Program-made: the position numbers and the translations under genes
In this document: in pieces, positions 1-64,000 of the stretch
Layout: each line of letters opens with the position of its first letter
How positions within the stretch are numbered: position 1 is the first letter of the stretch
The notes under the pieces: model-generated
Databases searched by the model: none
What the model was told of the DNA's origin: nothing
What the model saw: the letters and a program-made list of their open reading frames with translations, nothing else
NCBI GenBank assembly: GCA_964538665.1
Contig: CAZIEB010000001.1
Location: forward strand, 7,031 to 71,030
DNA length: 64,000 nt
Source of the DNA: an uncultured Candidatus Saccharibacteria bacterium
Lineage (GTDB): Bacteria; Patescibacteriota; Saccharimonadia; Saccharimonadales; Saccharimonadaceae
Reading direction: 5' to 3'

Positions 1-1038
1 GACGATATTCCTACCGAGTCGCGTTTGCTGCGAGACCAAGTAACAGCCGACGACATTGCGGCGGTAGTCGCGCGGTGGACAGGCATTCCAGTGGATAGAC
101 TGACGCAGAGTGATACCGAAAAACTGAGTCACCTCGAAGATGATTTGCATATGCGCGTTATTGGGCAGCACCGTGCCGTCGATGCGGTTGCAAATGCTAT
201 CCGGCGTTCGCGGGCAGGTATCGGTGATCAGCATCGACCGATTGGGTCATTTCTGTTTCTCGGACCGACTGGCGTGGGTAAAACTGAGCTGGCCAAGAGT
301 CTTGCCGCCTCGCTGTTCGATGATGAGCGAGCAATTGTCCGTATAGATATGAGTGAGTACATGGAGCAACACGCAGTATCGCGATTGATTGGTGCGCCTC
401 CAGGATATGTTGGCTATGATCAGGGTGGTCAGCTCACTGAAGCCGTACGACGACGACCATATAGCATCGTGCTATTTGATGAGATCGAAAAAGCGCATCA
501 GGATGTCTTCAATGTGTTGCTGCAGGTGCTCGATGATGGGCGATTGACAGACGGTCAAGGCCGTACCGTCAATTTCTCAAATACCGTCATCATTATGACA
601 AGCAATATCGGCTCTCGTCATATTCAGGAGTGGGACGGTAAAAACTTTTTAGCCCTCGAGCAGACGCTCCACAAGGAGTTGTCATCACACCTGCGGCCGG
701 AGTTTATCAATCGAATCGACGATATAGTGGTATTTGATAGAATTCAGCCTGAAGACATGGCACAAATTGTCGAAGTGCAGCTGGCTCGGACGCTGGCACA
801 GCTCGAATCGAGTAGAGGTCTACGCGTCACTGTCAGTGATGCAGCCAAACAGTCGCTTGCCACGATGGGGTACGATCAGGCGTTTGGAGCCCGCCCACTC
901 AAAAGGATTATCCAAAAACATATTCTCGATGAACTTGCCAAGATGATTATTACCGGCAAGATTGGCGAAGATGCGACTGTGCACGTCGATGCAAAAAATG
1001 ACACATTTGTGATCCGTCCAGAAAGCTCAGCAGCCTAG
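1..1038 (+). CDS. clpB: ClpB-type AAA+ disaggregase, C-terminal part (5' end lies outside the window)
   Basis: Frame 1 is open from nt 1. The translation carries the second AAA+ module: Walker A GPTGVGKTELAK, Walker B IVLFDEIEKAH, GARPLKR and the C-terminal small domain. Confidence 0.9.
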   Translation, partial: DDIPTESRLLRDQVTADDIAAVVARWTGIPVDRLTQSDTEKLSHLEDDLHMRVIGQHRAVDAVANAIRRSRAGIGDQHRPIGSFLFLGPTGVGKTELAKSLAASLFDDERAIVRIDMSEYMEQHAVSRLIGAPPGYVGYDQGGQLTEAVRRRPYSIVLFDEIEKAHQDVFNVLLQVLDDGRLTDGQGRTVNFSNTVIIMTSNIGSRHIQEWDGKNFLALEQTLHKELSSHLRPEFINRIDDIVVFDRIQPEDMAQIVEVQLARTLAQLESSRGLRVTVSDAAKQSLATMGYDQAFGARPLKRIIQKHILDELAKMIITGKIGEDATVHVDAKNDTFVIRPESSAA

Positions 1039-1295
1039 CTGTGCGTTGAGCGGTGCGGGCATCCTGCCCAACAGCAGGGACGACGTTCGCCGCGCTCTAA
1101 CTTGTCCTTGGCGATATGGATTCGTCTTGCTCGAGTCTCAGGTTTTTTTGCAGATGTAATCCAGCATATAAACTCATTGCGCGCCAGTGGGGTAATGTCT
1201 TGCCATGCGTGACGCATTTTTGGCTGCGTCGCCAGAAGGCCACGGAAGTCTTGTGGGAGTGAATGAACAACGCCTGACTTGAGTGAATTTGTCAT
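1035..1295 (-). CDS. YdeI/OmpD-associated family protein
   Basis: Listed ORF 1035..1409 trimmed to the internal ATG at 1295 (MTNSLKSG...), which removes the overlap with the divergent TetR gene. The C-terminus AKKPETRARRI...RPCCWAGCPHR fits my memory of this family. Its stop shares a CTAG palindrome with the clpB stop. Confidence 0.6.
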   Translation of the reverse strand: MTNSLKSGVVHSLPQDFRGLLATQPKMRHAWQDITPLARNEFICWITSAKKPETRARRIHIAKDKLERGERRPCCWAGCPHRSTHS

Positions 1296-1343
1296 GCCAT
1301 CAGTATAAATCAAAAAAGTAGTTTCAATTAATAGAACGTCCGT

Positions 1344-1349
1344 TATAAT
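1344..1349 (+). promoter_or_regulatory. -10 box TATAAT, 7 nt upstream of the TetR ATG (leaderless-type)
   Basis: Consensus hexamer read directly. ATG at 1357 with no Shine-Dalgarno sequence between. Confidence 0.45.
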
Positions 1350-1356
1350 AATAGAC

Positions 1357-1956
1357 ATGGCAGCACGAATAGCGGGCAAAACAGCCACAAAGCAAAGAAT
1401 TGAGTTCACTGCTCGGTCACTATTTGCGAGGGTAGGCTATGAAGGATTTTCGATGCGACTACTCGCACACGAATGTGGCGTGTCGTTGTCGAGTTTGTAC
1501 CATTTCTTCAAAGACAAGGACGATATACTCAAGCATATCTACACTATGACCAATCGTCAGCTCGGGTTACAGCGAGGCGCGCTTGACGAAGGCGAGACTA
1601 TGTCAGATATGTTGTGGAAGCGAATTGAGTTTCAGTTCGAACATATCGAAGAAGTAGTGTTTGTACTAAAGTACTACCTGCATTTCCGCAGTTCGTTCGA
1701 AAAAAACAACGAAGGTCACCTGCCCCACAAGTCCGCTCTTCATATAGAAGAAGTACTTCGCCGAGGTATCCGAGACGGCAATATCGTCATCGCAGAAGAT
1801 GAAATCCTCCAGGAGGCAAAAATTGTCGCTCATGTGATCAACGGGTTTCTCCTAGAATATTTCCCTGATTCAACAGAGCCAAGCGAACGAACACAGCTGA
1901 TAGATAGCATGCACGGTTTTATACTGCGAGCACTCTACGCAAAAGGAGGTACCTGA
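1357..1956 (+). CDS. TetR/AcrR family transcriptional regulator
   Basis: N-terminal HTH region TKQRIEFTARSLFARVGYEGFSMRLLAHECGVSLSSLYHFF is typical of TetR_N. Confidence 0.8.
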   Translation: MAARIAGKTATKQRIEFTARSLFARVGYEGFSMRLLAHECGVSLSSLYHFFKDKDDILKHIYTMTNRQLGLQRGALDEGETMSDMLWKRIEFQFEHIEEVVFVLKYYLHFRSSFEKNNEGHLPHKSALHIEEVLRRGIRDGNIVIAEDEILQEAKIVAHVINGFLLEYFPDSTEPSERTQLIDSMHGFILRALYAKGGT

Positions 1957-2028
1957 TATTTAAGACATTATGGGCGCATTACTCACGATACAAGTAAGAA
2001 AATATAATGGTATAAGGCGCACACAATT

Positions 2029-2607
2029 ATGGAGAATAAAAACGTAATCATAGGAAGCATCGCGGTCGTCGTACTCGTCGTCGCAGGTGTACTCTTCTTT
2101 ATGAATCAAAACCAGACTGATATGACTGACGAATCAGCCAACACCCAACCGCAAACGACCGAAACGGTTGAAAACACCACGCCAGACATCGTCGAAACTG
2201 CGAGCAACACTGAAAGTCTTTCGACACTCGTCACTGCAGTACAAGCAGCTGATCTAGTCGAGACATTGCATGGTGAAGGGCCATTTACGGTTCTCGCACC
2301 GACCAGTGCAGCATTTGACGCTCTGCCTGAAGGCACGCTCAATGACTTGTTGCTACCAGAGAACAAAGACACACTTGCTGGCATCTTGACGTACCACGTG
2401 ATCTCAGGTGAAGTACTTTCTAGCGACCTCACTGACGGTCAAGTAGTCACGACTGTACAGGGCGAAGAGCTGACAGTATCACTCGCCGATGGTATGGTGA
2501 TGTTTACTGACGCCAAAGGCGGATCAGCAACGGTCACAACCGCAGATGTGCGCGCCGGCAACGGTGTGGTCCACATCATAGACACAGTACTTATGCCCGC
2601 AGCCTAA
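2029..2607 (+). CDS. Membrane-anchored fasciclin (FAS1) domain protein
   Basis: N-terminal TM helix, then LSTLVTAVQAADL...GPFTVLAPTSAAFDALPEGT...LTYHVISG...NGVVHIIDTVLMP, the FAS1 signature blocks. Confidence 0.85.
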   Translation: MENKNVIIGSIAVVVLVVAGVLFFMNQNQTDMTDESANTQPQTTETVENTTPDIVETASNTESLSTLVTAVQAADLVETLHGEGPFTVLAPTSAAFDALPEGTLNDLLLPENKDTLAGILTYHVISGEVLSSDLTDGQVVTTVQGEELTVSLADGMVMFTDAKGGSATVTTADVRAGNGVVHIIDTVLMPAA

Positions 2608-2639
2608 GTAATGTAGAACACCCAACACTAGTGCAAATC

Positions 2640-2660
2640 GGGAGCATATCGCTCCCGTTT
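2640..2660 (+). terminator. Weak stem-loop after the fasciclin gene
   Basis: gggagc-atatc-gctccc followed by gttt. The U-tract is short. Confidence 0.35.
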
Positions 2661-2685
2661 GCATAAAAGAGTATAGTGAGAATAG

Positions 2686-2961
2686 ATGAAACAGTTGTTG
2701 AAGGCAGTATTTCAAGACGATACTGGCCAATATGTGACAGGACAGCCGCCAAATATTCCCGTATATTTGATGCTCGCTGGCTTTGTAGGGTCGCGAGTGG
2801 TCACCCAAGGAGCCTGGCATGAGATATTTAGCTTTGTGCTGATCGGATCACTGTTTACATGGGCATATCTCGAGATAGCATACGGTGCGTCGCTATTTCG
2901 TCGGGTCTTAGGAGGCGTTGTCATGATAGGTGCGTGTGCATCTTTTGTAGGAGCTGTATGA
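2686..2961 (+). CDS. Small hypothetical membrane protein
   Basis: 91-codon ORF with about 3 hydrophobic segments. TATAGT (2672-2677) lies 8 nt upstream of the ATG. Confidence 0.45.
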   Translation: MKQLLKAVFQDDTGQYVTGQPPNIPVYLMLAGFVGSRVVTQGAWHEIFSFVLIGSLFTWAYLEIAYGASLFRRVLGGVVMIGACASFVGAV

Positions 2962-3005
2962 AATTGTTATTAGATGAATGGAGTTAAACAGGTATAATCA
3001 TGCGT

Positions 3006-3155
3006 ATGGTTGATACTATGCAAGTCCACGCAGTCAAGACAGCTGTCGATGACACATCGTCGTCAGCGGCAGGTGCAGGCTGGAAACGATTTCTCTGGCT
3101 CAACTATGTTGTTGGGTTTGTCGTGACGATTTCTCTCATCCTCTCAGGTATCTAG
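3006..3155 (+). CDS. Candidate 49-aa tail-anchored membrane peptide
   Basis: Not in the ORF track (under 60 aa). TATAAT 2993-2998 lies 7 nt upstream of ATG 3006. Product MVDTMQVHAV...WKRFLWLNYVVGFVVTISLILSGI has one C-terminal TM helix. Confidence 0.35.
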   Translation: MVDTMQVHAVKTAVDDTSSSAAGAGWKRFLWLNYVVGFVVTISLILSGI

Positions 3156-3170
3156 AGACAAATAATCAAA

Positions 3171-3197
3171 CTGGCACTCTTGACATGAGAGTGCCAG
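3171..3197 (+). promoter_or_regulatory. CIRCE-like inverted repeat (candidate HrcA operator)
   Basis: CTGGCACTC-N9-GAGTGCCAG compared with the CIRCE consensus TTAGCACTC-N9-GAGTGCTAA. Located just upstream of hsp20. Confidence 0.6.
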
Positions 3198-3209
3198 TTT
3201 TACTATAAT
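3180..3209 (+). promoter_or_regulatory. Sigma-70-type promoter of hsp20
   Basis: TTGACA (3180-3185, inside the CIRCE loop), 18-nt spacer, TATAAT (3204-3209). Confidence 0.55.
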
Positions 3210-3266
3210 GAACCTAGAAGCTTTTATGCTTCTCTCAGTACAACTAATTTGGAAAGGAGAACTATA

Positions 3267-3698
3267 ATGAGCCACCTAGTAAAATGGGACCCATTCTCAG
3301 AGCTCACCGCTCTGCAAAAACAATTTTTCGGCGACGACTGGATGTCGCCACTCAAAGGTGTCAATATACCGACGACGGATGTCTATACCAAGGATAATAA
3401 CCTTGTGGTCGAAGCTCATTTACCAAACTTTGAGCAAAAAGACATCAATGTCCATATTGATGAAGGATCATTAATTGTCAGTGCTGAACGCCATGAAAAA
3501 GACGAAGACAAGGGCAAGCAATACGTTGTGCGCGAAAGCTCGAGTAGTTTTTATCGTCGGATTTCATTGCCAAAACGAGCCGATGCCGACAAAATCAAAG
3601 CTTCGCTTGATGACGGGGTATTGCATGTCACTATTCCGCTGACGCCGCTGCCTGAGCCCAAGAAAATTTCTATAGACGCTAAGCCAGCCAAGAAATAA
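3267..3698 (+). CDS. Hsp20/alpha-crystallin small heat-shock protein
   Basis: ATG 3267 preceded by GGAAAGGAG. Alpha-crystallin core DVYTKDNNLVVEAHLPNF...FYRRISLP...ASLDDGVLHVTIP. Confidence 0.9.
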   Translation: MSHLVKWDPFSELTALQKQFFGDDWMSPLKGVNIPTTDVYTKDNNLVVEAHLPNFEQKDINVHIDEGSLIVSAERHEKDEDKGKQYVVRESSSSFYRRISLPKRADADKIKASLDDGVLHVTIPLTPLPEPKKISIDAKPAKK

Positions 3699-3724
3699 CC
3701 GCTACAGCACCAGGGTCGTTTCCT

Positions 3725-3733
3725 TGCTATACT
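3725..3733 (+). promoter_or_regulatory. Extended -10 TGcTATACT, 8 nt upstream of ATG 3742
   Basis: Read directly. No SD before the start codon. Confidence 0.45.
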
Positions 3734-3741
3734 AGTGCTAT

Positions 3742-5136
3742 ATGCCTGCATGGTCTGAAGCACTCGTATTCTTGCTCATAGTCTGGGTTTTTGCTCGAAT
3801 TATCAAACGCAATGTCGCACTGTTTCAACAATACTTTATCCCAAGCTCGATTATTGGAGGGCTGTTGTTACTGATAACGGGGCCGCAAATTTTTGGAATT
3901 GTCCCTGGCTCAAGTGCTGAGTTTTTGTCGCTCTTGCCGGCATTGCTAATCAATGTTGTCTTTGCTGGATTGTTCCTCGGTAAACCAACGCCAGGGCCAC
4001 GTCAGATTTGGCAGCAAGCCGGTCCGATGATAGCCTTTGGCGGTACGATAGCCTGGGGTATGTATGTACTTGGAATCTTGTTAACCATGCTACTACTGAC
4101 GCCATTATTCGGCGCGCCACCAATCTTTGGAGCTTTGCTCGAAGTTAGCTTTACCGGCGGCCATGGCACAGCAGCAGGACTTGCACCGATGTTTGCTGAG
4201 CTTGGCTGGCCCGAAGCAACCGATATTGCACTCGGACTTGCTACATTCAGTATCATCACAGCCGTCATTGTTGGTATCACAATCATCAATATATACAACC
4301 GTCGGGTAGGGCGAGCACTCGACCGTGCAACGATGGCAGTTCAGCAAAAACGGATGATCAAAAATGGATATAGTCTCGTCAGGGTATCAAGCCGGTTCGA
4401 AAAAAATCCACATGAGCTGACAATTGTTGCGATACTGTTTGCAGTTGCGATTGCGATCGGGTGGCTGATCTTACGATCACTAGTATGGCTTGAAAGCATC
4501 ATACTCGGCGATGTGACTGATATACGGTTCTTCGTGCATCTGCCGCTCTTTCCGCTCGCAATGTTTGGTGGCTTGATTGTGCAGATGGTACTTAGCCGCA
4601 CAAATCTGATTCGCCATGTCAGCCGGGTTACTGTGCAGACAATCGGTATTATAGCGCTTGATCTACTCATTATTACGGCGATTGGCACGATGTCACTCAA
4701 TGTTATCGGCAGTAACTTTGCGTCGTTTATTATTTTGGCGCTGAGCGGCGTGGCCTGGATACTTGCCAGCTTTTATTTTCTTGCGCCGCGGATTTTTCGT
4801 CGACACTGGTTTGTCTACGGCATCACGGATACGGGTCAGGCAATGGGCATGACTGCGACTGGACTGCTCCTCAATCGTCTCGCTGACCCGACCAACCGTA
4901 CCGGTGTTCGCGAAGCATTTGCGTACAAGCAACTCGCATTTGAGCCCTTCATGGGCGGTGGTATTGTGACTGCTATGGCGGCAATTGCAATTGTCGAAAT
5001 CGGTCAAATTCCGTCACTGATTATTGCATCGGTCTTTACATTATTTTGGTTATTTGTTGGATTATCGCTCGGGTCACGAGGTTTTCGACGGCTCAAGCGT
5101 GACCTCCGTATCGGTAGTTTTGCGATTCGCCTCTGA
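3742..5136 (+). CDS. gltS: Sodium/glutamate symporter (GltS/ESS family) homolog
   Basis: Polytopic 464-aa protein. FQQYFIPSSIIGGLL and SFTGGHGTAAG correspond to the E. coli GltS blocks KKYTIPEPVAGGLL and LSGGHGTGAA as I recall them. Confidence 0.7.
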   Translation: MPAWSEALVFLLIVWVFARIIKRNVALFQQYFIPSSIIGGLLLLITGPQIFGIVPGSSAEFLSLLPALLINVVFAGLFLGKPTPGPRQIWQQAGPMIAFGGTIAWGMYVLGILLTMLLLTPLFGAPPIFGALLEVSFTGGHGTAAGLAPMFAELGWPEATDIALGLATFSIITAVIVGITIINIYNRRVGRALDRATMAVQQKRMIKNGYSLVRVSSRFEKNPHELTIVAILFAVAIAIGWLILRSLVWLESIILGDVTDIRFFVHLPLFPLAMFGGLIVQMVLSRTNLIRHVSRVTVQTIGIIALDLLIITAIGTMSLNVIGSNFASFIILALSGVAWILASFYFLAPRIFRRHWFVYGITDTGQAMGMTATGLLLNRLADPTNRTGVREAFAYKQLAFEPFMGGGIVTAMAAIAIVEIGQIPSLIIASVFTLFWLFVGLSLGSRGFRRLKRDLRIGSFAIRL

Positions 5137-5158
5137 GTACTGATAGATTATGAGATAG

Positions 5159-5317
5159 CTTACAGTCATATTGATGCTGCCTTATCGAGCCACCACGCCA
5201 CTCGGTCGAGCGGGTCAGCCTGCCGAACTTGTGGGCACCTACGTGTTTTTGGTGAGCCAAGAATCCAGCTATATCACAGGAGAAGTCATTGCTATGGCTG
5301 GTGGTCGACTCACCTAA
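5159..5317 (+). pseudogene. Remnant of the 3' end of a short-chain dehydrogenase/reductase (SDR) gene
   Basis: Open frame without a start encodes ...[43 protein letters not shown], a classic SDR C-terminus. No Rossmann N-terminus lies upstream (gltS ends at 5136). Confidence 0.6.
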
Positions 5318-5331
5318 CGTATAATGAAGCT

Positions 5332-5799
5332 ATGAAAGAAATCGTAATTGCTGGTGGTTGTTTTTGGGGATTGCAAGAGCTGTTTAGGCATCAGGTAGGG
5401 GTGACGGATACCGTGGTTGGGTATACGGGCGGGCAAAATTCAAATCCGACATATGACTACCATCCTGGGCATGCAGAGGCGCTGAAAATTACCTATAATC
5501 CGGCAGAAACATCGGCAGATGCGCTGCTAGACTATTTGTTCCGTATTCATGACCCCACAACGATCAATCGTCAGGGCAACGATATAGGAGAGAGCTATCG
5601 CTCGACAGTTTTTGTTGACACTGATTCGGACAGAGTGATAGCTCAACAGGCAATAAATCGAGCTCAGCGCAACTGGTCGGCACCAATCGTCACGACGATT
5701 GAGCCTCTCGCCACTTTTTACGAAGCCGAGCCAGAACATCAAGATTATCTTCAAAAACATCCGGCAGGGTATACCTGTCATTACGAGCGAGATTTTTGA
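5332..5799 (+). CDS. msrA: Peptide-methionine (S)-S-oxide reductase
   Basis: GGCFWG active-site motif at the N-terminus and GYTGG, HAEA blocks. TATAAT 5320-5325 lies 6 nt upstream of the ATG. Confidence 0.9.
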   Translation: MKEIVIAGGCFWGLQELFRHQVGVTDTVVGYTGGQNSNPTYDYHPGHAEALKITYNPAETSADALLDYLFRIHDPTTINRQGNDIGESYRSTVFVDTDSDRVIAQQAINRAQRNWSAPIVTTIEPLATFYEAEPEHQDYLQKHPAGYTCHYERDF

Positions 5800-5906
5800 G
5801 AAGGATATTGTAAAATCATTATAACTGTGCTATAATAATAGATTGTGGTGCACGTCCGTGCGCCTGTACATGGCCGCAAGCCTCCGAATGGAAGACGTTA
5901 GACACA

Positions 5907-6377
5907 GTGACGATTTTGACACGTATCCTCGGATACAGGCAGGCGCAGATTTCTAGCTGCCTGACGGATGCCGAGCAGATCAACGACTTGCTCGAAGAGC
6001 CCGGTGCATACGGCCGACTCAACGAGCAGGAGCGAACCGATCTGATCCGCAAGGCTCGTTGGGCGGCAAACTGCCCACATCACGATGCACTGAGGTCGTG
6101 GACTATCGAGTTCCTCGAGAACCCCGAGATGTTCAGTGTCGACTCTCGGCTGCTGACGCCCCATGAGCGAGCAGCTGAGATTCGGGGCATCCCAAGTGGT
6201 GATGGCGGCAGAGAAGCCACCATCGCCAAGATGTCCCATCAGGAGTTTCACGCGCTCGTCTATGACGCCGTCAGGCTCGAGCAGATGGGCTTTGATCTGG
6301 GGTCTCACATCCGCACACTGCTCAACTTCGTTGAGTTCCTCGGGTGGTTCACCCGAGATCACGACTACGCGGCATAG
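5907..6377 (+). CDS. Hypothetical protein in a GC-rich island
   Basis: 156-codon ORF (GTG start) with G/C-ending codons unlike its neighbours. Followed by a GC-rich stem-loop. No family recognised. Confidence 0.5.
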   Translation: MTILTRILGYRQAQISSCLTDAEQINDLLEEPGAYGRLNEQERTDLIRKARWAANCPHHDALRSWTIEFLENPEMFSVDSRLLTPHERAAEIRGIPSGDGGREATIAKMSHQEFHALVYDAVRLEQMGFDLGSHIRTLLNFVEFLGWFTRDHDYAA

Positions 6378-6389
6378 CCGCACCACACT

Positions 6390-6436
6390 GCCCGCACTAG
6401 TGCTTGAGCCGAAGGCTCGCACCTACAAGTGCGGGC
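6390..6436 (+). terminator. GC-rich stem-loop after the island gene
   Basis: gcccgcact ... agtgcgggc with an inner gagcc-gaa-ggctc hairpin, followed by cttcaatttctc. Confidence 0.45.
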
Positions 6437-6478
6437 CTTCAATTTCTCAAATATTTCCAAATGGGGGTGTATATTAAG

Positions 6479-7426
6479 CTACAGATTTGTATATTCGTAC
6501 GCCAGAAATATCATGTAGCAGGCGAGGAGGGCCAGACCGTTTGCACGTGAGAGTGAGCGATTGTGACGAATCATTGCAAAGAACATACCTAGTGCAAATA
6601 TGATGATGAAAAACGTGATCACAAAACTTTTTTCGGTCACGACGTGGCCATCGTTGAATAACGAGAAGACACCAAAAAGCATTGTGTTTGTCGCGGCAGA
6701 GCCGAGGTAGTCGCCCAGCGCAATGTCCTGTGCCTTGTGTTTGAACGATCGCAGCGCCAATGATATTTCGGGGAGATTTGTCCCTACACCGAGTACGACG
6801 AGACTGATTACAAAGGTAGAGATATTCCAAAACTCAGAAAAGGCGATAGTTTGCTGCACTATATACTGGCTTGTCAGATACACGAGCCCGACGCCGAGTA
6901 CCAGTCGTAGCAGTACTCTGAGCATGTGAATATGTTGCCCGCTATGGATGATATGTTGCATGCGCGCAAAGATGTTTTCTTTTGTCCGAATGATGAAAAA
7001 CAGTACCGCATACAGAGCCACAAGTATTGTCGCCTCAGTATTGGTGACGACTTGGTCGAGCGTAAAGAATGCCGGTAGGGCGATGATGACGAGCGTGATG
7101 AGTAGCTTGCTATCGCTAAGGTGTTTTTTGACTTGAATCTTTTTGTTGATGACCGCGAGTAGTGGTATCACCAGCAAAAACATAACGATGATACCCCCCA
7201 GCAGATTGCCGACAAAAACTTCTGGGTAGCCTGCGCCTAGGGCGTTGATACCGACGGCCATCTCGGGTATTGATGTCATTAGTCCGAGGACGAAAAATGA
7301 AAAGGCAAATGCCGGTATACGTATCTTCTGGGCCAATATCTTGACTGCCGTGATAATCAAACCAGACCCGTACCAGAGCCCGACAAACGCAGCGATGTAG
7401 ACAAAAAATAATAGCAAATGATTCAT
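6479..7426 (-). CDS. Ca2+/cation antiporter (CaCA, YrbG-like sodium/calcium exchanger family)
   Basis: About 10 TM helices. Two alpha-repeat motifs, GLMTSIPEMAVG and GVGTNLPEISLA. Confidence 0.8.
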   Translation of the reverse strand: MNHLLLFFVYIAAFVGLWYGSGLIITAVKILAQKIRIPAFAFSFFVLGLMTSIPEMAVGINALGAGYPEVFVGNLLGGIIVMFLLVIPLLAVINKKIQVKKHLSDSKLLITLVIIALPAFFTLDQVVTNTEATILVALYAVLFFIIRTKENIFARMQHIIHSGQHIHMLRVLLRLVLGVGLVYLTSQYIVQQTIAFSEFWNISTFVISLVVLGVGTNLPEISLALRSFKHKAQDIALGDYLGSAATNTMLFGVFSLFNDGHVVTEKSFVITFFIIIFALGMFFAMIRHNRSLSRANGLALLACYMIFLAYEYTNL

Positions 7427-7543
7427 AATGTTTGTATTTTGATTACTACTAGTAGTATAGCAGAATATGATATCGGCTTTTTATATTTTCAGTTTGTTCG
7501 TCATGTTGGTTAATACGCATCGGTTGTGTTTGATGATGCAAAC

Positions 7544-7573
7544 TTGACCCCACCATCCCGCTCATGCTATAAC
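7544..7573 (+). promoter_or_regulatory. Promoter upstream of the LRR surface protein gene
   Basis: TTGACC (7544-7549), 18 nt, TATAAC (7568-7573), embedded in GCTCATGCTATAAC. The same GCTCATGCTA motif precedes three genes of the 26-31 kb cluster. Confidence 0.5.
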
Positions 7574-7712
7574 TACAGTAATCACTTTCGTCATAACCTA
7601 CTCTCCACCACGGGTATAGCTAAAAGGGCGAGTGAAACAAACATTACACAAAACACATTAGTGGAGAGACGTACATGACCAATCTTCGGGGGATTACTAC
7701 AAACTTACCGGT

Positions 7713-8711
7713 GTGCTACTACTGAGTTTATTGACGCTCACGATAGGTGTGCACAGCGATACCGCTCATGCAGCCACCCCACCAGACTCCTGCTTTGCAT
7801 TCAACGCCGGTACTGGCACCATCACTGACTACTACAATAACGAAGCTAACAACCCCGCCAACCCAGCGTGTACTAGAGACGTGGATATCCCGAGCACGAT
7901 CGGTGGCACGCCAGTCACAGTCATCGGTAACGCGGGCTATCCAGGTGCCTTTACAAGTAAAAACCTCACCAGCGTCACCATCCCGTCGAGTGTGACGAGT
8001 ATTGGCTTCGGTGCCTTCGCAGTCCAGAGTCAATGGGGTGGAGATCTCGACATTGGCACCAACGGTGCGCCCTATTTCTGGTCAAATGACCCAGCCGAAG
8101 TCCAAGCAGCCTACGACAGCATCTGGTATGTCCGCCTCTACACCGAAGACCCCACGAACCCAAACGGGCTGACTAACAGCATCATGGATGAAGATTGGTG
8201 GTGGGGTGACGACGCCAACGCTAACGGCCTCAACGACTCCCTGGGCGGTCACCTTATCAACCCCGCTAGCGTCGAGCTCCAATACTTCAATGCCAGCAAC
8301 ACGAGCCTACAAGCCTCCCAAACCTTCACCGGCCTGCTTAGCGGCAACCACTTGACTAACTACATGGTCACCCAAGGCCCAGTCGTGTCTATCCCTGCAG
8401 ATCCTGAGAACCCAACCCCGACCGAGCAAACAGCTATCAACGAAGCTCTCTCCGCCTACTACCGCATCGGTGACGAAGTCACCATTACTCCCCCTGCGAT
8501 TGATGGCTACATCACGCCAGAGGTGCAGACCTTTGTACTCGGTGCTGCCGACAATACGTTCAGTTACGTTTATACACTGCCTGCTGGTACATCAACTCCA
8601 TCGACAACTGGCGGCGGGTTGGCGGCGACTGGTGCGTCACTGTTTGTGTATGTCGCCGGTGCTGCGATGATGAGTATACTTGGCGCCGCCATGCTAGTAC
8701 TTAGACGATAA
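7713..8711 (+). CDS. Cell-surface protein with BspA-type leucine-rich repeats and an LAxTG sorting signal
   Basis: IPSTIGGTPVTVIGNAGYPGAFTSKNLTSVTIPSSVTSIGFGAFA resembles LRR_5/BspA repeats. The C-terminus has LAATG, a hydrophobic helix and RR. The start is uncertain (GTG 7713; see the finding on the uORF and frameshift). Confidence 0.6.
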   Translation: MLLLSLLTLTIGVHSDTAHAATPPDSCFAFNAGTGTITDYYNNEANNPANPACTRDVDIPSTIGGTPVTVIGNAGYPGAFTSKNLTSVTIPSSVTSIGFGAFAVQSQWGGDLDIGTNGAPYFWSNDPAEVQAAYDSIWYVRLYTEDPTNPNGLTNSIMDEDWWWGDDANANGLNDSLGGHLINPASVELQYFNASNTSLQASQTFTGLLSGNHLTNYMVTQGPVVSIPADPENPTPTEQTAINEALSAYYRIGDEVTITPPAIDGYITPEVQTFVLGAADNTFSYVYTLPAGTSTPSTTGGGLAATGASLFVYVAGAAMMSILGAAMLVLRR

Positions 8712-8986
8712 GACACATCAGGGTAAGTTTACCCAGTCGATACAGAGCATCAAGTTGCATAATTGATAACATCTTATAACTATTGCATAGTTAGAAATAT
8801 CTCATAAAAATGATATAATATATCACGAACCTTTACAATTTTACCTACTTGCTTAACGAGAACGGCATTGAGCGTATAACTACAGTTGTATCTTCCATGC
8901 CATTCTCTCGCATCTGCCTGAGATCGTTGATGCACACTCGGTGTATCGATGAGCCTATACGGCAACGTCATGAGAGGAGTAGCCGC

Positions 8987-9376
8987 ATGGCAACAGAAGA
9001 AGAGTTGTACAGTCTCCATACTCGTCAAAACGAAGTTTGGCGACGAATCAAGTCGGGGAGTTTGTCTATCGAAAATGCTCTTGAGGAAACTCAGGGCATT
9101 CTCGACAGGAAATACCCAAGCAAGGTCGCGCCTGTCACGTGGGAAGTTTCTCCCCAGGAGCAGCTTCTACGTATGTGGAATCTCAACGAAGCCCGGGGCT
9201 GGGGATTCACCTGGCGGGACTTTGCAGATCTTGAGTTCTTGTTAGCTACTATCCGGGAAGGGGAGCAGCCCTTGCTGTGCGTCTACCCGCCCAACGATGA
9301 GGGGCGGCACTCGGTCTCAGAGACGTTCGACGAATTCTGGGGGCTTGTGGCTATGGCAATCGACACAGCAGGCTAG
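8987..9376 (+). CDS. Hypothetical protein
   Basis: ATG 8987 preceded by GAGAGGAG. 129 aa, acidic and Trp-rich. Somewhat more GC-rich than the AT-rich upstream spacer. Confidence 0.45.
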   Translation: MATEEELYSLHTRQNEVWRRIKSGSLSIENALEETQGILDRKYPSKVAPVTWEVSPQEQLLRMWNLNEARGWGFTWRDFADLEFLLATIREGEQPLLCVYPPNDEGRHSVSETFDEFWGLVAMAIDTAG

Positions 9377-9941
9377 CGATGAATCAGCGCAATCGCAGTC
9401 GGCAACTGAGCAGCCTGCGGCACAAAATCAACCATCGGTATTTGATGCGCTACCGACAGGTGATACGTCATTTGTTGCGACCATGACCGGCCAGGCGGAG
9501 CGCGAGTTTGCGGCAGAACTACTCTATGACGGCAAAGGTAATTCTGCGTATACGGTTGACTATGGTGGCGGCGACGGCGAGATGACAATGTATCGTTTTG
9601 GGAGCGAACACATATCATGCTATGCCAACGGATGTTTCCGATTGCCTGATACTGACGGTGACGGCAATGCGAGCGAAGTGAAATATGACTGGAATACAGA
9701 TGAAGTAGCCGACTTTGCACGCTCGGCGCGATATGACGGTCGCGCTGATTGTGGTGGCGACACGTGCGACAAGTGGAATGTATCGACAGATGAGTTTAGT
9801 GGCTCGTTTTATCTCAATGATGCACGCCAAATCAAACGAGTCGAAGGCGCACAATCAGGAGTGAGCTGGCGGATGGATTATCGCTATGAACCAGTGACAA
9901 TCGAGCGACCGCAAAACGTGATTGATTCTCCACTGCTGTAG
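9297..9941 (+). CDS. Hypothetical Cys-rich exported-type protein, N-terminus uncertain or truncated
   Basis: The ORF overlaps the previous gene by 80 nt. The first ATG clear of the overlap is 9483. A low-complexity linker (SDESAQSQSATEQPAAQNQ) has no signal peptide before it. DTDGDGN and several Cys pairs are present. Confidence 0.4.
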   Translation: MRGGTRSQRRSTNSGGLWLWQSTQQASDESAQSQSATEQPAAQNQPSVFDALPTGDTSFVATMTGQAEREFAAELLYDGKGNSAYTVDYGGGDGEMTMYRFGSEHISCYANGCFRLPDTDGDGNASEVKYDWNTDEVADFARSARYDGRADCGGDTCDKWNVSTDEFSGSFYLNDARQIKRVEGAQSGVSWRMDYRYEPVTIERPQNVIDSPLL

Positions 9942-10008
9942 CCGCGCTATTCTACAAGTGTTGCAACTGGGCGTATAATAAAAGAGTAGCGCTAACCAAG
10001 GAGGATCT

Positions 10009-10407
10009 ATGCAAGGATTTCACGATAATATTGAGCAGTTAACAAAAGATAATTCTGCATTTCGAAAAGTACTGTACACGGGCAAAAATACGCAACTTGT
10101 GCTTATGAGCTTAAAACCCGGCGAAGAGATTGGAGCTGAGGTGCATGAAGAAAATGATCAGTTCTTCCGATTTGATGCAGGTGCGGGACGGGTCGTCATA
10201 GATGGCAATGAATACGAGGTTGCTGACGGTAGTGCTGTTATCGTACCGGCTGGCGCAAATCACAATGTCATCAATACTTCGGCAACAGAAGATTTGAAGC
10301 TGTATACACTATATTCACCGCCGCATCACAAAGATGGCATCTTGCGGCAAACCAAACAGGAAGCTGAAGCCAACGAAGAAGACTTCGATGGCGTGACGAC
10401 GGAATAA
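10009..10407 (+). CDS. Cupin-domain protein
   Basis: AAGGAGG RBS. GAEVHEENDQFFRF...G...VIVPAGANHNVINT gives the cupin motifs G(X)5HxH...E and PxGxxHxxxN. Confidence 0.8.
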   Translation: MQGFHDNIEQLTKDNSAFRKVLYTGKNTQLVLMSLKPGEEIGAEVHEENDQFFRFDAGAGRVVIDGNEYEVADGSAVIVPAGANHNVINTSATEDLKLYTLYSPPHHKDGILRQTKQEAEANEEDFDGVTTE

Positions 10408-10434
10408 TCATGGAACAGGCGCAGCAAAAAGGGG

Positions 10435-10545
10435 ATGATCGGAAAATGGGTCGCCCTGTCGCTGCTCGTGCTGCTTGGTATGGTGCTGACGGCACTGCTT
10501 GTCGGACAAATTGTAGGGTCACCGATGCTGGCGGCGCGGGTATAG
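10435..10545 (+). CDS. Candidate 36-aa single-TM peptide
   Basis: MIGKWVALSLLVLLGMVLTALLVGQIVGSPMLAARV, preceded by aaaaagggg. Below the ORF-track cut-off. Confidence 0.25.
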   Translation: MIGKWVALSLLVLLGMVLTALLVGQIVGSPMLAARV

Positions 10546-10557
10546 AATAGGTAGCAT

Positions 10558-11298
10558 ATGAGCGAGAACAAAACGAAACCAACGACCGTCAGTGTCGAGA
10601 GCTTTCTCGGTACACTTAGCCAGCAGCGAGCCGAAGAGGCTCGGGTATTGCTGCCAATCATGCAAGAAATTTCTGGTGATGAACCGAAAATGTGGGGTCC
10701 GAGTATTATTGGGTTTGGCTCGGTGCATTATACGTACGATACCGGTCGCGAAGGCGATATGCCTAGGCTAGGGTTTAGCCCTCGCAAAGCACAACTGACG
10801 ATATATTTCGAAGGATTTGATGCTTACGGCGAGCAGTTGGCTCGTCTCGGCCCGCACAGTCTCGGTGTATCGTGTCTGTACATCAAAAAACTAGAGCTCA
10901 TCAATCTGGATGTGCTACGAGACATGCTGGAACAATCATTTCGCCGTGCGCGAGACGCGACGCACGCGCCTACATCGGTCGATGAATATATTCGCTCGCT
11001 GCCTGTGGCGTCTCGCAATCAGTTTGATGAGCTACGAAAAGTAGTCAAAGGCGTCCTACCTCATGCTGAAGAAGTACTTAGCTATGGGATAATTGGTTAC
11101 AAAATTGACGAAAAACGGCCGAGAGTATTCATCAGTGGCTGGCGTGATCACGTTGCGATGTATCCAATTCCGAAAACTACGACTCTCAAAAATGCACTCA
11201 AGCCATACGTAAAAAGCAAGGGGACGCTATGGTTTGCACTGGGAGAGCCCCTGCCCCGAAACCTCATCAGGGAAGTGGTCACAGAATTGACTGCGTAA
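10558..11298 (+). CDS. Protein with two DUF1801 (YdhG-like) domains
   Basis: The N-terminal half has VESFL...EARVLLPIMQEISGDEPKMWGPSIIGFG. The C-terminal half has VDEYIRSLP...FDELRKVV...EVLSYGIIGYK. Both resemble DUF1801. Confidence 0.6.
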   Translation: MSENKTKPTTVSVESFLGTLSQQRAEEARVLLPIMQEISGDEPKMWGPSIIGFGSVHYTYDTGREGDMPRLGFSPRKAQLTIYFEGFDAYGEQLARLGPHSLGVSCLYIKKLELINLDVLRDMLEQSFRRARDATHAPTSVDEYIRSLPVASRNQFDELRKVVKGVLPHAEEVLSYGIIGYKIDEKRPRVFISGWRDHVAMYPIPKTTTLKNALKPYVKSKGTLWFALGEPLPRNLIREVVTELTA

Positions 11299-11301
11299 AC
11301 C

Positions 11302-11701
11302 TTATCCAAGCAAGGATTTCATCTTGCGCGCAATGAGTTTGGTCGCATAGACGGGGCTGAGTCGATATAGTTTGTACATTGTCTTGGTGTCTTTGCCGAC
11401 AAGTATATGTGGGGTATTGTGCTCGATACCACGTACAATCCTGACTGCAGCGTCATGTGCGCTAAGCAGCGAGAATGATTGCTGATCATGCTGCGCGAGT
11501 TCGGGTGGTGTGACGCCGGAGTTTGCGGTGGGTGAGGCGATCGGCATGGTCCGACACGCGAGATTTGAGCTCATCGAGCATGGGCTGCCTGAGGTCGATT
11601 GCAGCAACTATCGCGCCTCTCTCGAGTAGGACGCGGACAATTTCACTCCCGATACCACCGCCTGCTCCAGTAACAGCAAAGATTTTGTTTTGGATATGCA
11701 T
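11302..11701 (-). pseudogene. Frameshifted and internally deleted SDR gene
   Basis: ORF 11486..11701 gives the Rossmann start MHIQNKIFAVTGAGGGIGSEIVRVLLERGAIVAAIDL. ORF 11302..11607, in another frame, gives an SDR-type C-terminus (...HDAAVRIVRGIEHNTPHILVGKDTKTMYKLYRLSP). Only about 400 nt remain, against roughly 800 expected. Confidence 0.7.
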
Positions 11702-11840
11702 ACTCTAGAGTATAGCAACCGCAAAGTAAGCCACACAAGCACAGTGCTATTGACATAGGGTAAGACCTCTTGTCACCACCGAGCAAGTGTTGTATGCTAA
11801 TGCTTATAAACCTATTAACACAACAAAAGGAAATCAAGAA

Positions 11841-12344
11841 ATGAGAAATAAGCTTCTCGTCGCTGCAGTCGTCCTGGTGGGACTGGCTTCTGTCGCCTAC
11901 GCTGCATTTACGCAGACATTGACTATTAGCGGTACAGGAAACGCCACTGGAGAATGGGATGTCGCAATAACCGGAATAACTCGGACAGCTGCAACAGGTG
12001 CAACTGATGTTTCTGCTCCGACCTTTAACGGTACGTCAGCAACATTTGATGTAAATCTTGCATATCCAGGTGCGACGGCTACCTATGAAATTGAAGTGAC
12101 AAATGACGGCACTATACCCGCTGTTCTCGCAACGATTGATGGGCTTACCCAGGCGAATGCGGCAGCACCTACGTACATTGATTACACATTGACTGGTGTG
12201 ACAGCTGGCTCTACAACATTGGCTGCAAACGGTGGGACAAATACTGTGACGCTGGAGGTCGAATGGGACCTAGCTGATGCAACAAGTAACCCAGCAGCGA
12301 CGAAGACGGCAACAATTACGCTTGACTACGAGCAAGATACGTAG
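11841..12344 (+). CDS. TasA/camelysin-like exported protein with a SipW-type signal peptide
   Basis: ATG 11841 after aaaagga. The signal peptide ends ...LASVAYAAFTQ (compare TasA ...WAAFND). The beta-rich mature part has LAYPGATATYEIEVTNDGTIPAVL. Confidence 0.6.
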   Translation: MRNKLLVAAVVLVGLASVAYAAFTQTLTISGTGNATGEWDVAITGITRTAATGATDVSAPTFNGTSATFDVNLAYPGATATYEIEVTNDGTIPAVLATIDGLTQANAAAPTYIDYTLTGVTAGSTTLAANGGTNTVTLEVEWDLADATSNPAATKTATITLDYEQDT

Positions 12345-12376
12345 GCCATTCAATTAAAGGCTAGAATGGATACACA

Positions 12377-13186
12377 GTGCCTCGATATAGACGATATCCT
12401 TCACTGTTATACCAGTTAGTCGGGTTGATTATCGTACCCCTCGCCCTTGTCAGCGTGGGGTACGCTCTATTTGCTCAAGATCTATCAATTGCAACAACGA
12501 CGCGTAAGCCGTCATATACATCAAACCAGGGTATGATGGTATCCTATGGGCGCACGTTGACGTTCGTTAGTTCCAGTTGGCAATACAATTTAGCACCATT
12601 TACTGTTGCGAATAACGGACCGTTTCCTGTTACATCATGGACGGTGACATTTACCGTGCCTAGTACTACGACCAACATATCCTGTACCGGAGCTGTTTGT
12701 ACTAGAAGCGGTACGACAATGACAGTTACAAATACGACGACGAATGGGAACCTCGCGGTTGGAGCGTCAGTCACACCGACCGTTACTTTCCGACTCACGA
12801 CACAAACCCATTACCTCGATAACATCACGATCTCTGGTGTGCAAGATTTGTATCAGCAGTATAACGGTTTAGGTGTCACCTTCACGAGGGGTACGAGGAC
12901 ACGGTCGGGTCAGTGGTACCGCTGGCCATATACATTTACTGTCACAAATACGTCCGGCACCAATATGAGTTCATGGCGTATCGTGGGACTACCATGGACA
13001 ACTACTAATAACCGAGTTAATACCATGCAGACTACGGTGAATTACGTATCAAGCAACAACGGTCTTACGATTACGAGTAAAAATGCGCTTAACAACGGGT
13101 CGACATTTGTTTTTACGGGTAATTTAGAATCAAGAAATCAAAACTGGGTGCTATCAACACCGGTTGAGATAAAAGGAATTCAATGA
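12377..13186 (+). CDS. Second SipW-type exported protein with two CBM2-like beta-sandwich modules
   Basis: The N-terminus ...LVSVGYALFAQDLSI parallels the first substrate. Two modules have W..x..F/TVxN..G...sW...(T/N)..N..L..G.s pattern. ATGA overlap with the next gene. Confidence 0.5.
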   Translation: MPRYRRYPSLLYQLVGLIIVPLALVSVGYALFAQDLSIATTTRKPSYTSNQGMMVSYGRTLTFVSSSWQYNLAPFTVANNGPFPVTSWTVTFTVPSTTTNISCTGAVCTRSGTTMTVTNTTTNGNLAVGASVTPTVTFRLTTQTHYLDNITISGVQDLYQQYNGLGVTFTRGTRTRSGQWYRWPYTFTVTNTSGTNMSSWRIVGLPWTTTNNRVNTMQTTVNYVSSNNGLTITSKNALNNGSTFVFTGNLESRNQNWVLSTPVEIKGIQ

Positions 13187-14355
13187 AAATTTCCCGATTG
13201 TTTGCTGTCCCGACAAGTCATTGGCTGATTCTCGCAGCGCTAATGAGTATTCCGGCCACTGGCGTAGTCAGCACATATGTCGGTGGTATATCATCATCGC
13301 TTGTGATGTATTGGCTGCAACCGCTGATCGCACTATCAATTGCCGGATTGACAAGGGTGACTATTGGGCCGTCGCGTAATAGAGCTCGTCACTCGACCGA
13401 AAAAACGTATATGGTTGCCGCGGTCATTGCTTTATGGTTTGTGGTGTATTTCTTGTCCGGGCTAATTCTGACGTTTGTAAGGAATTCACTCGTGACTGGG
13501 TTTTGTCCGGTGGCGGCAAATGTCGCGGCGTTTGGTGTGTCGGCGCTTGCTGTCGAATATGTACGATACTTGCTGATGGGGTCTGTGAGTCGGCGGTTGA
13601 TTGTGCCGTTTGGCGTCGTGGTAGCCATTGCGTTTGCATTTGTCATTATGCCGATAAACCAACTGACGAGTGTTACATCAGCCGAAGTAGCCATCAAGGT
13701 CACCACGGCGACAGTCGTGCCGTCAATTGCAAGCAGTTTACTGCTCACCTACTTGGCGGTGGCAGCTGGGTTTGGCAGCATGTTGGTGTATCGACTCGGT
13801 GTTGTGGCAATTGGGCTATTGCCGCCAATAATTCCCAACTATGACTGGTACTTGATAGGAATTTCGTCGTTGATTCTCGTGGTAGCCGTCTATCTCGTGG
13901 TTGACTCGATGCTACAAGAGCAATCGACGCGGACGAACCGTCATTATCGTCTTGTGCAGCGCGCCTCCAACGCTATGTATGTGCTGGTGCTAATCGCAGT
14001 TGTGAGTTTTATGACGGGGGTATTTAGCTACAGGCCAATAGCAATTGTGTCTAACAGCATGCAGCCAGTCTATAGTCGTGGTGCAATGGTGGTGATACAA
14101 CGAGTCGACGAGTCGATGGACATCGAAGTTGGCGATATTGTACAATATCAATCAGAAGGAAAAACAATAACTCACAGGGTGGTGGCAGTTGACGCAGCGA
14201 GCGACGGAAGCGGTAATCGTGTCTACACGACAAAAGGCGACAACAGCCCGAGTCGTGACCCGATCATTAGTCGACAACAAATCGTCGGGGTGGTTCGAGC
14301 ACAAATACCGTATATTGGCTATCCGACCGTATGGCTCAGAGAGGCGGCTCTATAA
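13183..14355 (+). CDS. sipW: SipW-type (ER/archaeal-type S26) signal peptidase fused to a roughly 285-aa polytopic N-terminal domain
   Basis: The C-terminal roughly 105 aa are IVSNSMQPVYSRGAMVV...GDIVQY...ITHRVV...TTKGDNSPSRDP (Ser, His and GDN motifs). The N-terminal part has about 8 predicted TM helices in the same continuous ORF. Confidence 0.8.
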   Translation: MKISRLFAVPTSHWLILAALMSIPATGVVSTYVGGISSSLVMYWLQPLIALSIAGLTRVTIGPSRNRARHSTEKTYMVAAVIALWFVVYFLSGLILTFVRNSLVTGFCPVAANVAAFGVSALAVEYVRYLLMGSVSRRLIVPFGVVVAIAFAFVIMPINQLTSVTSAEVAIKVTTATVVPSIASSLLLTYLAVAAGFGSMLVYRLGVVAIGLLPPIIPNYDWYLIGISSLILVVAVYLVVDSMLQEQSTRTNRHYRLVQRASNAMYVLVLIAVVSFMTGVFSYRPIAIVSNSMQPVYSRGAMVVIQRVDESMDIEVGDIVQYQSEGKTITHRVVAVDAASDGSGNRVYTTKGDNSPSRDPIISRQQIVGVVRAQIPYIGYPTVWLREAAL

Positions 14356-15491
14356 TGGCGCTTGATATTACGCCGGGCGAATCAAAGAGACCACTCGGTG
14401 TCGTAGTGCTCGGTGTTGTTTTGATACTTGTTGGCGGGTATTTTCTGTATGACGCCGAGCGACAAAAATCGTCATTTGTCTACGTGCCGTCGGACTATGA
14501 ATATAGTGTACGTCAATCAGTAAATACAGATGTCAAATATCTTGATAACAGCTTTTTTCCGAATGGTCCTGGGACAAATAATGCTGCGTATGTCAAAGAT
14601 CTTACGGATACTGTTACGGCTGAGTTCTTCTATAACTTTGAGGCAAATGAAGATGCCTCACTTACCTATACCTATGATGTCAAAGCGCGAGTGCTCGGCA
14701 AGCACGCCGACCGCGGCGATGAGTCAAAATCAGTCAATGTCTGGTCGCAGGAATACCAGCTTGTCCAACCAGTGACTCGTACAGAGTCGACCCGTACCGT
14801 GACGATTGAGCCTCGCGTCGAGGTGCCATTTGCACAATATAAAGACACTATCGAGCAGTTTAAGACTGCACTGGCGGTCCCTATCAACAGCGAGATGGTG
14901 GTAGAGACAACCGTTCGTATGGAGGGGACAATTGGCGATATACCATTTGAAGACAAGCGCGTCATGAGTGTGACTGCTCCGCTCGATCAGCAGGCTTATA
15001 CGCTGGCTGTCAAGTACGACAAAGAAGATACAAAACCAGTTGTAGCCGAAGGAGAAAAAGATAACCGAGAGCATTGGCTTCGGTATACGACGATTGGCGC
15101 CGTGGCCGCAATGGTAATCGGTGTTGGGCTTGTCGGGTTTGGATTTAGGAAACAAATATTTAAGACGCCGTATCAACGAGAGCTAGAGCGGATATATCGA
15201 TACCATGATGGCATTATCATCAAAGCTCGCCAGCCTGCTGATATCGACGGTAAACGTATTGTCCCAGTACTTTCGTTTGATGATATGCTTAATCTTGAGG
15301 AAGAGCTCAAGTCACCTATTGTGGCGAGTCCTGCAGGGAGCGAGGCAACTCAGTTTATTATCATCCATGGTGACATCGCCTATTTGTATACCCTTGGCAA
15401 GCTAGTACTCGACGATCAGACATCCGCTGCGGTGCATGACATGTTTGTCGATGATATCGTCACTGCTCCTCGAAAAAAGTCTAAAAAATAA
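14355..15491 (+). CDS. Single-pass membrane protein, DUF5305-like
   Basis: TAATG overlap with the sipW-like gene. One TM near the N-terminus, a large beta-rich ectodomain, a second TM (AVAAMVIGVGLVGFGF) and a cytoplasmic tail. The layout matches my recollection of SipW-linked DUF5305 proteins. Confidence 0.45.
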   Translation: MALDITPGESKRPLGVVVLGVVLILVGGYFLYDAERQKSSFVYVPSDYEYSVRQSVNTDVKYLDNSFFPNGPGTNNAAYVKDLTDTVTAEFFYNFEANEDASLTYTYDVKARVLGKHADRGDESKSVNVWSQEYQLVQPVTRTESTRTVTIEPRVEVPFAQYKDTIEQFKTALAVPINSEMVVETTVRMEGTIGDIPFEDKRVMSVTAPLDQQAYTLAVKYDKEDTKPVVAEGEKDNREHWLRYTTIGAVAAMVIGVGLVGFGFRKQIFKTPYQRELERIYRYHDGIIIKARQPADIDGKRIVPVLSFDDMLNLEEELKSPIVASPAGSEATQFIIIHGDIAYLYTLGKLVLDDQTSAAVHDMFVDDIVTAPRKKSKK

Positions 15492-15509
15492 CAATTACTA
15501 CATACGAAT

Positions 15510-16055
15510 ATGGCATTACAAATCAAAAGACGACGCAGCACCTACGATGCACGAAGAAATATGATACATGTTGCGCGTCGTAAAAACCGTTGGAAACGGA
15601 CACTTATCAGTATCATCGTGGTGGTGCTGCTACTGCTGCTTGCAGGTGCTCTCTATACCTGGTATATGGGCAAGTATTCACCAGAGCCAGTAGCACAGCA
15701 AATCGAAGAACCGGTCGAGAGGCCAAAAACAGCCGATACGCCGGTCGACGAAACCGCAAAAGTAGGGGTTGCAGAGCAAATATTTACCCGTACAGTCACG
15801 CAGGGCGACAATGCATCGTTACAAATAAAAACAAATCGACTGGCGGCCTGTTCGATCACGGTAGAGTATGATAAGCGACTAAGCGAAGATACTGGGCTTG
15901 TCCCGAAAAAGGCTGATGAGTACGGCGTGGTATCGTGGGCATGGACTGTAGAGGTCGACCGTCCTGTGGGACGTTGGCCAGTGACTATCACTTGTGCTAA
16001 CGAAAAAAATTCAGCAGTACATATAGTGTATTTAAACATAGAGAAAAAGGAATAA
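15510..16055 (+). CDS. Membrane-anchored hypothetical protein
   Basis: Basic N-terminus, one TM (LISIIVVVLLLLLAGALY), and a roughly 110-aa beta-rich ectodomain with 2 Cys. Confidence 0.5.
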   Translation: MALQIKRRRSTYDARRNMIHVARRKNRWKRTLISIIVVVLLLLLAGALYTWYMGKYSPEPVAQQIEEPVERPKTADTPVDETAKVGVAEQIFTRTVTQGDNASLQIKTNRLAACSITVEYDKRLSEDTGLVPKKADEYGVVSWAWTVEVDRPVGRWPVTITCANEKNSAVHIVYLNIEKKE

Positions 16056-16056
16056 G

Positions 16057-16893
16057 CTAGTCAAGATTGGCTATATATGCTGACCATACGTTGTCATTTA
16101 TCTTTACGGGAGACTTAATCAGTATCATATTCCCAGATTTTTTTAGTATTACGGACTGTGGGCCGTCCGCGGAATTACTCACAAAAAAGACAGTTCCGTC
16201 ATTTGCTTCTGCTCGTGAAACAGCTCCAAATTCCTGTGCGATTTCCTTGATGTCTTCATCTGGGTTGTTCGTGAAACCACTTGGCAACGGTTGTTGACTC
16301 ACGGTAATCTTGACACTTCCTATAGTATCCACAAAAGCAAAAACAGGATTACGATCAGGCGGGCTAACCCTCGTCCATCCTCCGAGTGTTTCAATTGATT
16401 TTCCACTTGGGAGTAGTGTGGAAAATTCGGGAGTTTTGCCCCCTACATCTATCGCCTCCGTCGGCTGGTTGCCAGGCTGTTCATCTGATGATGATTCTTG
16501 ACGTGCATTTATACTGTATAGACCAACACCGACTGCTACTAGTGCAACGAGAAAGACGCTCACTATACGCTTCTTCGACAACATTCTTTTGAGTGTGTTT
16601 TTGGTTGATAAGGCAGGTTTGTGTGGTAGCTTAAGTTGTCGGCCTTTGGGCCACTTGGCTATTACTTTCGGCACATTAACAATGAGGTATTTCGTTGAGC
16701 GCAATACTGAGGTGAGTATCTTATGGACCGTTCCTCCTGCAAGTTCTCGAATCGGGGTCTTATCGTGAACATCTATGAGAGGTTCCTCAAGATTGGTCTC
16801 TGGCGTGAGTATTCCTTGTGATGAACCATAAGACCCCGTATTTTTATTTGGAGTGACAGGCGGATTTTTTAAATGGTTGCGGTATTTCATCAT
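16057..16893 (-). CDS. Hypothetical single-pass membrane protein (last gene of the giant-protein operon)
   Basis: ATGA overlap with the stop of the 2078-aa gene. Central TM IVSVFLVALVAVGVGLY and a C-terminal extracytoplasmic domain. Confidence 0.55.
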   Translation of the reverse strand: MMKYRNHLKNPPVTPNKNTGSYGSSQGILTPETNLEEPLIDVHDKTPIRELAGGTVHKILTSVLRSTKYLIVNVPKVIAKWPKGRQLKLPHKPALSTKNTLKRMLSKKRIVSVFLVALVAVGVGLYSINARQESSSDEQPGNQPTEAIDVGGKTPEFSTLLPSGKSIETLGGWTRVSPPDRNPVFAFVDTIGSVKITVSQQPLPSGFTNNPDEDIKEIAQEFGAVSRAEANDGTVFFVSNSADGPQSVILKKSGNMILIKSPVKINDNVWSAYIANLD

Positions 16894-19800
16894 TGTGAAT
16901 AATAAGGTGTATCAATAGGTTGCTGAAGCCCCCCTGTAAACGTACGTCCGTGCATAAGTCGTTTTGAAGGATCGCCGGTGAACTGAAGTGATAAGCTGTC
17001 TATGGTAGGTCCGCGAGTAACATCATCAGGATACCCATATGCCTGCGAACTATCAACCGATACGTAAAAGAAGAAATATCGTGCACAATTGGTATTTGTG
17101 CCGGCAGCGTTTTTCGGAGTATATACTCCAGGTACACCGAGTGATACATTGCCAAAGAAAGTTTCCTGCCCCCACGTCGTCATGGGGGGCGAAGTACAAT
17201 AGGTCGTTGGGTTGGTCATCGAACGATACCGTAACTGCCAGTTAGCGCCTACAGAATTGTCTATGCCGTTCATGAGCCAAGCGTTTGGATAGACATCAGT
17301 GTCTGTGTCCATCAGCATAGAATAGCGAGCAATTTGCGGCTGTGATATTAATGCGCTTTGTTGGATTTCATTTGCACCTGTATAGGTGACTATGGGTAGC
17401 GGTGGACGAATCGCAATTGTGAAACCAATACCGCTTTGACTGTTCGACATTGTGAAATTGCCTGGTGTTTCTGAAACAGTAGTTAATGTACGCCGCGCGG
17501 AACTTACGCTTGCGCCATTTGTTCCTGAGTCGACATTGGCATGAGTGCCATTTGAGTAATCTGTCGGGTAGCTACTTACCCCTGTGTACATGCTACCAGC
17601 CACGTAAGCGATCCATAAGCTGTCAGTTGCACCCCATGGAGCGGAAACCGTTGGCATTGCTCGTGTTGCGCTCGTGGAGCCAGTGCCAACCGCTACCTCA
17701 ATACCATCATCGATATCGCCATACCATTGATCTTTGGGTATTCGGTATACTTGCGCGGCGGCGCGTTGCGCATTCGATGTAGCGAAGTTGACAGTGGTCC
17801 CGTCACTCCCTGTCGCTACTTTGGCCCAGACTGAGCCGTAGCCGCCGTTGGTTGCACTATTCTGGCTAATCAGCTCGGTCCAGCCACCAGCACCGTCTGG
17901 ATCGGTGACGCTCGGATTACCATTACTATCGTAGCTAAACAGCATGAGCAGAAGGTCTCCTGCTACTGTCGTGCTCGGCATACTCACGTTGTGAGTAGTG
18001 CTATCACTGGTAAAACCAGTACCAGAATTAGTAGTCGTTATGGACGAAACGCTCGGCGTAGTTGTAGTAGAACAACCGCCTCCCACTATGTACGCTTTGC
18101 CGTCATAATACAAAGCGCCAGCACCATACCGATCACCAGCATATTTTTGGTTTGCTTCATACCAAGCTCCTATACCAGTCGGATTATTGCCGCTCGCGAT
18201 TGTTGTATTTGCACTTATAGGCGCTACAAATGTAGTTGGTGTGCAGGTAACGTTACTACTTCTTCCACCCACCAAATACATGTATCCGTTTGATCCGAAT
18301 GCCTCGGCAAAGGCAACAGGGCGAGGGAGGCTCGTTGAGTATGTCCAGCTACCAACTGAGCCATCGGTGCTGTTGATCTGGGCGTACTGGCTGTCCGAGT
18401 GATAGTACGTTCCGTCATAACCTCCAAATAAGTAGAGGTTGTTTCCGTAGGCAGTTACGGCCAATCCACTACGCCCAACGTTGATATTGGGGCTACTCGT
18501 TGTCCATGAAGATGAAATATTGCCACCACTGTTGAGTTGTGGACTCACGTATACATTCGAACATATACCTGAGCTACATGAACCAGCAGTTCCTTCGCCG
18601 CCGACGATATATAGTCGATTATTCCAGCTCGCTGCACCAAACTTTGATCGAGCGTTGGGCAATCCATTTGTTGCAGTAGCCCAACTGGACACATCGCCGG
18701 AGCCATTTGGCGTTGCATAATAAATTTCAGCACGTCGGTCATTGGCGTTATCGCTATGACCGCCGACGTAATACAATGACCCTCCTGCACTTAATAATTT
18801 ACCCCATGCCCGATCAGCGGGTAGCCCAGCTGATGTGTTTGACCAGCTTCCTATATTGCCATTCACGTCGATTTGCGCATAAGATACAGTGTTTACTGCG
18901 TTGGTACAATCTCGTGTACTGACACAACCGCCAGCGACGTATATGCGACCATTGTGTACGACATTGCCGGCCCCAATGCGGTTTGGGTTTGTGGTATAAC
19001 TATTTGCTGCCCCGCTGTACTCTGCAGGTGCTCCACTGACGTTGTTATAGATTTGGAATGTTTGTATTGTATCTGTTCTTGTTGTACAACCGCCAGGACT
19101 ATCACCAATTGTGCATCCGCCAATTACATATGCGAATGAATTTGATACCGTGACGGTCAGTCCCCATCGTTGATTGATTTTGACATCCGACATCGTAAAT
19201 CCTTCTGATACACTACCAAGACTACCGTCACTCACATTAACTTTAATGAATTCAATATCTGCTACCACTCCTGACCCGCCAGCTTCAAAGCCTCCAGCTA
19301 CGTATATATAACCGTTGTACCCGAACGCAGCAGTACGGCGTCGCCCAACCTGCATTTGGTTTGGTGATTCTATCCATCCCGAGCCGCTTACTGCTACAAC
19401 GTTGTTATTGTTATCAAATTTAGCGTAGCGAACAGTTTTCATATCAACGAGGCCAGGAGCAACACCCCCGATGAGATATATATAATTTGCATAGACAGTT
19501 CCGCTCATAATACCTATACCGGTACCGGTCGCACCCGGCACCGTACCAACCTGTTGTTGATTGGAAGTCGAGCAGCTGCTCACAGCGCCATCAAGGGCAA
19601 TATTGCACTTAAATACATTTTGCGTATATGCGGTGCAACCAGCAGAACTCGAGGATGTGCATCCTCCGAAAATATAGAGATTCCCTGGCGTAGAGTCGAT
19701 TGCAGCGGGATTTGCCCGCGCGTAGGCATATGAGTATGAAACATTCGTGGCGCCAATGCCTGTTAACGATTGGGATGTCCAGCCACTTGCACTACCGTCA

Positions 19801-22800
19801 CTATACAGATCGGCGCGGATGATAGAATTAGTGTTCGAAGATCCACTTAATCCGCCGACTAGGTAGACCTGTCCTCGAAATGTAACTGGGCTGGCTGCAG
19901 CAAGACCAGTAGGGAGTACATTTGAGTTAAAGCACCAAGCACCTCCCTGGTATGAGCCCCCCGGGCACGTTGTCGGGCGAATAATTGAACCATCGGTGTC
20001 AATCGCGGAGTATACTACGTCATTACTCGTTGAGCTGCAGGAATTGTTGGTACAGCCTCCGACGATATAAAGATGTCCATTATATATGAAGCTACTAGTC
20101 AGCATATTTCCAACATAAGTTGTTCCTGGTAGATTGCATTGCTCAGGGTCAGATCCCCAACATGGGGTTGATGAATTATTAGCATACGTTTCACCTACGG
20201 TACTGGCATCTCCGTCGCGGTTGATTTTACCGTATCTAATAGCGTCCAGAGTTGCTTCTCCACAATCGCCAGTAGACCCGTTTTGTGACACGCATCCACC
20301 TACTCTATATAGGTGTCCGCGCCAAGATATCAGATTACCCCCGAGCCGTTCATCGAGTGCTGTACCGACAGTATTCCACGTATCCAGGCTGCCATCTGCA
20401 TTTATACTTGCCAGCTGGATGCTACTATGTACCCCTGTACAATATCCGCTTCCATTAACCGCGCTACAGCCGCTACTGATATATAAATAAGCTCCCCATA
20501 CTGCCGCCATAGTACCGCCGCCGGTAAACCTACCAGAAGGCAGAGGGGTAGTCGATATCCAGTTGTTGAGAGATCCATCTGCATTGATTTTGTTGTAATA
20601 GCTAGCAGTTTGCGGTGCTCCGCCGACGCTGTTCGAACCTCCCAGCACATATATTCGATCGTTGTAGATTGCTGCACCGTGTCCATATACATTTGATGGC
20701 AGGGCAGTAGATGATGCCCAAGAACCAAGTGTACCGGTTGGACGAATATCTGCTATTTGAACTGAAGAAACTGGCCCAGACGAAGACCGACCACCTATTA
20801 GGTAGAGCCTATTATTGTATGCTGTTGCGGTAAAATCCGATCGGACTGATGTGAGGTTACTATCTTGATACCAATAAACCCAAGTATTTGGGTCGGTGTT
20901 TGTTGGGTGCCAGAGACGGGGTTCACCGTTTGCGCCGATTTTGGCGATGTAAACTGTGCTTTGCAACGTACCGCTCGCATTTGCGCCACCGATTGCATAC
21001 AAATAGCCGTTGTACGCAACGAGGGAGAAATTAGAACGCTCGGACGGAAGTGCATAATCGCTCGACGAGCACCATCCCGCACACGTTCCTGAGCCAGGAT
21101 TCGCACTTTGTACAGCACCAGTTGTCGTGTTAAATTCTGCCCAACTGACATTTTTCGTGATTTCGGTGCCTGATCCATAAGAAATAAAAATTGCTCCATT
21201 TGCGCCAAAAGAGCCACCTTGGCCACTTGCACCACCTCCACCACCATCACCAGCTCCACTTCGTATCGGGTCGGAGGCATTTCCTGGACTAGTGCCACTT
21301 CCCGCACTATTAGTGACGCTAGAGAGGCCTCCTGCAGTGTAGCTTGATCCACCACCACCACCACCACCTGATGAGTTGGTCGTACTAGATGTCGCACCTC
21401 CACCTCCACCACCGTAGTAGCCGGCTCCACCACCACCACCAGCCGCTCGTGTGGCGTTGACGTTTCCAAGGCCGCCATTTCCTCCGCCTATCAATCCGCC
21501 AAAACCACCACCACCATCTGCACCGGACGAGGCACTTCGACCATCGGCACCCAGACCACCCGTTAATGATGATCCTGACGTACCGGAGTTGTTACCACCT
21601 TGTCCACCACTACCGCCACTGGACTGGGTGCCAGGCCCACCACCGTCACCGTTGTTATTGTATTCAGTATCACCAATAACACCTGTCGTGCCACCACCAG
21701 CTCCACCATCTGCACCAGTTCGGGCAGAGCGTGCACCACCTCCTCCTCCACCACCAGCAGCAATTACAAGGGGCGTACTGCCTCGATAAATACTTGAAAT
21801 TCCACCACCACCACCACCACTACCTGTAGTTGTAGTATTATTTCCACCACCTCCACCACCACCGACATAGATGTCTAATGGTTCACCCGGAGTTACTGGG
21901 ATAACCGCTGTGACATAACCTCCACCTCCACCGTTTCCGCCTGATGCGCCTGATCCACCACCACCTCCACCTCCTCCGGGTCCCCAAACCTTTACGGTGA
22001 TGCTGGTGACACCTGCGGGAACAACAAACGTCTCTGCTCCCTGGGTGTTAAATGCTTGCCCTTGAAACGATCGTCCACCAGCTGAGTAGATATATCCTCC
22101 GGCTGCGGCAACCCCGTTTGCAGACGTTGCTACTGGTAGCGATTGTGTATTCTCCCACTGGTCAAAACGTGCACCGGTGGTAGGTGCTTTTTGGATAAGT
22201 TTTTCATCAACATTGAAGTCAATATTGGTTTCATTGTTCCCGGCCATGAACTCACGCGCACTGGTAACATAAATACTTGGGTCAATCGATAGAGGGAATG
22301 ACGCTTTGCTCAGCCCCGTTGTCACTATCGATAGTTTATTACCGTTCAACTCAAATTTTGAGCGGGCGTACTCTGATTCTTGGCCATTAGACTCAACGAC
22401 TATCGGGCTTGGTATCTTGAACATGAGATCTGTTTTTTGAGCATTCTGACGCATTTTTTCCAGAAGTTTGGCATCTTCATCTGAAGATGCGACAATATTA
22501 CTACTTGTAACGGTGTTGCCATATATTCCTATCCCGCCATCTTTTTCTAACCGAGCTTCTAGTGTATTTCCAATATCTAATACATAGGTAAATGTGGCGG
22601 TGTCTGATTTTGAACTATTCAACAGAATATCTTCTTTTATGCCCGTACTCTGGATTGTATATACCGCCCATCCATCAGAGTCTTTTAGTGGATATACTAT
22701 ACGATTTTCATCCTTTCGCCCGATAAGGTACGCATCAGATGCTTTTAAGGTTAGGTCTACGTTATATACTTTGTCGGATAAGGTAAAACCATCACTAAGC

Positions 22801-23126
22801 TTTGTATTAAACGAGGCTTTAATACCTTGTTGCATTCCATTGACGTCATCAGGAGATTCGTAAGCAAAGGTTTTTGCCTGTTCGTCATATTTGAGTTTAT
22901 TAGCAACCGTTTGGTTAGTTGCAGGTATTAGTGAGGCCGCATTGCCCAGGTCATAAGGTGCTGGCTTGATTAATGGAGTTAAAAAATAGGCTAGATCAGC
23001 AATAATAAGTATCAGTACCAGTAATATACTGTTGATTCTTCGTAAGCGAGTACTAAAAAAAGTGGCACGAGCTGAACTGAGTATACTTTTAATAGTCGGC
23101 AAAACGCGTCGAAAGAAATCTCTCAT
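16890..23126 (-). CDS. Giant (2078 aa) membrane-anchored surface protein: glycine-rich domain, about 17 Kelch-like blades and C-terminal beta-rich domains
   Basis: Uninterrupted 6.2-kb ORF. N-terminal TM ILLVLILIIADLAYFL. Gly-rich block begins FVVPAGVTSITVKVWGPGGGGGGGG. Repeated motifs of the type YNGYLYAIGG, YNNRLYLIGG, YNDRIYVLGG, WNNRLYIVGG and so on. Confidence 0.85.
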   Translation of the reverse strand: MRDFFRRVLPTIKSILSSARATFFSTRLRRINSILLVLILIIADLAYFLTPLIKPAPYDLGNAASLIPATNQTVANKLKYDEQAKTFAYESPDDVNGMQQGIKASFNTKLSDGFTLSDKVYNVDLTLKASDAYLIGRKDENRIVYPLKDSDGWAVYTIQSTGIKEDILLNSSKSDTATFTYVLDIGNTLEARLEKDGGIGIYGNTVTSSNIVASSDEDAKLLEKMRQNAQKTDLMFKIPSPIVVESNGQESEYARSKFELNGNKLSIVTTGLSKASFPLSIDPSIYVTSAREFMAGNNETNIDFNVDEKLIQKAPTTGARFDQWENTQSLPVATSANGVAAAGGYIYSAGGRSFQGQAFNTQGAETFVVPAGVTSITVKVWGPGGGGGGGGSGASGGNGGGGGYVTAVIPVTPGEPLDIYVGGGGGGGNNTTTTGSGGGGGGISSIYRGSTPLVIAAGGGGGGGARSARTGADGGAGGGTTGVIGDTEYNNNGDGGGPGTQSSGGSGGQGGNNSGTSGSSLTGGLGADGRSASSGADGGGGFGGLIGGGNGGLGNVNATRAAGGGGGAGYYGGGGGGATSSTTNSSGGGGGGGSSYTAGGLSSVTNSAGSGTSPGNASDPIRSGAGDGGGGGASGQGGSFGANGAIFISYGSGTEITKNVSWAEFNTTTGAVQSANPGSGTCAGWCSSSDYALPSERSNFSLVAYNGYLYAIGGANASGTLQSTVYIAKIGANGEPRLWHPTNTDPNTWVYWYQDSNLTSVRSDFTATAYNNRLYLIGGRSSSGPVSSVQIADIRPTGTLGSWASSTALPSNVYGHGAAIYNDRIYVLGGSNSVGGAPQTASYYNKINADGSLNNWISTTPLPSGRFTGGGTMAAVWGAYLYISSGCSAVNGSGYCTGVHSSIQLASINADGSLDTWNTVGTALDERLGGNLISWRGHLYRVGGCVSQNGSTGDCGEATLDAIRYGKINRDGDASTVGETYANNSSTPCWGSDPEQCNLPGTTYVGNMLTSSFIYNGHLYIVGGCTNNSCSSTSNDVVYSAIDTDGSIIRPTTCPGGSYQGGAWCFNSNVLPTGLAAASPVTFRGQVYLVGGLSGSSNTNSIIRADLYSDGSASGWTSQSLTGIGATNVSYSYAYARANPAAIDSTPGNLYIFGGCTSSSSAGCTAYTQNVFKCNIALDGAVSSCSTSNQQQVGTVPGATGTGIGIMSGTVYANYIYLIGGVAPGLVDMKTVRYAKFDNNNNVVAVSGSGWIESPNQMQVGRRRTAAFGYNGYIYVAGGFEAGGSGVVADIEFIKVNVSDGSLGSVSEGFTMSDVKINQRWGLTVTVSNSFAYVIGGCTIGDSPGGCTTRTDTIQTFQIYNNVSGAPAEYSGAANSYTTNPNRIGAGNVVHNGRIYVAGGCVSTRDCTNAVNTVSYAQIDVNGNIGSWSNTSAGLPADRAWGKLLSAGGSLYYVGGHSDNANDRRAEIYYATPNGSGDVSSWATATNGLPNARSKFGAASWNNRLYIVGGEGTAGSCSSGICSNVYVSPQLNSGGNISSSWTTSSPNINVGRSGLAVTAYGNNLYLFGGYDGTYYHSDSQYAQINSTDGSVGSWTYSTSLPRPVAFAEAFGSNGYMYLVGGRSSNVTCTPTTFVAPISANTTIASGNNPTGIGAWYEANQKYAGDRYGAGALYYDGKAYIVGGGCSTTTTPSVSSITTTNSGTGFTSDSTTHNVSMPSTTVAGDLLLMLFSYDSNGNPSVTDPDGAGGWTELISQNSATNGGYGSVWAKVATGSDGTTVNFATSNAQRAAAQVYRIPKDQWYGDIDDGIEVAVGTGSTSATRAMPTVSAPWGATDSLWIAYVAGSMYTGVSSYPTDYSNGTHANVDSGTNGASVSSARRTLTTVSETPGNFTMSNSQSGIGFTIAIRPPLPIVTYTGANEIQQSALISQPQIARYSMLMDTDTDVYPNAWLMNGIDNSVGANWQLRYRSMTNPTTYCTSPPMTTWGQETFFGNVSLGVPGVYTPKNAAGTNTNCARYFFFYVSVDSSQAYGYPDDVTRGPTIDSLSLQFTGDPSKRLMHGRTFTGGLQQPIDTPYYSQ
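18200..21050 (-). repeat. Array of about 17 Kelch-like beta-propeller blades (coding; approximate bounds)
   Basis: Recurrent (Y/W/F)-x-(G/N)-x-(L/I/V)-Y-(L/I/V/A)-(I/V/F)-G-G every 50-60 residues, often followed by ...DGS...W. Confidence 0.7.
21150..22010 (-). repeat. Glycine-rich low-complexity coding region with (CCA)n/(GGT)n microsatellites (approximate bounds)
   Basis: The plus strand shows runs such as ccaccaccaccaccaccacc at 21349-21368 and 21802-21820. The translation is poly-Gly interspersed with S/N/T/A. Confidence 0.8.
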
Positions 23127-23135
23127 GCTTTCATT

Positions 23136-26100
23136 TTACCTGTTACTGAAGATAAAGTTCAAGTTACCTATATATGCGTTCGAGTTTTGGCTTGCAGTAA
23201 CATTAATTCGAAACACAATACTGTTGCCTGGAGCAAAGCCACAGGTTGAAGGATCAGCCGTTCCGGTGGCTAAACCTGTTTGCCACGACGCCACGGCACC
23301 TGAAGATACCTGTACGAGCGGACCGCAGGTTGTTAGGCCTGAGGCTTGATCATTTTTATACACCTGGTATTCCACGGTTGAGTTAGCACTGTCTGTCAGC
23401 CCCATAATGGAAGTGGTACCTGATTCGAAGGTCTTAAAGGTTGCTGGTAATTGATAGGTAACATACACGCTATATGTTTGAGCGCTTGGTTGAGGGGATG
23501 ACCAACGATAAAAATTGTAGGTTTCATTTGTACCGCATACGTCAGGTTGGCCAGATGTGCCGTCATTTATATTTAACGTATCTGAACAAAGATCCGAGAC
23601 CATTGTTCCTATACCGGTGCCATGTAGCACCGCGTTTGTAAATTCTGGTGCAATAGTTACGACGGTATTTGGACTTGAGCCACAGGCTCCCCAACCATCT
23701 GCCTCATAGCACTGTAACTTACCAAGCGTCGTATCATAATACATCGAGCCTAATAGTGCATCGTTGTTTATAGCAATCGGAGCAGATGCTGCTTTGTCTA
23801 GTGTGAGCAGTGTAGTAGGGCCACCATTCTCTCCACCCCCGATTTGTACGTTCGGAGCGGTGTTGGTGGTTAAGGTCATCGTGAATGCATCGACATTGAA
23901 CGTACGGGCTGCCGAAGCTTCTCCAACAAAATATACATGGGGATTAGTTGCAACCGTGGCATCTGTTTGTATAAAACAAGTTACTTTCGTCCACTGAGAT
24001 GTTGATATTGATCTGGTGTTGTAGTCGACGCAGTCAATATAGTTGCCTCCCGCCGTCGTACTGCCATCTCGAGAATAGCGGATCTTAAAGTCATTGAATG
24101 TGCCTGATGCTACCTTAGCGTAGGCGGTGATACGATACAGCGTGCTAGGCAGCGGGTTCAAAGATAGTTTATTACGAATACCAGCGTTTGCCGCACCTGC
24201 AGAAATTGAAACTCTGGCGCTATCACTTGCATCTTCACCATCGGTAGTACTACGAGTGACAGAGCCTGTCCCTAACCCTGCGTAGAGCCAGTTGGTTGCG
24301 AAGTTATCACCATCTAAGACGCTACCGTCCGTCGCGTAATTAAAATCTGCGGCTATCGTAATACTGAGATTATCAATAAAGAATGTACGAGCTGTGCCTG
24401 CAGACGCTTGTCGTATCATCAATGAGTTATTTGCAGTAATTCCACCTGAAGGTGCTGTGAATGAACAATTTATCTTTGTCCATATGCTCGTTATAGCTGC
24501 CTTAGCAGTTGCGCATTGGGCATTTGCACTTGTTCCGTCAGCTGAATAGTAGACTTCCATATCGGTAAACGTGCCTGATGCCAAACGAGTCGTGAATGAC
24601 ACATTGTACATCATGTTAGGGGATAACTGCGCTTTTAAGCGGTTCGCTACGCCACTATTGATAGAAGTAGATGTAGCAACCGATACCGATCCTTGACCTG
24701 TTGCGATAAAGTTACCAGGGGTCGTGTATCGAGTTACCGATGCACCTGATAAAGCCGACCATGTATTAGCTGGGAACGTGGTTGATGAAGTCCCCGCCGT
24801 TTCTGCGCCGCCGTTTGAAACATACTCCGTAACATTACTATTGACAGAGAGCAAGCCGGCTGCGGAGGAGCTTTGTACGCTCAATAAAGTCCCGTTAACC
24901 GGATCGATAGAACTGTCACGGATAGTCAGACCGTTGGTTGCAGAGGTTTTACTAACGACTAATTCGGCCCCACCAGCACTCTGCAACGTGTTGTCGTAGG
25001 CCGCTTGTAATGTCGTAGAGCTAGAAGCGCCTGATACGGTCCATGCCGATCCATTCCAGACCATCGTGGCGCTACTGTTTTTGCGCATCGCAACAAGATT
25101 TCCTTGTCCACCGCCATTGATTGACAGCTGGAAGTCCTTCGTGGCGTTTGATGCAGTGATATAGACAATTCGTCCTGCTGTAGTGATAGTCGGGTTTGGC
25201 ATAAACGCTGTTTGACCATCATTGGTAAAGCCTACAATTACTGAACCGTTGTTGTTGACCGAGCTTTGTTGAATAGTACAGTTGCTTGTAGTTGTGGTCT
25301 CGGCGCCCCCCGGGAAACAACTCGCATCATTACCAATGGTCTGATAGGCAGCAGTTCCCAATATGACAAGTCCGTTTGATACATTACCTGAGCCTCCAGA
25401 AAGTGTTAGATTACCACCATATTGAGCGCTACCCCCTGCGTTACCACCTTGTACGCTCACATTACCGCCGTTGCCGGTACCATTGCCTGATGCGCCTTGA
25501 ATACTAAGGGCACTACCTTGAGTGTCTGCGCTCGTTTGCGAGGCAGCTTGTAGCGTTGTAGGACTGCTAGCAACTCCGAGCGTTATTTGTGTGGCGCTGA
25601 GGACTAATGAAGCGCTCCCACTTGAGTTGCCTATTGTAACGCCGGTTGCATTTGTTAATCCTATACTAAGGTTTGCACCAGTAGCCGTGTCAATAACTGG
25701 TGTGAGCAAGCCGCTATCAACTCGTGCAGTGCCGCCAATCCAAAAGTTCGCCGCGGTTTGGACGCTTGCGTTTTGATTTTGGATGAAGTCTCCAGCTGTT
25801 TTTCCGCCTAGTTGTAGCGCATTCATCGCGTAAGGCACAGCAGACAATCGTTTCATCGGGACCATTTCACCATCGCCGCCACAGCTACTAAACGGCGTAC
25901 AGCTGACATTGGTATTCCCGATATTCATGCTGAGCCAAAGGGTGTCTTGGTTCCAGTCAATACTGCTGCCAAATGCAGTGACCGAACCAAGTTCGACGGA
26001 CATAAATCCATTGCGCACTAACACGCCCTGAGAGGCGGAATTTATATGATCTTCGGTCCATAGGAGGGTGCCGCCTGGGTTGCCAACGGCGGTACCGGTG

Positions 26101-26315
26101 CCATCTTGGTATATCTTAAATTGGACATTGTAATAACCGTCTGGAACAGTAGCACCAGACGCAGTAAATAGCCGCCCTTGAAAATTGATCGTTTGATTTA
26201 TTCCAGGAGCAGCAGATGATGTCGTAGACCATACGCCACTTAGAGCAACACTACTCATAACGAGCAGTACTACGATAGCAGAGAATAGACGCCGTGGTGA
26301 CACGCCCGAGAACAT
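23136..26315 (-). CDS. Secreted 1059-aa surface protein: tail-fibre-like N-terminal module, Gly/Ser/Thr-rich beta region and two CBM4/9-like jelly-roll modules
   Basis: Signal peptide ...VALSGVWSTTSSAAPG. INFQGRLFTASGATVPDGYYNVQFKIYQDG...LLWTE...NGFMSVELG resembles the N-termini of tail-fibre-domain proteins. Two roughly 150-aa modules end FFIDNLSITIA and FNVDAFTMTL. Confidence 0.75.
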   Translation of the reverse strand: MFSGVSPRRLFSAIVVLLVMSSVALSGVWSTTSSAAPGINQTINFQGRLFTASGATVPDGYYNVQFKIYQDGTGTAVGNPGGTLLWTEDHINSASQGVLVRNGFMSVELGSVTAFGSSIDWNQDTLWLSMNIGNTNVSCTPFSSCGGDGEMVPMKRLSAVPYAMNALQLGGKTAGDFIQNQNASVQTAANFWIGGTARVDSGLLTPVIDTATGANLSIGLTNATGVTIGNSSGSASLVLSATQITLGVASSPTTLQAASQTSADTQGSALSIQGASGNGTGNGGNVSVQGGNAGGSAQYGGNLTLSGGSGNVSNGLVILGTAAYQTIGNDASCFPGGAETTTTSNCTIQQSSVNNNGSVIVGFTNDGQTAFMPNPTITTAGRIVYITASNATKDFQLSINGGGQGNLVAMRKNSSATMVWNGSAWTVSGASSSTTLQAAYDNTLQSAGGAELVVSKTSATNGLTIRDSSIDPVNGTLLSVQSSSAAGLLSVNSNVTEYVSNGGAETAGTSSTTFPANTWSALSGASVTRYTTPGNFIATGQGSVSVATSTSINSGVANRLKAQLSPNMMYNVSFTTRLASGTFTDMEVYYSADGTSANAQCATAKAAITSIWTKINCSFTAPSGGITANNSLMIRQASAGTARTFFIDNLSITIAADFNYATDGSVLDGDNFATNWLYAGLGTGSVTRSTTDGEDASDSARVSISAGAANAGIRNKLSLNPLPSTLYRITAYAKVASGTFNDFKIRYSRDGSTTAGGNYIDCVDYNTRSISTSQWTKVTCFIQTDATVATNPHVYFVGEASAARTFNVDAFTMTLTTNTAPNVQIGGGENGGPTTLLTLDKAASAPIAINNDALLGSMYYDTTLGKLQCYEADGWGACGSSPNTVVTIAPEFTNAVLHGTGIGTMVSDLCSDTLNINDGTSGQPDVCGTNETYNFYRWSSPQPSAQTYSVYVTYQLPATFKTFESGTTSIMGLTDSANSTVEYQVYKNDQASGLTTCGPLVQVSSGAVASWQTGLATGTADPSTCGFAPGNSIVFRINVTASQNSNAYIGNLNFIFSNR

Positions 26316-26485
26316 GGTGGAACAAGCCCCTTTTTTGTATTTGTATATGTTTTAACACTCAAAAAATATGAGTGATATGTGCATAAGGTACATGTGGTGG
26401 GGTGTTAGATAAACGCTTTTTTTGTTTTGTCTCTCGTTATCTACGGGTAATAATACTCGTTCTTTTGTAAAAAAGCAAGAGCTTT

Positions 26486-27445
26486 TTAGGTGACGAGTTG
26501 CCCGCGAACTCGGAGTATGTGTTTTTCGCGTTTTTCACCAAGCCAAAAACTTATCACCGCTGTGATAATCGCCGCATAGAGTGGCCATATGACGAGTAGG
26601 ATATGTCGCTGTGTCGTGGTGCTCTCAGCGACCGCAGCATCTGGTTGGCCATTGACGATGGCTGCGACCGTCATGAACGCGACTCGTCCATCAGCATCAC
26701 TCGCTTGGATAGTTATCTGGTATATGCCAGGTTTTTTATACGTGTGCGGTACCGAAAATCCAATATTATCACCGCGTGAGACGACAGAGTTTTCTGAGTC
26801 TCCCCACTGTACATTGACGGCATACGGTGGACGGCCGCCGATGAGATCAATCCGTAGAAGCATTTCTTGATCAGGAAACATGCCTCGATATACTGCGTCG
26901 GTATTGATAAGGAGTTGTGCTGCGCCGAAATCAAACGATGCGATAGGCCCGGCTTGCGTTGGAAGTGCGTCATAAAAGACGGTGACGATGTTTGAGTCTG
27001 GGCCTGGTTGATTGAGCGCATCATAGACGCGCGCGATGAGCCTATTCTCGCCGATAAGTAAGTCTATCTGCACTGAGTATGTACCGGTGCTACTACACGG
27101 AGTCGAGCCGGCAAAAATGTCATTTTTGAATATTTCAACTAGAGTATTTGGTGGACACGTACCCGTGACCTCTATCGGGGTTTCGATAAATCGCTGCCCA
27201 GTCGTCGGCGTGACGATAGTTGCGCCCGTCGTCGGTGGTTTTCCCGGCACAACTCCGGTGAGACCGACAGAGCCTGATTCTGGCCCATCGTATGGCGTCG
27301 CCGCACGGGTGACAGAATTGATAGTAAACATGACTAATACCACACCTATAACTGTAAGGATGATGCCTAGCATCCGGTAGGGTATCTGCTTTTGAGGTGT
27401 GTGTGTGTTTGTATGGCGTGGATGCAACGATTTGCGAGCCATCAT
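26486..27445 (-). CDS. Membrane protein with Ig-like and PKD-like domains
   Basis: N-terminal TM, then an Ig-like region. PKD-like PYAVNVQWGDSENS...HTYKKPGIYQITIQASDADG, then a C-terminal TM. Confidence 0.6.
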   Translation of the reverse strand: MMARKSLHPRHTNTHTPQKQIPYRMLGIILTVIGVVLVMFTINSVTRAATPYDGPESGSVGLTGVVPGKPPTTGATIVTPTTGQRFIETPIEVTGTCPPNTLVEIFKNDIFAGSTPCSSTGTYSVQIDLLIGENRLIARVYDALNQPGPDSNIVTVFYDALPTQAGPIASFDFGAAQLLINTDAVYRGMFPDQEMLLRIDLIGGRPPYAVNVQWGDSENSVVSRGDNIGFSVPHTYKKPGIYQITIQASDADGRVAFMTVAAIVNGQPDAAVAESTTTQRHILLVIWPLYAAIITAVISFWLGEKREKHILRVRGQLVT

Positions 27446-27451
27446 GCCATC

Positions 27452-27460
27452 AGTATAGCA
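27452..27460 (-). promoter_or_regulatory. Extended -10 (TGcTATACT within GCTCATGCTATACT), 6 nt upstream of ATG 27445
   Basis: Reverse complement of agtatagca, read directly. Confidence 0.45.
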
Positions 27461-27473
27461 TGAGCGTTACGGA

Positions 27474-28472
27474 TTAGCGACGACGCCGGCCACGGCTCTG
27501 GCTGAGCAAGCGATCATTGTATCGCTTGATAGCAATTCTCAGGATAAAGAAGAGTGCGACGAGGCCGAGGAGTATGCCGGCAATTAGCTTATACGGGATG
27601 ACCCAAAAACTTAGCTGTGAGGTCATTGTTTGACGGTTTTCGGCTGAGCCATAGGTAATTTCGAGATCGGCTGTGTAGCGACCAAATAACATTCGATTGC
27701 CAATTACGGTTTCATCGAGAGGTTGCTCGAATTTACGTGTGCTTCCAGGAAGAACATTACGGTTTTCGAGGTTGACATTGAGATTGGCTATCTTTTGGCC
27801 AAACATGTCTTTGATGCTGATTTGACCTCGTGGCTGTTCGTGTACATTACCCTCATTCTTGAGTCGCTCATAGAACATGATTGGAGCTGATTCGAATACC
27901 CACGAGCGGTTCTGGTCTTTTTCGACATAGAATTCCTCCACACTCATTGCTTCTTTGGCGTCTCCGTTGACCCTCAAAAGTACCAAAGTACCAAGACTTG
28001 CAGAGAGCGAAACACCAGTGCCGGATAGCTCAGGCGCTTCGGCAGTAAAGCGAATTACGCCGAAGTAACCGCCCGGTGCAGCGTTCGCCGGGATAGCGAT
28101 ATTAACAGTCAATTCTTCAATCTGACGAGGTTCTAGGGTGATTTCAGGTAGTGGCGAAATCCAGCTTTTGATAGAGTAGGGACTCTCTTCACCTTCCTCA
28201 ACCAAGATCTTAGGCGTGCCATCTTCTCCGGCAGCGACAAAGTCATTGATTTCATTTCGGACCAACAATCGCACCGGACTAATGTCACGTAGGCTAATTC
28301 GAGCTTCTACAGTCTCTCCAGGATTACCGCGTATGTCGAGTACTGGCGGTGCAATTTCAAGTGCTTGTCCGTTTCCTTGCTGAGGAGCTGATTGGCTCTG
28401 TGCAGAGACTGCAACGCTAGCGAGAGCCAGGAGTGCGATGCTACTAATCAAAATTCCGAGTATCTGCTTCAT
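27474..28472 (-). CDS. DUF916/DUF3324-like two-domain cell-surface protein with a C-terminal TM anchor
   Basis: Signal peptide, then two Ig-like-sized beta domains (…PGETVEARISLRD…; …IPANAAPGGYFGVIRF…), a C-terminal TM and an RGRRRR tail. The architecture resembles CscA-type proteins of WxL loci. It sits 3 nt downstream of the preceding paralog. Confidence 0.45.
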   Translation of the reverse strand: MKQILGILISSIALLALASVAVSAQSQSAPQQGNGQALEIAPPVLDIRGNPGETVEARISLRDISPVRLLVRNEINDFVAAGEDGTPKILVEEGEESPYSIKSWISPLPEITLEPRQIEELTVNIAIPANAAPGGYFGVIRFTAEAPELSGTGVSLSASLGTLVLLRVNGDAKEAMSVEEFYVEKDQNRSWVFESAPIMFYERLKNEGNVHEQPRGQISIKDMFGQKIANLNVNLENRNVLPGSTRKFEQPLDETVIGNRMLFGRYTADLEITYGSAENRQTMTSQLSFWVIPYKLIAGILLGLVALFFILRIAIKRYNDRLLSQSRGRRRR

Positions 28473-28475
28473 ATG

Positions 28476-29606
28476 CTAAAACAAGGCGGTACAGATGTAC
28501 GTTAGCGTGGTGGTATACGTACCAGGGGGCTGAACACCAGACACATTGACGATATATGAGGCGGTATAAATCTGTGAGTTAGTAGGTCCAGGGCTTGTGC
28601 CAACAGTACCAAGTGCGCCACCGGAGCTGGCGCTGTTGGCGACGGTCTCACCACTAACAAATTTGAACTGATCAACGGTCTGATAGCCTGTATTGGCTTG
28701 TGCTTTGAGGTCGGTACCATTTGACGCGGGCGACACCTCGGCACCAAAGGCCGGCGTTGAAGTCGCAACAGTGTTTGCACGAAGATTCATGCCGAACTCG
28801 CTTGTTCCGGGCGAGCCAGCGGCTTGTGTGGCCTTTGCGGGTATAGTGTTGCTTCCACTAGTCAGTGCGGGCCCGTTGACCGAAATTGTATAGCCTCTCT
28901 CAGCATTGGTGCTCGCAGCCATCTGAGATGTGGCAACGGCAGTATCTGTTGGCGAGAATAGTCGGTCGAACTCTATCGCTCCGGGCGTACTACTCGTACA
29001 GTTTGCGGCAACGGTCTCTCCTGTACAAAATATCAATGATTCTGGCATAACTCCACTGAGCACAATTTGCTCAGCGGTGCTAGCGGCGACGGTACCGTTG
29101 TCTACTGCACCTGTTGCACCATCTGTGCCTGTATAGGTGGTAATACGTACATAAAATGACTCATTGACAGTAGTTGGGTTTGTGACACCGAGTAGTTGGT
29201 AGGACAGTGCTGCTCCTGCTGTCACGCTGGCAGCGGTACGAGTGATGTACGGAGATCCGTTTGTGGTGTTGTTGAGCGTAAATCCAGTTGCACCAGACTG
29301 TGTACCCATAGTCGCGCTCGTTGTGACGAGGCCAGTCGGTGTCGTACATGTGCCTCCAGCTTCAGTACAGTATTCAAACCGTATCGATCCGATATTGCCG
29401 TTACCGACATTTGGGACAGTAAATTCATAGAAGTGGTTGACGTTACCACCGGCGAGTGAGCCGCCGTCGCCGCCCGCACCCTGCTGTAGCGTCAGTGAAC
29501 GAAGTGTTATTTGAGCAGCGGTCGCATTTCGCGACAGCATCAATGGGCTTGCTACCATCAAGAATAGCAGCAAAGCTGATAGGAACACCCTTCCACTTCG
29601 TCTCAT
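28476..29606 (-). CDS. Secreted beta-rich two-domain surface protein, paralog A2 (WxL-like C-terminal domain with Y in place of W)
   Basis: Signal peptide ...SRNATAAQ. Highly similar to 29861..31009. C-terminal domain motifs RGYTISVNGPALTSGSNTI and GTYTTTLTYICTALF. Confidence 0.7.
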   Translation of the reverse strand: MRRSGRVFLSALLLFLMVASPLMLSRNATAAQITLRSLTLQQGAGGDGGSLAGGNVNHFYEFTVPNVGNGNIGSIRFEYCTEAGGTCTTPTGLVTTSATMGTQSGATGFTLNNTTNGSPYITRTAASVTAGAALSYQLLGVTNPTTVNESFYVRITTYTGTDGATGAVDNGTVAASTAEQIVLSGVMPESLIFCTGETVAANCTSSTPGAIEFDRLFSPTDTAVATSQMAASTNAERGYTISVNGPALTSGSNTIPAKATQAAGSPGTSEFGMNLRANTVATSTPAFGAEVSPASNGTDLKAQANTGYQTVDQFKFVSGETVANSASSGGALGTVGTSPGPTNSQIYTASYIVNVSGVQPPGTYTTTLTYICTALF

Positions 29607-29613
29607 ACCTGTG

Positions 29614-29643
29614 ATTGTAGCATGAGCTTTTTAGGGGCGTCAA
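29614..29643 (-). promoter_or_regulatory. Promoter of paralog A2 (leaderless-type)
   Basis: Minus strand: TTGACG, 18 nt, TACAAT (within GCTCATGCTACAAT), then 7 nt to ATG 29606. Confidence 0.55.
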
Positions 29644-29860
29644 CAAATAATCCTCGCAGAAAGTACCATTTGCGCGATCAGTGAGTGTATCTGCGGTAAT
29701 TGATATAGCTTTAGAAGTCTAGTGTGATGCGGTCATGCTCAACTAAAAAGTCCTCCTCTCGGGTGTGTAGTATGGTTCGCAACACCGCCAGATACTGTCA
29801 GTGAAGACAGTATGTATGGCAGGTGTGTGGTGGATAACTTTCTATACATAGTAGAGTGAA

Positions 29861-31009
29861 TCAGAATGTTGCGGTACAGATGTATGTCAGTGTCGAGGTG
29901 TAGGTACCGGCAGGTTGGCTACCTGGGACATTTGCGATGTAGGCGACAGTAAATATCTGTGCGTCACTTGGACCGGCTGCGGTATTATCACTCGCGGCTA
30001 CAGTGTCACCCGACGTAAACTTATATTGCTCAGGTGTATCATAGCCAGTTGATGCCTGTCCGCGGTAGTTTGTGCCGTTCGGCGCAGGTGCTACTTCAAG
30101 GCCTACTGTAGGAGTAGTGATGTTTGCTTTGAGGTTGAGACCAAACTGTGCGGTACCAGGAACTGATATGCCGGCGGTATTCATACCAGCGATAGTGTTA
30201 GATCCTGAGGTGAGGGTTGGTCCGTTGACCGTGATGGCATAGCCCGCCCCCGCGTTGGTACTTGCAGCCATTTGGGATTGTGATATCGCAGTTGCCGTTG
30301 GCGAAAACAGCTGGTTGAAAGCGATAGTACCATCAGTTGCCGTCGAACAGTCAGGGACAGTACTTGTCGCGATATCGAGGCCAATTGTTTCGCCTGTGCA
30401 GAAGACGAGCGATTCGGGCATGACTCCGCTAAGGATGATAGGTTCGGCAGTGCTTGCGGCTACCGTACCGTTATCTTGAGGAATACCAGTGGCGGTTGTG
30501 TTTGCGTAGGTTAATATACGTACGAAGAAAGTCTTATTGGTATCGGGAACAGTTGGGCCATAGACTGGGTTGGTGATGCCGAGCAATTGATACGAGACCG
30601 CGCCTGATGCTGCGGCAGCCGTGCGAGTAAGATAAGGAGCACCGTTTGTTGTGGCATTGAGAGTAAAACCAGTTGCACCAGATTGAGTTCCCATTGTGGC
30701 GCTGGTCGTTACAAGTCCTGTTGGAGTAACACACGTCCCTAACCCGACGTCAGCTGCTGTTTCACAGTATTCAAACTTTATTGAACCGACTGTATTCGCG
30801 GGTAGGGTAAAGTTGAATAGGTGGTTAACGACGCCTCCAGGCTCTGATCCGCCGTCAGTGGCACCTGCTTGAAGAGTCAGGCTACGATTCGTAATTTGCG
30901 CGGCCGAGACCGGTGTATTCAGGAAAAATGGGCTAGCCGCCACTAATAATGCAAGCGCAACAAGCGACAAGCGCGAAACGATACGGTGAAATGTTTGTGG
31001 TGTTTTCAT
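29861..31009 (-). CDS. Secreted beta-rich two-domain surface protein, paralog A1
   Basis: Signal peptide ...NTPVSAAQ. Shares a 24-aa identical block TPTGLVTTSATMGTQSGATGFTLN with A2. The C-terminus is GTYTSTLTYICTATF. Confidence 0.7.
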   Translation of the reverse strand: MKTPQTFHRIVSRLSLVALALLVAASPFFLNTPVSAAQITNRSLTLQAGATDGGSEPGGVVNHLFNFTLPANTVGSIKFEYCETAADVGLGTCVTPTGLVTTSATMGTQSGATGFTLNATTNGAPYLTRTAAAASGAVSYQLLGITNPVYGPTVPDTNKTFFVRILTYANTTATGIPQDNGTVAASTAEPIILSGVMPESLVFCTGETIGLDIATSTVPDCSTATDGTIAFNQLFSPTATAISQSQMAASTNAGAGYAITVNGPTLTSGSNTIAGMNTAGISVPGTAQFGLNLKANITTPTVGLEVAPAPNGTNYRGQASTGYDTPEQYKFTSGDTVAASDNTAAGPSDAQIFTVAYIANVPGSQPAGTYTSTLTYICTATF

Positions 31010-31047
31010 GTGGTGGTTGTGTTTATTTTTTGAGGTGCTTTAGCCAC

Positions 31048-31077
31048 ACTGTAGCATGAGCATTTTGGCCATGTCAA
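31048..31077 (-). promoter_or_regulatory. Promoter of paralog A1
   Basis: Minus strand: TTGACA, 18 nt, TACAGT (within GCTCATGCTACAGT). The leader is about 30 nt with no SD. Confidence 0.55.
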
Positions 31078-31115
31078 CAATAATATGTATGAAAACTGTG
31101 GATAAGTCGTACTAT

Positions 31116-31847
31116 TCAGTATGTACCGGTCACGATAAGTGTTTGGTTGCTGCTGTATATCCCTCCCGGGGTGAGCTGTGCAACGTTAGCTATGTAGCTG
31201 ATAGTGTAGGTCGTCTGTCCAGAATTTTTATCGGCATAAGCGATAGTCTCACCGCTGACGTAGCGAAATTCGTTTGGTGTAGCATAGTTTGGTGCAATCA
31301 AGCCAAAGCCAAAATCACCGTTATTGAGATTTGAACCGAAAGATACCGGGACAGTATTTGCCACGAGGTTGATACCAAACTGTTCGACGCCAACTTGCGG
31401 TGTGGTGGTCGCGGACATTGCATCAATTGTCGAATTACTATTTGTGAGCGATGACCCTACCAGTTGGACTACATAGCCATATGTCGTGTAGTTTGAAACA
31501 CGAAACGATGCGGTCGCGGTAAGGGTGCTTGTTGGGCTAAAGGTTCCGAAATTTGCTGCACTCGTCAAGACCTCGAATGATAGGGCTGGATCAGGTGACG
31601 TATTGGTACCTGAATCAAGTTGGAAGTTTGCGCTCTGGGAGTTTCCGATTGCGATGTCACCTGTCGCGCCACGTGCCTCAAAATTTGAAGAGCTAGACTG
31701 CAGCATCCCACCAGTGCCTATGACCCCTTCATCAAACCGGTAATTGGGTGACTGTAATGACTGCGCAAACAGAGGAATAGGGAAGAATAATGCCCCGATG
31801 ACAGCTATTACACTCAAAACAATGACAAAACTCCGTGCCATAAGCAT
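31116..31847 (-). CDS. Shorter paralog (C-terminal domain type) of the A1/A2 surface proteins
   Basis: Signal peptide ...PIPLFAQS. YGYVVQLVGSSLTNSNSTI, EQFGINLVANT and the C-terminus GGIYSSNQTLIVTGTY parallel A1/A2. The start could be ATG 31847, ATG 31841 or TTG 31877. Confidence 0.6.
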   Translation of the reverse strand: MLMARSFVIVLSVIAVIGALFFPIPLFAQSLQSPNYRFDEGVIGTGGMLQSSSSNFEARGATGDIAIGNSQSANFQLDSGTNTSPDPALSFEVLTSAANFGTFSPTSTLTATASFRVSNYTTYGYVVQLVGSSLTNSNSTIDAMSATTTPQVGVEQFGINLVANTVPVSFGSNLNNGDFGFGLIAPNYATPNEFRYVSGETIAYADKNSGQTTYTISYIANVAQLTPGGIYSSNQTLIVTGTY

Positions 31848-31933
31848 TATTGTCACGTGTTGGCCGTCATTTTGCAAGTTGCGGTATCAGTACATAAGCG
31901 GTATAGTTACTATGGATACAATAAGACAAACAT

Positions 31934-32938
31934 ATGGATAGCACACAAAGTTCGGGGCCAAAACCCGAAGAACTCAAACCAGTAGAGGCGCCGGCGTCAC
32001 AGTCGGCTGCGCCGTCAATGAAGTCTGGCTATAAGTCTCGTCGAATTGCCTATCGTCCGACAAAACGAGCGACGTTTATCGGTATTGCGGTGATAATCGG
32101 TCTATTGGTCGCGCTCAGTGTTGGATTGTTCTTCCTCGTCAGGGGGCAGGGTGGTTTGCAGTCAGCGTTGTTTGGGGATCAAGTAGTGATAGACCCGGGG
32201 AGTCTCGAGTCACTAGGCGTGAGCCGCAATCAAGTCAGTACTCAAGGCGCTGAACTAATCATTGGGCCAAGTACTCGTTTCAATGGAAAAGTACAGTTGG
32301 GCGGTGACGTCAGCGTGGCGGGACAACTCCAGCTCAACAACGCACTGTCGGCCAGCTCGGCCAATCTCGGCAACGTCCAGGCTGCAAATGTATCGCTGGG
32401 GCAATTTACTGCCAGCGGCAATGGTACGGTCGGGACACTAAATGCTCGTCAGGACCTCAATGTTGCTGGTACGACTCGATTGCAGGGACCGGTTGCGATT
32501 GGTCAGCTGTTGACGGTAAACAACAACTTAAACGTTGCGGGCAACGTTGCGGTCGGTGGCACGCTCAGTGTGCGGAATTTTCAGGCCAGTAGCTTGACGT
32601 CTGATACGACATTGACAATAGGTGGTCACGTGATTACTCGAGGCGCTGCACCGGGTGTAAGCGCTGGTGGTGCAGTTGGTAGCAATGGGACCGTATCGAT
32701 CAGCGGCAATGATGCATCGGGTACGGTTGCGGTAAACACAGGCACTGGTGCGGGCAATGGTATCGTGGCGCAGGTGTCATTCACGCGTGCGTACTCATCA
32801 ACTCCACATGTTGTGATTACGCCTGTTGGCATTGGCGTAAAGTTTTTTGTCAATCGTAGCCCCAGCGGTTTTTCGATTGGGGTCAGTGAAGGTATGCCGC
32901 CAGGCGGGTTTGCCTTTGACTACATCGTCATGCAGTAG
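31934..32938 (+). CDS. Membrane-anchored protein with a beta-helix-like repeat region and an H-type-lectin-like C-terminus
   Basis: Cytoplasmic basic N-terminus and one TM. Repeats of the type G(D/N)V(S/A)V(A/G)G.L.V. The C-terminus is VAQVSFTRAYSSTPHVVITPVG...NRSPSGFSIGV...FDYIVMQ. Confidence 0.5.
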   Translation: MDSTQSSGPKPEELKPVEAPASQSAAPSMKSGYKSRRIAYRPTKRATFIGIAVIIGLLVALSVGLFFLVRGQGGLQSALFGDQVVIDPGSLESLGVSRNQVSTQGAELIIGPSTRFNGKVQLGGDVSVAGQLQLNNALSASSANLGNVQAANVSLGQFTASGNGTVGTLNARQDLNVAGTTRLQGPVAIGQLLTVNNNLNVAGNVAVGGTLSVRNFQASSLTSDTTLTIGGHVITRGAAPGVSAGGAVGSNGTVSISGNDASGTVAVNTGTGAGNGIVAQVSFTRAYSSTPHVVITPVGIGVKFFVNRSPSGFSIGVSEGMPPGGFAFDYIVMQ

Positions 32939-35490
<2,552 letters not shown>

Positions 35491-35491
<1 letters not shown>

Positions 35492-36993
35492 TATTTCTTC
35501 TCCTTGGCATCAGTCTTTGCGTCGTCTTGGGCGGGTGGCGGTGATGTTTTATCAGCTTCTTTACGGACAGCCGCAAGCGGCGCTGCAGCAAATTGCGACA
35601 GTAGTTCAGCTTCGATTGCATCATAATCTGATTCTTGCGTAACGCGGCCAGCAGCCTCGCGAACGGCTTTTTTGAGACCGACAACGTCTATAGGCCGATC
35701 ATCCTGACTCGACATAATCGTCTCGAGCATGAGCTGCTGCTCAACGAGTGAATGGAGTTCTTCGGGTGGTTGCTGCAGGGCCATGTAGAGATGCTTGCCG
35801 CGGGCTAGATCGAGTCGAGCTTCTTTGCTGAGCTGGCTGGAAAAGTGAGAGAATTCTTCGGCTTGGTGGTATTTTGCGAGTGATTTGAAAAGAGCAGTCG
35901 ATAGTTGCTTTTGACGTTTGTTTTGGGCTTGACCACCGACGCGTGACACCGACAAACCGGCGTTGACGGCTGGACGAACACCTTTGCGGAAAAAACCAAG
36001 ATCGAAGATGATCTGCCCGTCTGTAATCGACATGATGTTGGTCGAAAGATATGCCGTAATATCGTCGTTTGGCGTTAGGACGACCGGGAGGCTTGTCAGT
36101 GTCTTGTCATTCGAGAGTAGTCGCCCAGCTCGCTCTAATAGGCTTGAATGGGTGTAGAAAATATCACCAGGGTAGCTATCTCGGCCTGGGTCTACTTCCT
36201 GAAGCAGTGATAATTGTCGATAGGCTTCAGCGTGTGAGCTGAGATCGTCATAAATGATAATGACATCTCGGCCGCTGTACCATAGGTTTTCCGCCATGGC
36301 GCAGGCTGCATAGGGCGCAAGGTAGCTCTGCGTCAGTGAATCGAAGATGTTGGCAAAGACAACGATAGTGCTTTTCATCGCGCCTGATGATTTGAGGCCG
36401 GCAAGCAATCGTTCGACATCAACTTTACGTTTGCCGATAAGTACGTATACGACGAGTCGGTCTGTCTCTTGTTGGTTTGCGCTTAGCTGAGACAAAAATG
36501 TACTTTTTCCTGATTTGCTATCACCAAGAATTGCGATACGTTGCCCAAGGACTATCGGGAAGAAACTATCGACTGCAGTCACGCCGCTTTCGAGCTGCTG
36601 GTCGAGCACTTTTCTGTCCATAATGCCCGGTGCGGCTGAAAAAATGCCAGATGACTGTGCGGTTTGGACAGGCCCGGCGCCATCAAGCGGTGTCCCCATT
36701 GGGCTAATCACGCGTCCGACAAGTTCGGGACCGACCGGTACTTGGAGCATGTCGTGCTGCACCACGGCGAGCGTGCCGATTGGCAAAATTTCAGAGTCGA
36801 TATTGTACAGAATGACTTTGTCGCCGTAGGTCTCACGTACGATACCTCGTTGGCCATCTTCGAACAACACTTGCGCTCCGATTTTTACGCCATGGAGGCC
36901 TTTGACCTCAACAATAAATCGATTGACCGCAACGACTTGGCCTGTCAGATTGTCAGACTCAACCAACGACTGGAACTGTGCGGTATCAAACAC
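35491..36993 (-). CDS. atpA: F1 ATPase alpha subunit (divergent) with a Lys/Ala/Pro-rich C-terminal tail
   Basis: GDSKSGKST P-loop, IIIYDDLSSHAEAYRQLSLL and PGDIFYTHSSLLERAG. Preferred start is GTG 36993 (GGAGG 9 nt upstream, overlapping the atpH stop). The track start is TTG 37011. Confidence 0.85.
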
Positions 36994-37474
36994 GACGAAG
37001 TACCTCCGCAAACTCGTAGCGGTTTGTCAGCAGTGCACGTCGAAACGACCAGTCGTATACATGACTACCGTAGCGTATGACCATGCCGCCAAGCAGTGTT
37101 GCGTTGAAGCGAAAATCTATCAATGTTGCATCGTGTAGCTCTTTTCGGCACCATTTTGCAATTGTTTGTTGCAGTTGGCGTGAGGGCGGGGCGGCGAGCG
37201 TGACGGTCATAGTCGGGGAAGTCTGCCTGAGACTCCGGACATCTTGGAGCAGTTGATCAAGGATTTGGAAACTCAAACGGTTGTTCTCGGCGACCTGCTG
37301 CAATAGAGAAATTGCCGTTTGGCTGAGGCCGGGCATCATCGTGCCTTTTGACAAATGAAGCTCTTGTTTGATCGCATTATGACGAAACCAGTCACCGTAG
37401 GACATCAGCTCCATTTCGAGCTCAGCAATATCGCGCGGAGAGATGATTGTTGCTGGCAGTACGAGTTTAGCCAT
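36986..37474 (-). CDS. atpH: ATPase delta (OSCP) subunit
   Basis: Start ATG 37474 overlaps the atpF stop (ATGGCTAA). The C-terminal LIDFRFNATLLGGMVIRYGSHVYDWSFRRAL matches the delta pattern ...GG..v..g....D.S....L. Confidence 0.7.
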   Translation of the reverse strand: MAKLVLPATIISPRDIAELEMELMSYGDWFRHNAIKQELHLSKGTMMPGLSQTAISLLQQVAENNRLSFQILDQLLQDVRSLRQTSPTMTVTLAAPPSRQLQQTIAKWCRKELHDATLIDFRFNATLLGGMVIRYGSHVYDWSFRRALLTNRYEFAEVLRRV

Positions 37475-38222
37475 TGCCCTGTACCTCGCGCTTGAGTTCT
37501 TCTTTGTGTGTTTCGAGTAGTTCAAGTAGGTATGGTGTTTGTGCACCTAAATCAACATTTGAACCGAGCGCCTCAACGAGAAACGACCCCATCGCATCAC
37601 CGAGTTTGACATCGATTTGGTGCAGTAAAAGCTCACGTTCTTTGGCAATTTCTTCATCCAGCCGGACGTCGAGTGCTTGCTCGCGCTCGGCGATTTTTTG
37701 TGTGAACAGCTCTTGCCGTTGGGTAAGGGTTGTTTGGATTGACTCTAGTGATTTTGACAGAGATGCTTCAAGTCTAGATTGATGCTCGGCGAGTCGTTCG
37801 TTGAGCTCGTCGCGACGAAGCTGCAATTCGTTATCGAGTGACGTTTGACGTGCAGTAATGTGCGAATGACTGCTTGCAGCCTCTGCCTCAATTCGCTTGC
37901 GTATGAGCTCAATATTTCTACGAAATACTATCATTTCGTTCTCGAGAATTTCAGTACCGGCCTCAGCAAGATATCGATTGAGGTTTTTGGCCGTCGTGTT
38001 CATTTCATTTGACATTGCAGCGCTCGACGAATCAAGAGCTTGCAACAGGTGGTCTTTCGCCGCGATAGACAATTCTTGGCGGAGTTCATCGCTCAGGATG
38101 CTGTTTTGGTGTGTGGGTGATTTGTGTCCATGCTCACGTATGTGGCGGGCGGCGATAGAGACAACCACACCGAGCAAGAATACATTTGCCAAGAGGAGAA
38201 GTTGGAGTATATCTGGTCCCAT
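37467..38222 (-). CDS. atpF: ATPase peripheral-stalk subunit b, unusually long (251 aa)
   Basis: Single N-terminal TM (LQLLLLANVFLLGVVVSIAA), then about 210 aa of charged coiled-coil. Located directly upstream of atpH. Confidence 0.65.
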   Translation of the reverse strand: MGPDILQLLLLANVFLLGVVVSIAARHIREHGHKSPTHQNSILSDELRQELSIAAKDHLLQALDSSSAAMSNEMNTTAKNLNRYLAEAGTEILENEMIVFRRNIELIRKRIEAEAASSHSHITARQTSLDNELQLRRDELNERLAEHQSRLEASLSKSLESIQTTLTQRQELFTQKIAEREQALDVRLDEEIAKERELLLHQIDVKLGDAMGSFLVEALGSNVDLGAQTPYLLELLETHKEELKREVQGNG

Positions 38223-38223
38223 C

Positions 38224-39045
38224 TTATAACCTCGTCAATACAAAATAAATTATGACCAGACTCACCGCCAGTATTGCGATTACAAGCGCCGACATCTGCA
38301 CAAGTCCACGATAAATTGCTGACTGACTCATAGGATTTCGACCGACAGATATGATGCTGTGACGAATCATCGAGTAGATAATACTGACGACAACGATGAG
38401 CGTGATGATAAATATCGCGGCACTGATGAGTATAGGCAACGTGCTGACTTCTCTGCCGGCAAAGGCATTCGCAACGTTTTGGATGGCAGCCGGCACGATT
38501 GTTTTTTCAGGCTCCTGGAAGAAGTAGGCGACACCTACAAGGAGCGGTACTTGGCCGAGCTGGACTTCCTTTTCCTGGCCATCGCGGTCTTTGACAGTTT
38601 GGGATTGGATGCGATCGAGTTCGCCCTGTGCGATACCGATGACTCGTACATTTGACGTTGCCTTCATACCGACACCGGGTATCGGAGATGCGGTGATGTG
38701 GTCGCCGCGCTTGATCTCACCGTTGATATCTGACGCCATTACCGGTACTGTGCCCGACGTTGCGACTTGGACTTCTTTCTCGCCACCGTTAGAAATAGAG
38801 AGGAGTGAGCTATCTCCGGTCACGACAACCCCAAATATAGACTCGATATTTTGTGAGTTTGCGACTTCAACCGTATCTGCCGTATCTTTTTTGAGACTGA
38901 CAATTGAGCCTATTGAGGGTTTATCTGTTTCGTAGGTATACCCTTCGGTGAGAGGGCTGAGTGCAAGCATGGTTGGAGCAATGACAAGCCCCCCTAGGAC
39001 GCTCGCTACAACCAAAATATGCCGTTTGTTCCATGCCCACATCAC
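38224..39045 (-). CDS. First gene of the atp operon: TM, beta-rich ectodomain and a C-terminal c-subunit-like helical hairpin lacking the ion-binding carboxylate
   Basis: 1-nt gap to atpF. GTG 39045 or ATG 39042. C-terminal ...SIIYSMIRHSIISVGRNPMSQSAIYRGLVQMSALVIAILAVSLVIIYFVL has a G-R-N-P loop between two TM helices. Confidence 0.6.
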   Translation of the reverse strand: MMWAWNKRHILVVASVLGGLVIAPTMLALSPLTEGYTYETDKPSIGSIVSLKKDTADTVEVANSQNIESIFGVVVTGDSSLLSISNGGEKEVQVATSGTVPVMASDINGEIKRGDHITASPIPGVGMKATSNVRVIGIAQGELDRIQSQTVKDRDGQEKEVQLGQVPLLVGVAYFFQEPEKTIVPAAIQNVANAFAGREVSTLPILISAAIFIITLIVVVSIIYSMIRHSIISVGRNPMSQSAIYRGLVQMSALVIAILAVSLVIIYFVLTRL

Positions 39046-39055
39046 GATTACGTTT

Positions 39056-39061
39056 ATTATA
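39056..39061 (-). promoter_or_regulatory. -10 box TATAAT for the atp operon
   Basis: Reverse complement of attata. It lies 10 nt upstream of GTG 39045 and 13 nt upstream of ATG 39042. Confidence 0.4.
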
Positions 39062-39122
39062 ACAGAGGCACGTGGTGGCGGCTATCACAATATACGAAGG
39101 CGAGCTAGAGAGGGGCACTCTC

Positions 39123-39353
39123 TTATGCGCGTCGAAGCGTCGGACGGTTTGCATAGGCGCCCAAATGCACACTTGAGGTCACAGCGACTGATGAAATGAG
39201 TATCGTCTGTATGTGTTCAAGCAGCACAGGAGTAGGACCTAGCACAGGGTGATCAAGTGCAAATCCTCCAAGAAGACTGACCACAAAGCTTGCAGCATAC
39301 AGTGATACGCCAATATAGCTGACTAAGATAGTTTGTTTTACGAATGTCCACAT
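39123..39353 (-). CDS. Small two-TM protein, possibly AtpZ/AtpI-like
   Basis: 76 aa. LLGGFALDHPVLGPTPVLL resembles the G..LD..LGT.P loop of ATPase_gene1-type proteins. This is a weak call. A hairpin agagag-gggca-ctctct overlaps its stop. Confidence 0.3.
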   Translation of the reverse strand: MWTFVKQTILVSYIGVSLYAASFVVSLLGGFALDHPVLGPTPVLLEHIQTILISSVAVTSSVHLGAYANRPTLRRA

Positions 39354-39375
39354 TTTTGTACCCTCCTTTTTACGA

Positions 39376-39633
39376 TTATGTACTTATACGAACAGTTCTA
39401 TACATCCACAAGAAAATTACTGATCCCAGTACGGCGATAGCGAGACTTTGAACGTCTATGCCGGCCATATTATTGCCGTGGCCAAACGCACTCACGATAT
39501 AGCCACCCATAATCGCACCAATGATGCCGATGACGATGTGGGGTAGTGCGCCTTGACGAATCGGGACGTTATCGAGTATCATCGCAATCCAACCCACAAG
39601 GGCTCCGAAGATGATCCAGACGATTGTACTCAT
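39376..39633 (-). CDS. GlsB/YeaQ/YmgE family (transglycosylase-associated) membrane protein
   Basis: 85 aa. IIFGALVGWIA...IIGAIMGGYI... is the typical glycine-zipper three-TM pattern. Confidence 0.75.
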   Translation of the reverse strand: MSTIVWIIFGALVGWIAMILDNVPIRQGALPHIVIGIIGAIMGGYIVSAFGHGNNMAGIDVQSLAIAVLGSVIFLWMYRTVRIST

Positions 39634-39779
39634 TATTTCTCCTTCTACGTGGTGTTACGTGGTGGTGAGTACTATGGTAGCGGTATCCCGTGCGTACAGA
39701 TATGGTGCACCACACATTGCAAATGTGACCTAGATTACATTTGACTCTTAACTTCTTTGGTAAAATTGACATTGTTGTT

Positions 39780-41561
39780 ATGAAAAAAACATTTCGAGAG
39801 CTTCTGGATGAAGGTTCACGCTTCATAAAAGTACCGATGATTGTCGGTGCATTGGTGATTGCAGCTGGCGTACTAGCAACATACGCGTTTGCTGACTTCT
39901 TGGCGACCAGAGCAGCTGATGATTTCCAGCAGTCTACCGAAGAACAAATCACAATTTTTGCGGGAAACATCGAAGCTCGGACGACCGAGTTTGAGCAAAT
40001 TCTTTTGCTACTTGCTGCGTATAGGAGGTCGATGCCTGAGGTGTCACAAGCGAGTTGGTCGGGTTTTATCGATGAGAGCCAAGTCATCGCCCGGCATCCT
40101 TTTATACTCGGGATTGGGTATGTTGATGCAGTGCCGCCGGACCAACTGCAGCAATACATCCAGAATCGTCAAGAAACACGACCGGGATTTCAAATTACCC
40201 CTGAAGGCCAACGTGACTTTTATACCGCAATTCGCTACTTAGAGCCGGCCAATGAGGTCAATGAACGAGCAATTGGGTTTGATATGTTTTCTGAGAGCAC
40301 TCGTCGACAAGCCATGGCAAAAGCTCGAGATGAAGCAAAGGCAAGCATGACAACTCCAGTTGAACTTGTTCAAGACGAGGGTGACGCCAATCAACAAGGG
40401 GTATTGGTGTATTATCCAATCTACGCGGCACCAACATCACCAGAGTCTATACCAGAGCGGCGTGAACAATTGCGTGGGTTCACCTATATCGTGTTTCGGC
40501 CGAGTGATCTCATTCGGTATATAGAGCAGACAGAAGGGAGTGATCAGCTGAGGTCGTCTTCTTTTGTCGTAAGCGATACGTCGACGGGTAAGATTATGGC
40601 AAATCAAGTCTATACGCCTGCGGCGCGTGAGACTCAGTACGATGCGGCGCGCCAATCAACGATTATCGACAAGCAGTGGAGTGTTGCACTGTCGTTGTAT
40701 CAGCCGGCGCTGCAACGATTTACAGCGCCTGGGGTCACCTTTTTGCTCGGTATTGCAACGAGTTTTGCGATAGGTGGAAGTGTCGCCTATCTCATGACGC
40801 GGCGGCTTATACGCCTCGATGCACAGCATCAAACAGAGCTACAGCGCACCAAGGATGAGTTACTCGCACTGACATCTCATCAGTTGCGGACTCCAGCAAG
40901 TGGCGTCAAACAATATATCGGGATGCTGCTCCAAGGCTTTGTGGGACAGCTCTCACCGGAGCAGGAAATCATTGCCAAAAAAGCCTTTGCGGCGAATGAA
41001 CGTCAACTCGAAACCATCAACCAGCTCCTCCATGTTGCCAAAGCTGATGCAGACCAGTTGGTGCTCCAAAAAGAGGTGCTAGACCTCACGCTTCTCACTG
41101 AGCAAGTGATTGATAGCATGCATAATGATGTCGAAGACCATCAAGCCGAAATCATTGTCAAAGCCCCAAAGAAAAAACCGGTATTGGTACATGCCGATGA
41201 GCGATATCTGCGGATGGTACTCGAAAATCTCTTGTCAAACGCGCTCAAGTATTCTGAAAAAGGTACTCCAATTACTGTCACTGTATGCGCCCGTAAAGAA
41301 GTTGCACTGCTATCTGTCCGTGATCGTGGAGTCGGTATCGAGGAAGCTGATATCGAAAGGTTATTCAAAAAGTTTTCACGTATTCCAAACGAGTTTTCAA
41401 AAACTGTTGGGGGTTCTGGGCTCGGGTTATTTTTGGCCCAACAAATTATGGTTGCGCATGGCGGAGATATTGAAGTCGACTCAAAACCGGGTCGAGGTAG
41501 TATATTTACCCTCACTCTTCCGACTGCGCCCACATCATTAGTAAACAAGGAGAAAGCATGA
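39780..41561 (+). CDS. Sensor histidine kinase with an extracytoplasmic CHASE domain
   Basis: CHASE-like block GIGYVDAV...YTAIRYLEPANEVNERAIGFDMFSE..RRQAMAKARDE...GVLVYYPIY between two TMs. H-box LTSHQLRTP. N/G boxes LLSNALKYS and GGSGLGLFLA. An alternative TTG start lies at 39741. Confidence 0.85.
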   Translation: MKKTFRELLDEGSRFIKVPMIVGALVIAAGVLATYAFADFLATRAADDFQQSTEEQITIFAGNIEARTTEFEQILLLLAAYRRSMPEVSQASWSGFIDESQVIARHPFILGIGYVDAVPPDQLQQYIQNRQETRPGFQITPEGQRDFYTAIRYLEPANEVNERAIGFDMFSESTRRQAMAKARDEAKASMTTPVELVQDEGDANQQGVLVYYPIYAAPTSPESIPERREQLRGFTYIVFRPSDLIRYIEQTEGSDQLRSSSFVVSDTSTGKIMANQVYTPAARETQYDAARQSTIIDKQWSVALSLYQPALQRFTAPGVTFLLGIATSFAIGGSVAYLMTRRLIRLDAQHQTELQRTKDELLALTSHQLRTPASGVKQYIGMLLQGFVGQLSPEQEIIAKKAFAANERQLETINQLLHVAKADADQLVLQKEVLDLTLLTEQVIDSMHNDVEDHQAEIIVKAPKKKPVLVHADERYLRMVLENLLSNALKYSEKGTPITVTVCARKEVALLSVRDRGVGIEEADIERLFKKFSRIPNEFSKTVGGSGLGLFLAQQIMVAHGGDIEVDSKPGRGSIFTLTLPTAPTSLVNKEKA

Positions 41562-41920
41562 AGAAAAAAGTATTAATTATAGAAGACGATCAAGCGCTCA
41601 ACGATGCGTTTGAGCTCGTATTATCAAAAGACTATGAGGTGGATACTGCCTACGACGGCAAAGAAGCCCTCGAGCTGACCGATAAAAAAACGTATGACGT
41701 GATTTTGCTTGATTTATTGATGCCAATTATGGACGGCAAAGCTTTCCTGCGGGCGTTTGACAACAAGCATGAGACACCAATCATTGTGTTTAGCAATCTT
41801 GATGCAAAGAGTGATATCGAAGAAGTATCTCAGTTAGGGGCGACTCGCTATATGCTCAAAAGCTGGGCATCGCCAAAGGAATTATTGCGGCTCGTCGAAG
41901 ATACGCTCAGCGGAGCGTGA
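41558..41920 (+). CDS. Stand-alone response-regulator receiver (CheY-like)
   Basis: ATGA overlap with the kinase gene. VLIIEDD...DVILLDLLMPIMDG...FSNL...K. No output domain. Confidence 0.85.
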   Translation: MKKKVLIIEDDQALNDAFELVLSKDYEVDTAYDGKEALELTDKKTYDVILLDLLMPIMDGKAFLRAFDNKHETPIIVFSNLDAKSDIEEVSQLGATRYMLKSWASPKELLRLVEDTLSGA

Positions 41921-42536
41921 TTTCTGGAGCTTGGTCATCACTAATAATTGCGTTGAGTCTTGGCACATGGACAATATAGAATTTTTCTTTTACGAGGATT
42001 ACACCTTCATCTTTGAGTTTGCCGATTTCGATGCTCATTGTCTCGCGGCTTGCGCTACATAGTCTGGCGATATCCTGTTGGGTTAGCTTGATGGCAATTT
42101 TTACCCTCGCAGCATCGATACCTTTTTCTCCGTATCGCAGCGCGAGATACCGCAGTGTCGTTGCCAGTTTTGCTCGAGCGCTCGTTTGGGTCAGTGAGCT
42201 GATATGGAGCAAAGCTGCAACATACCGCGAGGCAAATCGCTGAAGTTCTTCGGGCCCTGTCTGTGCAAGAAATTCACGAAAATCACCACTGTTCATGACG
42301 TCGACCTCAGTCTCTGCCGCTGTTTCGTAGTAAAACAGCGTGACGGGTGCAATATCGAAAGATGATGCGACAGGGAAGAGATCATCCGGTCCAAAATACG
42401 CGACGGTTGCTTCTTCGCCGTTGTCATGGATGATATACGCACGCACTAGGCCTTTTTTGACACGATAGGTCTGCAGGGCTGCCTCGCCTTGATAAAATAT
42501 AATCTGTTTTGGTCGCAGTGTACGTTGCATGATCAT
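41907..42536 (-). CDS. Crp/Fnr family transcriptional regulator
   Basis: cNMP-binding beta-roll (IIFYQGEAA...YRVKKGLVRAY) and a C-terminal HTH (LTQQDIARLCSASRETMSIEIGKLKDEGVI). TATACT lies 6 nt upstream of the ATG. Confidence 0.8.
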   Translation of the reverse strand: MIMQRTLRPKQIIFYQGEAALQTYRVKKGLVRAYIIHDNGEEATVAYFGPDDLFPVASSFDIAPVTLFYYETAAETEVDVMNSGDFREFLAQTGPEELQRFASRYVAALLHISSLTQTSARAKLATTLRYLALRYGEKGIDAARVKIAIKLTQQDIARLCSASRETMSIEIGKLKDEGVILVKEKFYIVHVPRLNAIISDDQAPEITLR

Positions 42537-42548
42537 AGCGGTAGTATA

Positions 42549-42986
42549 TCAGTTTGAGACGAGCTTCGGTACCATGGCTATCTGCGGAAATTCAGTCTCG
42601 AGCCATCTCGTCAAATCCTCGATACTGTCATAGCGAGTGGCGGCATCAGCCATAGACGGTAAATAGGTGCCTGATACGGTCGATCGAGTTGCTACTATGA
42701 CGTGTATACTCTTGGCGATGCAATACCCCACCTCCATCAGCATGCCCTCGCTTCTTTCCGGGCTATCTTGTAAGACCAGCAGTACATCGACGGTGTCGAT
42801 GAGTCGAAGGGCCTGAGCCATCATATCTATAGGGGGAGCGGTAGTTCCTAGCGTGTTGTGTTCGTCAAAAAATGTACAGATAACTTGATGGCCCTTTTTC
42901 TTGAGGGTGGACACAATAGGGTCAAGCAGTTGCGATAACTTTCTTGGATCTTCACCAGTGTGGCGGTAGGACAAAAAACACTTCAT
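42549..42986 (-). CDS. Nucleoside 2-deoxyribosyltransferase-like fold protein
   Basis: MKCFLSY... then SEGMLMEVGYCIAKSIHVIV resembles the D/S-x-G-t-x-x-E-l-G-y-A motif of this superfamily. Confidence 0.4.
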   Translation of the reverse strand: MKCFLSYRHTGEDPRKLSQLLDPIVSTLKKKGHQVICTFFDEHNTLGTTAPPIDMMAQALRLIDTVDVLLVLQDSPERSEGMLMEVGYCIAKSIHVIVATRSTVSGTYLPSMADAATRYDSIEDLTRWLETEFPQIAMVPKLVSN

Positions 42987-43028
42987 CAGTGGTAGTATAC
43001 GCTAGTTGCAAGGAGATTACGAAAAACT

Positions 43029-43037
43029 TGCTAGAAT
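43029..43037 (+). promoter_or_regulatory. Extended -10 TGcTAGAAT, 6 nt upstream of the PBP1A ATG
   Basis: Read directly. A divergent partner TATACT (42994-42999, minus strand) lies 7 nt upstream of ATG 42986. Confidence 0.45.
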
Positions 43038-43043
43038 AGATGT

Positions 43044-45410
43044 ATGAGAAAAGGCAAATATACGAAACATACGAGTAGCCCATTTCGACGAGTACAGCGT
43101 CGGTGGCGTTGGTTTTGGCGACTTAGCCTCAAGCAAAAGCTTGCGCTGATAGGGATACCTGTCCTAGTACTACTGCTTGTCATACCGCTCGTGACGTATG
43201 CACTGCTTGCAAGAGATATTTCTGACCCAGAGCGTTTGATGAACCGTAACAATACGGGCGTAGAACTGCTGGATATCAACGGAGAGGCGTTTTATAGCAG
43301 CGGCACAAGCAAGGCGCTGACTCGTCTCAAGCTCGATGAGATATCGCAAGTGACACGTGACGCGTTGGTTTCGAGTGAGGATAAGGATTTCTACAAACAT
43401 TCAGGCGTATCACTCAGGGGGCTTGTCGCTGCACTTTATGCAAATGTCGCAAACCGCGACGCGACTGCCTATGGTGGTTCGACATTGACGCAGCAGTTGG
43501 TCAAAAACACCTTGCTGACCAGTAACAAGACGTTTTTCCGTAAATACCAAGAAGTTGCCATGGCAATAGCGGTCGATCGTCAATACAGCAAAGACGAGAT
43601 ATTGGATCTGTATATAAATTCTGTATATTTTGGTGAAGGTGCGTTCGGTATCGATGAGGCAGCTCGGACCTACTTCGGCAAAGCTGCCATAGATTTGACA
43701 CTTGCCGAGGGCTCGATGCTCATCGGCATACTTCCCGCTCCGAGCGCGTACTCACCGATTAATGGCGATCCGGAAAAAGCTAATGCTCAGCAAGAGCGTG
43801 TCTTACGACGCATGGTCGAAGACGGCAAAATCACGGCTGCGGAGCGCGACGCCGCACTGGCCCAGGAGTTAGTGTATGCGCCGCAAGAAGTAGAAACTAT
43901 CTCTAAAGCACCGCATTTTGTTGAGATGGTCATTGCAGACCTTGAAAAGCGTTACGGAGAAGAGACGGTCAAACGATCTGGATATCGCGTCAAGACGACG
44001 CTCAATATCCAATGGCAAGAGCAGGCAGAAACAATCGTACGTGACCGTACGGCTATCAACGCTGCAAGCGGTGGGCGTAATGCCGCACTTGTTGCAATTG
44101 ATCCCAAAAATGGAGAGATACGAGCACTCGTCGGGAGCGCCGACTACACGAATGAGGAGTGGGGCAAGTTTAACGTTGCAATCAATCCTCGCCAGCCCGG
44201 CTCAAGTTTTAAACCGATATATTTTGCAGAGGCGCTCAACCAACGTCTTATTACACCTTCAACTATCATCAAGGACGAAGCCACAGATTTTAATGGCTAC
44301 AAGCCAAATAACTTTGACTTTCGTTTCCGCGGTGATATCACGGTCCGAAACGCGCTTGCGCAGTCACTCAACATACCGGCCGTCAAAGTCATGCAGCAGC
44401 TCGGCACTGAAGCTGCGATAGATACAGCGCAGCGTATGGGCATCACGACAATCTCAAAAGATAGAGATTATGGGTTGAGCCTGGCGCTGGGAGCTGCCGA
44501 GGCCACACCACTTGCCATGACAAACGCCTATGCCGCATTTGCCAATGGCGGCCAACAATATGAGCCGACAACGATTCAGCAAATTGAAAATAAGTATGGT
44601 GAAATCATGTACAGAAGTAACTTTTCTTCAAAACGTGTCCAGACAGAGCAATCGTCGTATTTGATATCACACATTTTGTCTGATAATGCTGCCAGGGCAC
44701 CGACGTTTGGATCGAGCCTCAATATCGCAGGTCGTCAAGTTGCGGTCAAGACCGGTAGTACCGACAACAATCACGATGCGTGGACGATTGGGTATACCCC
44801 GAGCCTCGCTGTCGGTGTATGGGTAGGTAATAACGAAAACCAACCTATGTCAGTGGGAGGTTCTGGCTTGGCTGGTCCTATCTGGGGCCAATCACTCACT
44901 GCATTTTTGAGTGACACAGATGCCGAGGAGTTTCCTCGACCGAACGGCATCGTTGAAATAGCGGTCTGCCGCAGCAATGGACTCCGCGCAACGGGTACGG
45001 CGTCGAATACGTACAATGAGGTATTTTTGAGTGGCACGCTTCCGACCGGTAGTTGTAGTGGTGGTCCGACTACTGAACAGAATGATGATGAGGCGGACAG
45101 TGGTGAACAGTCTACTCGAGATAGCGACAATGACGGCGTACCAGACTCCCGCGACTTATGTCCTAACACGCCGCGGAATACCCCTGTGACAGCAAACGGA
45201 TGCCCTCGCCCCGAGCAGGAGCCGGAGCCTGAAGTTGAGGATGAAGAGACGGTCGCCGATACTGACGGCGATGGTGTCGCGGATGAAGATGATACCTGCC
45301 CAGGAACACCGCCCAATACGGACGTTGGCCCCAACGGCTGTCCTCTCCCTGATAACCCATCGCCAGGTCCGGACCCGGTCACTTCAGTTGAACGATATCG
45401 TTATACATAG
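43044..45410 (+). CDS. Class A penicillin-binding protein (GT51 glycosyltransferase plus transpeptidase) with a C-terminal extension of TSP3-like Asp-rich repeats
   Basis: EDKDFYKHSGV, GGSTLTQQLVKN and RKYQE (GT51). SSFKP, SLN and KTGST (transpeptidase SxxK/SxN/KTG). The tail has two D-x-D-x-D-G-V-x-D...C-P-x-T-P-x-N-T...N-G-C-P repeats. Confidence 0.9.
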   Translation: MRKGKYTKHTSSPFRRVQRRWRWFWRLSLKQKLALIGIPVLVLLLVIPLVTYALLARDISDPERLMNRNNTGVELLDINGEAFYSSGTSKALTRLKLDEISQVTRDALVSSEDKDFYKHSGVSLRGLVAALYANVANRDATAYGGSTLTQQLVKNTLLTSNKTFFRKYQEVAMAIAVDRQYSKDEILDLYINSVYFGEGAFGIDEAARTYFGKAAIDLTLAEGSMLIGILPAPSAYSPINGDPEKANAQQERVLRRMVEDGKITAAERDAALAQELVYAPQEVETISKAPHFVEMVIADLEKRYGEETVKRSGYRVKTTLNIQWQEQAETIVRDRTAINAASGGRNAALVAIDPKNGEIRALVGSADYTNEEWGKFNVAINPRQPGSSFKPIYFAEALNQRLITPSTIIKDEATDFNGYKPNNFDFRFRGDITVRNALAQSLNIPAVKVMQQLGTEAAIDTAQRMGITTISKDRDYGLSLALGAAEATPLAMTNAYAAFANGGQQYEPTTIQQIENKYGEIMYRSNFSSKRVQTEQSSYLISHILSDNAARAPTFGSSLNIAGRQVAVKTGSTDNNHDAWTIGYTPSLAVGVWVGNNENQPMSVGGSGLAGPIWGQSLTAFLSDTDAEEFPRPNGIVEIAVCRSNGLRATGTASNTYNEVFLSGTLPTGSCSGGPTTEQNDDEADSGEQSTRDSDNDGVPDSRDLCPNTPRNTPVTANGCPRPEQEPEPEVEDEETVADTDGDGVADEDDTCPGTPPNTDVGPNGCPLPDNPSPGPDPVTSVERYRYT

Positions 45411-45683
45411 ATAACAGATGAGTCGCACTAAAACGCTACAGGTGGTGTATTTATTACCCTATGCACACTACCTGCGGGGGTATATGATAAAGGTATTAAC
45501 AACTAAACCACTGTGACGAGCGGAAGTACGTGCAATTCGTACGCTGTGCCGCAACGGTAATGATGACCCTATGAGGGTAGATAGTCATCTAAGCCCGATA
45601 CGTTTGTCGCGCGTGAAGTGTTCCCGAGCAGGAAGTGTAGCTAGTTGATCTAGTGACTTTTTGTTGCGGCGATAAGGATAATC

Positions 45684-47051
45684 GTGTCGCATCAACTACC
45701 TGATGCCCGTACCGCAGTAGAAACCAACATGCAGTACGGGTATGAAAAATTCGAAGCTAATCGTCGATTCCAGGAACGAACCGATATTGCAGAACGTATA
45801 GGTTACCCGATACGTACGCTCATCCCGTATGAGCTATATGACGGTGGTCTATATGCCCGAACTGATACGGAGTATGTCAGATTTTCCGAGCGAACATATC
45901 GTGCCATGCGCGAGGCGCCGTATCTATTTACGGGTGACCAGGCATTTGAAGTGACTCGTCGCCAGCACGAACACGAGGAAGCGTTGCAGGTCGAGGCATT
46001 TGCTCGGGGTGAGCTCGATGGCAACGTCTTTGTCAAAGTCTCCAAAGTACCTGATGCAATTGTTGCAGACGAGACATCAATCAAGGGCTACAAACGTGAC
46101 ACGCTCCGCACCTTTGTGCGTGTGTACTCTCGGGACGGTGATGGTGATTTGGAGTGTCGACTGTTTAGCCTGGACTATAACGACCAAGATGGTCTACGGG
46201 CGGTTGAAGGCATCTTAGGGATGGATCTTACATCACGAAGCTCAGAAGATATCCTTGCCGATCATATGCTTTTCCAGACAGATGGGGTTCCTTCAGAATT
46301 TTCCGAAAAATTAATTGACGATATCACCCATGGCTATGATGATGCAATTTTTGCAAGGACAGGCGAAGTACGACATGCGGGGTCATTGTTTGACAATTCG
46401 GTAGATGCCCAACGTGCGGTCGACCAGCAAACATATTTCATGATAAAGCACTACAAGGCTATCGACGCCATTGTCGGCATGGCGCTCAATCCTTCTGCCA
46501 AAAATGATTTACTTGGAAAAGAACGCGAACGTACCGCAGCTGCAATTGCGCTGGTGTTGGGAGGGAGGCGCATCGAGTCAATCAGTGAGCTTGATATTTC
46601 TGCAGAGGTTGCAACTGGAAAATATGACGGTGACTGTGCGTTACCTACAGAAAACGCTATGGAACAGGGTCAGACGGGCGAAAAAGAAATGACTTGCCCG
46701 TATTGTGGATTCAAGACAGTTGGCGACCCCTGTGCCGCAGTACTCGAGTGTAATGAATGTGAGGCGCTGGTCATCAACAGCGTTCTAATCTCAAAGGGTA
46801 TAGGGAGAGCTGCGGTACTAAAGCGAAAAAGCTTACAGGCCGAGACCCAGCGTTCGCGTAGTGAATCGACCAACCAAACAATTGAGTCATCTCGCAAAAT
46901 CACTAAAGAAATGCTAGTAAAACAAGCATATGGGCGAAGCGCAGTACTGAGGACTGTCAGTCGGGTTGGTGGAGCTGATTTTGTGATCTTAGATAATCGC
47001 GGTGACGTCCTTGAAAATGACTCAAGAAAGATTCGGAATTTGCTGAAATAA
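45684..47051 (+). CDS. Hypothetical 455-aa cytoplasmic protein with a CxxC...CxxC zinc ribbon
   Basis: Long ORF (GTG start). CPYCG...(12 aa)...CNEC near residue 340. No family recognised. Confidence 0.5.
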   Translation: MSHQLPDARTAVETNMQYGYEKFEANRRFQERTDIAERIGYPIRTLIPYELYDGGLYARTDTEYVRFSERTYRAMREAPYLFTGDQAFEVTRRQHEHEEALQVEAFARGELDGNVFVKVSKVPDAIVADETSIKGYKRDTLRTFVRVYSRDGDGDLECRLFSLDYNDQDGLRAVEGILGMDLTSRSSEDILADHMLFQTDGVPSEFSEKLIDDITHGYDDAIFARTGEVRHAGSLFDNSVDAQRAVDQQTYFMIKHYKAIDAIVGMALNPSAKNDLLGKERERTAAAIALVLGGRRIESISELDISAEVATGKYDGDCALPTENAMEQGQTGEKEMTCPYCGFKTVGDPCAAVLECNECEALVINSVLISKGIGRAAVLKRKSLQAETQRSRSESTNQTIESSRKITKEMLVKQAYGRSAVLRTVSRVGGADFVILDNRGDVLENDSRKIRNLLK

Positions 47052-47077
47052 CAGCGTATGACGCAGTGTTATTCGAA

Positions 47078-47608
47078 TTACGAGATGACTCGTGCGACAA
47101 GCAATCCCGCAAAAGATCCTACCGCTATCATGATTGAGCCACCCACGACGAGCTCCATGCCATCTCTGAGCCAATGGTTGCCTAGTACAGCGCCTCTCAC
47201 CGCACCAGCGACAAATAAGATCGCAATACAGATGGCAACCATGACAAACAAGGCAAGAGGGAGCGAACTGAACATAAGAAGCGGTAGGACAGATAAAGCG
47301 CCTACGATACCGTACAGGCAAAATTCAGTCAAAGCAGGCATCAAGTAATGCCGCACGGGGCTTCGTTTTTCGCGCCCGTCGAGCTCGTCCAAATAATGCT
47401 CATAACTGTATCGAATTGTGGCGGTATTGACAGCGTTTACCAAAATGCCGATTAGTGCTGACGCAATCAAAATAGTACTGTCATCTGTGGTGAAGCTTAG
47501 TCCTATGACAAGTCCTGTAAATATCGAAAAGCCACCCTCGAGTCCGTCGACGAAGCCGAGGTATTTCTTGTGTGCTGTTTCGATTCTGGGGTAGTGCAGT
47601 TTTATCAT
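47078..47608 (-). CDS. VIT1/CCC1-family (iron/manganese transporter-like) membrane protein
   Basis: GFVDGLEGGFSIFTGLV at the N-terminus, then 3 C-terminal TMs with Gly-rich ends, as in the VIT family. Confidence 0.65.
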   Translation of the reverse strand: MIKLHYPRIETAHKKYLGFVDGLEGGFSIFTGLVIGLSFTTDDSTILIASALIGILVNAVNTATIRYSYEHYLDELDGREKRSPVRHYLMPALTEFCLYGIVGALSVLPLLMFSSLPLALFVMVAICIAILFVAGAVRGAVLGNHWLRDGMELVVGGSIMIAVGSFAGLLVARVIS

Positions 47609-47614
47609 AAGCGC

Positions 47615-47621
47615 TATACTA
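47615..47621. promoter_or_regulatory. Overlapping divergent -10 boxes in a 20-bp intergenic region
   Basis: Plus strand TATACT 47615-47620, 8 nt to ATG 47629. Minus strand TAGTAT (47616-47621), 7 nt to ATG 47608. Confidence 0.45.
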
Positions 47622-47628
47622 CAAAGCG

Positions 47629-48558
47629 ATGACTACATATTACTACAAAAACATTCGATCCAAGAAATTATCGATACTCAATGAATATCGTGCGGGGTCG
47701 TGGGTATGTGTCGAATCGCCGACTTCCGAAGAGATTACAGCGCTTACTAATCGGTTCCAACTCGACGCCGGTCACATGAATGATATTCTTGACGACGATG
47801 AGATGCCGCGACTTGAGCGCGAGGGTGATGTCACCTATATATTTGTGCGGTATGCCTACACCGATGAAAACATGGATATCACCACGGCGCCACTACTTTT
47901 TGTCATTAGCAAAGAACTATTTATCACGGTTGCTTCACAAAAGCTCCCTCGGCTGCAGCGGTTTACTTCAGGCAAGATAGAGTTTTCGACGACCCAGCGG
48001 ACAAAATTGCTCCTTCTTATCATGGCGCAAATCGTCGATCAATATGAATCATTTATCAATAGCATTTCGCGCCAAATCAAACTCATTCGTACGCGGCTCA
48101 AGGCTGAAGAAGTCGGCAACGAAGACTTTATTGATTTTGTACTGATCGAAGACGAGCTCAATGAGTTCTTGTCGGCGATGCTCCCGACTACTGCGATATT
48201 ACGACGGCTCATGCTCGGACGCCATATTCCGCTTTTTGCCGACGATGAGGATTTGGTAGAGGATCTCCTCCTCAACAACGAACAATCGATTGAGGGTTGT
48301 CGTAGCAATGTCAAAAGTATCGTCAACATACGTGAAGCCTACGCGACAATTACGAGCAACAACCTAAACCGAACCATGAAGACACTTACTGCCGCCACGA
48401 TGCTGATTGCCTTGCCAAACGTATTCTTCGGAATGTATGGCATGAATGTTGATCTTCCATTCCAAAACCAATGGTGGGCATATACGTTTATATTGTCGGT
48501 GACGTTTATCGCAACACTTGCCGTAGTAATACTTGCTCGACGACGTAGAATTTTCTAG
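47629..48558 (+). CDS. corA: CorA-family magnesium/cobalt transporter
   Basis: Cytoplasmic N-domain, two C-terminal TMs and the YGMNV (GMN) signature. Confidence 0.85.
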   Translation: MTTYYYKNIRSKKLSILNEYRAGSWVCVESPTSEEITALTNRFQLDAGHMNDILDDDEMPRLEREGDVTYIFVRYAYTDENMDITTAPLLFVISKELFITVASQKLPRLQRFTSGKIEFSTTQRTKLLLLIMAQIVDQYESFINSISRQIKLIRTRLKAEEVGNEDFIDFVLIEDELNEFLSAMLPTTAILRRLMLGRHIPLFADDEDLVEDLLLNNEQSIEGCRSNVKSIVNIREAYATITSNNLNRTMKTLTAATMLIALPNVFFGMYGMNVDLPFQNQWWAYTFILSVTFIATLAVVILARRRRIF

Positions 48559-48587
48559 TTGACATATCGGTGCGACCTGCGTATGAT
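48559..48587 (+). promoter_or_regulatory. Strong sigma-70-type promoter
   Basis: TTGACA (48559-48564), 17 nt, TATGAT (48582-48587). Confidence 0.55.
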
Positions 48588-48637
48588 AGCGTTTATGGTT
48601 TCACGCTTTGTGTGAGCAAAAACAAAAAGGAGATACT

Positions 48638-48730
48638 GTGTTAATCGAAGTTACCAAACAGCCGTCTCGCGCGGTGCGCGTCAATGTCGTGGTGATCAAA
48701 CCTGACTGGCAACAGTTTATTCTCAATTAG
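48638..48730 (+). CDS. Candidate 30-aa ORF behind the orphan promoter
   Basis: AAGGAG (48627-48632) lies 5 nt before GTG 48638. MLIEVTKQPSRAVRVNVVVIKPDWQQFILN. It could instead be a non-coding transcript. Confidence 0.25.
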   Translation: MLIEVTKQPSRAVRVNVVVIKPDWQQFILN

Positions 48731-48746
48731 AGTATTGAACGAGAGA

Positions 48747-49445
48747 TTACTGGGACGATGCAGAACCGTTGGCTTCAGCGATAGCATCATCGAGCAGGGC
48801 TCGGAATTCTTGACCCTGCTGCTGGATGAGATCGGTTACGACGTTCTCGGCAACTTTTTCACCATTGAGGTACAACGAGGGTGTTGACGTTACGTTGACC
48901 TTGAGTCCAATTGTCCGATCAAAGTTTATTTTGTCGGCGACAGCTTTGCTCGTCAAATCAGCATTAAACTTTTCGATATCAAGATTGAGATCGCGGGCAA
49001 ACTGTTCGAATCGTTCCTGGCGCTGCTCAGCAGAGAAATCACGCCAGATATCTTGCGATGCATAAATTGTGTCGTGCATTTCCCAAAACTTGCCTTGTTG
49101 ACCGGCAGATTCTGCTGCTGCAGCTGCCGCAAACGCGTGTGGGTGAGATGCTATCAGCGGAAAGTGACGATAGACAAACGCAATCGAATCCTTGTATTCT
49201 TCTTTGATGGTTTTCAAATTTTGGAAGGCGCCCCCACAGCCTGGGCACTGAAAATCTGCGTATTCAAACACCACGACTTCAGAGTCTGGGTTCCCAAAAA
49301 CTCTGTCGTTTATTTCCCGATCCGTCGTAATCGCAAAGGCATCCACCTCGCTCACGTCAACTTTGTTGTTCTGAGATACAAATACCAATCCACCAATTAA
49401 TGCGACGCAAAGTACGCCAAAAATTATCCAACGAGTTCTGTCCAT
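48747..49445 (-). CDS. DsbA-family thiol:disulfide oxidoreductase, membrane-anchored
   Basis: N-terminal TM. Thioredoxin-fold CPGC active site (FEYADFQCPGCGG). AAAGGAGG RBS. Confidence 0.8.
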   Translation of the reverse strand: MDRTRWIIFGVLCVALIGGLVFVSQNNKVDVSEVDAFAITTDREINDRVFGNPDSEVVVFEYADFQCPGCGGAFQNLKTIKEEYKDSIAFVYRHFPLIASHPHAFAAAAAAESAGQQGKFWEMHDTIYASQDIWRDFSAEQRQERFEQFARDLNLDIEKFNADLTSKAVADKINFDRTIGLKVNVTSTPSLYLNGEKVAENVVTDLIQQQGQEFRALLDDAIAEANGSASSQ

Positions 49446-49515
49446 ACACCTCCTTTGTGCTACTTATAGTATACACTGTGGGGACGTTTTTTTCAGGCTG
49501 TAGTAGTATGGAGAT

Positions 49516-50334
49516 ATGTGGTGGATACTTCTAGCGATTGTCGTGCTTAAGCTCATTGGGCTGGTGGCTGTCGTAGTACCAGTTGGGCAACGACGTCTAC
49601 GCGCTATTTTTTTGCTGTTACAGCTAGTATTCTCGATGCTACTGGCTACGCTGACCATATGGAAGCTGGGTTTCGTGTACGGTCCAATTATGGCGGTTAT
49701 CCTTATCCTTATCTGCCTCGTGATAGCACGTGTGCACCTAGTTCAGCAGAGCATGCAGCGATTGTTTAATCGTTATCATACGTGGTTTCAGGGGTGGGTA
49801 GCGCATCAGTCTATGTTTGATAGTATCGCCGATCGACAATCCCTCAGCGATCATATTGGTCCATCGAGCTACGATACCTTACGCGACATAGTGGATACCG
49901 CGCAATATTTAACACATGAAGAAAAAAGCCTAATGCAATCGGCAATCGGAGTGCATCGGCGAACAATTGCCCAGTATGCTCGTCCGATACATGATAGTAC
50001 GACGTTATCTACGGCCGACACCGTCGGTCCGCTGCTGCTCGATGAGCTTCACAAGTCGCCGTCTCGCTCGTATATCGTGCTTGATGCGAACAACCAGCCT
50101 GTTGGTGACGTCAGCTTTGCCCAGCTCATGAAGCGTCACACCAAATCAGCCGACATATTGTCATTTGCCAACCAACCCGTGCTCGAGCTCCCAGCTTCGA
50201 CACACCTACTAGATGGGGTCGAGACTATGCTCCATGAGCAACGCATGATAGCACTCGTTGCAGGGACTAATGGTGAGCAGATAGTCACTCTGGACGACCT
50301 CATAGCTTCTCTCTTGGGTAAAAAGCCAACCTAG
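49516..50334 (+). CDS. Membrane protein with a C-terminal CBS-pair-like domain
   Basis: 3 N-terminal TMs. The C-terminal ...YIVLDANNQPVGDVSFAQLM... and ...MIALVAGTNGEQIVTLDDLIASLLG resemble CBS motifs. Confidence 0.45.
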   Translation: MWWILLAIVVLKLIGLVAVVVPVGQRRLRAIFLLLQLVFSMLLATLTIWKLGFVYGPIMAVILILICLVIARVHLVQQSMQRLFNRYHTWFQGWVAHQSMFDSIADRQSLSDHIGPSSYDTLRDIVDTAQYLTHEEKSLMQSAIGVHRRTIAQYARPIHDSTTLSTADTVGPLLLDELHKSPSRSYIVLDANNQPVGDVSFAQLMKRHTKSADILSFANQPVLELPASTHLLDGVETMLHEQRMIALVAGTNGEQIVTLDDLIASLLGKKPT

Positions 50335-50457
50335 GCTATACTTGGGTTAATTATGGTAGTAGTACGTGATACAAATTTGTGGACTGGCATAAAGCCGGCG
50401 TACTTTATGTGCCACCAGTCCGCATAGCCAATACATTATCTAACAAGCAGGATATAT

Positions 50458-51774
50458 ATGGAACGAATTCTTACAACCGATATTGCATTACACACGGGCT
50501 CTTCTGTCACCGTGCAAGGCTGGCTTCACAAAAAACGTTTACTTGGTGGTCTAAATTTTATTTCACTTCGAGATCGAGGTGGTATCGCGCAAGCGCTTGT
50601 TGACAATAAAGACGAAATCGAAAAACTTCGGGGTCTCCAGATAGGTACGGTGCTAAGTATGACCGGCAATGTAGTTGCCGATGAACGTGCGCCGGGTGGT
50701 GCAGAGCTCCATGATGTTGTTATAACGATAATGACGCCAGTTGAGCATGAATCTCCGATTGAAATTGACAAACCTCTCAGTCACAAACCCGAAAACCTTG
50801 ATACTCTCTTTGACCATCGTGTGATTGGTCTCCGCAATCTGCAGGAGCGTTCAATTTTTGAAATCCAGTCAACAATATGCAAATCTATGCGCAATTATTT
50901 TTATGCACAGGGCATGACCGAAATGCACACGCCGAAGTTGCTTGCAGAGGCAACCGAAGGTGGGGCCGAAGTATTTACACTAGATTATTTTGGTAAGACA
51001 GCTACACTCGCGCAAAGCCCTCAGTTTTACAAGCAAATGATGGTAGGTGTGTTCGAGCGGGTATTTGAGATTGCGCCTGTATATCGGGCAGAGCTCAGCG
51101 CAACTACGCGCCATATGTCAGAGTATACTTCTGTTGACGGGGAGATGGGCTTCATAAAACTAGGTGAACTCACGGAATTTTTGGGTGAGTTGCTGCGTGT
51201 CGTCGTAGATGACGTGTGGGCAAAACACGAAACTGAGCTCAAGCGTTGGAATGCGTCAAAGCCAGTGTTACCAAAAAACATCCCTATCCTTTCTATGGCT
51301 GAGATTCATGAACTTTATAGTAAGGCGACCGGGACTGAAACCATTGGAGAAAAAGATTTACGGCCCGACGAAGAAAAGTGGATATGTGAATATGCAAAAA
51401 AACAATTGGGTTCTGAAGCGGTGTTTGTGAGTGAATGGCCAGCCAGCGAGATGAAATTTTATCATAAGGCAAACGACGAAAACCCCGAGATTGCTGATAG
51501 AGTAGATTTCTTGTTCCGAGGTGTCGAAATAACGACCGGCAGCATGCGCGAGCATCGCTATGATGTTGTTATTGAGCAGCTGAAGAGGTTTATCGGTGAT
51601 GATGCACCGAATGATCCAGGCTTCGAACCTTTCCTGAGTGCAATGCGGTATGGAATGCCACCTCACGGTGGTTTCGGGTTAGGCTTAGAGCGGCTAACTC
51701 AAAAAATTGTTGGTCTCAACAACATCAAAGAAGCGACATTGTTCCCACGAGATATCAACCGCCTCACACCATAA
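50458..51774 (+). CDS. aspS: Aspartate--tRNA ligase, archaeal/eukaryal-type (class IIb, 438 aa)
   Basis: OB-fold N-terminus VTVQGWLHKKRLLGGLNFISLRDRGG. Class II motifs FEIAPVYRAE and GGFGLGLERL. No GAD insertion. Confidence 0.9.
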   Translation: MERILTTDIALHTGSSVTVQGWLHKKRLLGGLNFISLRDRGGIAQALVDNKDEIEKLRGLQIGTVLSMTGNVVADERAPGGAELHDVVITIMTPVEHESPIEIDKPLSHKPENLDTLFDHRVIGLRNLQERSIFEIQSTICKSMRNYFYAQGMTEMHTPKLLAEATEGGAEVFTLDYFGKTATLAQSPQFYKQMMVGVFERVFEIAPVYRAELSATTRHMSEYTSVDGEMGFIKLGELTEFLGELLRVVVDDVWAKHETELKRWNASKPVLPKNIPILSMAEIHELYSKATGTETIGEKDLRPDEEKWICEYAKKQLGSEAVFVSEWPASEMKFYHKANDENPEIADRVDFLFRGVEITTGSMREHRYDVVIEQLKRFIGDDAPNDPGFEPFLSAMRYGMPPHGGFGLGLERLTQKIVGLNNIKEATLFPRDINRLTP

Positions 51775-52595
51775 TGCCTCTTAATCACAAAGACATCGAA
51801 GCGTTTCGTTCGATTGTGTGGGAGTTTTATCATCACAACAGCAGATCTATGCCGTGGCGTGACAAACATGGTTTTTATGACGTACTCGTCAGCGAGATGA
51901 TGCTCCAACAGACGCAGGTGCCTCGGGTTATCCCAAAATTTCAGCAGTTTATGGACTCTTTTCCTACTATCGAGCAGCTCGCGAAAAGCCAGATTGCTGA
52001 CGTGCTGCAGGTATGGCAGGGACTTGGCTACAATCGCCGCGCAAAATATCTGCTCGAGGCGGCAAAGCGAGTCGTCGAGGAGGGTATCCCATCAACGCAT
52101 GCAGAGCTCGAAAGCTTGCCTGGTATTGGCCGTAGCACAGCGAGCGCGATAGAAGTCTATGTTTATGATCGTCCCGTCGTGTTTGTCGAAACCAACATTC
52201 GGACGGTATTTTTTCATCATTTTTTTGAAAAATCTCTTCCACTAACGAAAATTACCGACACGCAGGTTGTAGATTTGGTAGCTCGTACGTTGCCGTCAGC
52301 TCACTACCGAGAATGGTATTGGGCGTTGATGGATTATGGCACCTATCTCAAATCTCAAGGCCACGGTCGTATTTCTAATAGCGCCCATTATCGTGCGCAG
52401 ACCAAATTTGAAGGCTCTGTACGCCAGATGAGGGGATATATAATTCGACGACTGACGCATGGGCCGCTACAGCTATCGGACTTTGCTACGACGGACACGC
52501 GTTTTGCACCTGCGCTTGAAGGTTTGCTCAAAGATCGTATGGTAGAGCAGCGCGACGACGTGATTGGTTTGACAGGCCACCAGCAGGAGTCATAA
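51774..52595 (+). CDS. MutY/EndoIII-superfamily HhH-GPD DNA glycosylase, cysteine-free
   Basis: VSEMMLQQTQV (MutY-type catalytic Glu context), GLGYNRRAKYL and LPGIGRSTASAI (HhH). The translated protein contains no Cys. TAATG overlap with aspS. Confidence 0.7.
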   Translation: MPLNHKDIEAFRSIVWEFYHHNSRSMPWRDKHGFYDVLVSEMMLQQTQVPRVIPKFQQFMDSFPTIEQLAKSQIADVLQVWQGLGYNRRAKYLLEAAKRVVEEGIPSTHAELESLPGIGRSTASAIEVYVYDRPVVFVETNIRTVFFHHFFEKSLPLTKITDTQVVDLVARTLPSAHYREWYWALMDYGTYLKSQGHGRISNSAHYRAQTKFEGSVRQMRGYIIRRLTHGPLQLSDFATTDTRFAPALEGLLKDRMVEQRDDVIGLTGHQQES

Positions 52596-52602
52596 TAAAT
52601 AC

Positions 52603-53130
52603 ATGCTTCGTATCGTTACAATGTTATTTTTAGCTGCAGTCGTTTCGTTCGCTCCATTGGGCGCTTCGGCGATTGATCCCGAAAACATGACACCCGAAGA
52701 CTACACATTGGTCGAGAGAAACTGCAAAGCGGCCCAGGGTTCGATGCAACGAATCAAATACGTTGATCCTATCTACCGCGTCAATCGTGGCGTTGCCTAC
52801 AGCACTATCTCGAAATTGATGACGGCTCTGACAAATCGCGCTGCCTTCAACGCCTTTCAACTGCCGCAGCTGTCACAGGAAACAACTGCCGTCCAAGACC
52901 TCCGGAGTCAGTTTGCAAATGACTACACTGACTATGAAATAGCTTTGAGTGACGCAATCTCATACAATTGTCTCTCAAATCCGCAGGAATTTTACCGAAA
53001 AGTAGTTGATGTGCGGACAAAGCGTTCGATAGTCGCGCTTAGGGTCCGAGAAATTGAGCGTCGGCTCGACGCATTTTCAGCGGCAACTGTGGAATTATCG
53101 AAACTAATATCATTGCAGGTAGAGCAGTGA
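52603..53130 (+). CDS. Secreted hypothetical helical protein
   Basis: Signal peptide ...APLGASA. 175 aa with 2 Cys. ATGA-type overlap with the next gene. Confidence 0.5.
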   Translation: MLRIVTMLFLAAVVSFAPLGASAIDPENMTPEDYTLVERNCKAAQGSMQRIKYVDPIYRVNRGVAYSTISKLMTALTNRAAFNAFQLPQLSQETTAVQDLRSQFANDYTDYEIALSDAISYNCLSNPQEFYRKVVDVRTKRSIVALRVREIERRLDAFSAATVELSKLISLQVEQ

Positions 53131-53507
53131 AACGTTTTCTTAGAGCGGTTCGAGCGTTCATACGACAACACCAATTTGCGACGGCAATTGCAGTCGTCAT
53201 TGCAATCACGGGAGTGATGACCTCAATCAGTATGTACCTCTACATACAGAGTGGTGCGTCCGGGCTAGACCTTAGCCGCCCAGGGTTTACCATCACGAGA
53301 GACGACTTGCAGCGTGACGGCAATCCAACTTTTCCCGCGACCGGTTCATTGACCCAAGAAGACATGGAGACATTTACCAAGCTTTACGAAGAGCAACGAA
53401 AGTATCTCCAGTCACTTGGTTCGTTCGATGACGATGTGTTGTCGGATGAAGCACTCGGCTTTCAGACTGACGCTGCAGTAGTTGATCCGACTGTCGAAGC
53501 AGAATAG
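53127..53507 (+). CDS. Single-pass membrane hypothetical protein
   Basis: Basic N-terminus, TM ATAIAVVIAITGVMTSISMYLYI and an acidic C-terminal domain. Confidence 0.5.
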   Translation: MKRFLRAVRAFIRQHQFATAIAVVIAITGVMTSISMYLYIQSGASGLDLSRPGFTITRDDLQRDGNPTFPATGSLTQEDMETFTKLYEEQRKYLQSLGSFDDDVLSDEALGFQTDAAVVDPTVEAE

Positions 53508-53508
53508 A

Positions 53509-54363
53509 TTATTTTTTCGCTGGTGTTGGCCAGGCGCCAGGCGAAAATTGTGCCAATTTGATATGAGATTTACGAAACTCACGCAGGAGTCGGCGGCGTA
53601 GTTCTCCAGTCGCACTCCATTGGGCGGATGGCGCTGTCTTGCCGACAATTGTTACTTCCATTGCCGTGTCGGTGAAGTTGCCGATGTTAAGAAAATGCGG
53701 TGCTTCGAGCAACTTATCTTTCCAGGCTTCATCTTCGTAGAGCTGCTGCCCGACCTGATTGATAGTTTCTGATAATTTGTCGATGTCTGTCTCAGGAAGA
53801 ACTGACAACGTAAAATTGATTTTGGAAAAGCCCATCGTTTTGTTGATGACATGGACGATTGAACCGTTGGGGATGTAGTGTACATTGCCGTTGACGTCGC
53901 GGACAACTGTGGAGCGTATGCCGACCTGTTCGACAGTACCACCCGCGCCCTCTAGGTCGACCACGTCGCCGACACGGTATTGGTTTTCGGCAATGATAAA
54001 TATTCCAGACAAAAAATCTTTGATAAGTGATTGAGCACCAAACCCAACTGCGATACCGACAATACCCGCACTTGCAAACAATGGCCCCAAGTCTACCTGC
54101 GGCAGGAGCTCTCTGATAATCATGACAGTGGCAACGATTATGACAAACCATTTCCATATCACACTCACCAGGCTTATGAGAGTATCTTGGCGTTTGGCAA
54201 TATCTTTGTCGCTAATATCGGCATGGTGAGCTGAGCGATGCACGGCATTTCGTATTAACCTCGTGATAATCATCCCGCCGAAGTGGCGCGCAAGCCATGC
54301 GAGTACCACGACAGTGATTACTGTCCATAAATGCGCATCGATATAGTTGAGTACAGCGTTCAT
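53509..54363 (-). CDS. mscS: Small-conductance mechanosensitive channel (MscS family)
   Basis: 3 TMs and the beta-domain block FIIAENQYRVGDVVDLEGAGGTVEQVGIRSTVVRDVNGNVHYIPNG. Start placed at ATG 54363, 7 nt downstream of TGcTATACT (54371-54379). Confidence 0.85.
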   Translation of the reverse strand: MNAVLNYIDAHLWTVITVVVLAWLARHFGGMIITRLIRNAVHRSAHHADISDKDIAKRQDTLISLVSVIWKWFVIIVATVMIIRELLPQVDLGPLFASAGIVGIAVGFGAQSLIKDFLSGIFIIAENQYRVGDVVDLEGAGGTVEQVGIRSTVVRDVNGNVHYIPNGSIVHVINKTMGFSKINFTLSVLPETDIDKLSETINQVGQQLYEDEAWKDKLLEAPHFLNIGNFTDTAMEVTIVGKTAPSAQWSATGELRRRLLREFRKSHIKLAQFSPGAWPTPAKK

Positions 54364-54418
54364 CTCTAGTAGTATAGCAGGGTGCAAATAATTACACATC
54401 TCGATACTGCTAATCTCG

Positions 54419-54937
54419 TTGAGATACTCCGTGCAGGGGGGGGTCGCTGTGCTTCGGACTGATACGCTCTATGGGATTGTCGCGAGTGCCGACAATGCTG
54501 AGGCGGTGGAGCGGGTATATCGCATCAAAGGCCGCGACCCACACAAGTCGTGTATTGTACTACTGGACACACCCTCATCGAGTTATGGTCATAGCCAAGA
54601 ATTATCATTCGATATTGCGAAGTATGCTGACCGACCGACGAGTTTTTTGATAGCCGCCGAGGATGCTCCGCGACACCTACTCCGTGAAAATAGCGACATT
54701 GCGTATCGCGTGCCTCAAGTTCCAGCGTTGCTATCTCTGCTCAGCAAAACTGGCCCATTGATTGCGCCGAGTGCAAATCCTGAGTCGCTGCCGCCAGCTC
54801 GTACCGTCCAGCAGGCTATTGATTACTTTGGAGACCAAGTCGATATCTATGTAGATGGCGGTGAAGTGCCAGAGAGTACTCCTCCGTCCTGGGTTATGCG
54901 CGTCCGCAAAGACGGTTCAATTGAGCGACTGCGATGA
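54419..54937 (+). CDS. tsaC: L-threonylcarbamoyladenylate synthase (YrdC/TsaC domain only)
   Basis: GGVAVLRTDTLYGIVA, YRIKGRDPHKSCIVLL and LIAPSANPES blocks. TTG start. Contains a G8 run at 54436-54443. Confidence 0.8.
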   Translation: MRYSVQGGVAVLRTDTLYGIVASADNAEAVERVYRIKGRDPHKSCIVLLDTPSSSYGHSQELSFDIAKYADRPTSFLIAAEDAPRHLLRENSDIAYRVPQVPALLSLLSKTGPLIAPSANPESLPPARTVQQAIDYFGDQVDIYVDGGEVPESTPPSWVMRVRKDGSIERLR

Positions 54938-55587
54938 GTGTCGATCCAAACGATTTCATTATTGCTCGCAAACGCAAAAAATACCGATTTGCGTTGTTTG
55001 AAAATGCCGAGAATTGCTTTGAGCTCGAACAGTGGTCTTATTGGTCTGATGATCGTCCGCTCACGGTAGAGCTCGGAGCCGGCACGGCACTGTTTGCGGT
55101 TGAGCTTGCCTCGAAACATCCTAAACGCCGATTTATTGCAATTGATGTCAAAGCCGACCGACTGCAAAAAGGTGCCTTACTTGCTATTGAGCGCGGGCTC
55201 GATAATATTCGATTTGTCCGTGCCCGTGCTGACCAGCTGCTTGATGTGGTCGAGTCAGGCTCGGTCGATGAGATTTGGCTGACGTTTTCTGATCCGTTTC
55301 CAAGAGACCGTGACGCCAAGCGACGGCTGACATCGGACCGTTTTTTGCCGCTGTACGAGCAAGCACTTCTTCCTCATGGCGTGTTCCGACAAAAAACCGA
55401 TGACCACAATCTATTTGACTGGTCGCTTGAGCAACTTGTTGCCGGAGGATGGAATATCACGGAGCTCAGCTACGACCTACATGAGAGCACTTTGGCTGAT
55501 GACTACAAAATCATGACGACCTACGAGCTTAAATGGCAAGCCGAAGGCCTCAAGACGTATTATTTGTCAGCTAATCGTTCCTGCTAA
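54934..55587 (+). CDS. trmB: tRNA (guanine46-N7)-methyltransferase
   Basis: VELGAGTALFAVELA (SAM motif I), IAIDVK and IWLTFSDPFP...KRRL. Confidence 0.85.
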   Translation: MSVDPNDFIIARKRKKYRFALFENAENCFELEQWSYWSDDRPLTVELGAGTALFAVELASKHPKRRFIAIDVKADRLQKGALLAIERGLDNIRFVRARADQLLDVVESGSVDEIWLTFSDPFPRDRDAKRRLTSDRFLPLYEQALLPHGVFRQKTDDHNLFDWSLEQLVAGGWNITELSYDLHESTLADDYKIMTTYELKWQAEGLKTYYLSANRSC

Positions 55588-55589
55588 CG

Positions 55590-56846
55590 CTAAGCGAGTT
55601 TTTGTCGTACCCAACTATCGATCGATCCAGCGCCCATGGTGAGGACGAGGTAATCCTGAGACCGCAAATCCTCGATGCTATTCTTGAGTTGATCATTCAT
55701 CTCTACTTCATGCACTTGTTTGCTAAGCTGTGCTGTGAGCTGATGCGGCGTGAGTACTTCGAGATTTGGGTCTTCACGGCTCAGATACGTCGGTAGCCAG
55801 TAGATTACATCGGCATTTTTAAACACCTCGTCGGTATATTCGTGCAGTATCTCGTGCTGACGGACGTTTTGGTGAGGCTGATACACGAGAGCGACTTTGT
55901 CAGACACTTCTTTGGCCATCTGGAGCGTTGCGGCAATTTCGGTCGGGTGGTGGCCGTAGTCACTGTAGAGATTGTCTGCGAGCTTTTCAAAGCGTCTCGA
56001 TGTACCAGGGAAGCTATTAATCGCATCAACGATGCGCGACTCATCTATATCAGGGAACAGGCGCTGGAGTGCTCTCTGTACCAAAAATGCATTGTGCCGT
56101 ATATGGTCACCAGGCAGAGAAATATGGCTCAGGTCCATGAGATCGTCGTAGGCTTCGATGTTTGCGACTGGGTCTGTCTGCAAATAACGTAAATCTTTCT
56201 CCCACATGAGGCTTTGGGACGATTGTTGTAGGAATTGCACAAACGCATCACGGTAATCCTTTTCTGTAGGATATGTATCAACATGGTCATAATCAAGTGC
56301 CGTGATAATGCTTAAAGCCGGTTCAAAATGCAAAAAATTGCGATCATACTCGTCACATTCGTAGACAAAATGCTTGGAAGCGGTATCAAACAAACCGCTT
56401 GGCCCCCAACTCACTGTTGTGCCAATTGAATAGCTAAGCGGTATGCCGAGCCGACGAAGCGCATACATAAATTGTCCAGTTGTGGTGGTTTTGCCATGTG
56501 TTCCGGCAATTGCAATGAGCTGCAGATTGTGTCGAGACAAAAATTCGGCCAAAAATTCATCGCGCTTGCTATGGCGTATGCCTTGCTCGCGTGCATAGAC
56601 GAGTTCCGGATGATTGTCGGGCAGCGCGGAAGTGTAGACAAACCACTCAATTGGCGCAGACTCATGTGCGTGTGCAATCTGACTTCCGTCTTGGCCTATG
56701 ACGACGTCAATGCCGCGTTGCTCTAGCTGAGCTGTGATTGGCGATTTGGCCATATCAGACCCGATGACATCGTACCCGGCATCATGTGCTATTTCCGCCA
56801 ATGGTCCGATACCAACCCCACCTATTCCCGAAAAATAGATTCTCAT
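55590..56846 (-). CDS. murC: UDP-N-acetylmuramate--L-alanine ligase
   Basis: IYFSGIGGVGIGPLA (N-terminal Rossmann), IAGTHGKTTTTG (P-loop) and ECDEYDRNF. Start set at the second ATG (56846), 7 nt after TATACT (56854-56859). Confidence 0.85.
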   Translation of the reverse strand: MRIYFSGIGGVGIGPLAEIAHDAGYDVIGSDMAKSPITAQLEQRGIDVVIGQDGSQIAHAHESAPIEWFVYTSALPDNHPELVYAREQGIRHSKRDEFLAEFLSRHNLQLIAIAGTHGKTTTTGQFMYALRRLGIPLSYSIGTTVSWGPSGLFDTASKHFVYECDEYDRNFLHFEPALSIITALDYDHVDTYPTEKDYRDAFVQFLQQSSQSLMWEKDLRYLQTDPVANIEAYDDLMDLSHISLPGDHIRHNAFLVQRALQRLFPDIDESRIVDAINSFPGTSRRFEKLADNLYSDYGHHPTEIAATLQMAKEVSDKVALVYQPHQNVRQHEILHEYTDEVFKNADVIYWLPTYLSREDPNLEVLTPHQLTAQLSKQVHEVEMNDQLKNSIEDLRSQDYLVLTMGAGSIDSWVRQKLA

Positions 56847-56912
56847 AAGCATAAGTATAGCCTACTACGCCTATATGGGGTACAATAGATACAAACGTGG
56901 GCAAACACTAAC

Positions 56913-58148
56913 ATGCTAAAAAGATTCATTTACTATATGTTCGAGCGCCGTCATTATTGGCGGCATGTCAGCTTTTCAGAAGTTGCCGAGCTCTATGCAA
57001 GTCGGACTATGCGAATATTCGCACTATCGATGGTGGTAGTATTTGTCGGTATCTATCTCTATAAAAACGGCTACAGTTTGTCATTTATTATGCTGTATTT
57101 TAGTGCATATTTCGTACTGCGGGCAGCTCTAGCGGTGCCGTTTTCGTTTTTGATAGCGCGTTTTGGGCCTAAACATATGATACTCGCGAGCAATCTACTG
57201 TATGTGCCGGCGCTTATATCTCTCGCGCTGCTACACGAATTCGGTATCTGGGCGCTGGTTGGGACGGCAGTGTTCCAGGCGCTTTCAGTGACGCTCTACG
57301 ATATTGCGTACTTGGTTGATTTTTCCAAGGTCAAACACGATGATCACGCCGGCAAAGAAATCGGCTATATGCATCTACTGGAGCACGTCGCCAAGGCGAT
57401 CAGTCCGGTCGTCGGTGGGTTTATCGCCTATTGGGTGAGTCCAGAAGCCACGTTGGTATTTGCTGCGACAGTCTTTGCGCTGTCGGCTATACCACTGTTT
57501 TTTACACCCGAACCAGTGCGTACACATCAAAAAATTACGTACTATGGTCTCCCGTGGCGTAAAGTTTCTCGGACAGTTGTATCCCAAGCAGCTGTTGGGG
57601 TCGACACTATTGCGAGTGGTTTGCTCTGGTCAATGTTTGTGGCAATCGCAGTATTTGGTACAGCGACAGATGTCGTATATGCCCAGCTCGGCGTGCTTTC
57701 CTCGATTTCAGTGATTGCTGGAGTGGTTGCTGCGAGGATATTTGGTGCAGTCGTCGACAGGCGACGTGGAAATGAGCTGCTCACGACCGGCGTTGTTGCA
57801 AAAGCACTGACGCACCTAGGCCGGGCTGCGGTCGCGACACCTTTTGGGGCGGTGATGATAAATGTCTTCAATGAAATCACGAGTACAGCCTATCTGCTGC
57901 CATATACCAAAGGGATGTTTAGCCAGGCCGATGATCTGCCGGGCTATCGAATTGTCTATATGACACTTATGTCGGTCTCGGGTGCGCTCGGTGCAGCGCT
58001 ACTATGTGCGAGCGTGGCGCTTCTCGCGGGGATGCTCGATGAGACAGTGTCGCTACAAGCGGGCTTTGTCCTGTCTGCCATACTCACGCTCGCGATACTT
58101 GCACACGGATTTCGAAGGTACCTAAAGCCACGATTCTTTTTCCAATGA
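56913..58148 (+). CDS. MFS-type polytopic membrane transporter (substrate unknown)
   Basis: 411 aa with about 12 hydrophobic segments in a 6+6 layout. Confidence 0.55.
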   Translation: MLKRFIYYMFERRHYWRHVSFSEVAELYASRTMRIFALSMVVVFVGIYLYKNGYSLSFIMLYFSAYFVLRAALAVPFSFLIARFGPKHMILASNLLYVPALISLALLHEFGIWALVGTAVFQALSVTLYDIAYLVDFSKVKHDDHAGKEIGYMHLLEHVAKAISPVVGGFIAYWVSPEATLVFAATVFALSAIPLFFTPEPVRTHQKITYYGLPWRKVSRTVVSQAAVGVDTIASGLLWSMFVAIAVFGTATDVVYAQLGVLSSISVIAGVVAARIFGAVVDRRRGNELLTTGVVAKALTHLGRAAVATPFGAVMINVFNEITSTAYLLPYTKGMFSQADDLPGYRIVYMTLMSVSGALGAALLCASVALLAGMLDETVSLQAGFVLSAILTLAILAHGFRRYLKPRFFFQ

Positions 58149-58176
58149 TTTATACTGGTACTAACAAGGTGGGACA

Positions 58177-58818
58177 ATGAACAAGAAGACACTTCGTATC
58201 GCGCTGGCTCGACTCCGAATCATCCGGACTTGGCAGCTCGTGGTGATGCTTATCATTGGGCTGGTGCTGAGCGTGTCGTTTTTGCGTATCAATAGTCTAG
58301 GTATGGATGCACGCCGCGATGAGGTCTATGAGGCCGACAAAACAGGCAACGCCGAAGAAATCCGTGCTGCGCTGCTCGAACTACAGCAATTTGTCTCATC
58401 ACACATGAATACATCACTCGGCGATGGTTTATATCTCGAGGAGTCGTACAACCGCGACCGTGAATCAGTGCTCAATACTGCGGCAATTGCCCAAAATCCA
58501 AATTCAGCTGTCTACCAGCAGGCAAGTATCGAATGTCGCAATCGGTTCCAGGGTGGTGTCGCGTCATTTCGCAATGATTATGTGGCTTGCGTGTCTGAGC
58601 GTGTGCGGGCCCTCAGCCCCTCAGATGACCCCGAAGCAGGTCTCAATTTACCCAAGGCCGAACAATACCATTACAATTTTGCATCACCTATTTGGTCACC
58701 CGATCTTGCTGGATTTGCGGTACTGTTTTGTATCATTATTTCCTCTGTTATAGCGATGAGAATTGTTGCGGCTCTTGTACTCAAGGTTATCTTGTCGCAG
58801 CGCTTCAAAAGCATCTGA
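58177..58818 (+). CDS. Hypothetical membrane protein (N- and C-terminal TM, Cys-containing ectodomain)
   Basis: 213-aa ORF. TMs at about residues 20-40 and 180-205. Confidence 0.5.
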   Translation: MNKKTLRIALARLRIIRTWQLVVMLIIGLVLSVSFLRINSLGMDARRDEVYEADKTGNAEEIRAALLELQQFVSSHMNTSLGDGLYLEESYNRDRESVLNTAAIAQNPNSAVYQQASIECRNRFQGGVASFRNDYVACVSERVRALSPSDDPEAGLNLPKAEQYHYNFASPIWSPDLAGFAVLFCIIISSVIAMRIVAALVLKVILSQRFKSI

Positions 58819-58887
58819 GTAGTTGACATCGGGGGTCAACAGGGGTATCGTAGACTTCGTAAGAGTTTAAAGGAGGAATAACTGTCT

Positions 58888-59100
58888 ATGGCAGCGTACA
58901 AACACACCAACTCAAAAGGGGTAACCTACTTTTTGCACAAAAAAGATGTCACACTTCGTGGTGGCAAAGAGCAGACCATCTACTTTTTCGCAAAAGCTGA
59001 AGGCGGCAAAGGCACACCATGTGACTTGCCAGAAGGATACGAAGTAACCGAAAACCCACGAAACGGATTCTTGACTATTCGCAAAATTCGCAAAGACTAA
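58888..59100 (+). CDS. Small basic hypothetical protein (70 aa)
   Basis: AAAGGAGG RBS. Followed by a clear intrinsic terminator. Confidence 0.55.
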   Translation: MAAYKHTNSKGVTYFLHKKDVTLRGGKEQTIYFFAKAEGGKGTPCDLPEGYEVTENPRNGFLTIRKIRKD

Positions 59101-59114
59101 TTTCTTTGTTGTCA

Positions 59115-59150
59115 AAATCGCACCGCTATTACAGTGGTGCGATTTGATTT
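59115..59150 (+). terminator. Rho-independent terminator
   Basis: aaatcgcacc-(11 nt)-ggtgcgattt followed by a T-rich tail. Confidence 0.7.
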
Positions 59151-59242
59151 ATTTGCCATAAGTAGCATAGCAGTGCTACCATACGTACAAACAAACAGGT
59201 GCCAAAACTCTACCCGCCTACACCAGGGCGGGTTTTGGTTAC

Positions 59243-59272
59243 TTGACAAATAGAATACGTTTATGCTATAAT
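59243..59272 (+). promoter_or_regulatory. Strong promoter
   Basis: TTGACA (59243-59248), 18 nt, TGcTATAAT (59264-59272). Confidence 0.6.
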
Positions 59273-59380
59273 AGTAAAATGGATAGATGAGAAATCTTAG
59301 GAGTACGAAATCCGTTTCCGGAAGAGCCTAAAAAACACGATGGCCCTGAGTATACTCCTGCAGAAATAGCGGATACAATT

Positions 59381-59593
59381 ATGGTGCATTATCTCGAGCG
59401 CCAGAAGAGAGACGGCATAGGATATGTTGCGGTTAGTCTGTTTACGCGTGGCATACTGACCGTGGACGAGCCAAGTATTGGCTTAAATGAAATAGAAAGA
59501 AGAAAGGCCGTGGATACCGCACCAAAGGTATCGGTCGATCCTCCCGAAAGAGATGATGATTGGCGTGAACTGCAATTTAAAGATTCACGATAA
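59381..59593 (+). CDS. Hypothetical protein, start uncertain
   Basis: The frame is open from 59291, with AGGAG at 59298-59302, but the first ATG is at 59381. Confidence 0.35.
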   Translation: MVHYLERQKRDGIGYVAVSLFTRGILTVDEPSIGLNEIERRKAVDTAPKVSVDPPERDDDWRELQFKDSR

Positions 59594-59661
59594 CGTGAGC
59601 CAGCTCACGTTATTTTTTTGCCCCGGTGCTATACTGACTCCATAAGTAAAGGAGAGCAAAT

Positions 59662-60057
59662 ATGGCAAAAGAAGTACGAGAAACCAGAGAGGTCCACACG
59701 ACCGAAACCCCGGTAGATGATACGCACACGCAGCGTCAAGTTGTCCATGAAGATACCGCACCAGGCAGTATCGTAGCAAAGCGAGTGGTATGGTACATCA
59801 TCGGTTTTATCATCGTTCTTATCGCGCTCAGAGTTGTCTTGCTACTCCTTGGTGCAAATCAAGGAAGCGCGTTCGTAGACTTCATCTACGGGTTTGCAGG
59901 CATCTTTGTGTTGCCATTTGAGGGTATATTTGGCACACCGGTATATGGCCGAAGTATGCTGGACACCGCAGGGCTGGTCGCTATTGCAGTGTACTCGTTG
60001 ATAGGGTGGGGTCTTGCAAGGCTTTTTACACTAAATAGTAATCATCCTGAAGCATAA
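59662..60057 (+). CDS. YggT-like membrane protein
   Basis: AAAGGAG RBS. RVVLLLLGANQGSAFVDFIYGFAGIFVLPFEGIF and a second TM resemble the YggT family. Confidence 0.45.
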   Translation: MAKEVRETREVHTTETPVDDTHTQRQVVHEDTAPGSIVAKRVVWYIIGFIIVLIALRVVLLLLGANQGSAFVDFIYGFAGIFVLPFEGIFGTPVYGRSMLDTAGLVAIAVYSLIGWGLARLFTLNSNHPEA

Positions 60058-60072
60058 CATTGCACATACAGA

Positions 60073-60104
60073 AAAAATCGACGTAGTATGCGGTCGATTT
60101 TTTC
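60073..60104 (+). terminator. Rho-independent terminator
   Basis: aaaaatcgac-(10 nt)-gtcgattttt plus a T-tract. Confidence 0.7.
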
Positions 60105-60140
60105 GTGTAATAGCAGAAAATCCTATACAATTTTAGTAGT

Positions 60141-62327
60141 ATGAATCAAAAAAAGACCAACCCAAGAGTGTCTCATTTTGCCAAGCAGCGTTTGCCGGGT
60201 ATGTCTCGTACGCTCCTCGACCAGATACGTCAGTCGACCACCAGACAGCTCGAAAGCGCCCGCAAAATCGGCTTGCCGGTCGCATCAAACCCACTCTACA
60301 TCAAGTGGCTCCGTGAAGAATCCATGCTTGAGAGCGCCAATCGCCTGTCGAGACGGTATTCGGGTACTGGATTTATGTGGCGAAAACCATATGCGAAACC
60401 TCGTCCACGTAGTGCAGCCACGAGTGCGCCTGTCTGGTACACTGCCTATCCGTTGTCTACCATCACAAAGCCAAGACAAAGTCTGCTCCAAAACCTCGGT
60501 GATGAAGAATTGTGGGAGACGTTCGAACATATTGGCATTCGAGCGATCCACACAGGACCGATGAAGATAGCCGGAGGTATACGCGGCTGGAAACCGACGG
60601 CCAGCATCGATGGCTACTTCGACCGTGTCAGTACAAAGATTGACAATGCGTTTGGTACTGAGGCTCAGTACAAGGCTATGTCCGAGACGGCTATTAGACA
60701 CAACGGTATCGTCATCGATGATATTGTCCCTGGTCACACTGGCAAAGGTCCGGATTTTCGCCTAGCGGAGATGAAGCAGGGTGATTATCCAGGTATTTAT
60801 CACATGATTGAGATAGAGAAAAAGGATTGGGGGCTACTACCCGATGTTGCAGATGGTGCCGATGCCGCAAATCTGTCGCTCGAGCAAGAGGGCGCGCTCA
60901 AGCAGCACGGCTATATTATCGGGCGACTGCAGCGAGTGATTTTTTATGAAAAGGGCGTCAAGGAGACAAACTGGAGTGCGACTCGACCGGTGCGTGGCGT
61001 CGATGGGATTGAGCGCCGCTGGGTGTATTTGCATTATTTTAAGTCTGGTCAACCATCGCTCAACTGGCTCGATCCGAGTTTTGCGGCGATGAAGCTCGTT
61101 GTTGGCGATGCGATTCATTCGCTCGGGGAACTAGGTTCAGGGGGGTTGCGACTCGATGCAAACGGTTTTTTGGGCGTCGAAGTCGGCGAGCCAGATGCAC
61201 CCGCCTGGTCTGAGGGCCATCCTATATCAGCAGCGGCCAATCAATTCATTTCGAGTATGATACGCAAGCTAGGTGGTTTTTCATTCCAAGAACTCAATCT
61301 GTCTATCGACGATATCAAAATGACGAGCGAGCTTGGGGCTGATCTATCGTATGATTTTATCAATCGACCGGCATATCATCACGCGGTTGCGACAGGCGAC
61401 ACAGAATTTTTGCGGCTGATGCTGAGAGAATCACTCAAGATTGGCATCGATCCAGCTGCCTTGGTGCATGCGCTCCAAAACCACGATGAGTTGACGCACG
61501 AGCTTGTGCATTTTTGGACGGTGCATGCCAATGATACCTATACCTACCACGATAAAGATATGACCGGTATGCAGCTGCGCGATACTGTCATCAGGGAGCT
61601 TCGGGCTGCTGCGCTCGACAATGTCGCGTACAACATGACATCGTATGGCGATACGGGTATCTCCTCGACGACCGCGTCGATTATTGCCGCGGGGCTCGGC
61701 TATAGCGATATTACAAATCTCAGTCGAGAGCAGGTAGATACGATACGCCAGGCACACCTACTGCTCGTCAAGTTCAATGCGTGGCAACCAGGGGTATTGG
61801 CATTATCTGGATGGGACTTGGTAGGAGCATTGACACTCGACAGGCAGGAGGTGAGTGAGCTGATACGAGAGGGTGATACTCGTTGGATAAATCGCGGAGC
61901 CTATGACCTGATGGGTGTAAACCCCGACGCGTCGCAGGCCATGAGTGGCCTCAAAAAAGCGCCGAATCTCTACGGTAGTTTACCCGAGCAGCTCAAGGAT
62001 GAAAATTCATTTGCGTCACAGCTAAAATCTCTGCTCGAAACACGAGACAATAGTGGGGTAGCTGTAAGTCGTCAAATCGACATTCCATCAGTTGATCATC
62101 CAAGTATTCTTGTGATGGTGCACGAAACCGAACTTCAACACCTATGTGTGAGCGTCTGTAACTTCTCGCCAGACACGGTGAGCACGACGGTCATCTCTGA
62201 TTATTTTGTGCCAGGGACAAAGATACAAAATATCGAAACCGACCAACCATACGGCGAAGTCAGCGCGCATCAATCATTTGAGGTCTCACTCGATGGGTTT
62301 GGGGCATTGTTGCTGCACATAGCGTGA
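60141..62327 (+). CDS. GH13 alpha-amylase-family glucanotransferase/synthase (trehalose-synthase or maltooligosyl-trehalose-synthase-like)
   Basis: GH13 regions: [12 protein letters not shown] (region I-like), [12 protein letters not shown] (region II with the catalytic Asp) and NHDELTHE (region IV-like). Confidence 0.7.
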
Positions 62328-62419
62328 GTGGTCGCAATCAGTAGAGTTCTCAGCCTGCAATCTGTTACAATAGTGTGCGTACAAATCGGCACAAATGATT
62401 GTATGGTTATTTCTGGCCT

Positions 62420-62495
62420 GGGGCTGTAGCTCAGTGGTTAGAGCAGCGGGCTCATAACCTGTTGGTCGAAGGTTCAATCCCTTCCAGCCCCACCA
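62420..62495 (+). tRNA. tRNA with anticodon CAT (elongator Met, or Ile2 if lysidine-modified), CCA encoded
   Basis: Cloverleaf folded by hand: acceptor GGGGCTG/CAGCCCC, D arm GCTC-AGTGGTTA-GAGC, anticodon arm GCGGG-CTCATAA-CCTGT, T arm GAAGG-TTCAATC-CCTTC. The paired 1:72 base pair argues against an initiator. Confidence 0.9.
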
Positions 62496-62584
62496 GTAAT
62501 AACTATAGAATGACTGTTGATGTGTCCTGAAGGCCGGATGTGTCGTATCCTCTGGTAGCTGGTATACTTTATAGGATAATCATT

Positions 62585-62989
62585 ATGGATACTTCGCATA
62601 TCTACCATCAGCTGAAACGACACGCCACACTCAACAATATTGTGTTGGTGGCTGCAGGTATTGTGGTGATTGCAAGTATTTGGAACACCATGGCGACGTT
62701 GCAAAAAAACTTCATTCTCCAGCAGCGGGTCAATACACTTGAGCAAGAAATCGCCGTGACACAGCTAGAAGTCGATACACTGCGATTGCAGCGCCAATAC
62801 CTCGAGAGCGAAGAGTACCAAGAGCTCGTTGCTCGTGCAAAACTAGGCAAAGCCGACCCGGGGGAGAGCGTTATCAATCTACCGCCGATACCGAGCACGC
62901 CAGAAGAGGTTACCGGTACCCAGCCTCGTCAACAGAATGATCGATCCAACTTCGATAAGTGGATGGATTTCTTTTTTGGTAGACGCTAA
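62585..62989 (+). CDS. ftsB: FtsB/DivIC-family septum formation initiator
   Basis: One TM, a coiled coil, then YLESEEYQELVARAKLGKADPGESVI, the family's C-terminal signature. Start taken at ATG 62585. Confidence 0.65.
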   Translation: MDTSHIYHQLKRHATLNNIVLVAAGIVVIASIWNTMATLQKNFILQQRVNTLEQEIAVTQLEVDTLRLQRQYLESEEYQELVARAKLGKADPGESVINLPPIPSTPEEVTGTQPRQQNDRSNFDKWMDFFFGRR

Positions 62990-63045
62990 GCACTTGTGCT
63001 TGCCAAAAATTCATATGCTGTTTACTAGATAGTACCTTTTGGTGC

Positions 63046-63567
63046 GTGTCGAGCTATTGTGACACTTCCGTCATGACAGCTCATCCGCGCACCGAGAGGA
63101 ATGCACATGACAACTGGGCGAATCATCGCCGGTACTCCACGAGACCGGGCCGTTTCCAGTTCCCAGGATCTGTGCCGGCAGTCCATCAAAGAGTCATCTT
63201 GGCCTCATGGTTTGATGCTCTCGTCGGCGCATACGAGAATCGCTTCGCGCTTGAGCCAGATGCCGACGTCTTCACGGCAAAGCCTCTGTTCGTTTGGGAT
63301 GACGACAGCTCAGATGGTGTCGGCGTCCTCGTCGTCAGGCCTCAGTCGCTAGATTATGTTAGAAGCTTCAGCAGGCCTCGACGCACCGACAAGGAGATCG
63401 CCAACGGCAAGCTCAAGAAGCTCTTCGCAGACGTCCTGCACGAGATGCTCGAGGAGTACAGCCTCGAGCTCGTCTGGTGGGTAGACCACAAGACTCATTG
63501 TGGCTACAGCAGAGGGCTGCCTTGCCGAGACTGCAAGAGATATCTCGCGTTCATGCCACGCGACTGA
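63046..63567 (+). CDS. Hypothetical protein in a GC-rich segment
   Basis: 173-codon ORF with G/C-ending codons (ctc gag gag tac agc ctc gag ctc gtc...). No family recognised. A terminator follows. Confidence 0.5.
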   Translation: MSSYCDTSVMTAHPRTERNAHDNWANHRRYSTRPGRFQFPGSVPAVHQRVILASWFDALVGAYENRFALEPDADVFTAKPLFVWDDDSSDGVGVLVVRPQSLDYVRSFSRPRRTDKEIANGKLKKLFADVLHEMLEEYSLELVWWVDHKTHCGYSRGLPCRDCKRYLAFMPRD

Positions 63568-63591
63568 CCAGTCATGTACGCGAGCCCTCGC

Positions 63592-63636
63592 CGAAGTAGA
63601 GCCCAGCTCTTTCGGCCGGACTCTACTTCGTTTTAG
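63592..63636 (+). terminator. Stem-loop terminator
   Basis: cgaagtagag-(19 nt)-ctctacttcg followed by tttt. Confidence 0.6.
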
Positions 63637-63664
63637 GCCTATCGGTCACAGGTTCAATTATCAC

Positions 63665-63715
63665 CCTACCAAGATAATACCTCCACATTTACTGTGAGGG
63701 TATTATCTTGGTAGG
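63665..63715. repeat. Long inverted repeat (17 bp perfect, extendable to about 22 bp)
   Basis: cctaccaagataatacc ... ggtattatcttggtagg, with extra caca/tgtg pairing and a 5-nt loop. Confidence 0.8.
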
Positions 63716-63789
63716 CATTCATAGATGAGTTAGAAAAAGAAGTAGTTGATTTTGATTTCATTGAATATGAAACAAAAACTCTCCTGTCT

Positions 63790-64000
63790 TTATTTACTTA
63801 ATGTATAGAGTGTATATCGTGACTCAATATTCACTTTTAGCTTGCTCAACACAGGATTAGATATATCAACAAGCTTCGACTCTATTTGCACATCATTAAG
63901 AATAGATGCTAGATATGTCTTGATTCTATCTGCTTCTTCATCAGTTAAAACTGCGAAGCGAACCGTGTTATTAATATCTTCAGTCACAGAACCAAGAAAA
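63790..64000 (-). CDS. 3' part of a hypothetical gene in AT-rich DNA (may extend beyond the window)
   Basis: The frame stays open to nt 64000. The composition is markedly AT-rich compared with the adjacent GC-rich gene. Confidence 0.35.
   Translation of the reverse strand, partial: FLGSVTEDINNTVRFAVLTDEEADRIKTYLASILNDVQIESKLVDISNPVLSKLKVNIESRYTLYTLSK

Follow-up and report, generated by a model that had tools for sequence, protein, structure and literature searches.

Is the long signal-peptidase gene in this 64,000-nt stretch of an uncultured Candidatus Saccharibacteria genome (the whole stretch is called the window below) one genuine gene, and what does the large membrane domain in front of its catalytic module do? 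The initial annotation had described a SipW-type peptidase fused to about eight hydrophobic helices, placed between the gene of a fibre-type substrate and a DUF5305-like gene, and had regarded the long N-terminal extension as unusual.

One reading frame for membrane domain and peptidase

The peptidase gene is a single ORF with an ATG start in the ORF listing (13183..14355, +; 390 aa), and it overlaps its neighbours at both ends, as had been noticed from the sequence. At the upstream junction, TTCAATGAAAA, the ATG at 13183 overlaps the TGA (13184-13186) of the ORF 12377..13186. At the downstream junction, CTATAATGGCG, the TAA stop (14353-14355) overlaps the ATG at 14355 with which the DUF5305 gene starts. 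This start lies ~10 nt 3' of a Shine-Dalgarno-like GAGAGG motif and agrees with public gene calls. A promoter and terminator scan of 11300-16950 returned sites no more numerous than in shuffled sequence.

A long ORF of this kind could be artefactual, if a missed stop, a frameshift or a misassembly had merged a membrane-protein gene with that of a short SipW. An identical 390-aa protein, however, is called on contigs of two unrelated runs (SRR12762304 and ERR8482638), and full-length homologues of 386-402 aa form more than 120 clusters at 90% identity. The N-domain and the peptidase lie within one ORF in 59 of 61 species-level representative loci, the two exceptions being a 100-N scaffold gap and a frameshift. 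A profile search using the N-domain only returned 824 cluster representatives spanning Saccharibacteria, Clostridia/Bacilli and archaea, nearly all of them peptidase fusions; among the 150 best N-domain matches, 124 carry the peptidase and the remainder are fragments, with no confirmed free-standing N-domain. Since the same protein occurs in two assemblies, 59/61 loci have one ORF and the 824 representatives are mostly fused, the eight-TM/peptidase fusion is a real, widely conserved gene and no artefact. The artefact reading is effectively refuted, with a probability that we regard as negligible, and no evidence favouring it was found at the window gene. One continuous gene is thus confirmed. 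Its supposed oddity is not: within this clade a long N-terminal extension is usual, occurring in hundreds of clusters across bacteria and archaea, which is one of the outcomes that the initial annotation had named as counting against its view.

Some related loci are themselves disrupted: a frameshift splits the gene in L004/P0142 and in L041, and L059 holds a scaffold gap, which accounts for its apparent short peptidase. Candidates for a stand-alone N-domain proved to be contig fragments or a frameshift split (L004/P0142), and none was confirmed. An apparent 655-aa fusion (P0238) is two genes with an in-frame TGA between them.

The catalytic domain and its fibre operon

The extracytoplasmic C-terminal domain (14035..14355, +; residues ~285-390) is an archaeal/ER-type (S26B) Ser-His signal peptidase I. 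Its motifs SNSMQP, GDIVQY, THRVV and KGDNSPSRDP are located at residues 290-359, at the C-terminal end of the 390-codon ORF where they had first been seen. The SxSMxP box serine is accompanied by a histidine general base instead of a lysine and by the GDN...D aspartates: Ser292 is the nucleophile, His331 the general base, and Asp353 and Asp359 the remaining members of the conserved set. None of S292, M293, H331, R332, G352, D353 and D359 varies among 53 diverse members or among 62 loci proteins, archaea included. The NCBIfam model TIGR02228 matches residues 266-387 with 79.2 bits against a cut-off of 51.85 (the TIGR02228 and Peptidase_S26 matches start at residues 265-266), and the best structural match of the domain in Foldseek is human SEC11 in the signal peptidase complex (SPC) 7p2q (E=1.2e-5). 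The label SipW-type needs dividing. In the broad, archaeal/ER-type sense of TIGR02228, the protein is a member of the SipW subfamily; a SipW orthologue is ruled out, as the SipW equivalog model NF046067 gives 59 bits against a cut-off of 190, so that the two share a subfamily and are not equivalogs.

The genes upstream encode fibre-type substrates, a proposal now backed by matches to AbpX structures and by a CBM_2 domain. The first (11841..12344, +) encodes a small AbpX-like fibre subunit of the TasA superfamily, 167 aa long. The mechanical ORF begins at a GTG (11787); the ATG at 11841 is preceded by the ribosome-binding motif AAAGGAAA. The signal peptide ends ...SVAYA/AF (the slash marks the cleavage site), and the mature part is acidic (pI ~4.05). 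Profile A5, made from six syntenic homologues, matches AbpX 9sj2 (E=6e-4) and 9rhp (E=1e-3), and TasA 8aur is among the trailing matches; a search with the single sequence returned AbpX only, at E=1.5, with the common motif AYPGA..N.GTIPA.LATI. An AbpX-like subunit is present in 53/61 species-level loci, and homologues of the small subunit lie upstream on the same strand in 48/61. The second gene (12377..13186, +) encodes a secreted subunit of 269 aa with a CBM2-like beta-sandwich (Pfam CBM_2, E=4.9e-8), whose match in the PDB is the CBM2 of endoglucanase D (3ndy, E=5.5e-5). It carries the cleavage-site/donor-strand motif ..VGYA/LFAQDLSI, its mature part is basic (pI ~10), and a homologue stands immediately upstream of the peptidase in 36/61 loci. 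This protein is probably a minor or tip subunit.

Both subunit classes share the pattern [A/G]-Y-A then x-[F/Y]-x-Q-x-L-T-I-x-G-T, which we located in 85 subunit ORFs; its Tyr and Ala are invariant in alignment A5. This common cleavage/donor-strand motif indicates that the signal peptide ends exactly at the start of the N-terminal donor strand.

Downstream, the gene 14355..15491 (+) encodes a 378-aa protein that is DUF5305 (Pfam PF17231, E=3e-22), as first suggested. A DUF5305 gene lies at most 400 nt downstream of the peptidase in 56/61 loci, and DUF5305 has been proposed as a signal-peptidase accessory subunit (PMC11821415, as TafG; 10.64898/2026.01.04.697558). The next ORF (15510..16055, +) encodes a 181-aa protein with one N-terminal TM helix and no Pfam/NCBIfam match. 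Its conservation nearby is limited to 7 closely related Saccharibacteria loci, among which its distance varies; that it is part of the system is doubtful, and we did not count it as core. The conserved order is AbpX-like subunit, CBM2-like subunit, peptidase and DUF5305, from Saccharibacteria to Clostridia/Bacilli and archaea. The set of related loci was gathered with the closer alignment; the most diverse alignment had too few conserved stretches.

Anatomy and candidate identities of the membrane domain

AlphaFold2 models and hydropathy give eight TM helices within residues 11-248 and a ninth (252-278) anchoring the peptidase, in agreement with the polytopic region of about eight hydrophobic helices in the initial annotation. 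By the AlphaFold2 helices, the eight-TM N-domain spans residues 1-256 (13183..13950, +), and a basic linker with the ninth TM helix spans residues ~252-283 (13936..14031, +), with R250, R253, R256 and R260 on the cytoplasmic side. The full-length model has a pLDDT of 86, and the N-domain one of 88.7 with a pTM of 0.87. Judging from these models, the ninth helix appears to be the membrane anchor that is usually N-terminal in SipW/Sec11-type peptidases. The predicted topology, with the N-terminus in and the catalytic domain out, fits the skew of basic residues: predicted cytoplasmic loops hold six K/R and outer loops one, and the cytoplasmic helix ends are richer in basic residues.

The family-wide signature of the N-domain consists of N113, E125-x-x-R128 in TM4, P180, Y190 in TM6, and P215-x-x-P218-x-x-x-W222 in the outer loop between helices 7 and 8. 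The Glu125-x-x-Arg128 pair, in the cytoplasmic half of TM4, is invariant in bacteria and archaea, and a single acidic residue is conserved within the membrane part. In Saccharibacteria the outer-face loops are the best conserved part of the domain, short as they are (4-11 residues).

This conservation is one ground for thinking that the N-domain might anchor the fibre or serve as its assembly platform in the membrane, in a role functionally analogous to that of an usher or a pilin-polymerising sortase. Such a platform would hold either the base of the filament or the tethered precursor next in line, and would link cleavage with insertion of the donor strand. The domain is found only with the peptidase in donor-strand fibre loci, cleavage generates the donor strand, and the window's operon has no other obvious anchor protein. 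Against it, loops of this length offer little surface for a folded subunit, AbpX and the related CanX self-assemble in vitro with no helpers (10.64898/2026.01.04.697558; 10.1101/2024.12.30.630787), and in other bacterial AbpX loci the anchors are of the SLH or LPXTG type (10.64898/2026.01.04.697558). We therefore consider a platform improbable.

Searches for a known family gave no assignment. The N-domain matched no Pfam or NCBIfam family in scans of the window protein and of 53 diverse members, and an NCBIfam scan of the whole protein (E up to 0.1) matched signal peptidases and no other model. A sequence-profile search of the PDB with the N-domain returned only a chance match to a poxvirus protein (E=0.42). 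In the family alignments, no Cys or His is conserved in residues 1-256. Exosortase/archaeosortase, one of three candidates named at the outset, is rejected for lack of the conserved Cys and His of its Cys-Arg-His catalytic set and of an NCBIfam match, and its substrates' C-terminal sorting signal is absent from the subunits. The second, rhomboid/rhombosortase, is rejected as there is no Pfam match, no conserved GxSG or His, and no rhomboid among the fold matches.

The third candidate, CPBP, took a closer comparison. PF02517 matched neither the window protein nor any of the 53 diverse members at E up to 10. As a control we used alignment A4, which holds 11 PF02517-annotated proteins with a consensus-like query as seed and in which the catalytic motifs are clearly visible; hhalign of the N-domain profile against these 11 verified CPBP cores gave 0.4% with both the 30- and the 318-sequence query profiles. 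The CPBP motifs EExxxR, FxxxH and HxxxN are absent, and only E125-x-x-R128, with ExxR spacing, is conserved. A canonical CPBP enzyme is thus ruled out by sequence. Structure searches returned a resemblance at the level of the fold: Rce1 (4cad_C) aligns with a TM-score of 0.50/0.51 and a probability of 0.80 at a non-significant Foldseek E-value of 0.94, and a viral (phage) "CAAX protease self-immunity" CPBP protein in BFVD with a TM-score of 0.41/0.45 at a likewise non-significant E=3.1. These two, from independent structure libraries, are the only consistent superpositions; other matches have TM-scores of about 0.3 or less. The HMM and structure searches proposed initially thus found no family, and the models suggest only a fold-level resemblance to Rce1/CPBP, not membership.

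This resemblance bears on the possibility that the N-domain is a second, divergent intramembrane protease of the Rce1/CPBP fold, a glutamic intramembrane endopeptidase. Glu125, aided by Arg128, Asn113 or Tyr190, would then clear the cleaved signal peptide or trim the precursor within the membrane. That the sole consistent superpositions are with CPBP-family proteins speaks for this, as does the invariance of Glu125 and Arg128 in TM4, which we take to be the helix bearing the EExxxR motif in Rce1. The non-significant E-values, the 0/53 matches to PF02517, the hhalign result with shallow and deep queries and the ExxR spacing speak against it, as does the lack of the FxxxH/HxxxN histidines that CPBP enzymes require, no His being conserved in the domain. 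On balance, we judge a second protease unlikely.

By E-value, the top Foldseek matches are the ZIP metal transporters 7z6n and 8ght. They would suit a small-molecule or ion transporter fused by chance, for example for the calcium bound by AbpX-type fibres, whose polymerisation is calcium-dependent in AbpX (10.64898/2026.01.04.697558). The ZIP matches, however, have TM-scores of 0.16-0.23 and an rmsd of 15-16 A, which is no real superposition. The two halves of the domain show no repeat or transporter-like duplication (hhalign of one against the other, 0.4%), no transporter family match is common to the members, and the conserved acidic residue within the membrane is a single one. A transporter is very improbable.

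Proposed role and known systems compared

We favour, at slightly better than even confidence, the joint reading that the gene is a dedicated signal peptidase of an AbpX-type fibre operon and that its N-domain has a docking or accessory role. Taken by itself, the N-domain most likely serves a peptidase dedicated to fibre subunits as an integral accessory module for docking; a part in docking, or in scaffolding as initially suggested, is plausible from the anatomy. The domain is probably non-proteolytic, with an Rce1/CPBP-like helix arrangement lacking the catalytic histidines: no His or Cys is conserved, no CPBP, exosortase or rhomboid HMM matches, and hhalign against CPBP gives the low value above.

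In the mechanism that we propose, the subunits would be exported by Sec and remain tethered by their own signal peptides until the peptidase cleaves after Y-A. Cleavage would free the donor strand, which would insert into the neighbouring subunit, and the fibre would polymerise. The conserved outer loops (N101 and PPIIPxxDWY) may be packed onto the catalytic domain. Loops 96-106 and 213-221, which form short strands, are better ordered in the full-length model (pLDDT 77-87) than in the N-domain-only model (64-67), which suggests such packing; the argument is a weak one, as the two models were built on alignments of unequal depth (75 and 30 sequences). A membrane face that includes Glu125/Arg128 might dock the signal peptide, the two TM helices of DUF5305, or both. 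The whole would correspond, in a single chain, to the eukaryotic signal peptidase complex with its several subunits, and cleavage would be limited to the cognate fibre subunits. Haloarcula deleted for the equivalent peptidase, TafD, neither processes the subunits nor forms fibres (PMC11821415).

Some points count against the docking and accessory reading. The buried Glu-Arg pair and the Asn in TM4, all invariant, could belong to a site of catalysis or transport and not of binding. The fibre peptidases of the TasA/SipW and Tafi/TafD systems work without an eight-TM domain, and calcium alone suffices for AbpX to polymerise in vitro (10.64898/2026.01.04.697558); for these two reasons, the domain is dispensable for the chemistry of polymerisation itself. 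A more speculative idea, to which we give little credence, is that the N-domain is a new family, arisen by descent from Rce1/CPBP or by convergence, whose Glu-Arg pair acts a second time on the fibre precursors, for instance by clearing away the signal peptide or by controlling donor-strand hand-over. If true, one polypeptide would process the subunits of chaperone-free donor-strand fibres with two activities, and in Saccharibacteria it would belong to a host-attachment fibre, tipped by a CBM2-like subunit, that had gone unrecognised.

Under the docking and accessory reading as well, the locus holds a complete TasA/AbpX-type donor-strand fibre operon in Saccharibacteria, with a major subunit, a CBM2-like subunit, a dedicated peptidase and DUF5305. 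Saccharibacteria are episymbionts, and host attachment has so far been credited to type IV pili; the literature that we searched contained no paper connecting Saccharibacteria with TasA/AbpX-type fibres. A membrane domain with no Pfam/NCBIfam model is now delimited, always fused to this peptidase clade in bacteria and archaea, and its invariant residues N113, E125, R128, P180, Y190, P215, P218 and W222 are available for mutagenesis. What is new here is the saccharibacterial member; the architecture had already appeared in print, and the N-domain's function is what we infer.

Bacillus subtilis SipW is likewise an archaeal/ER-type Ser-His S26 peptidase encoded in a fibre operon, where it processes TasA-superfamily subunits whose donor strand begins at the cleavage site, as in the window subunits. 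It differs in size (~190 aa), in having N- and C-terminal TM helices and no eight-TM domain, and in an operon with TapA and no DUF5305. TafD of the haloarchaeal Tat-fimbriae (PMC11821415, PMC12337348) is also a dedicated peptidase from a donor-strand fibre locus, where its partner is the DUF5305 protein TafG, and genetic evidence shows that TafD is needed for subunit processing (PMC11821415). In TafD, however, the peptidase is N-terminal, with four predicted TM segments, a second extracellular domain and Tat-signal substrates, and the eight-TM N-domain is absent.

The eukaryotic SPC (SEC11, SPC22/23, SPC25 and SPC12; 7p2q, 7p2p) likewise surrounds a catalytic subunit with several extra TM helices and has an extracytoplasmic beta-sandwich partner, a part that DUF5305 would supply here. 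Its extra helices are separate, unrelated subunits, whereas in the window protein eight are fused to the enzyme. This analogy is only functional, and there is no evidence of homology. Rce1/CPBP (PF02517) shares an eight-TM bundle of similar size with a conserved Glu and Arg in TM4; it differs in sequence and profile, to which the N-domain has no similarity, in its catalytic His motifs, which the N-domain lacks, and in its Glu-Arg spacing.

The AbpX-associated SPase I has a comparable polytopic architecture, described as having "ten transmembrane helices" (bioRxiv 10.64898/2026.01.04.697558, January 2026, section 9). The polytopic SPase I is thus already in print, in one sentence with no domain analysis and with Saccharibacteria/CPR not among the listed phyla. 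These enzymes, for example at the Pyrodictium abyssi locus (WP_338249487.1), are likewise of the TIGR02228 type, stand beside an AbpX-like subunit and usually DUF5305, and have, like the window protein, a polytopic membrane part in place of one or two TM helices. A homology search with the archaeal profile returned no Pyrodictium-named protein, and the likeness to the P. abyssi enzyme is drawn from its description. We found the same N-domain in homologues from Thermoproteota (Methanosuratincola, Bathyarchaeia), Thermoplasmatales and Bacillota. The window protein and the Bacillota homologues have nine TM helices against the ten of the AbpX-associated SPase I; by comparison of the C-terminal tails, the window protein has no C-terminal TM helix, whereas the archaeal homologues (L057, L063 and L064) carry one as their tenth.

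Architecture and distribution of the peptidase family

The window ORF 13183..14355 (+) runs uninterrupted over 390 codons. Its start codon shares bases with the TGA of the preceding ORF 12377..13186 (ATGA), and its TAA stop with the ATG at 14355 where the next gene starts (TAATG). The initial annotation was right about the anatomy of the gene, namely one continuous frame, catalytic motifs and overlaps with both neighbours. Its label "SipW-type" holds in part: residues 266-387 match archaeal-type signal peptidase I (NCBIfam TIGR02228, 79.2 bits, cut-off 51.85), whereas the SipW equivalog was rejected, its model giving just 59 of the 190 bits required. Residues 1-265 matched no Pfam or NCBIfam family. 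Hydropathy and two AlphaFold2 models (full-length, pLDDT 86; N-domain-only, pLDDT 88.7 and pTM 0.87) place eight transmembrane (TM) helices within residues 11-248, followed by a ninth at 252-278. The predicted cytoplasmic loops contain six Lys/Arg against one in the loops alternating with them, and further basic residues sit at the helix ends on the cytoplasmic side; the predicted topology therefore has the N-terminus inside and the catalytic domain outside.

An assembly artefact is effectively excluded as the source of the long ORF. Contigs of two unrelated sequencing runs encode the identical 390-aa protein. A homology search returned 90%-identity clusters, at least 120 of them, with proteins of 386-402 aa that align end to end at 43-90% identity; the named members are labelled Candidatus Saccharibacteria. 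Using a profile of the N-domain only against 1.84 billion cluster representatives, we found 824 proteins at E<=1e-3; the peptidase domain is also present in 124 of the 150 best matches, the remainder being fragments. One protein considered as a case of separated domains, P0142, was rejected as split by a frameshift. Scanning one genome per species gave 61 loci, about 40 in Saccharibacteria and the rest in Clostridia, Bacilli, Mollicutes, the cultured Clostridium prolinivorans PYR-10 and archaea (Methanosuratincola, Bathyarchaeia, Thermoplasmatales). In 59 of these a single ORF encodes both the N-domain and the peptidase; one of the remaining two is interrupted by a scaffold gap of 100 N, the other by a frameshift. 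An archaeal profile search added about 70 archaeal clusters of ~400-445 aa. Thus, the fusion is genuine, and since fused ORFs dominate the cluster, profile and locus surveys, the long N-terminal extension, initially taken as unusual, is the rule within this large cross-domain peptidase clade.

Several family members, the archaeal P0350, P0351, P0354 and P0373 (522-586 aa), are 100-150 aa longer than the rest. P0409 (506 aa) carries the peptidase (PF00717) and DUF5305 (PF17231) in one protein, as reported for Anaerolinea (10.64898/2026.01.04.697558). At L003:705-2672 (contig SRR29758288_884770, 28% GC), a CBM2-like subunit and the peptidase lie in the same frame with only TGA-TAT between them. 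The corresponding 655-aa public gene call (P0238) reads through the in-frame TGA between the two genes and was rejected as a fusion; the read-through reflects an artefact of gene calling or, alternatively, recoding of TGA in this organism. No TGA occurs inside the neighbouring DUF5305 gene. The locus on a 10.5-kb contig of a MAG labelled Acidobacteriota (L026, JBLMYZ010000021.1) is of the Saccharibacteria type, with 42% identity and an unchanged gene order; it is probably a contaminant introduced by binning and not a true Acidobacteriota gene.

A conserved fibre operon

The order small subunit (~170 aa), larger subunit (~270-310 aa), peptidase and DUF5305 is kept from Saccharibacteria to gut Bacillota. 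DUF5305 lies within 400 nt downstream of the peptidase in 56/61 loci, an AbpX-like small subunit occurs anywhere in the locus in 53 and upstream on the same strand in 48, and a CBM2-like subunit directly precedes the peptidase in 36, all of them minimum counts, since some of the contigs break off within the locus. Many Saccharibacteria loci (L012-L015, L018-L021, L023, L024, L027, L032, L037, L038; about 3000-4200 in each) have two tandem AbpX-like genes upstream of the CBM2-like gene, where the window has one, and some Bacillota loci have extra subunit genes downstream of DUF5305. In the window, DUF5305 is followed by a 181-aa single-TM protein (15510..16055, +) and a convergent 277-aa protein (16057..16893, -), both without family assignment and kept near the locus, at variable distance, only in seven closely related Saccharibacteria genomes. 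Two very large ORFs adjoin the operon, of 2078 aa (16890..23126, -) and 1059 aa (23136..26315, -); the former resembles a giant surface protein, with its extended Gly-rich stretches and numerous Kelch-like 'Y.(I/V)GG' repeats.

As a single query against the PDB, the small subunit (11841..12344) matched AbpX alone (E=1.5); the two have the motif AYPGA..N.GTIPA.LATI in common. A profile of six syntenic homologues recovered AbpX (9sj2, E=6e-4; 9rhp, E=1e-3), and B. subtilis TasA (8aur) among the lowest-ranking matches. The mature small subunit of the window is acidic (pI 4.05), a property also reported for AbpX (10.64898/2026.01.04.697558). The second subunit (12377..13186) is basic and contains a CBM2-like domain (Pfam E=4.9e-8; PDB 3ndy E=5.5e-5). 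Both subunit classes carry a cleavage-site/donor-strand motif, [A/G]-Y-A then x-[F/Y]-x-Q-x-L-T-I-x-G-T, in which Tyr and Ala never vary across the unbiased alignment of the six small-subunit homologues. The pattern was found in 85 subunit ORFs, a count that describes variants and is no independent test, because the search itself demanded an aromatic residue or Leu followed by Ala or Ser.

Conserved residues and fold of the membrane domain

Across 120 close homologues, the N-domain keeps the polar positions N101, N113, E125, R128, RR137/138, K172, S185, T189, Y190, D221-W-Y and D241. Family-wide, five archaea included, E125, R128, N113, P180, Y190, P215, P218, W222 and G93 are still kept, E125 and R128 at 100% outside Saccharibacteria. 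Neither set has a conserved Cys or His, which excludes the chemistry of the classes initially proposed: exosortase/archaeosortase (Cys-Arg-His), rhomboid (Ser-His) and canonical CPBP (His). CPBP membership also failed at the profile level. PF02517 matched 0/53 diverse members, and hhalign against 11 verified CPBP cores, in which EExxxR, FxxxH and HxxxN were clearly visible, gave 0.4% probability with shallow and deep profiles alike; the N-domain is therefore not a CPBP member.

In fold searches, the catalytic domain of the full model matched SEC11 of the human signal peptidase complex (E=1.2e-5), as well as SipA/SpsB, and the N-domain model had no significant match in the PDB or a viral library. 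The sole real PDB superposition on the N-domain was Rce1 (4cad_C; TM-score 0.50/0.51, rmsd 6.9 A over 264 columns, probability 0.80, E=0.94), all others reaching at most ~0.3; the independent viral library again gave a CPBP-family protein as its sole superposing match (0.41/0.45, E=3.1). The modelled helix arrangement may be common with, or convergent on, CPBP/Rce1, and a rival reading is a divergent Rce1-like second protease using Glu125. No internal repeat was found in the N-domain. Outer loops 96-106 and 213-221 become short paired strands (pLDDT 77-87) only in the full-length model, against pLDDT 64-67 for these loops in the N-domain-only model, though alignment depths differed; this hints that these conserved loops pack on the catalytic domain.

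Proposed role and comparison with known systems

There is good support for the window protein being the signal peptidase dedicated to a fibre operon of the AbpX type (TasA superfamily); the genome is Saccharibacteria-like, judged from the labels of homologues. The peptidase would cut after the conserved Y-A of the subunits, releasing the donor strand. The eight-TM domain would be a built-in accessory module, probably non-proteolytic, serving as docking site for the signal peptide and/or DUF5305 and as support for the catalytic domain; we infer a functional analogy to accessory subunits of the eukaryotic signal peptidase complex. Rival readings make this domain a fibre assembly platform or a transporter. 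What remains of interest is a membrane domain that lacks both annotation and a functional explanation, with its invariant intramembrane Glu-Arg pair and weak Rce1-like fold signal, and the occurrence in an episymbiotic lineage of a complete AbpX-type fibre operon that includes a CBM2-like subunit.

In Haloarcula, deletion of the locus peptidase TafD abolishes fibre-subunit processing and fibre formation (PMC11821415), and the DUF5305 protein TafG is its proposed assistant (PMC11821415; PMC12337348). The AbpX preprint likewise reads DUF5305 as an accessory subunit of the signal peptidase, recalling the eukaryotic complex, and lists AbpX homologues in Thermoproteota, Bacillota and Chloroflexota (10.64898/2026.01.04.697558). 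Our literature search found no paper connecting Saccharibacteria with SipW or TasA-type fibres, and the polytopic enzyme mentioned only in a single sentence of that preprint. That sentence gives the AbpX-associated signal peptidase I ten TM helices. The window protein has nine; an extra C-terminal TM helix in archaeal homologues, followed by basic residues, would account for the tenth. The polytopic architecture was thus already noted in 2026 (10.64898/2026.01.04.697558), and the present analysis adds a nine-helix member from Saccharibacteria.

Follow-up and report, generated by a model that had tools for sequence, protein, structure and literature searches.

A predicted giant Kelch-propeller surface protein with nested accessory domains in a conserved envelope operon of environmental Saccharibacteria

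What would a saccharibacterium use a protein of more than two thousand residues for? To our knowledge, the ways in which ultrasmall epibiotic bacteria recognise and hold their hosts are little understood beyond type IV pili. The window analysed here, a 64-kb stretch (64,000 nucleotides) from an uncultured Candidatus Saccharibacteria bacterium, encodes such a protein (hereafter the giant) in an eight-gene envelope operon that is conserved across Saccharibacteria (Table 1). For environmental lineages that have no genetics, it is a tangible candidate for a protein that recognises a host or a ligand.

Table 1. Features of the giant and of its operon in the window (residue numbers refer to the giant)
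Feature	Coordinates	Strand	Basis
ORF of the giant, 2078 aa and stop codon	16890..23126	(-)	ORF call, ATG start, full-length homologues
Single N-terminal TM helix (signal anchor), residues 31-53, behind basic cytoplasmic tail	22968..23036	(-)	hydropathy
Beta-rich stalk next to the membrane, domain(s) containing one helix, residues 55-320	22167..22964	(-)	AF2 model, conservation
Blade 1 closure strand(s) and strands A/B (GVAAAGGYIYSAGG), residues 321-352	22071..22166	(-)	motif, model strands E284-288, E291-295
Glycine-rich domain (Gly_rich_2) in blade 1 B-C loop, residues 353-655	21162..22070	(-)	Pfam, AF2, Foldseek, entropy
Blade 1 strands C/D and blades 2-6, completing propeller 1, residues 656-1006	20109..21161	(-)	AF2, Foldseek, motifs
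Blades 7-12, read as propeller 2, putatively six-bladed, residues 1007-1382	18981..20108	(-)	Pfam, motifs, PDB sequence search
Blades 13-18 to blade 18 GG doublet, read as propeller 3, putatively six-bladed, residues 1383-1685	18072..18980	(-)	Pfam, motifs
Clade-specific beta-sandwich cassette behind blade 18 GG, residues 1686-1918	17373..18071	(-)	alignment, AF2
Family-wide C-terminal beta-sandwich domain, residues 1919-2058	16953..17372	(-)	conservation, AF2 model
Near-invariant tail HGRTFTGGLQQPxDTPYY, predicted disordered, residues 2059-2078	16893..16952	(-)	alignment, model
Upstream coupled gene, 1059 aa, signal peptide, CBM_4_9	23136..26315	(-)	Pfam, NCBIfam, synteny
Downstream coupled gene, 278 aa, bitopic membrane protein	16057..16893	(-)	topology, synteny
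332-aa protein, signal peptide, two beta domains, C-terminal TM helix, basic tail	27474..28472	(-)	divergent DUF916/WxLIP homologue
319-aa protein, Ig-like and PKD domains, hydrophobic helices at both ends	26486..27445	(-)	domain scan
Three secreted paralogues, 376, 382 and 253/241 aa, common C-terminal beta domain	28476..31877	(-)	alignment, Pfam

The ORF is intact and its product has a predicted mass of about 215 kDa. As the preliminary description stated, it is coupled on both sides: the stop end of the 1059-aa ORF (23136) and the ATG of the giant (23126) are separated by 9 nt, and the TGA of the giant overlaps the ATG of the 278-aa ORF in an ATGA at 16890-16893. Collinear full-length homologues (2065-2083 aa, 70-76% identity) are present in independent assemblies and an identical copy of the protein lies on a 95.7-kb contig, so the assembly error or frameshift that would have split the ORF is unlikely. 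That the ORF is an artefact, i.e. chimeric, mis-assembled or a run of repeats which is not translated as one protein, has a negligible chance of being true. Nothing in favour of this was found. Hundreds of independent assemblies contain a collinear homologue of full length, some of them on contigs of 0.8-1.3 Mb, and AF2 models of segments of the giant are confident; this reading is effectively refuted already.

The search brought up more than 559 homologues with lengths of 1.8-2.2 kb, and at least 109 species-level genomes contain the family. The giant is a member of a widespread, conserved and uncharacterised family that many environmental Saccharibacteria carry. Judging by genome labels, the family appears to be restricted to Saccharibacteria: the genomes listed are labelled either Saccharibacteria or generically, except for a single 'Pristimantibacillus' record. 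The combination of domains, previously called unusual, is so outside Saccharibacteria, whereas comparison with other genomes showed that it is widespread within them. NCBIfam has no model that matches the giant. Our literature search retrieved no paper linking Saccharibacteria with Kelch proteins, nothing on this family in work on giant surface proteins, S-layers or cryo-ET, and no description of its nested layout of phage-type glycine-rich tip, PA14 and Kelch loop faces.

Hydropathy and the AF2 model agree with the earlier view of one TM helix at the start followed by a beta-rich region, residues 55-335 being mainly beta in the model. Because its only TM helix is N-terminal, about 2020 residues of the giant are expected to be extracellular. 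Compatible with this location are its 26 cysteines, which make up 13 close pairs, as the paired cysteines already noticed in the blades had indicated; seven of the pairs staple the loop directly after a GG doublet. Conservation is distributed unevenly. The part containing the TM helix is the least conserved (16% identity to homologues), while ectodomain identity across species amounts to 62-71% and is highest at the C-terminus. According to entropy across homologues, the most variable segments of the ectodomain belong to the membrane-proximal stalk rather than to the distal modules. Pfam and PDB sequence searches with stalk residues 55-320 gave no match.

Pfam, AF2 and Foldseek agree that the repeats are Kelch propeller blades, as had been proposed from the letters of the sequence. 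The full-length giant matched PF24681 with 108.2 bits (cutoff 50, 4.7e-31) and Kelch_1 with 94.2 bits (cutoff 20.1, 3e-27), and Kelch_6 and Kelch_4 likewise exceeded their curated cutoffs. We counted 18 hYhhGG blade motifs, one more than the 17 or so estimated before; 17 indeed follow the glycine-rich domain and the additional one (residues 344-351) precedes it. The AF2 model of propeller 1 has a pLDDT of 83.9, and each of its best 50 Foldseek matches in the PDB is a Kelch domain with six blades (top matches: E about 1e-13, target-normalised TM-score 0.7-0.79). In this model, blades 1-6 form a six-bladed Kelch propeller. From the 12 remaining blade motifs we infer that blades 7-18 constitute two further six-bladed propellers, so that the expected number of about three is backed by a structural model for the first propeller and by motifs for the other two. 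Recent triplication of a six-blade unit was considered and rejected, the blade-by-blade score matrix having no period-6 signal.

With the Kelch domains of KLHL12, KLHL3 and Keap1 and with the designed SAKe6, the giant shares the GG-doublet blade motif and the six-bladed fold. In contrast to them, its propellers are predicted to be extracellular, disulfide-stapled and arranged as three in tandem, its blades are longer (51-80 aa) and accommodate whole domains in their B-C loops, and a BTB/BACK context is lacking. Family members are generally annotated as 'hypothetical protein', but JGI calls two homologues 'N-acetylneuraminic acid mutarotase', and 'galactose oxidase' is the name of some of the structural matches from phages. 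Such names would suit a Kelch enzyme, either a NanM-like sugar mutarotase or a galactose-oxidase-like oxidase. We consider this very unlikely, since the names reflect generic Kelch similarity and the best matches among solved structures, in sequence as well as in fold, are the non-catalytic KLHL, Keap1 and designed Kelch domains. The 22 PDB sequence hits with E <= 1e-3 and the best 50 fold matches include neither NanM nor galactose oxidase, and three propellers with inserted binding modules resemble no known enzyme layout.

The glycine-rich domain had been placed in front of the blades. Blade pattern and strand order in the AF2 model indicate instead that it is nested within blade 1, whose closure, A and B strands stand N-terminal to it, and all family members carry it at this blade. 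Its stretch (30-48% Gly), when scanned alone, matched Pfam Gly_rich_2 (PF21722) with 29.1 bits (cutoff 24.3); this model had no match in the scan of the full-length giant, and it matches many homologues. In the BFVD, Foldseek found phage proteins with 22-29% identity (E 1e-13 to 1e-9); their annotations read 'glycine-rich domain-containing', 'virion structural' or, in the ALK type of naming, 'receptor protein-tyrosine kinase'. A search of PDB sequences with the segment brought up nothing but linker-like noise. The suggested resemblance to tail-fibre-like and ALK-type domains thus holds as far as PF21722 and the phage folds are concerned, but the ALK-type Pfam model PF12810 gave no match either to the segment (E <= 10) or to the whole giant (E <= 0.1). 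The link to ALK is made by the ALK-style names of the phage fold matches together with the Pam3-ALK similarity described in PMC9608196.

As modelled, the domain begins with the strands of a beta-sandwich, behind which comes a putative glycine lattice, possibly of extended or polyglycine-II motifs; about 150 residues have no DSSP secondary structure at a pLDDT near 90 (AF2). Across homologues, Gly runs are invariant and the non-Gly tips vary, with mean entropies of 0.52 bits at Gly positions and 1.60 bits at non-Gly positions. This matches a design described in PMC9608196, in which the receptor-binding glycine-rich domain (phage Pam3 gp24, S16 gp38 and ALK) has a conserved stem and variable tips. 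In these respects the domain is similar to the TNF-like plus glycine-rich receptor-binding module known from Pam3 gp24, S16 gp38 and the ALK/LTK ectodomains. However, with about 300 aa it is considerably larger than the 125-aa domain of gp24. Instead of capping a trimeric fibre, it is enclosed by a Kelch blade in a cellular membrane protein.

Nesting is not limited to blade 1. The last 430 or so residues, described earlier as further beta domains, are indeed beta, but about 230 of them are a cassette within the last blade and only the final 155 or so (C-terminal domain and tail together) are family-wide. The blade 18 beta-sandwich occurs in about 15 of 120 homologues, and 14 others have a second glycine-rich domain instead. 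Insertions of relatives, either PA14 (confirmed with 41.5 and 39.7 bits) or a second glycine-rich domain, come directly after the GG of blades 14, 15 or 18. Accessory domains are nested in the B-C loop behind the GG doublet of particular blades. The C-terminal domain, which contains one Cys pair (1977/2014), is the most conserved folded part of the giant. Searches with the profile of the C-terminal 155 aa against PDB sequences and Pfam returned sub-threshold TcdB noise only, and Foldseek against the PDB with the model of insert and C-terminal domain found nothing significant (best E 7.8e-3, generic jelly-rolls).

The surroundings of the giant are stable as well. The gene for the 1059-aa protein lies directly upstream in 63 of 63 related loci with enough flank, and the 278-aa gene is kept downstream in 76 of 82. 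Residues 147-181 of the 1059-aa protein belong to a fibre-like N-terminal motif that weakly matches Bdello_MAT_N (27.9 bits, cutoff 60). This protein, and no other of the operon, is reminiscent of the mosaic adhesive trimer (MAT) fibres of Bdellovibrio (NCBIfam NF053851): the match covers the end of the MAT N-terminal domain, and a binding domain (CBM_4_9) follows. The score, however, is far under the 60-bit cutoff.

The remaining genes invite comparison with the WxL/Csc clusters of Firmicutes (E. faecium SwpA-LwpA-DufA; L. plantarum cscA-D). According to Hassan et al. 2023 (PMC10599100), whose definition we used, a WxL cluster needs at least two WxL-domain proteins bearing the Trp-x-Leu motif in dual form within four genes, and a WxLIP consists of signal peptide, DUF916 (PGBD), DUF3324 (HBD) and C-terminal TM helix in 320-380 aa. 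Several traits are shared: i) both are operons of secreted proteins with a WxLIP-like member, here the 332-aa protein, which agrees in its signal peptide, two beta domains, C-terminal TM helix and size; ii) a small one-domain protein (253 aa) is accompanied by larger paralogues (382 and 376 aa) bearing this domain C-terminally; and iii) large proteins with putative binding domains are encoded nearby. As for i), PF06030 matched 96 of the 109 close relatives of the 332-aa protein and 74 of its 90 distant ones (best E 4e-11), the protein of the window itself reaching E 0.073 only, and DUF3324 was absent among the listed Pfam matches of the protein and its relatives. As for ii), WxL membership of the paralogues was rejected: the WxL Pfam model matched neither the three paralogues nor any of the 99 homologues examined for the 253-aa protein, the PDB gave no match, and all three contain no Trp and hence no Trp-x-Leu motif. 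As for iii), the giant differs in that a TM helix at its N-terminus serves as its anchor. Large and small WxL proteins have a C-terminal anchoring domain in common, whereas the domain of the 253-aa paralogue was rejected as a counterpart of the giant's C-terminal domain and of the 1059-aa protein (hhalign probability <=0.2); no relation of the former to the small paralogues was thus found. Since neither a Trp-x-Leu motif nor a WxL domain was found, the operon is not a bona fide WxL cluster. It nevertheless links a saccharibacterial envelope operon to Gram-positive DUF916/WxLIP proteins, and suggests that WxLIP-based surface complexes predate the WxL motif and extend beyond it.

A comparable arrangement is found in S. 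epibionticum ML1, a member of the Saccharibacteria, where DUF916-like and WxL-like genes are flanked by giant RCC1-propeller proteins (SEML1_0623-0628; Wang et al. 2023, PMC10633639, Tables S1/S2). Instead of Kelch, however, these proteins have seven-bladed RCC1 propellers together with FN3 repeats, and a glycine-rich domain is not reported for them. Co-culture Tn-seq found every gene of that locus non-essential (PMC10633639). The proteome table of S. epibionticum has no Kelch annotation, which indicates that the giant is not universally required in Saccharibacteria.

Considering the domain content as well, we see about an even chance that the giant is a modular arm with which a cell-surface complex binds a ligand or a host; a role in host attachment, as first proposed, is plausible. 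The family combines modules with known binding roles, namely a phage-type glycine-rich tip, PA14 and Kelch loop faces. According to this model, the giant would be a large membrane-tethered ligand-binding arm, the complex working like Gram-positive WxL/Csc complexes. The propellers would serve as rigid, disulfide-stapled platforms, while loop-inserted modules (glycine-rich tips, PA14, beta-sandwich) would bind glycans or proteins on host or prey surfaces, or polymers, and so set the binding specificity. The conserved C-terminal domain and tail might dock to a partner that is conserved too, be it a component of the wall or a second product of the operon. Some observations run against the binding arm: the peak of variability in the stalk, the incomplete WxL analogy (no WxL domain, Trp-x-Leu or DUF3324 found), the C-terminal domain unrelated to the small secreted paralogues, and the dispensability of the analogous S. 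epibionticum locus.

A complex of this kind might also capture nutrients, binding and holding extracellular polysaccharides for uptake or degradation instead of cells. Csc clusters of lactobacilli were reportedly first proposed as extracellular polysaccharide-binding complexes, and the CBM_4_9 of the coupled 1059-aa protein, the PA14 cassettes of relatives and an alpha-amylase-family gene within the 64-kb window would fit. We nonetheless regard this function as improbable, as the operon has neither a glycoside hydrolase nor a transporter, the WxLIP-type locus of S. epibionticum contains propeller and FN3 proteins and no enzymes, and cultivated Saccharibacteria live on host cells (PMC10633639).

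The conservation pattern raises another alternative. Strong conservation of the ectodomain, with its maximum at the C-terminal domain and tail, is unusual for an arms-race adhesin and would equally well fit a self-directed structural role, in which the giant and its partners make up a coat resembling an S-layer, a scaffold across the wall or a spacer, and no host is bound. The locus, which is single, syntenic, chromosomal and core-like and has housekeeping genes around it, agrees with this. So do the WxLIP-type partner, for which binding to peptidoglycan of its own cell is predicted (PMC10599100), and separate promoter-like sites before the two 380-aa paralogues, as for abundant subunits, although promoter and terminator scans were overall not above chance. 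Still, lineage-specific swaps of binding modules (PA14, glycine-rich) in propeller loops are hard to reconcile with a pure scaffold, the glycine-rich fold serves receptor binding elsewhere (PMC9608196), and the missing Kelch annotation in S. epibionticum speaks against a universal need for the giant. We therefore hold the structural role to be rather doubtful.

Returning to the binding arm, the giant provides several handles on it: the cassette type in relation to host taxon, the variable glycine-rich tips and the invariant C-terminal docking tail. In a bolder version, which we hold to be less likely than not, the giant would determine the host range of environmental Saccharibacteria. As a receptor-binding protein of a cell, it would borrow its glycine-rich tip from phage tail fibres, carry this tip and exchangeable PA14, glycine-rich or beta-sandwich cassettes on the loop face of its three propellers, and plug its C-terminal domain and tail into a WxLIP-based complex representing a deep, Trp-less WxL branch. 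If so, the GG loops would be hot spots at which a swap of cassettes directs the epibiont towards a new host.

The Kelch and glycine-rich surface protein of 2078 aa (hereafter the giant) is encoded by a single intact ORF, coupled to its neighbours on both sides as first described: its start lies 9 nt past the stop codon of the 1059-aa ORF, and its TGA shares bases with the ATG of the 278-aa ORF in an ATGA overlap. More than 559 proteins matched it at E <= 1e-3, and every one of the best 120 was 1769-2207 aa long and scored above 2200 bits. Since collinear full-length homologues (2065-2083 aa, 70-76% identity) occur in independent assemblies, a frameshift or misassembly, of which no indication was seen, can be excluded for practical purposes. 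The window is chromosomal Saccharibacteria (TM7) DNA, with ATP synthase, PBP1, Mur ligase and aminoacyl-tRNA synthetase genes flanking the locus, and the closest homologues of the giant are labelled Candidatus Saccharibacteria or Saccharimonadota.

Features of the giant's locus and its surroundings
Feature	Position	Strand	Remarks
269-aa secreted protein	within 12377-16055	+	CBM_2/DUF11-like
390-aa protein	within 12377-16055	+	Peptidase_S26 (SipW-like) region
386-aa DUF5305 protein	within 12377-16055	+	PF17231, E 3.2e-22
181-aa TM protein	within 12377-16055	+	convergent to 278-aa gene
278-aa gene	16057..16893	-	coupled downstream
Giant ORF, 2078 aa	16890..23126	-	ORF call
Giant, last 20 residues (2059-2078)	16893-16952	-	87% identity to window's giant across family
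Giant, 233-residue insert (residues 1686-1918)			immediately after GG of last blade
1059-aa gene	23136-26315	-	signal peptide; CBM_4_9, E 4e-7
319-aa gene	26486..27445	-	Ig-like/PKD domains
332-aa gene	27474..28472	-	putative DUF916/WxLIP homologue
376-, 382- and 253-aa genes	within 28476..31877	-	secreted paralogues
Sigma-70-like match	29614-29643	-	10/12, extended TG; upstream of 376-aa gene
Sigma-70-like match	31048-31077	-	10/12, extended TG; upstream of 382-aa gene
334-aa gene	31934-32938	+	N-terminal TM helix, bactofilin-like repetitive beta-helix region
Sensor histidine kinase	39741-41561	+	CHASE, E 1.9e-49

At the N-terminus of the giant, a basic tail precedes its sole strongly hydrophobic helix (approximately residues 31-53). 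Because no obvious cleavage site was seen there, the helix is read as a signal anchor, which would leave about 2020 residues extracellular. Residues 55-320 are beta-rich with one helix (AF2 pLDDT mostly 75-94) and had no match in Pfam. Paired cysteines, noticed earlier in the blades, form 13 close pairs in the giant as a whole, seven of which staple the loop immediately after a GG doublet, and such pairing fits an extracellular protein.

Eighteen hYhhGG blade motifs were counted. Seventeen of them (residues 709-1683) account for the Kelch-type blades that the preliminary description placed after the glycine-rich domain, but one more, GYIYSAGG at 344-351, precedes it. Strands A and B of this first blade (GVAAAGG-YIYSAGG) lie N-terminal to the glycine-rich domain, the segment directly C-terminal to it (NVSWAEFN ... 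GWCSSSDYALP) shows the usual C/D strand pattern, and the strand order in the AF2 model is consistent with such a split. Judged from motif and model, the domain of approximately 300 aa is nested inside the B-C loop of blade 1 instead of preceding all blades. That the repeats are Kelch propeller blades was confirmed by the Pfam Kelch models, with scores far above cutoff, and by Foldseek, where the top 50 PDB matches of the AF2 model of residues 55-1010 (mean pLDDT 83.9) were all six-bladed Kelch domains. For propeller 1, these included SAKe6 designs, KLHL12, KLHL3 and Keap1 (E approximately 1e-13, target-normalised TM-score 0.7-0.79, about 300 columns). Propeller 1 is accordingly a six-bladed Kelch propeller as modelled, and the other 12 blades are read, from the blade count, as two further six-bladed propellers. 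A recent triplication of a six-blade unit was ruled out, as the blade-by-blade comparison lacked a period-6 signal.

The supposed likeness of the glycine-rich domain to tail-fibre-like and ALK-type domains proved correct, although the ALK Pfam model PF12810 did not match. When residues 344-665 were scanned alone, Pfam Gly_rich_2 (PF21722) scored 29.1 bits (cutoff 24.3), whereas a scan of the full-length giant misses it; the match is present in many homologues. The model of the domain opens with sandwich-like strands and continues with about 150 residues that have no DSSP secondary structure yet pLDDT near 90 (AF2), as would be expected if the glycines pack into a lattice. Against BFVD, Foldseek matched the model to phage proteins (22-29% identity, E 1e-13 to 1e-9) named 'glycine-rich domain-containing', 'virion structural protein', 'PE-PGRS' and 'receptor protein-tyrosine kinase', the latter being ALK-style naming. 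Among 120 homologues, glycine positions hardly vary (mean entropy 0.52 bits), in contrast to the non-glycine segments (1.60 bits, with indels). This resembles cyanophage Pam3 gp24, whose receptor-binding TNF-like and glycine-rich module, related to S16 gp38 and the ALK ectodomain, combines a conserved glycine stem with a hypervariable distal tip (PMC9608196).

The family-wide alignment revealed several insertion hot spots, each immediately behind a blade's GG doublet. Four proteins have PA14 at blade 14 (confirmed at 41.5 bits). At blade 15, a second glycine-rich domain is present in 11 proteins, and one protein has PA14 instead (39.7 bits). At blade 18 the insert is either a beta-sandwich, in about 15 proteins that include the giant of the window, or a second glycine-rich domain, in 14. 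Kelch B-C loops lie on the ligand-binding face in Keap1 and KLHL proteins. In the common family form of about 1850 aa, the last blade (...AYVxGGGCGxTLTYASPVTQQT...) continues directly into a C-terminal domain of about 155 aa. The last 430 aa or so, earlier taken for further beta domains, do contain a confident beta-sandwich (most of the insert, AF2 pLDDT 85-97), but they resolve into this insertion within the last blade and the C-terminal domain. Neither segment matched Pfam, PDB sequences or PDB folds.

Gene order around the giant is the same in two distant genomes, with giants 56-60% identical: a divergent gene of about 350 aa, then 243, 380, 362, 337, 324 and about 1180 aa (CBM_4_9), the giant, and 215-284 aa. 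Among 82 loci compared, the 1059-aa homologue lies immediately upstream in all 63 with enough flank, the 278-aa homologue downstream in 76, and the convergent 181-aa gene next after it in 57. The motif PMKRLSAVPYAMNALQLGGKTAGDF of the 1059-aa protein weakly resembles the N-terminal domain of the Bdellovibrio mosaic adhesive trimer (27.9 bits, cutoff 60), and the protein may be an adhesin that forms trimeric fibres and is the giant's partner. Beyond the 278-aa gene lie four genes reminiscent of a fibre-processing set of the TasA/SipW type; of the 82 loci, 11 have DUF5305, eight S26 and six the 269-aa gene no more than 10 kb from the giant. At the other end, the divergent 334-aa gene keeps its position in the two distant genomes, and its product matched PF04519 below cutoff (E 1.3e-4). 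The two sigma-70-like matches, the best of the region in a scan that as a whole was not above chance, fall in gaps upstream of two paralogue genes, which hints at separate strong promoters for the 376-aa and 382-aa subunits.

In the 332-aa protein, a signal peptide leads into about 260 aa of beta structure, which are followed by a C-terminal TM helix and a basic tail. The window's own copy reached only E 0.073 with Pfam WxLIP_PGBD (DUF916). However, 96 of 109 close homologues match this family, more than any other. Searching 1.84 billion representatives with a profile yielded 8735 relatives, and 74 of 90 distant ones (27-41% identity) matched PF06030 at E <= 0.01 (best 4e-11). Because close and distant relatives match PF06030, we conclude from these profiles that the protein is a divergent DUF916/WxLIP homologue. 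A single domain makes up nearly all of the 253-aa protein, and the 382- and 376-aa paralogues, which are 58% identical to each other, carry it at their C-termini (33% identity, E 4e-18); this echoes the small-WxL/large-WxL arrangement of Firmicutes clusters (PMC10599100). Nevertheless, the operon was not filed as a WxL cluster because the defining features fail: the WxL Pfam model matched none of 99 homologues of the 253-aa protein, the three paralogues contain no tryptophan, and the C-terminal domain of the giant is unrelated to them. The operon plausibly functions like such a cluster. A parallel is offered by S. epibionticum SEML1_0623-0628, where structure-based annotation places DUF916-like and WxL-like proteins with giant propeller proteins, there of the RCC1/FN3 type; all these genes were non-essential in co-culture Tn-seq (Wang et al., PMC10633639).

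The C-terminal domain is the most conserved folded part of the giant: homologues are 71% identical to the window's protein here, compared with 62-67% in the propellers and 47% in the stalk, and mean column identity reaches 82% in an 18-member sample. Its near-invariant last 20 residues are predicted to be disordered (pLDDT below 50), which suggests a docking peptide or processing signal. We regard as established the topology signals, a three-propeller scaffold of which one propeller is modelled, the nesting of the glycine-rich domain, the exchangeable cassettes, the conservation of the C-terminus, the coupling to neighbouring genes and an operon that is itself conserved. We see an even chance that the giant serves a surface complex as a multivalent arm for binding, tethered to the membrane. 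The chief argument against this is strong ectodomain conservation overall, peaking at the distal end, which a self-directed structural envelope component would explain equally well; the most variable segments lie in the membrane-proximal stalk. We consider the structural role unlikely. In a binding arm, loop-inserted modules would determine which glycans or proteins are recognised, whether on a host cell or on polymers, while the invariant C-terminal domain and tail would dock a conserved partner. That the system instead captures polysaccharides appears quite improbable, and an enzymatic role for the giant is hardly credible.

Every domain type in the giant is of a known kind, and databases name all members of the family either 'hypothetical protein' or with some general Kelch term. 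As far as our searches show, the literature searched describes neither the nesting of a glycine-rich module of phage type within the first blade of three Kelch propellers in tandem, nor GG-loop insertion hot spots, nor the family-specific C-terminal domain, nor the tie of such a protein to a Trp-less, WxLIP-containing operon.

When the C-terminal profile was run against one genome per GTDB species, 109 genomes were found to encode the domain. The 80 loci kept, including Ca. Saccharimonas aalborgensis, are labelled Saccharibacteria, Saccharimonadales, Saccharimonadia, or generically (uncultured bacterium, Patescibacteria group). The family seems to be one of environmental lineages, since the proteome table of oral S. 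epibionticum contains no Kelch annotation. One contig labelled Candidatus Pristimantibacillus (Firmicutes; DATJJV010000061.1, locus L058) carries a giant with Saccharibacteria-type neighbours, and its label is probably a binning error rather than a sign of horizontal transfer. Two MAGs each have two contigs encoding the conserved domain (loci L039/L040 and L038/L050), and these may represent two giant copies per genome or mixed bins. Elsewhere in the window, the CHASE-domain histidine kinase gives this reduced genome a sensor of extracellular signals.

Follow-up and report, generated by a model that had tools for sequence, protein, structure and literature searches.

Which surface system is encoded by the cluster of minus-strand genes at positions 27,474 to 31,877 of the window, the 64,000-nucleotide stretch of Candidatus Saccharibacteria DNA analysed here? 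A sequence-only reading had proposed that the locus encodes a surface complex, made of secreted paralogous subunits and a membrane-anchored partner of two Ig-sized domains, and that description holds. Together with the PamR gene that follows, this four-gene locus is an ordinary copy of the Saccharibacteria "Pam" pilus gene cluster, which is already known. The pam pilus system was first described in Ca. Mycosynbacter amalyticus, where cryo-EM revealed donor-strand-exchange pili (Troman et al., bioRxiv 2026, 10.64898/2026.03.03.709456). The present copy encodes the tip subunit, a pair of shaft subunits, a chaperone anchored in the membrane, and an anchor protein. Using the curated NCBIfam "CPR Pam pilus" models NF058578 (PamR), NF058579 (PamT) and NF058581 (Pam pilin C-domain), we found all three matched above their cut-offs, with the pilin C-domain in all three paralogues (149, 151 and 133 bits; cut-off 55). 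The best explanation, which we hold with high confidence, is therefore a pam operon, a CPR-specific pilus system, in a Saccharimonadia genome. The earlier statement that nothing of this kind had been described for CPR bacteria is outdated by that preprint and by the three models. The operon is compact, with PamT, two PamB-sized pilins, one chaperone and PamR, and lies among the following features:

32939..37011, minus strand: atpA, atpG, atpD and atpC, immediately upstream, a conserved context of pam operons
31934..32938, plus strand: divergent membrane protein with a bactofilin-like beta-helix (PF04519 E 1.3e-4, below cut-off)
31116..31877, minus strand: PamT, the tip subunit (NF058579 CPR_pilus_PamT equivalog, 272.7 bits, cut-off 240)
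31048..31077, minus strand: promoter-like site upstream of pilin 1 (10/12 consensus positions, extended -10 TG; a consensus match only)
29861..31009, minus strand: shaft pilin 1, PamB-sized, 382 aa (NF058581 151.2 bits, cut-off 55)
30401..30439, minus strand: putative donor strand in the inter-domain linker of pilin 1, IILSGVMPESLVF (family conservation and PamA/PamB cryo-EM)
29614..29643, minus strand: promoter-like site upstream of pilin 2 (10/12 consensus positions, extended -10 TG; a consensus match only)
28476..29606, minus strand: shaft pilin 2, PamB-sized, 376 aa (NF058581 132.8 bits)
29028..29069, minus strand: putative donor strand in the linker of pilin 2, QIVLSGVMPESLIF (family conservation and PamA/PamB cryo-EM)
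27474..28472, minus strand: membrane-anchored two-Ig chaperone, 332 aa (AlphaFold, Foldseek, hhalign)
26486..27445, minus strand: PamR, RbmA-like (NF058578 CPR_pilus_PamR equivalog, 347.2 bits, cut-off 300)
27233..27274, minus strand: candidate terminating donor strand at the mature PamR N-terminus, GSVGLTGVVPGKPP, resembling the pilin linker
23136..26315, minus strand: fibre-like secreted protein of 1059 aa with carbohydrate-binding modules (CBM_4_9 E 4.1e-7)
16890..23126, minus strand: conserved neighbour, a giant membrane-anchored protein of 2078 aa that combines a Gly-rich tract with Kelch beta-propeller repeats

The four minus-strand ORFs first picked out are all present, a hydrophobic signal-like segment stands at the N-terminus of all the proteins, and each quoted motif (RGYTISVNGPALTSGSNTI, AGYAITVNGPTLTSGSNTI, YGYVVQLVGSSLTNSNSTI, GTYTTTLTYICTALF, GTYTSTLTYICTATF, GGIYSSNQTLIVTGTY, PANAAPGGYFGVIRF) was found verbatim. 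Paralogy of the three subunits is far above chance: pilins 1 and 2 share 56% identity over their full length (E 1e-130), and PamT shares 33% identity (E 4e-18) with the C-terminal part of a long pilin. Their common domain, put at about 190 aa before, actually measures about 150-170 aa from the NF058581 spans (residues 225-382 of pilin 1, 209-376 of pilin 2 and 105-253 of PamT, the last with E 7.6e-44). Both pilins consist of a signal peptide, a nine-strand N-terminal beta-sandwich, a conserved linker and a C-terminal Pam pilin domain, with mature masses of about 34.8 kDa (pilin 1) and 34.7 kDa (pilin 2); local HMMs match pilin 1 at 1e-61 for the N-terminal domain (NTD) and 5e-77 for the C-terminal domain (CTD). 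In the AlphaFold model of pilin 2, residues 36-176 form nine confidently predicted strands, residues 180-191 a disordered linker and residues 192-376 the CTD, in agreement with the published PamA and PamB. The label "PamB-like" refers to size and architecture alone, as the sequences and coordinates of M. amalyticus PamA-E were not directly compared. A sequence search of the PDB found no Pam structure, and the best Foldseek matches of the pilin model included none either. Pilin 2 has more than 2776 homologues, those named being all Saccharibacteria, and across the locus searches every named homologue belongs to Saccharibacteria or Saccharimonadales. The total count of promoter-like matches in the region is not above that of shuffles.

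In PamT, the signal peptide and a short N-terminal extension precede a lone Pam pilin C-domain, and there is neither NTD nor linker. Its ORF encodes 253 aa from a TTG start, and position 31847, given earlier as the start, is an internal ATG ("MLMARSF"). Gene callers give 241 aa, and translation probably begins at one of two ATGs, 31847 or 31841.

The most conserved pilin segment is the inter-domain linker, with the family consensus STAtqIvLtGxMPESliFCtGaT, in which G, M, P, E, F, C and G are invariant in 47 of 47 sequences. Judging from the PamA/PamB cryo-EM structures, this linker would serve as the donor strand. Its lack of structure in the monomer model of pilin 2 (pLDDT <50) is expected, since a donor strand would fold only inside the neighbouring subunit. 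The sequence-only reading had offered, as an alternative, a pilus-like fibre using the conserved C-terminal strand; the fibre is borne out by cryo-EM of the homologous system, but the strand is not, since the one donated in published Pam structures is the inter-domain linker (Troman et al., 10.64898/2026.03.03.709456).

The chaperone ORF begins 3 nt past the pilin 2 stop. Its AlphaFold model (pLDDT 84.5) has two beta-sandwich domains and then a transmembrane helix, which agrees with the published PamC and PamD, and the hydrophobic C-terminal helix is followed by RGRRRR, so that the two Ig-sized domains, membrane segment and Arg tail described earlier are all there. In a Foldseek search of the PDB, the best match was the E. 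faecium WxLIP 9i25_C (E 3.5e-11), confirmed as a DUF916-DUF3324 protein, and 9i1y came next; RbmA ranked fourth, and CfaA, Caf1M, CsuC and DraB also followed. Profile comparison by hhalign gave 93-96% probability against WxLIP (E 3.6e-7 to 2.5e-9), with control scores of 12.6-19.4 for shuffled profiles and 26.4 for the reversed WxLIP profile. PF06030 (DUF916) scored 13.5 bits on the window chaperone, below cut-off, and gave sub-threshold matches in 40 of 45 family members; in the distant member L058 it reached 29.4 bits, above the gathering score of 27.3. A tblastn search of 7.3 Gb of plasmids with a CPR chaperone landed on annotated DUF916/DUF3324 genes. The chaperone matched none of the NCBIfam models, and PF11797 (DUF3324) was not detected in its second domain. 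The Foldseek, PF06030 and hhalign results support the earlier DUF916-like reading of this partner. That the Pam chaperone can be recognised as related to DUF916/WxLIP proteins, which belong to the WxL surface clusters of Gram-positive bacteria, is the only new point of this analysis, and the Pam preprint (10.64898/2026.03.03.709456) does not mention it.

What moderate interest remains is that the Pam and WxL/Csc systems may go back to a shared origin. Both could have branched from a single ancient system of monoderms, the chaperone corresponding to WxLIP and the pilin C-domain being a diverged WxL domain with Trp changed to Tyr, in which case the WxL analogy of the sequence-only reading would reflect homology; we put this forward tentatively, as a possibility that we doubt more than we favour. 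The homology of the chaperones, which the fold, profile and plasmid searches support well, speaks for it, as does a common cluster logic: a small subunit with the C-domain only, large subunits with NTD and C-domain, and then an Ig-Ig-TM protein (PMC10599100). An AlphaFold prediction also inserts a DUF916 strand into the WxL domain (PMC10599100), and marginal but colinear WxL-HMM matches fall on the second CTD half of four pilins. However, the subunit domains have no supported similarity. The WxL reading of the locus is half right, for the partner but not for the three paralogues, which are not detectably WxL domains: PF13731 matched none of the window proteins or the 47 family members, and hhalign of the CTD (215 sequences) against WxL (130 sequences) scored 14.7, at control level (shuffled 8.3-15.3, reversed 14.4-16.6). 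Nor was there a WxL chain among the 50 best structural matches to the pilin model, and no bridging locus with WxL-type subunits beside a CPR chaperone was found. The missing DUF3324 signal counts against it as well, and the patterns G-aromatic-x-aliphatic-x-V and Y-T-x-T-L-T-aromatic are edge-strand patterns typical of many Ig-like surface proteins.

Direct descent from Gram-negative chaperone-usher pili, in which a PapD/FimC-family chaperone gained a membrane anchor, as the naming in the preprint suggests, is unlikely. CfaA, Caf1M, CsuC, DraB and YadV do match the chaperone fold (E 1e-8 to 1e-6, target-normalised TM-scores 0.40-0.47), the adhesins CfaE and CupB6 appear among the Foldseek matches of the pilin model, and the donor-strand principle is common to both. 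However, WxLIP outranks every chaperone-usher chaperone in the fold search, hhalign gave only 1.1-1.5% against FimC, YadV and SfmC and 0.1% for the Pam CTD against E. coli pilins, PapD_N and PapD_C are absent from the Pfam families matched by the 45 chaperone family members, and no usher-like protein occurs among the locus proteins scanned. A non-covalent wall complex of WxL/Csc type, the main proposal of the sequence-only reading, in which the paralogues would bind peptidoglycan by their C-domains and the DUF916-like protein would hold them without any fibre, is barely credible: the partner is WxLIP-like and the cluster composition parallels WxL clusters, but cryo-EM showed that homologues form long helical filaments by strand exchange (Troman et al., 10.64898/2026.03.03.709456), the proteins here score above the cut-offs of the curated Pam models, the WxL domain signal is absent, and a wall anchor acting as a monomer would leave the highly conserved linker without a role. 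The abundance of those homologues, which rank 2nd and 9th among the proteins of their cell (Troman et al., 10.64898/2026.03.03.709456), also speaks against it.

The pam operon is also recognised by its anchor gene and its surroundings. [quoted passage not shown] The proposed role of PamR is that of pilus terminator and anchor. For its N-terminal strand, whose role was predicted by AlphaFold (Troman et al., 10.64898/2026.03.03.709456), an alignment of 44 homologues with the window PamR gave the consensus gs....g.vpG.pP, a weak motif of low specificity, and the pilin linker HMM scored 5-10 bits at this site in several homologues. The PKD/Ig membrane protein and two large genes downstream are as claimed earlier. 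A survey of the neighbourhood, which that reading had suggested, found the order atpAGDC, bactofilin-like gene, PamT, pilins, chaperone, PamR, fibre and giant conserved in about 45 Saccharimonadia loci. By tblastn, ATP synthase synteny holds in loci L002, L004-L011, L022 and L037, the bactofilin-like gene lies beside PamT in L001-L011, L022 and L037, and the giant gene, whose product matches Kelch families at E 4.7e-31 and 3e-27, is syntenic in L001-L011. In most Saccharimonadia loci, a fibre-like gene comes next after PamR; here its product weakly matches the fibre N-terminus Bdello_MAT_N. Both the ATP-synthase association of pam and the central place of a "tail fibre-like protein" in its neighbourhood were reported by Troman et al. 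(10.64898/2026.03.03.709456).

From these components, an assembly route may be proposed. All five proteins, given their signal-like N-termini, would be exported by Sec. In each pilin the N-terminal beta-sandwich would be complete and the Ig-like C-domain incomplete, as cryo-EM showed for PamA and PamB (Troman et al., 10.64898/2026.03.03.709456) and as the curated HMM matches and the AlphaFold model suggest here. The membrane-anchored chaperone would cap the open C-domain with its own strand; such capping was predicted by AlphaFold (Troman et al., 10.64898/2026.03.03.709456), and WxLIP-WxL offers the analogous case. The linker of the next pilin (IVLSGVMPESLIF) would then displace the chaperone strand, by the exchange seen in PamA/PamB filaments (Troman et al., 10.64898/2026.03.03.709456), and the fibre would grow from its base. 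PamT, having an acceptor domain and no linker, could sit only at the distal tip. Finally, the last pilin would receive the N-terminal strand of PamR, whose C-terminal helix would hold the fibre in the membrane. No usher would be needed, since there is no outer membrane. Because the locus has just one chaperone and neither a PamA-sized (55 kDa) pilin nor PamE, the published assembly order is not transferable one to one. The fibre is thought to mediate host-bacterium contact.

Among known systems, Vibrio cholerae RbmA shares with PamR a tandem FnIII/Ig fold, a likeness drawn by Troman et al. (10.64898/2026.03.03.709456); unlike PamR, it is a secreted matrix protein without transmembrane anchor or role in pilus assembly. 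Chaperone-usher pili (Fim/Pap, CFA/I class 5, Csu, Caf1) likewise finish an incomplete Ig-like subunit domain with a donated strand and use a two-Ig-domain chaperone, a non-donating tip subunit and a dedicated terminator (FimI/PapH, comparable to PamR). However, Pam has neither outer membrane nor usher, its chaperone is tethered in the cytoplasmic membrane, its donor is an internal linker rather than an N-terminal extension, and its subunits carry an extra N-terminal domain in an extended, uncoiled fibre; at the sequence level, no relationship between the two was detected. Firmicutes WxL/Csc clusters (PMC10599100, PMC9772566, PMC1534035; 9i25, 9i1y), made of small WxL, large WxL and WxLIP (DUF916-DUF3324-TM) proteins, share the Ig-Ig-TM partner as a remote homologue (hhalign 96%), a C-domain-only subunit beside larger ones with N-terminal domains before the C-domain, a monoderm host and a partner strand predicted to enter the subunit domain. 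They differ in that the Pam C-domain has no Trp-x-Leu motifs, PF13731 match or profile similarity, DUF3324 is undetected in the second chaperone domain, the locus has no LPXTG protein or sortase, and descriptions of WxL proteins are of wall-bound complexes rather than fibres. Compared with Pam of Ca. M. amalyticus, the present operon is more compact, with two near-equal PamB-sized pilins (56% identical) and neither a 55-kDa PamA-type pilin nor PamE, one chaperone in place of PamC and PamD, and five invariant pilin cysteines against three pairs reported for PamB. The two systems nevertheless have in common PamT, PamR and a pilin C-domain above curated cut-offs, two-domain pilins with a conserved linker, a membrane-anchored two-Ig chaperone, the gene order with its ATP-synthase and fibre-protein neighbourhood, and a Saccharimonadia host lineage.

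We identified the locus, from an uncultivated saccharibacterium, as a pam operon in compact form. Pam is the CPR pilus system of Ca. Mycosynbacter amalyticus (Troman et al., bioRxiv 10.64898/2026.03.03.709456; here the Pam preprint), and the identification is based on matches to Pam family models, on the architecture of the encoded proteins and on the conserved gene order. The genes of the locus and its flanks are as follows.

31934-32938, plus strand: bactofilin-like beta-helix membrane protein (PF04519, E 1.3e-4, under the cut-off)
31116-31877, minus strand: PamT, the short paralogue of the pilins, 253 aa from the first TTG (31847, the start in the sequence-only reading, is an internal ATG)
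29861-31009, minus strand: pilin 1, 382 aa
28476-29606, minus strand: pilin 2, 376 aa
27474-28472, minus strand: chaperone, 332 aa
26486-27445, minus strand: PamR, 319 aa
23136-26315, minus strand: fibre-like protein bearing carbohydrate-binding modules (CBM), 1059 aa
16890-23126, minus strand: giant Kelch-repeat protein, 2078 aa

A Pfam search of the three paralogues (PamT and the two pilins) gave no match. We then used the models of NCBIfam release 20, with cut-offs of 240 bits for NF058579, 55 bits for NF058581 and 300 bits for NF058578. PamT passed the equivalog NF058579, 'CPR-type pilus protein PamT', with 272.7 bits (E 2.5e-81, profile positions 5-241 of 241), and PamR passed the equivalog NF058578, 'pilus system RbmA-like protein PamR', with 347.2 bits (E 5.5e-104). 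The C-domain model NF058581, 'Pam pilus system pilin subunit', was found in all three paralogues, at 149.4, 151.2 and 132.8 bits.

The predicted structures showed the same layout. In the AlphaFold model of pilin 2 (pLDDT 77), nine strands at residues 36-176 are followed by a linker at 180-191 (pLDDT <50) and a C-terminal domain (CTD) at 192-376; few stretches of the family are as well conserved as this linker, whose consensus reads STAtqIvLtGxMPESliFCtGaT. The chaperone model (pLDDT 84.5) consists of two beta-sandwich domains (38-168 and 176-291) and a transmembrane helix (294-329). According to the preprint, the thin filaments of M. amalyticus, solved by cryo-EM at 2.8 and 3.6 A, are built of PamA (55 kDa) and PamB (38.7 kDa). 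In both subunits a nine-strand sandwich at the N-terminus is followed by a single linker strand and then by a truncated Ig-like C-domain, which takes the linker of the neighbouring subunit. The preprint also describes PamE, a single-domain tip protein PamT, an RbmA-like anchor PamR and two PapD/FimC-like chaperones, PamC and PamD, each ending in a transmembrane helix, in an operon adjoining ATP synthase genes and a tail-fibre-like gene (10.64898/2026.03.03.709456). In the window, ATP synthase genes lie directly upstream of the operon. The pilin architecture, the tethered chaperone and the gene neighbourhood thus match this description point by point. PDB sequence searches with the pilin, the pilin profile and the chaperone profile returned nothing useful, the PDB set evidently being without Pam structures.

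The minus-strand genes listed in the sequence-only reading, and all of the motifs quoted there, are present in the window. The three proteins are indeed paralogous: pilins 1 and 2 share 56% identity over their full length (E 1e-130), and PamT shares 33% identity (E 4e-18) with the C-terminal ~170 residues of the long pair. The shared C-terminal domain stood as well, the only correction being its size, ~150-170 aa instead of 190. The suggestion that nothing of the kind had been described for CPR bacteria is out of date, since the 2026 preprint covers the system with its structures, its gene neighbourhood and its occurrence in Saccharimonadia and Microgenomatia, and NCBI annotation models recognise Pam. 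As one more pam operon, therefore, the locus adds little.

Each of the five smaller proteins has a hydrophobic, signal-like stretch at its N-terminus and, after it, a site of the Ala-x-Ala type, and the chaperone and PamR carry a hydrophobic helix at the C-terminus too. Public gene calls start later than the longest ORFs (360 against 376 aa for pilin 2, 295 against 319 for PamR, 241 against 253 for PamT), and the longest-ORF N-termini of PamR and PamT contain, ahead of the hydrophobic segment, residues that are probably untranslated. The two best sigma-70-like sites in the 10.5-kb region, at 31048-31077 and 29614-29643 on the minus strand (10/12 matches, extended -10 TG), each sit in the intergenic gap directly 5' of a full-length pilin gene. 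Judged from position and motif, they could be promoters of the major subunits' own; a scan of the region for promoters and terminators gave a count not enriched over shuffles.

In the 2078-aa neighbour, a membrane segment at the N-terminus is combined with a long Gly-rich tract of low complexity and numerous Kelch repeats (E 4.7e-31). The 1059-aa neighbour contains CBM_4_9 modules and weakly matches the N-terminus of Bdellovibrio mosaic adhesive trimer fibres. Synteny of these two genes with the operon is seen in close relatives. The gene at 31934-32938 diverges from PamT, an arrangement found in at least 13 related loci; the Pam components named in the available text of the preprint do not include its product (10.64898/2026.03.03.709456).

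Five cysteines of the pilins (C80, C87, C194, C203 and C372 in the numbering of pilin 2) are invariant in 47/47 sequences, and 42 of these 47 family members contain exactly five; PamT and the chaperone lack cysteines altogether. For PamB, the preprint gives three pairs of cysteines (10.64898/2026.03.03.709456). The pilin cysteine left without a partner could be C372, which lies in the last strand (TLTYIC), or C194, with which the putative donor linker ends (ESLIFC); it might be a free thiol or form a disulfide between subunits.

Homologues of the two core proteins are numerous (more than 1472 for the chaperone and more than 2776 for the pilin). Nearly all named ones are 'hypothetical protein', and every named organism belongs to Saccharibacteria or Saccharimonadales; the window chaperone also has an identical copy on metagenomic contigs. 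We fetched 60 related genomic loci (L-numbered below) and mapped them by tblastn and HMM. The gene-neighbourhood survey that had been proposed bore out the conservation of the locus: the order atpAGDC, opposite-strand bactofilin-like gene, PamT, one to five pilins, chaperone, PamR, fibre and giant gene is kept in ~45 Saccharimonadia loci, and in many of these a divergent second chaperone paralogue lies upstream, as in M. amalyticus. In the window, no second chaperone and no further pilin were found. Shapirobacteria loci showed weak Pam pilin and PamT matches beside their chaperones, in line with the distant Microgenomatia homologues that the preprint reports (10.64898/2026.03.03.709456).

Copy number varied among the fetched loci. 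Five pilin paralogues stand in tandem in L038, with two chaperones; in L052 and L055 it is the chaperone that occurs as three tandem paralogues, and no pilin could be recognised; and L060:9842-11539 encodes a 565-aa extended chaperone homologue beside a 2441-aa protein. Eight loci (L017, L045, L047 and L052-L056) are labelled Gammaproteobacteria, Pseudomonadales or Magnetospirillaceae yet contain chaperones of the Pam type or an entire pam operon. L047 and L046, a Shapirobacteria locus, are colinear, and L045 and L017 resemble Saccharimonadia operons; the eight are probably mis-binned or mislabelled CPR contigs.

Two other pilus types were rejected, a type IV pilus because no prepilin-type N-terminus is present, and sortase-type pili because the locus is without LPXTG motif or sortase and the C-termini are free beta-strands.

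The sequence-only reading had likened the three paralogues to WxL proteins, and this label did not survive profile comparison. PF13731 (WxL) had no match at E up to 1 in the three window proteins and none at E up to 10 in any of the 47 pilin family members. The two Trp-x-Leu motifs are absent, GYxI/GYxV and TYI/TLI standing without Trp at the positions proposed. For a more sensitive comparison, ten WxL domains, drawn from genuine WxL clusters on plasmids of Vagococcus, E. gilvus and E. faecalis (L063-L065), were aligned and enlarged by profile search to 130 sequences, and the thin (10-sequence) and deep (130-sequence) profiles were each compared with the CTD by hhalign at default and permissive settings. 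The 215-sequence Pam CTD profile matched the 130-sequence WxL profile with a probability of 0.2% and a score of 14.7, within the range of the column-shuffled (8.3-15.3) and reversed (14.4-16.6) controls, and at no profile depth or setting did the score rise above them. The permissive setting gave an alignment colinear in the proposed register, and in four pilins the WxL HMM matched the C-domain's second half colinearly but marginally, at 8-12 bits; neither result is significant. Foldseek with the full-length pilin model, as opposed to the C-domain alone, returned only generic two-Ig adhesin/pilin matches (TM-scores ~0.2-0.3) and no WxL chain among the top 50, and is uninformative on the C-domain. 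Membership of the pilin C-domain in the WxL family is thus not supported by these profiles, and the motif patterns common to the two are common edge-strand motifs.

The other half of the proposal, a DUF916-like partner, held up as remote homology. WxLIP is the DUF916-DUF3324 protein with a transmembrane helix of Gram-positive WxL clusters. The first three Foldseek matches of the chaperone model were 9i25_C, 9i1y_A and 9i1y_B (E 3.5e-11 to 4.3e-10), structures of the WxLIP of E. faecium in the free state and 'bound to long WxL'; the identity as EfmWxLIP1 was confirmed, and 9i25_C is a bona fide DUF916-DUF3324 protein. They outranked RbmA and the chaperone-usher chaperones CfaA, Caf1M, CsuC, DraB and YadV. 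The window chaperone, with its signal peptide, two Ig-like domains and C-terminal helix, therefore fits WxLIP in architecture as well as having a solved WxLIP as its best structural match. PF06030 (DUF916 / WxLIP_PGBD) scored 13.5 bits on it, under the 27.3-bit cut-off, and matched 40/45 close relatives below threshold (best E 1.7e-5); distant members matched nearly the whole profile, and one (L058:850-1905) reached 29.4 bits, over the gathering score. In hhalign, the close chaperone family matched three WxLIPs with a probability of 93% (E 3.6e-7, 98 columns, score 56.8) and the broad CPR profile with 96% (E 2.5e-9, 139 columns, score 75.4), against scores of 12.6-19.4 for shuffled controls and probabilities of 1.1-1.5% for the same profiles with E. 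coli FimC/YadV/SfmC.

On the strength of these alignments, the PF06030 matches and the top fold matches, the Pam chaperone belongs by sequence with the DUF916/WxLIP proteins and not with PapD-like chaperones. Its domain 2 is not recognisably DUF3324: the second profile proposed for it, PF11797 (DUF3324 / WxLIP_HBD), was found in no appreciable number of the 45 members, nor in 10 distant ones. Its neighbours are Pam pilins and not WxL proteins, so that two or more WxL-domain genes do not adjoin it. The preprint compares Pam chaperones with FimC and PapD only and does not mention WxL, DUF916 or Enterococcus (10.64898/2026.03.03.709456), and our literature search found no paper linking Pam with WxL or DUF916. 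Through this kinship a host-attachment fibre of CPR bacteria is linked to a surface system that is widespread among Gram-positive commensals and pathogens but poorly understood, and for which a concrete, testable mechanism now suggests itself, namely strand complementation by a tethered chaperone.

For the pilus itself, the most likely assembly route is the following. The proteins would be exported by Sec, and the tethered chaperone would cap the open pilin C-domain, with the last strand of its domain 1 (~156-168, SASLGTLVLLRV) or a hairpin as the candidate element in the pilin groove. The conserved linker (180-193) of subunit n+1 would occupy the same groove, displacing the chaperone strand, so that the fibre would grow from its base. 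PamT, having no linker and hence no donor strand, would sit at the tip, and PamR would terminate and anchor the fibre, its residues 58-71 being a candidate groove strand. We infer export, capping, base growth and the tip and anchor roles here, and the preprint inferred them from AlphaFold complexes; strand exchange and filament formation are shown there only for M. amalyticus PamA/PamB (10.64898/2026.03.03.709456). Mature PamR starts with a conserved, pilin-linker-like segment, GS[IV]xL[ST]G[VT][VM]P, one small piece of local support for its proposed role. The pilin linker HMM matched this N-terminus and also a second G-x-x-P segment within the first Ig domain of PamR, so the motif is too unspecific for strong evidence.

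The remaining interest of the locus lies in a possible common origin and mechanism of Pam and the WxL/Csc clusters. We consider it conceivable, though somewhat doubtful, that both descend from one ancient usher-less monoderm system in which a DUF916-type membrane-tethered chaperone completes the incomplete beta-domain of its secreted partners. In that case the C-domain of the Pam subunits would be a WxL domain that has diverged, as had been guessed from the sequence, and the WxL proteins of enterococci, listeriae and lactobacilli might assemble, possibly polymerise, by donor-strand complementation. A bridge locus, with a DUF916-passing chaperone beside WxL-like or Pam-like subunits, was sought among the most divergent loci (L043-L060) and none was found.

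Compared with known systems, the window chaperone has in common with PapD-like chaperones (PF00345/PF02753) the two-domain Ig-like boomerang fold; for the matches of its model to CfaA, Caf1M, CsuC, DraB and YadV, E ranged from 1.4e-8 to 1.8e-6 and the target-normalised TM-score from 0.40 to 0.47. PapD_N and PapD_C are absent from the Pfam families matched by the 45 chaperone members, and the locus proteins scanned included no match to an outer-membrane usher family. M. amalyticus has a second chaperone, whereas the window has one chaperone and two near-equal pilins, and this minimal version shows that PamA, PamE and the second chaperone are dispensable for the core system. A WxL cluster consists of a small WxL protein (the domain only), a large one with N-terminal domains and the Ig-Ig-TM WxLIP (PMC10599100, PMC9772566), and AlphaFold predicts a DUF916 strand inserting into WxL (PMC10599100). 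In each of the three plasmid clusters, a small WxL gene stands immediately before the DUF916-DUF3324 gene; a helix-turn-helix regulator lies a few genes further on in 2/3, a class A sortase occurs in one and an LPXTG protein in one, and in Vagococcus the large MucBP gene, which encodes a C-terminal WxL domain, lies after the WxLIP gene. Small WxL, large WxL and WxLIP thus parallel PamT, PamA/B and PamC/D, and the overall order of these clusters, subunits and then the Ig-Ig-TM protein, mirrors that of the pam operon.
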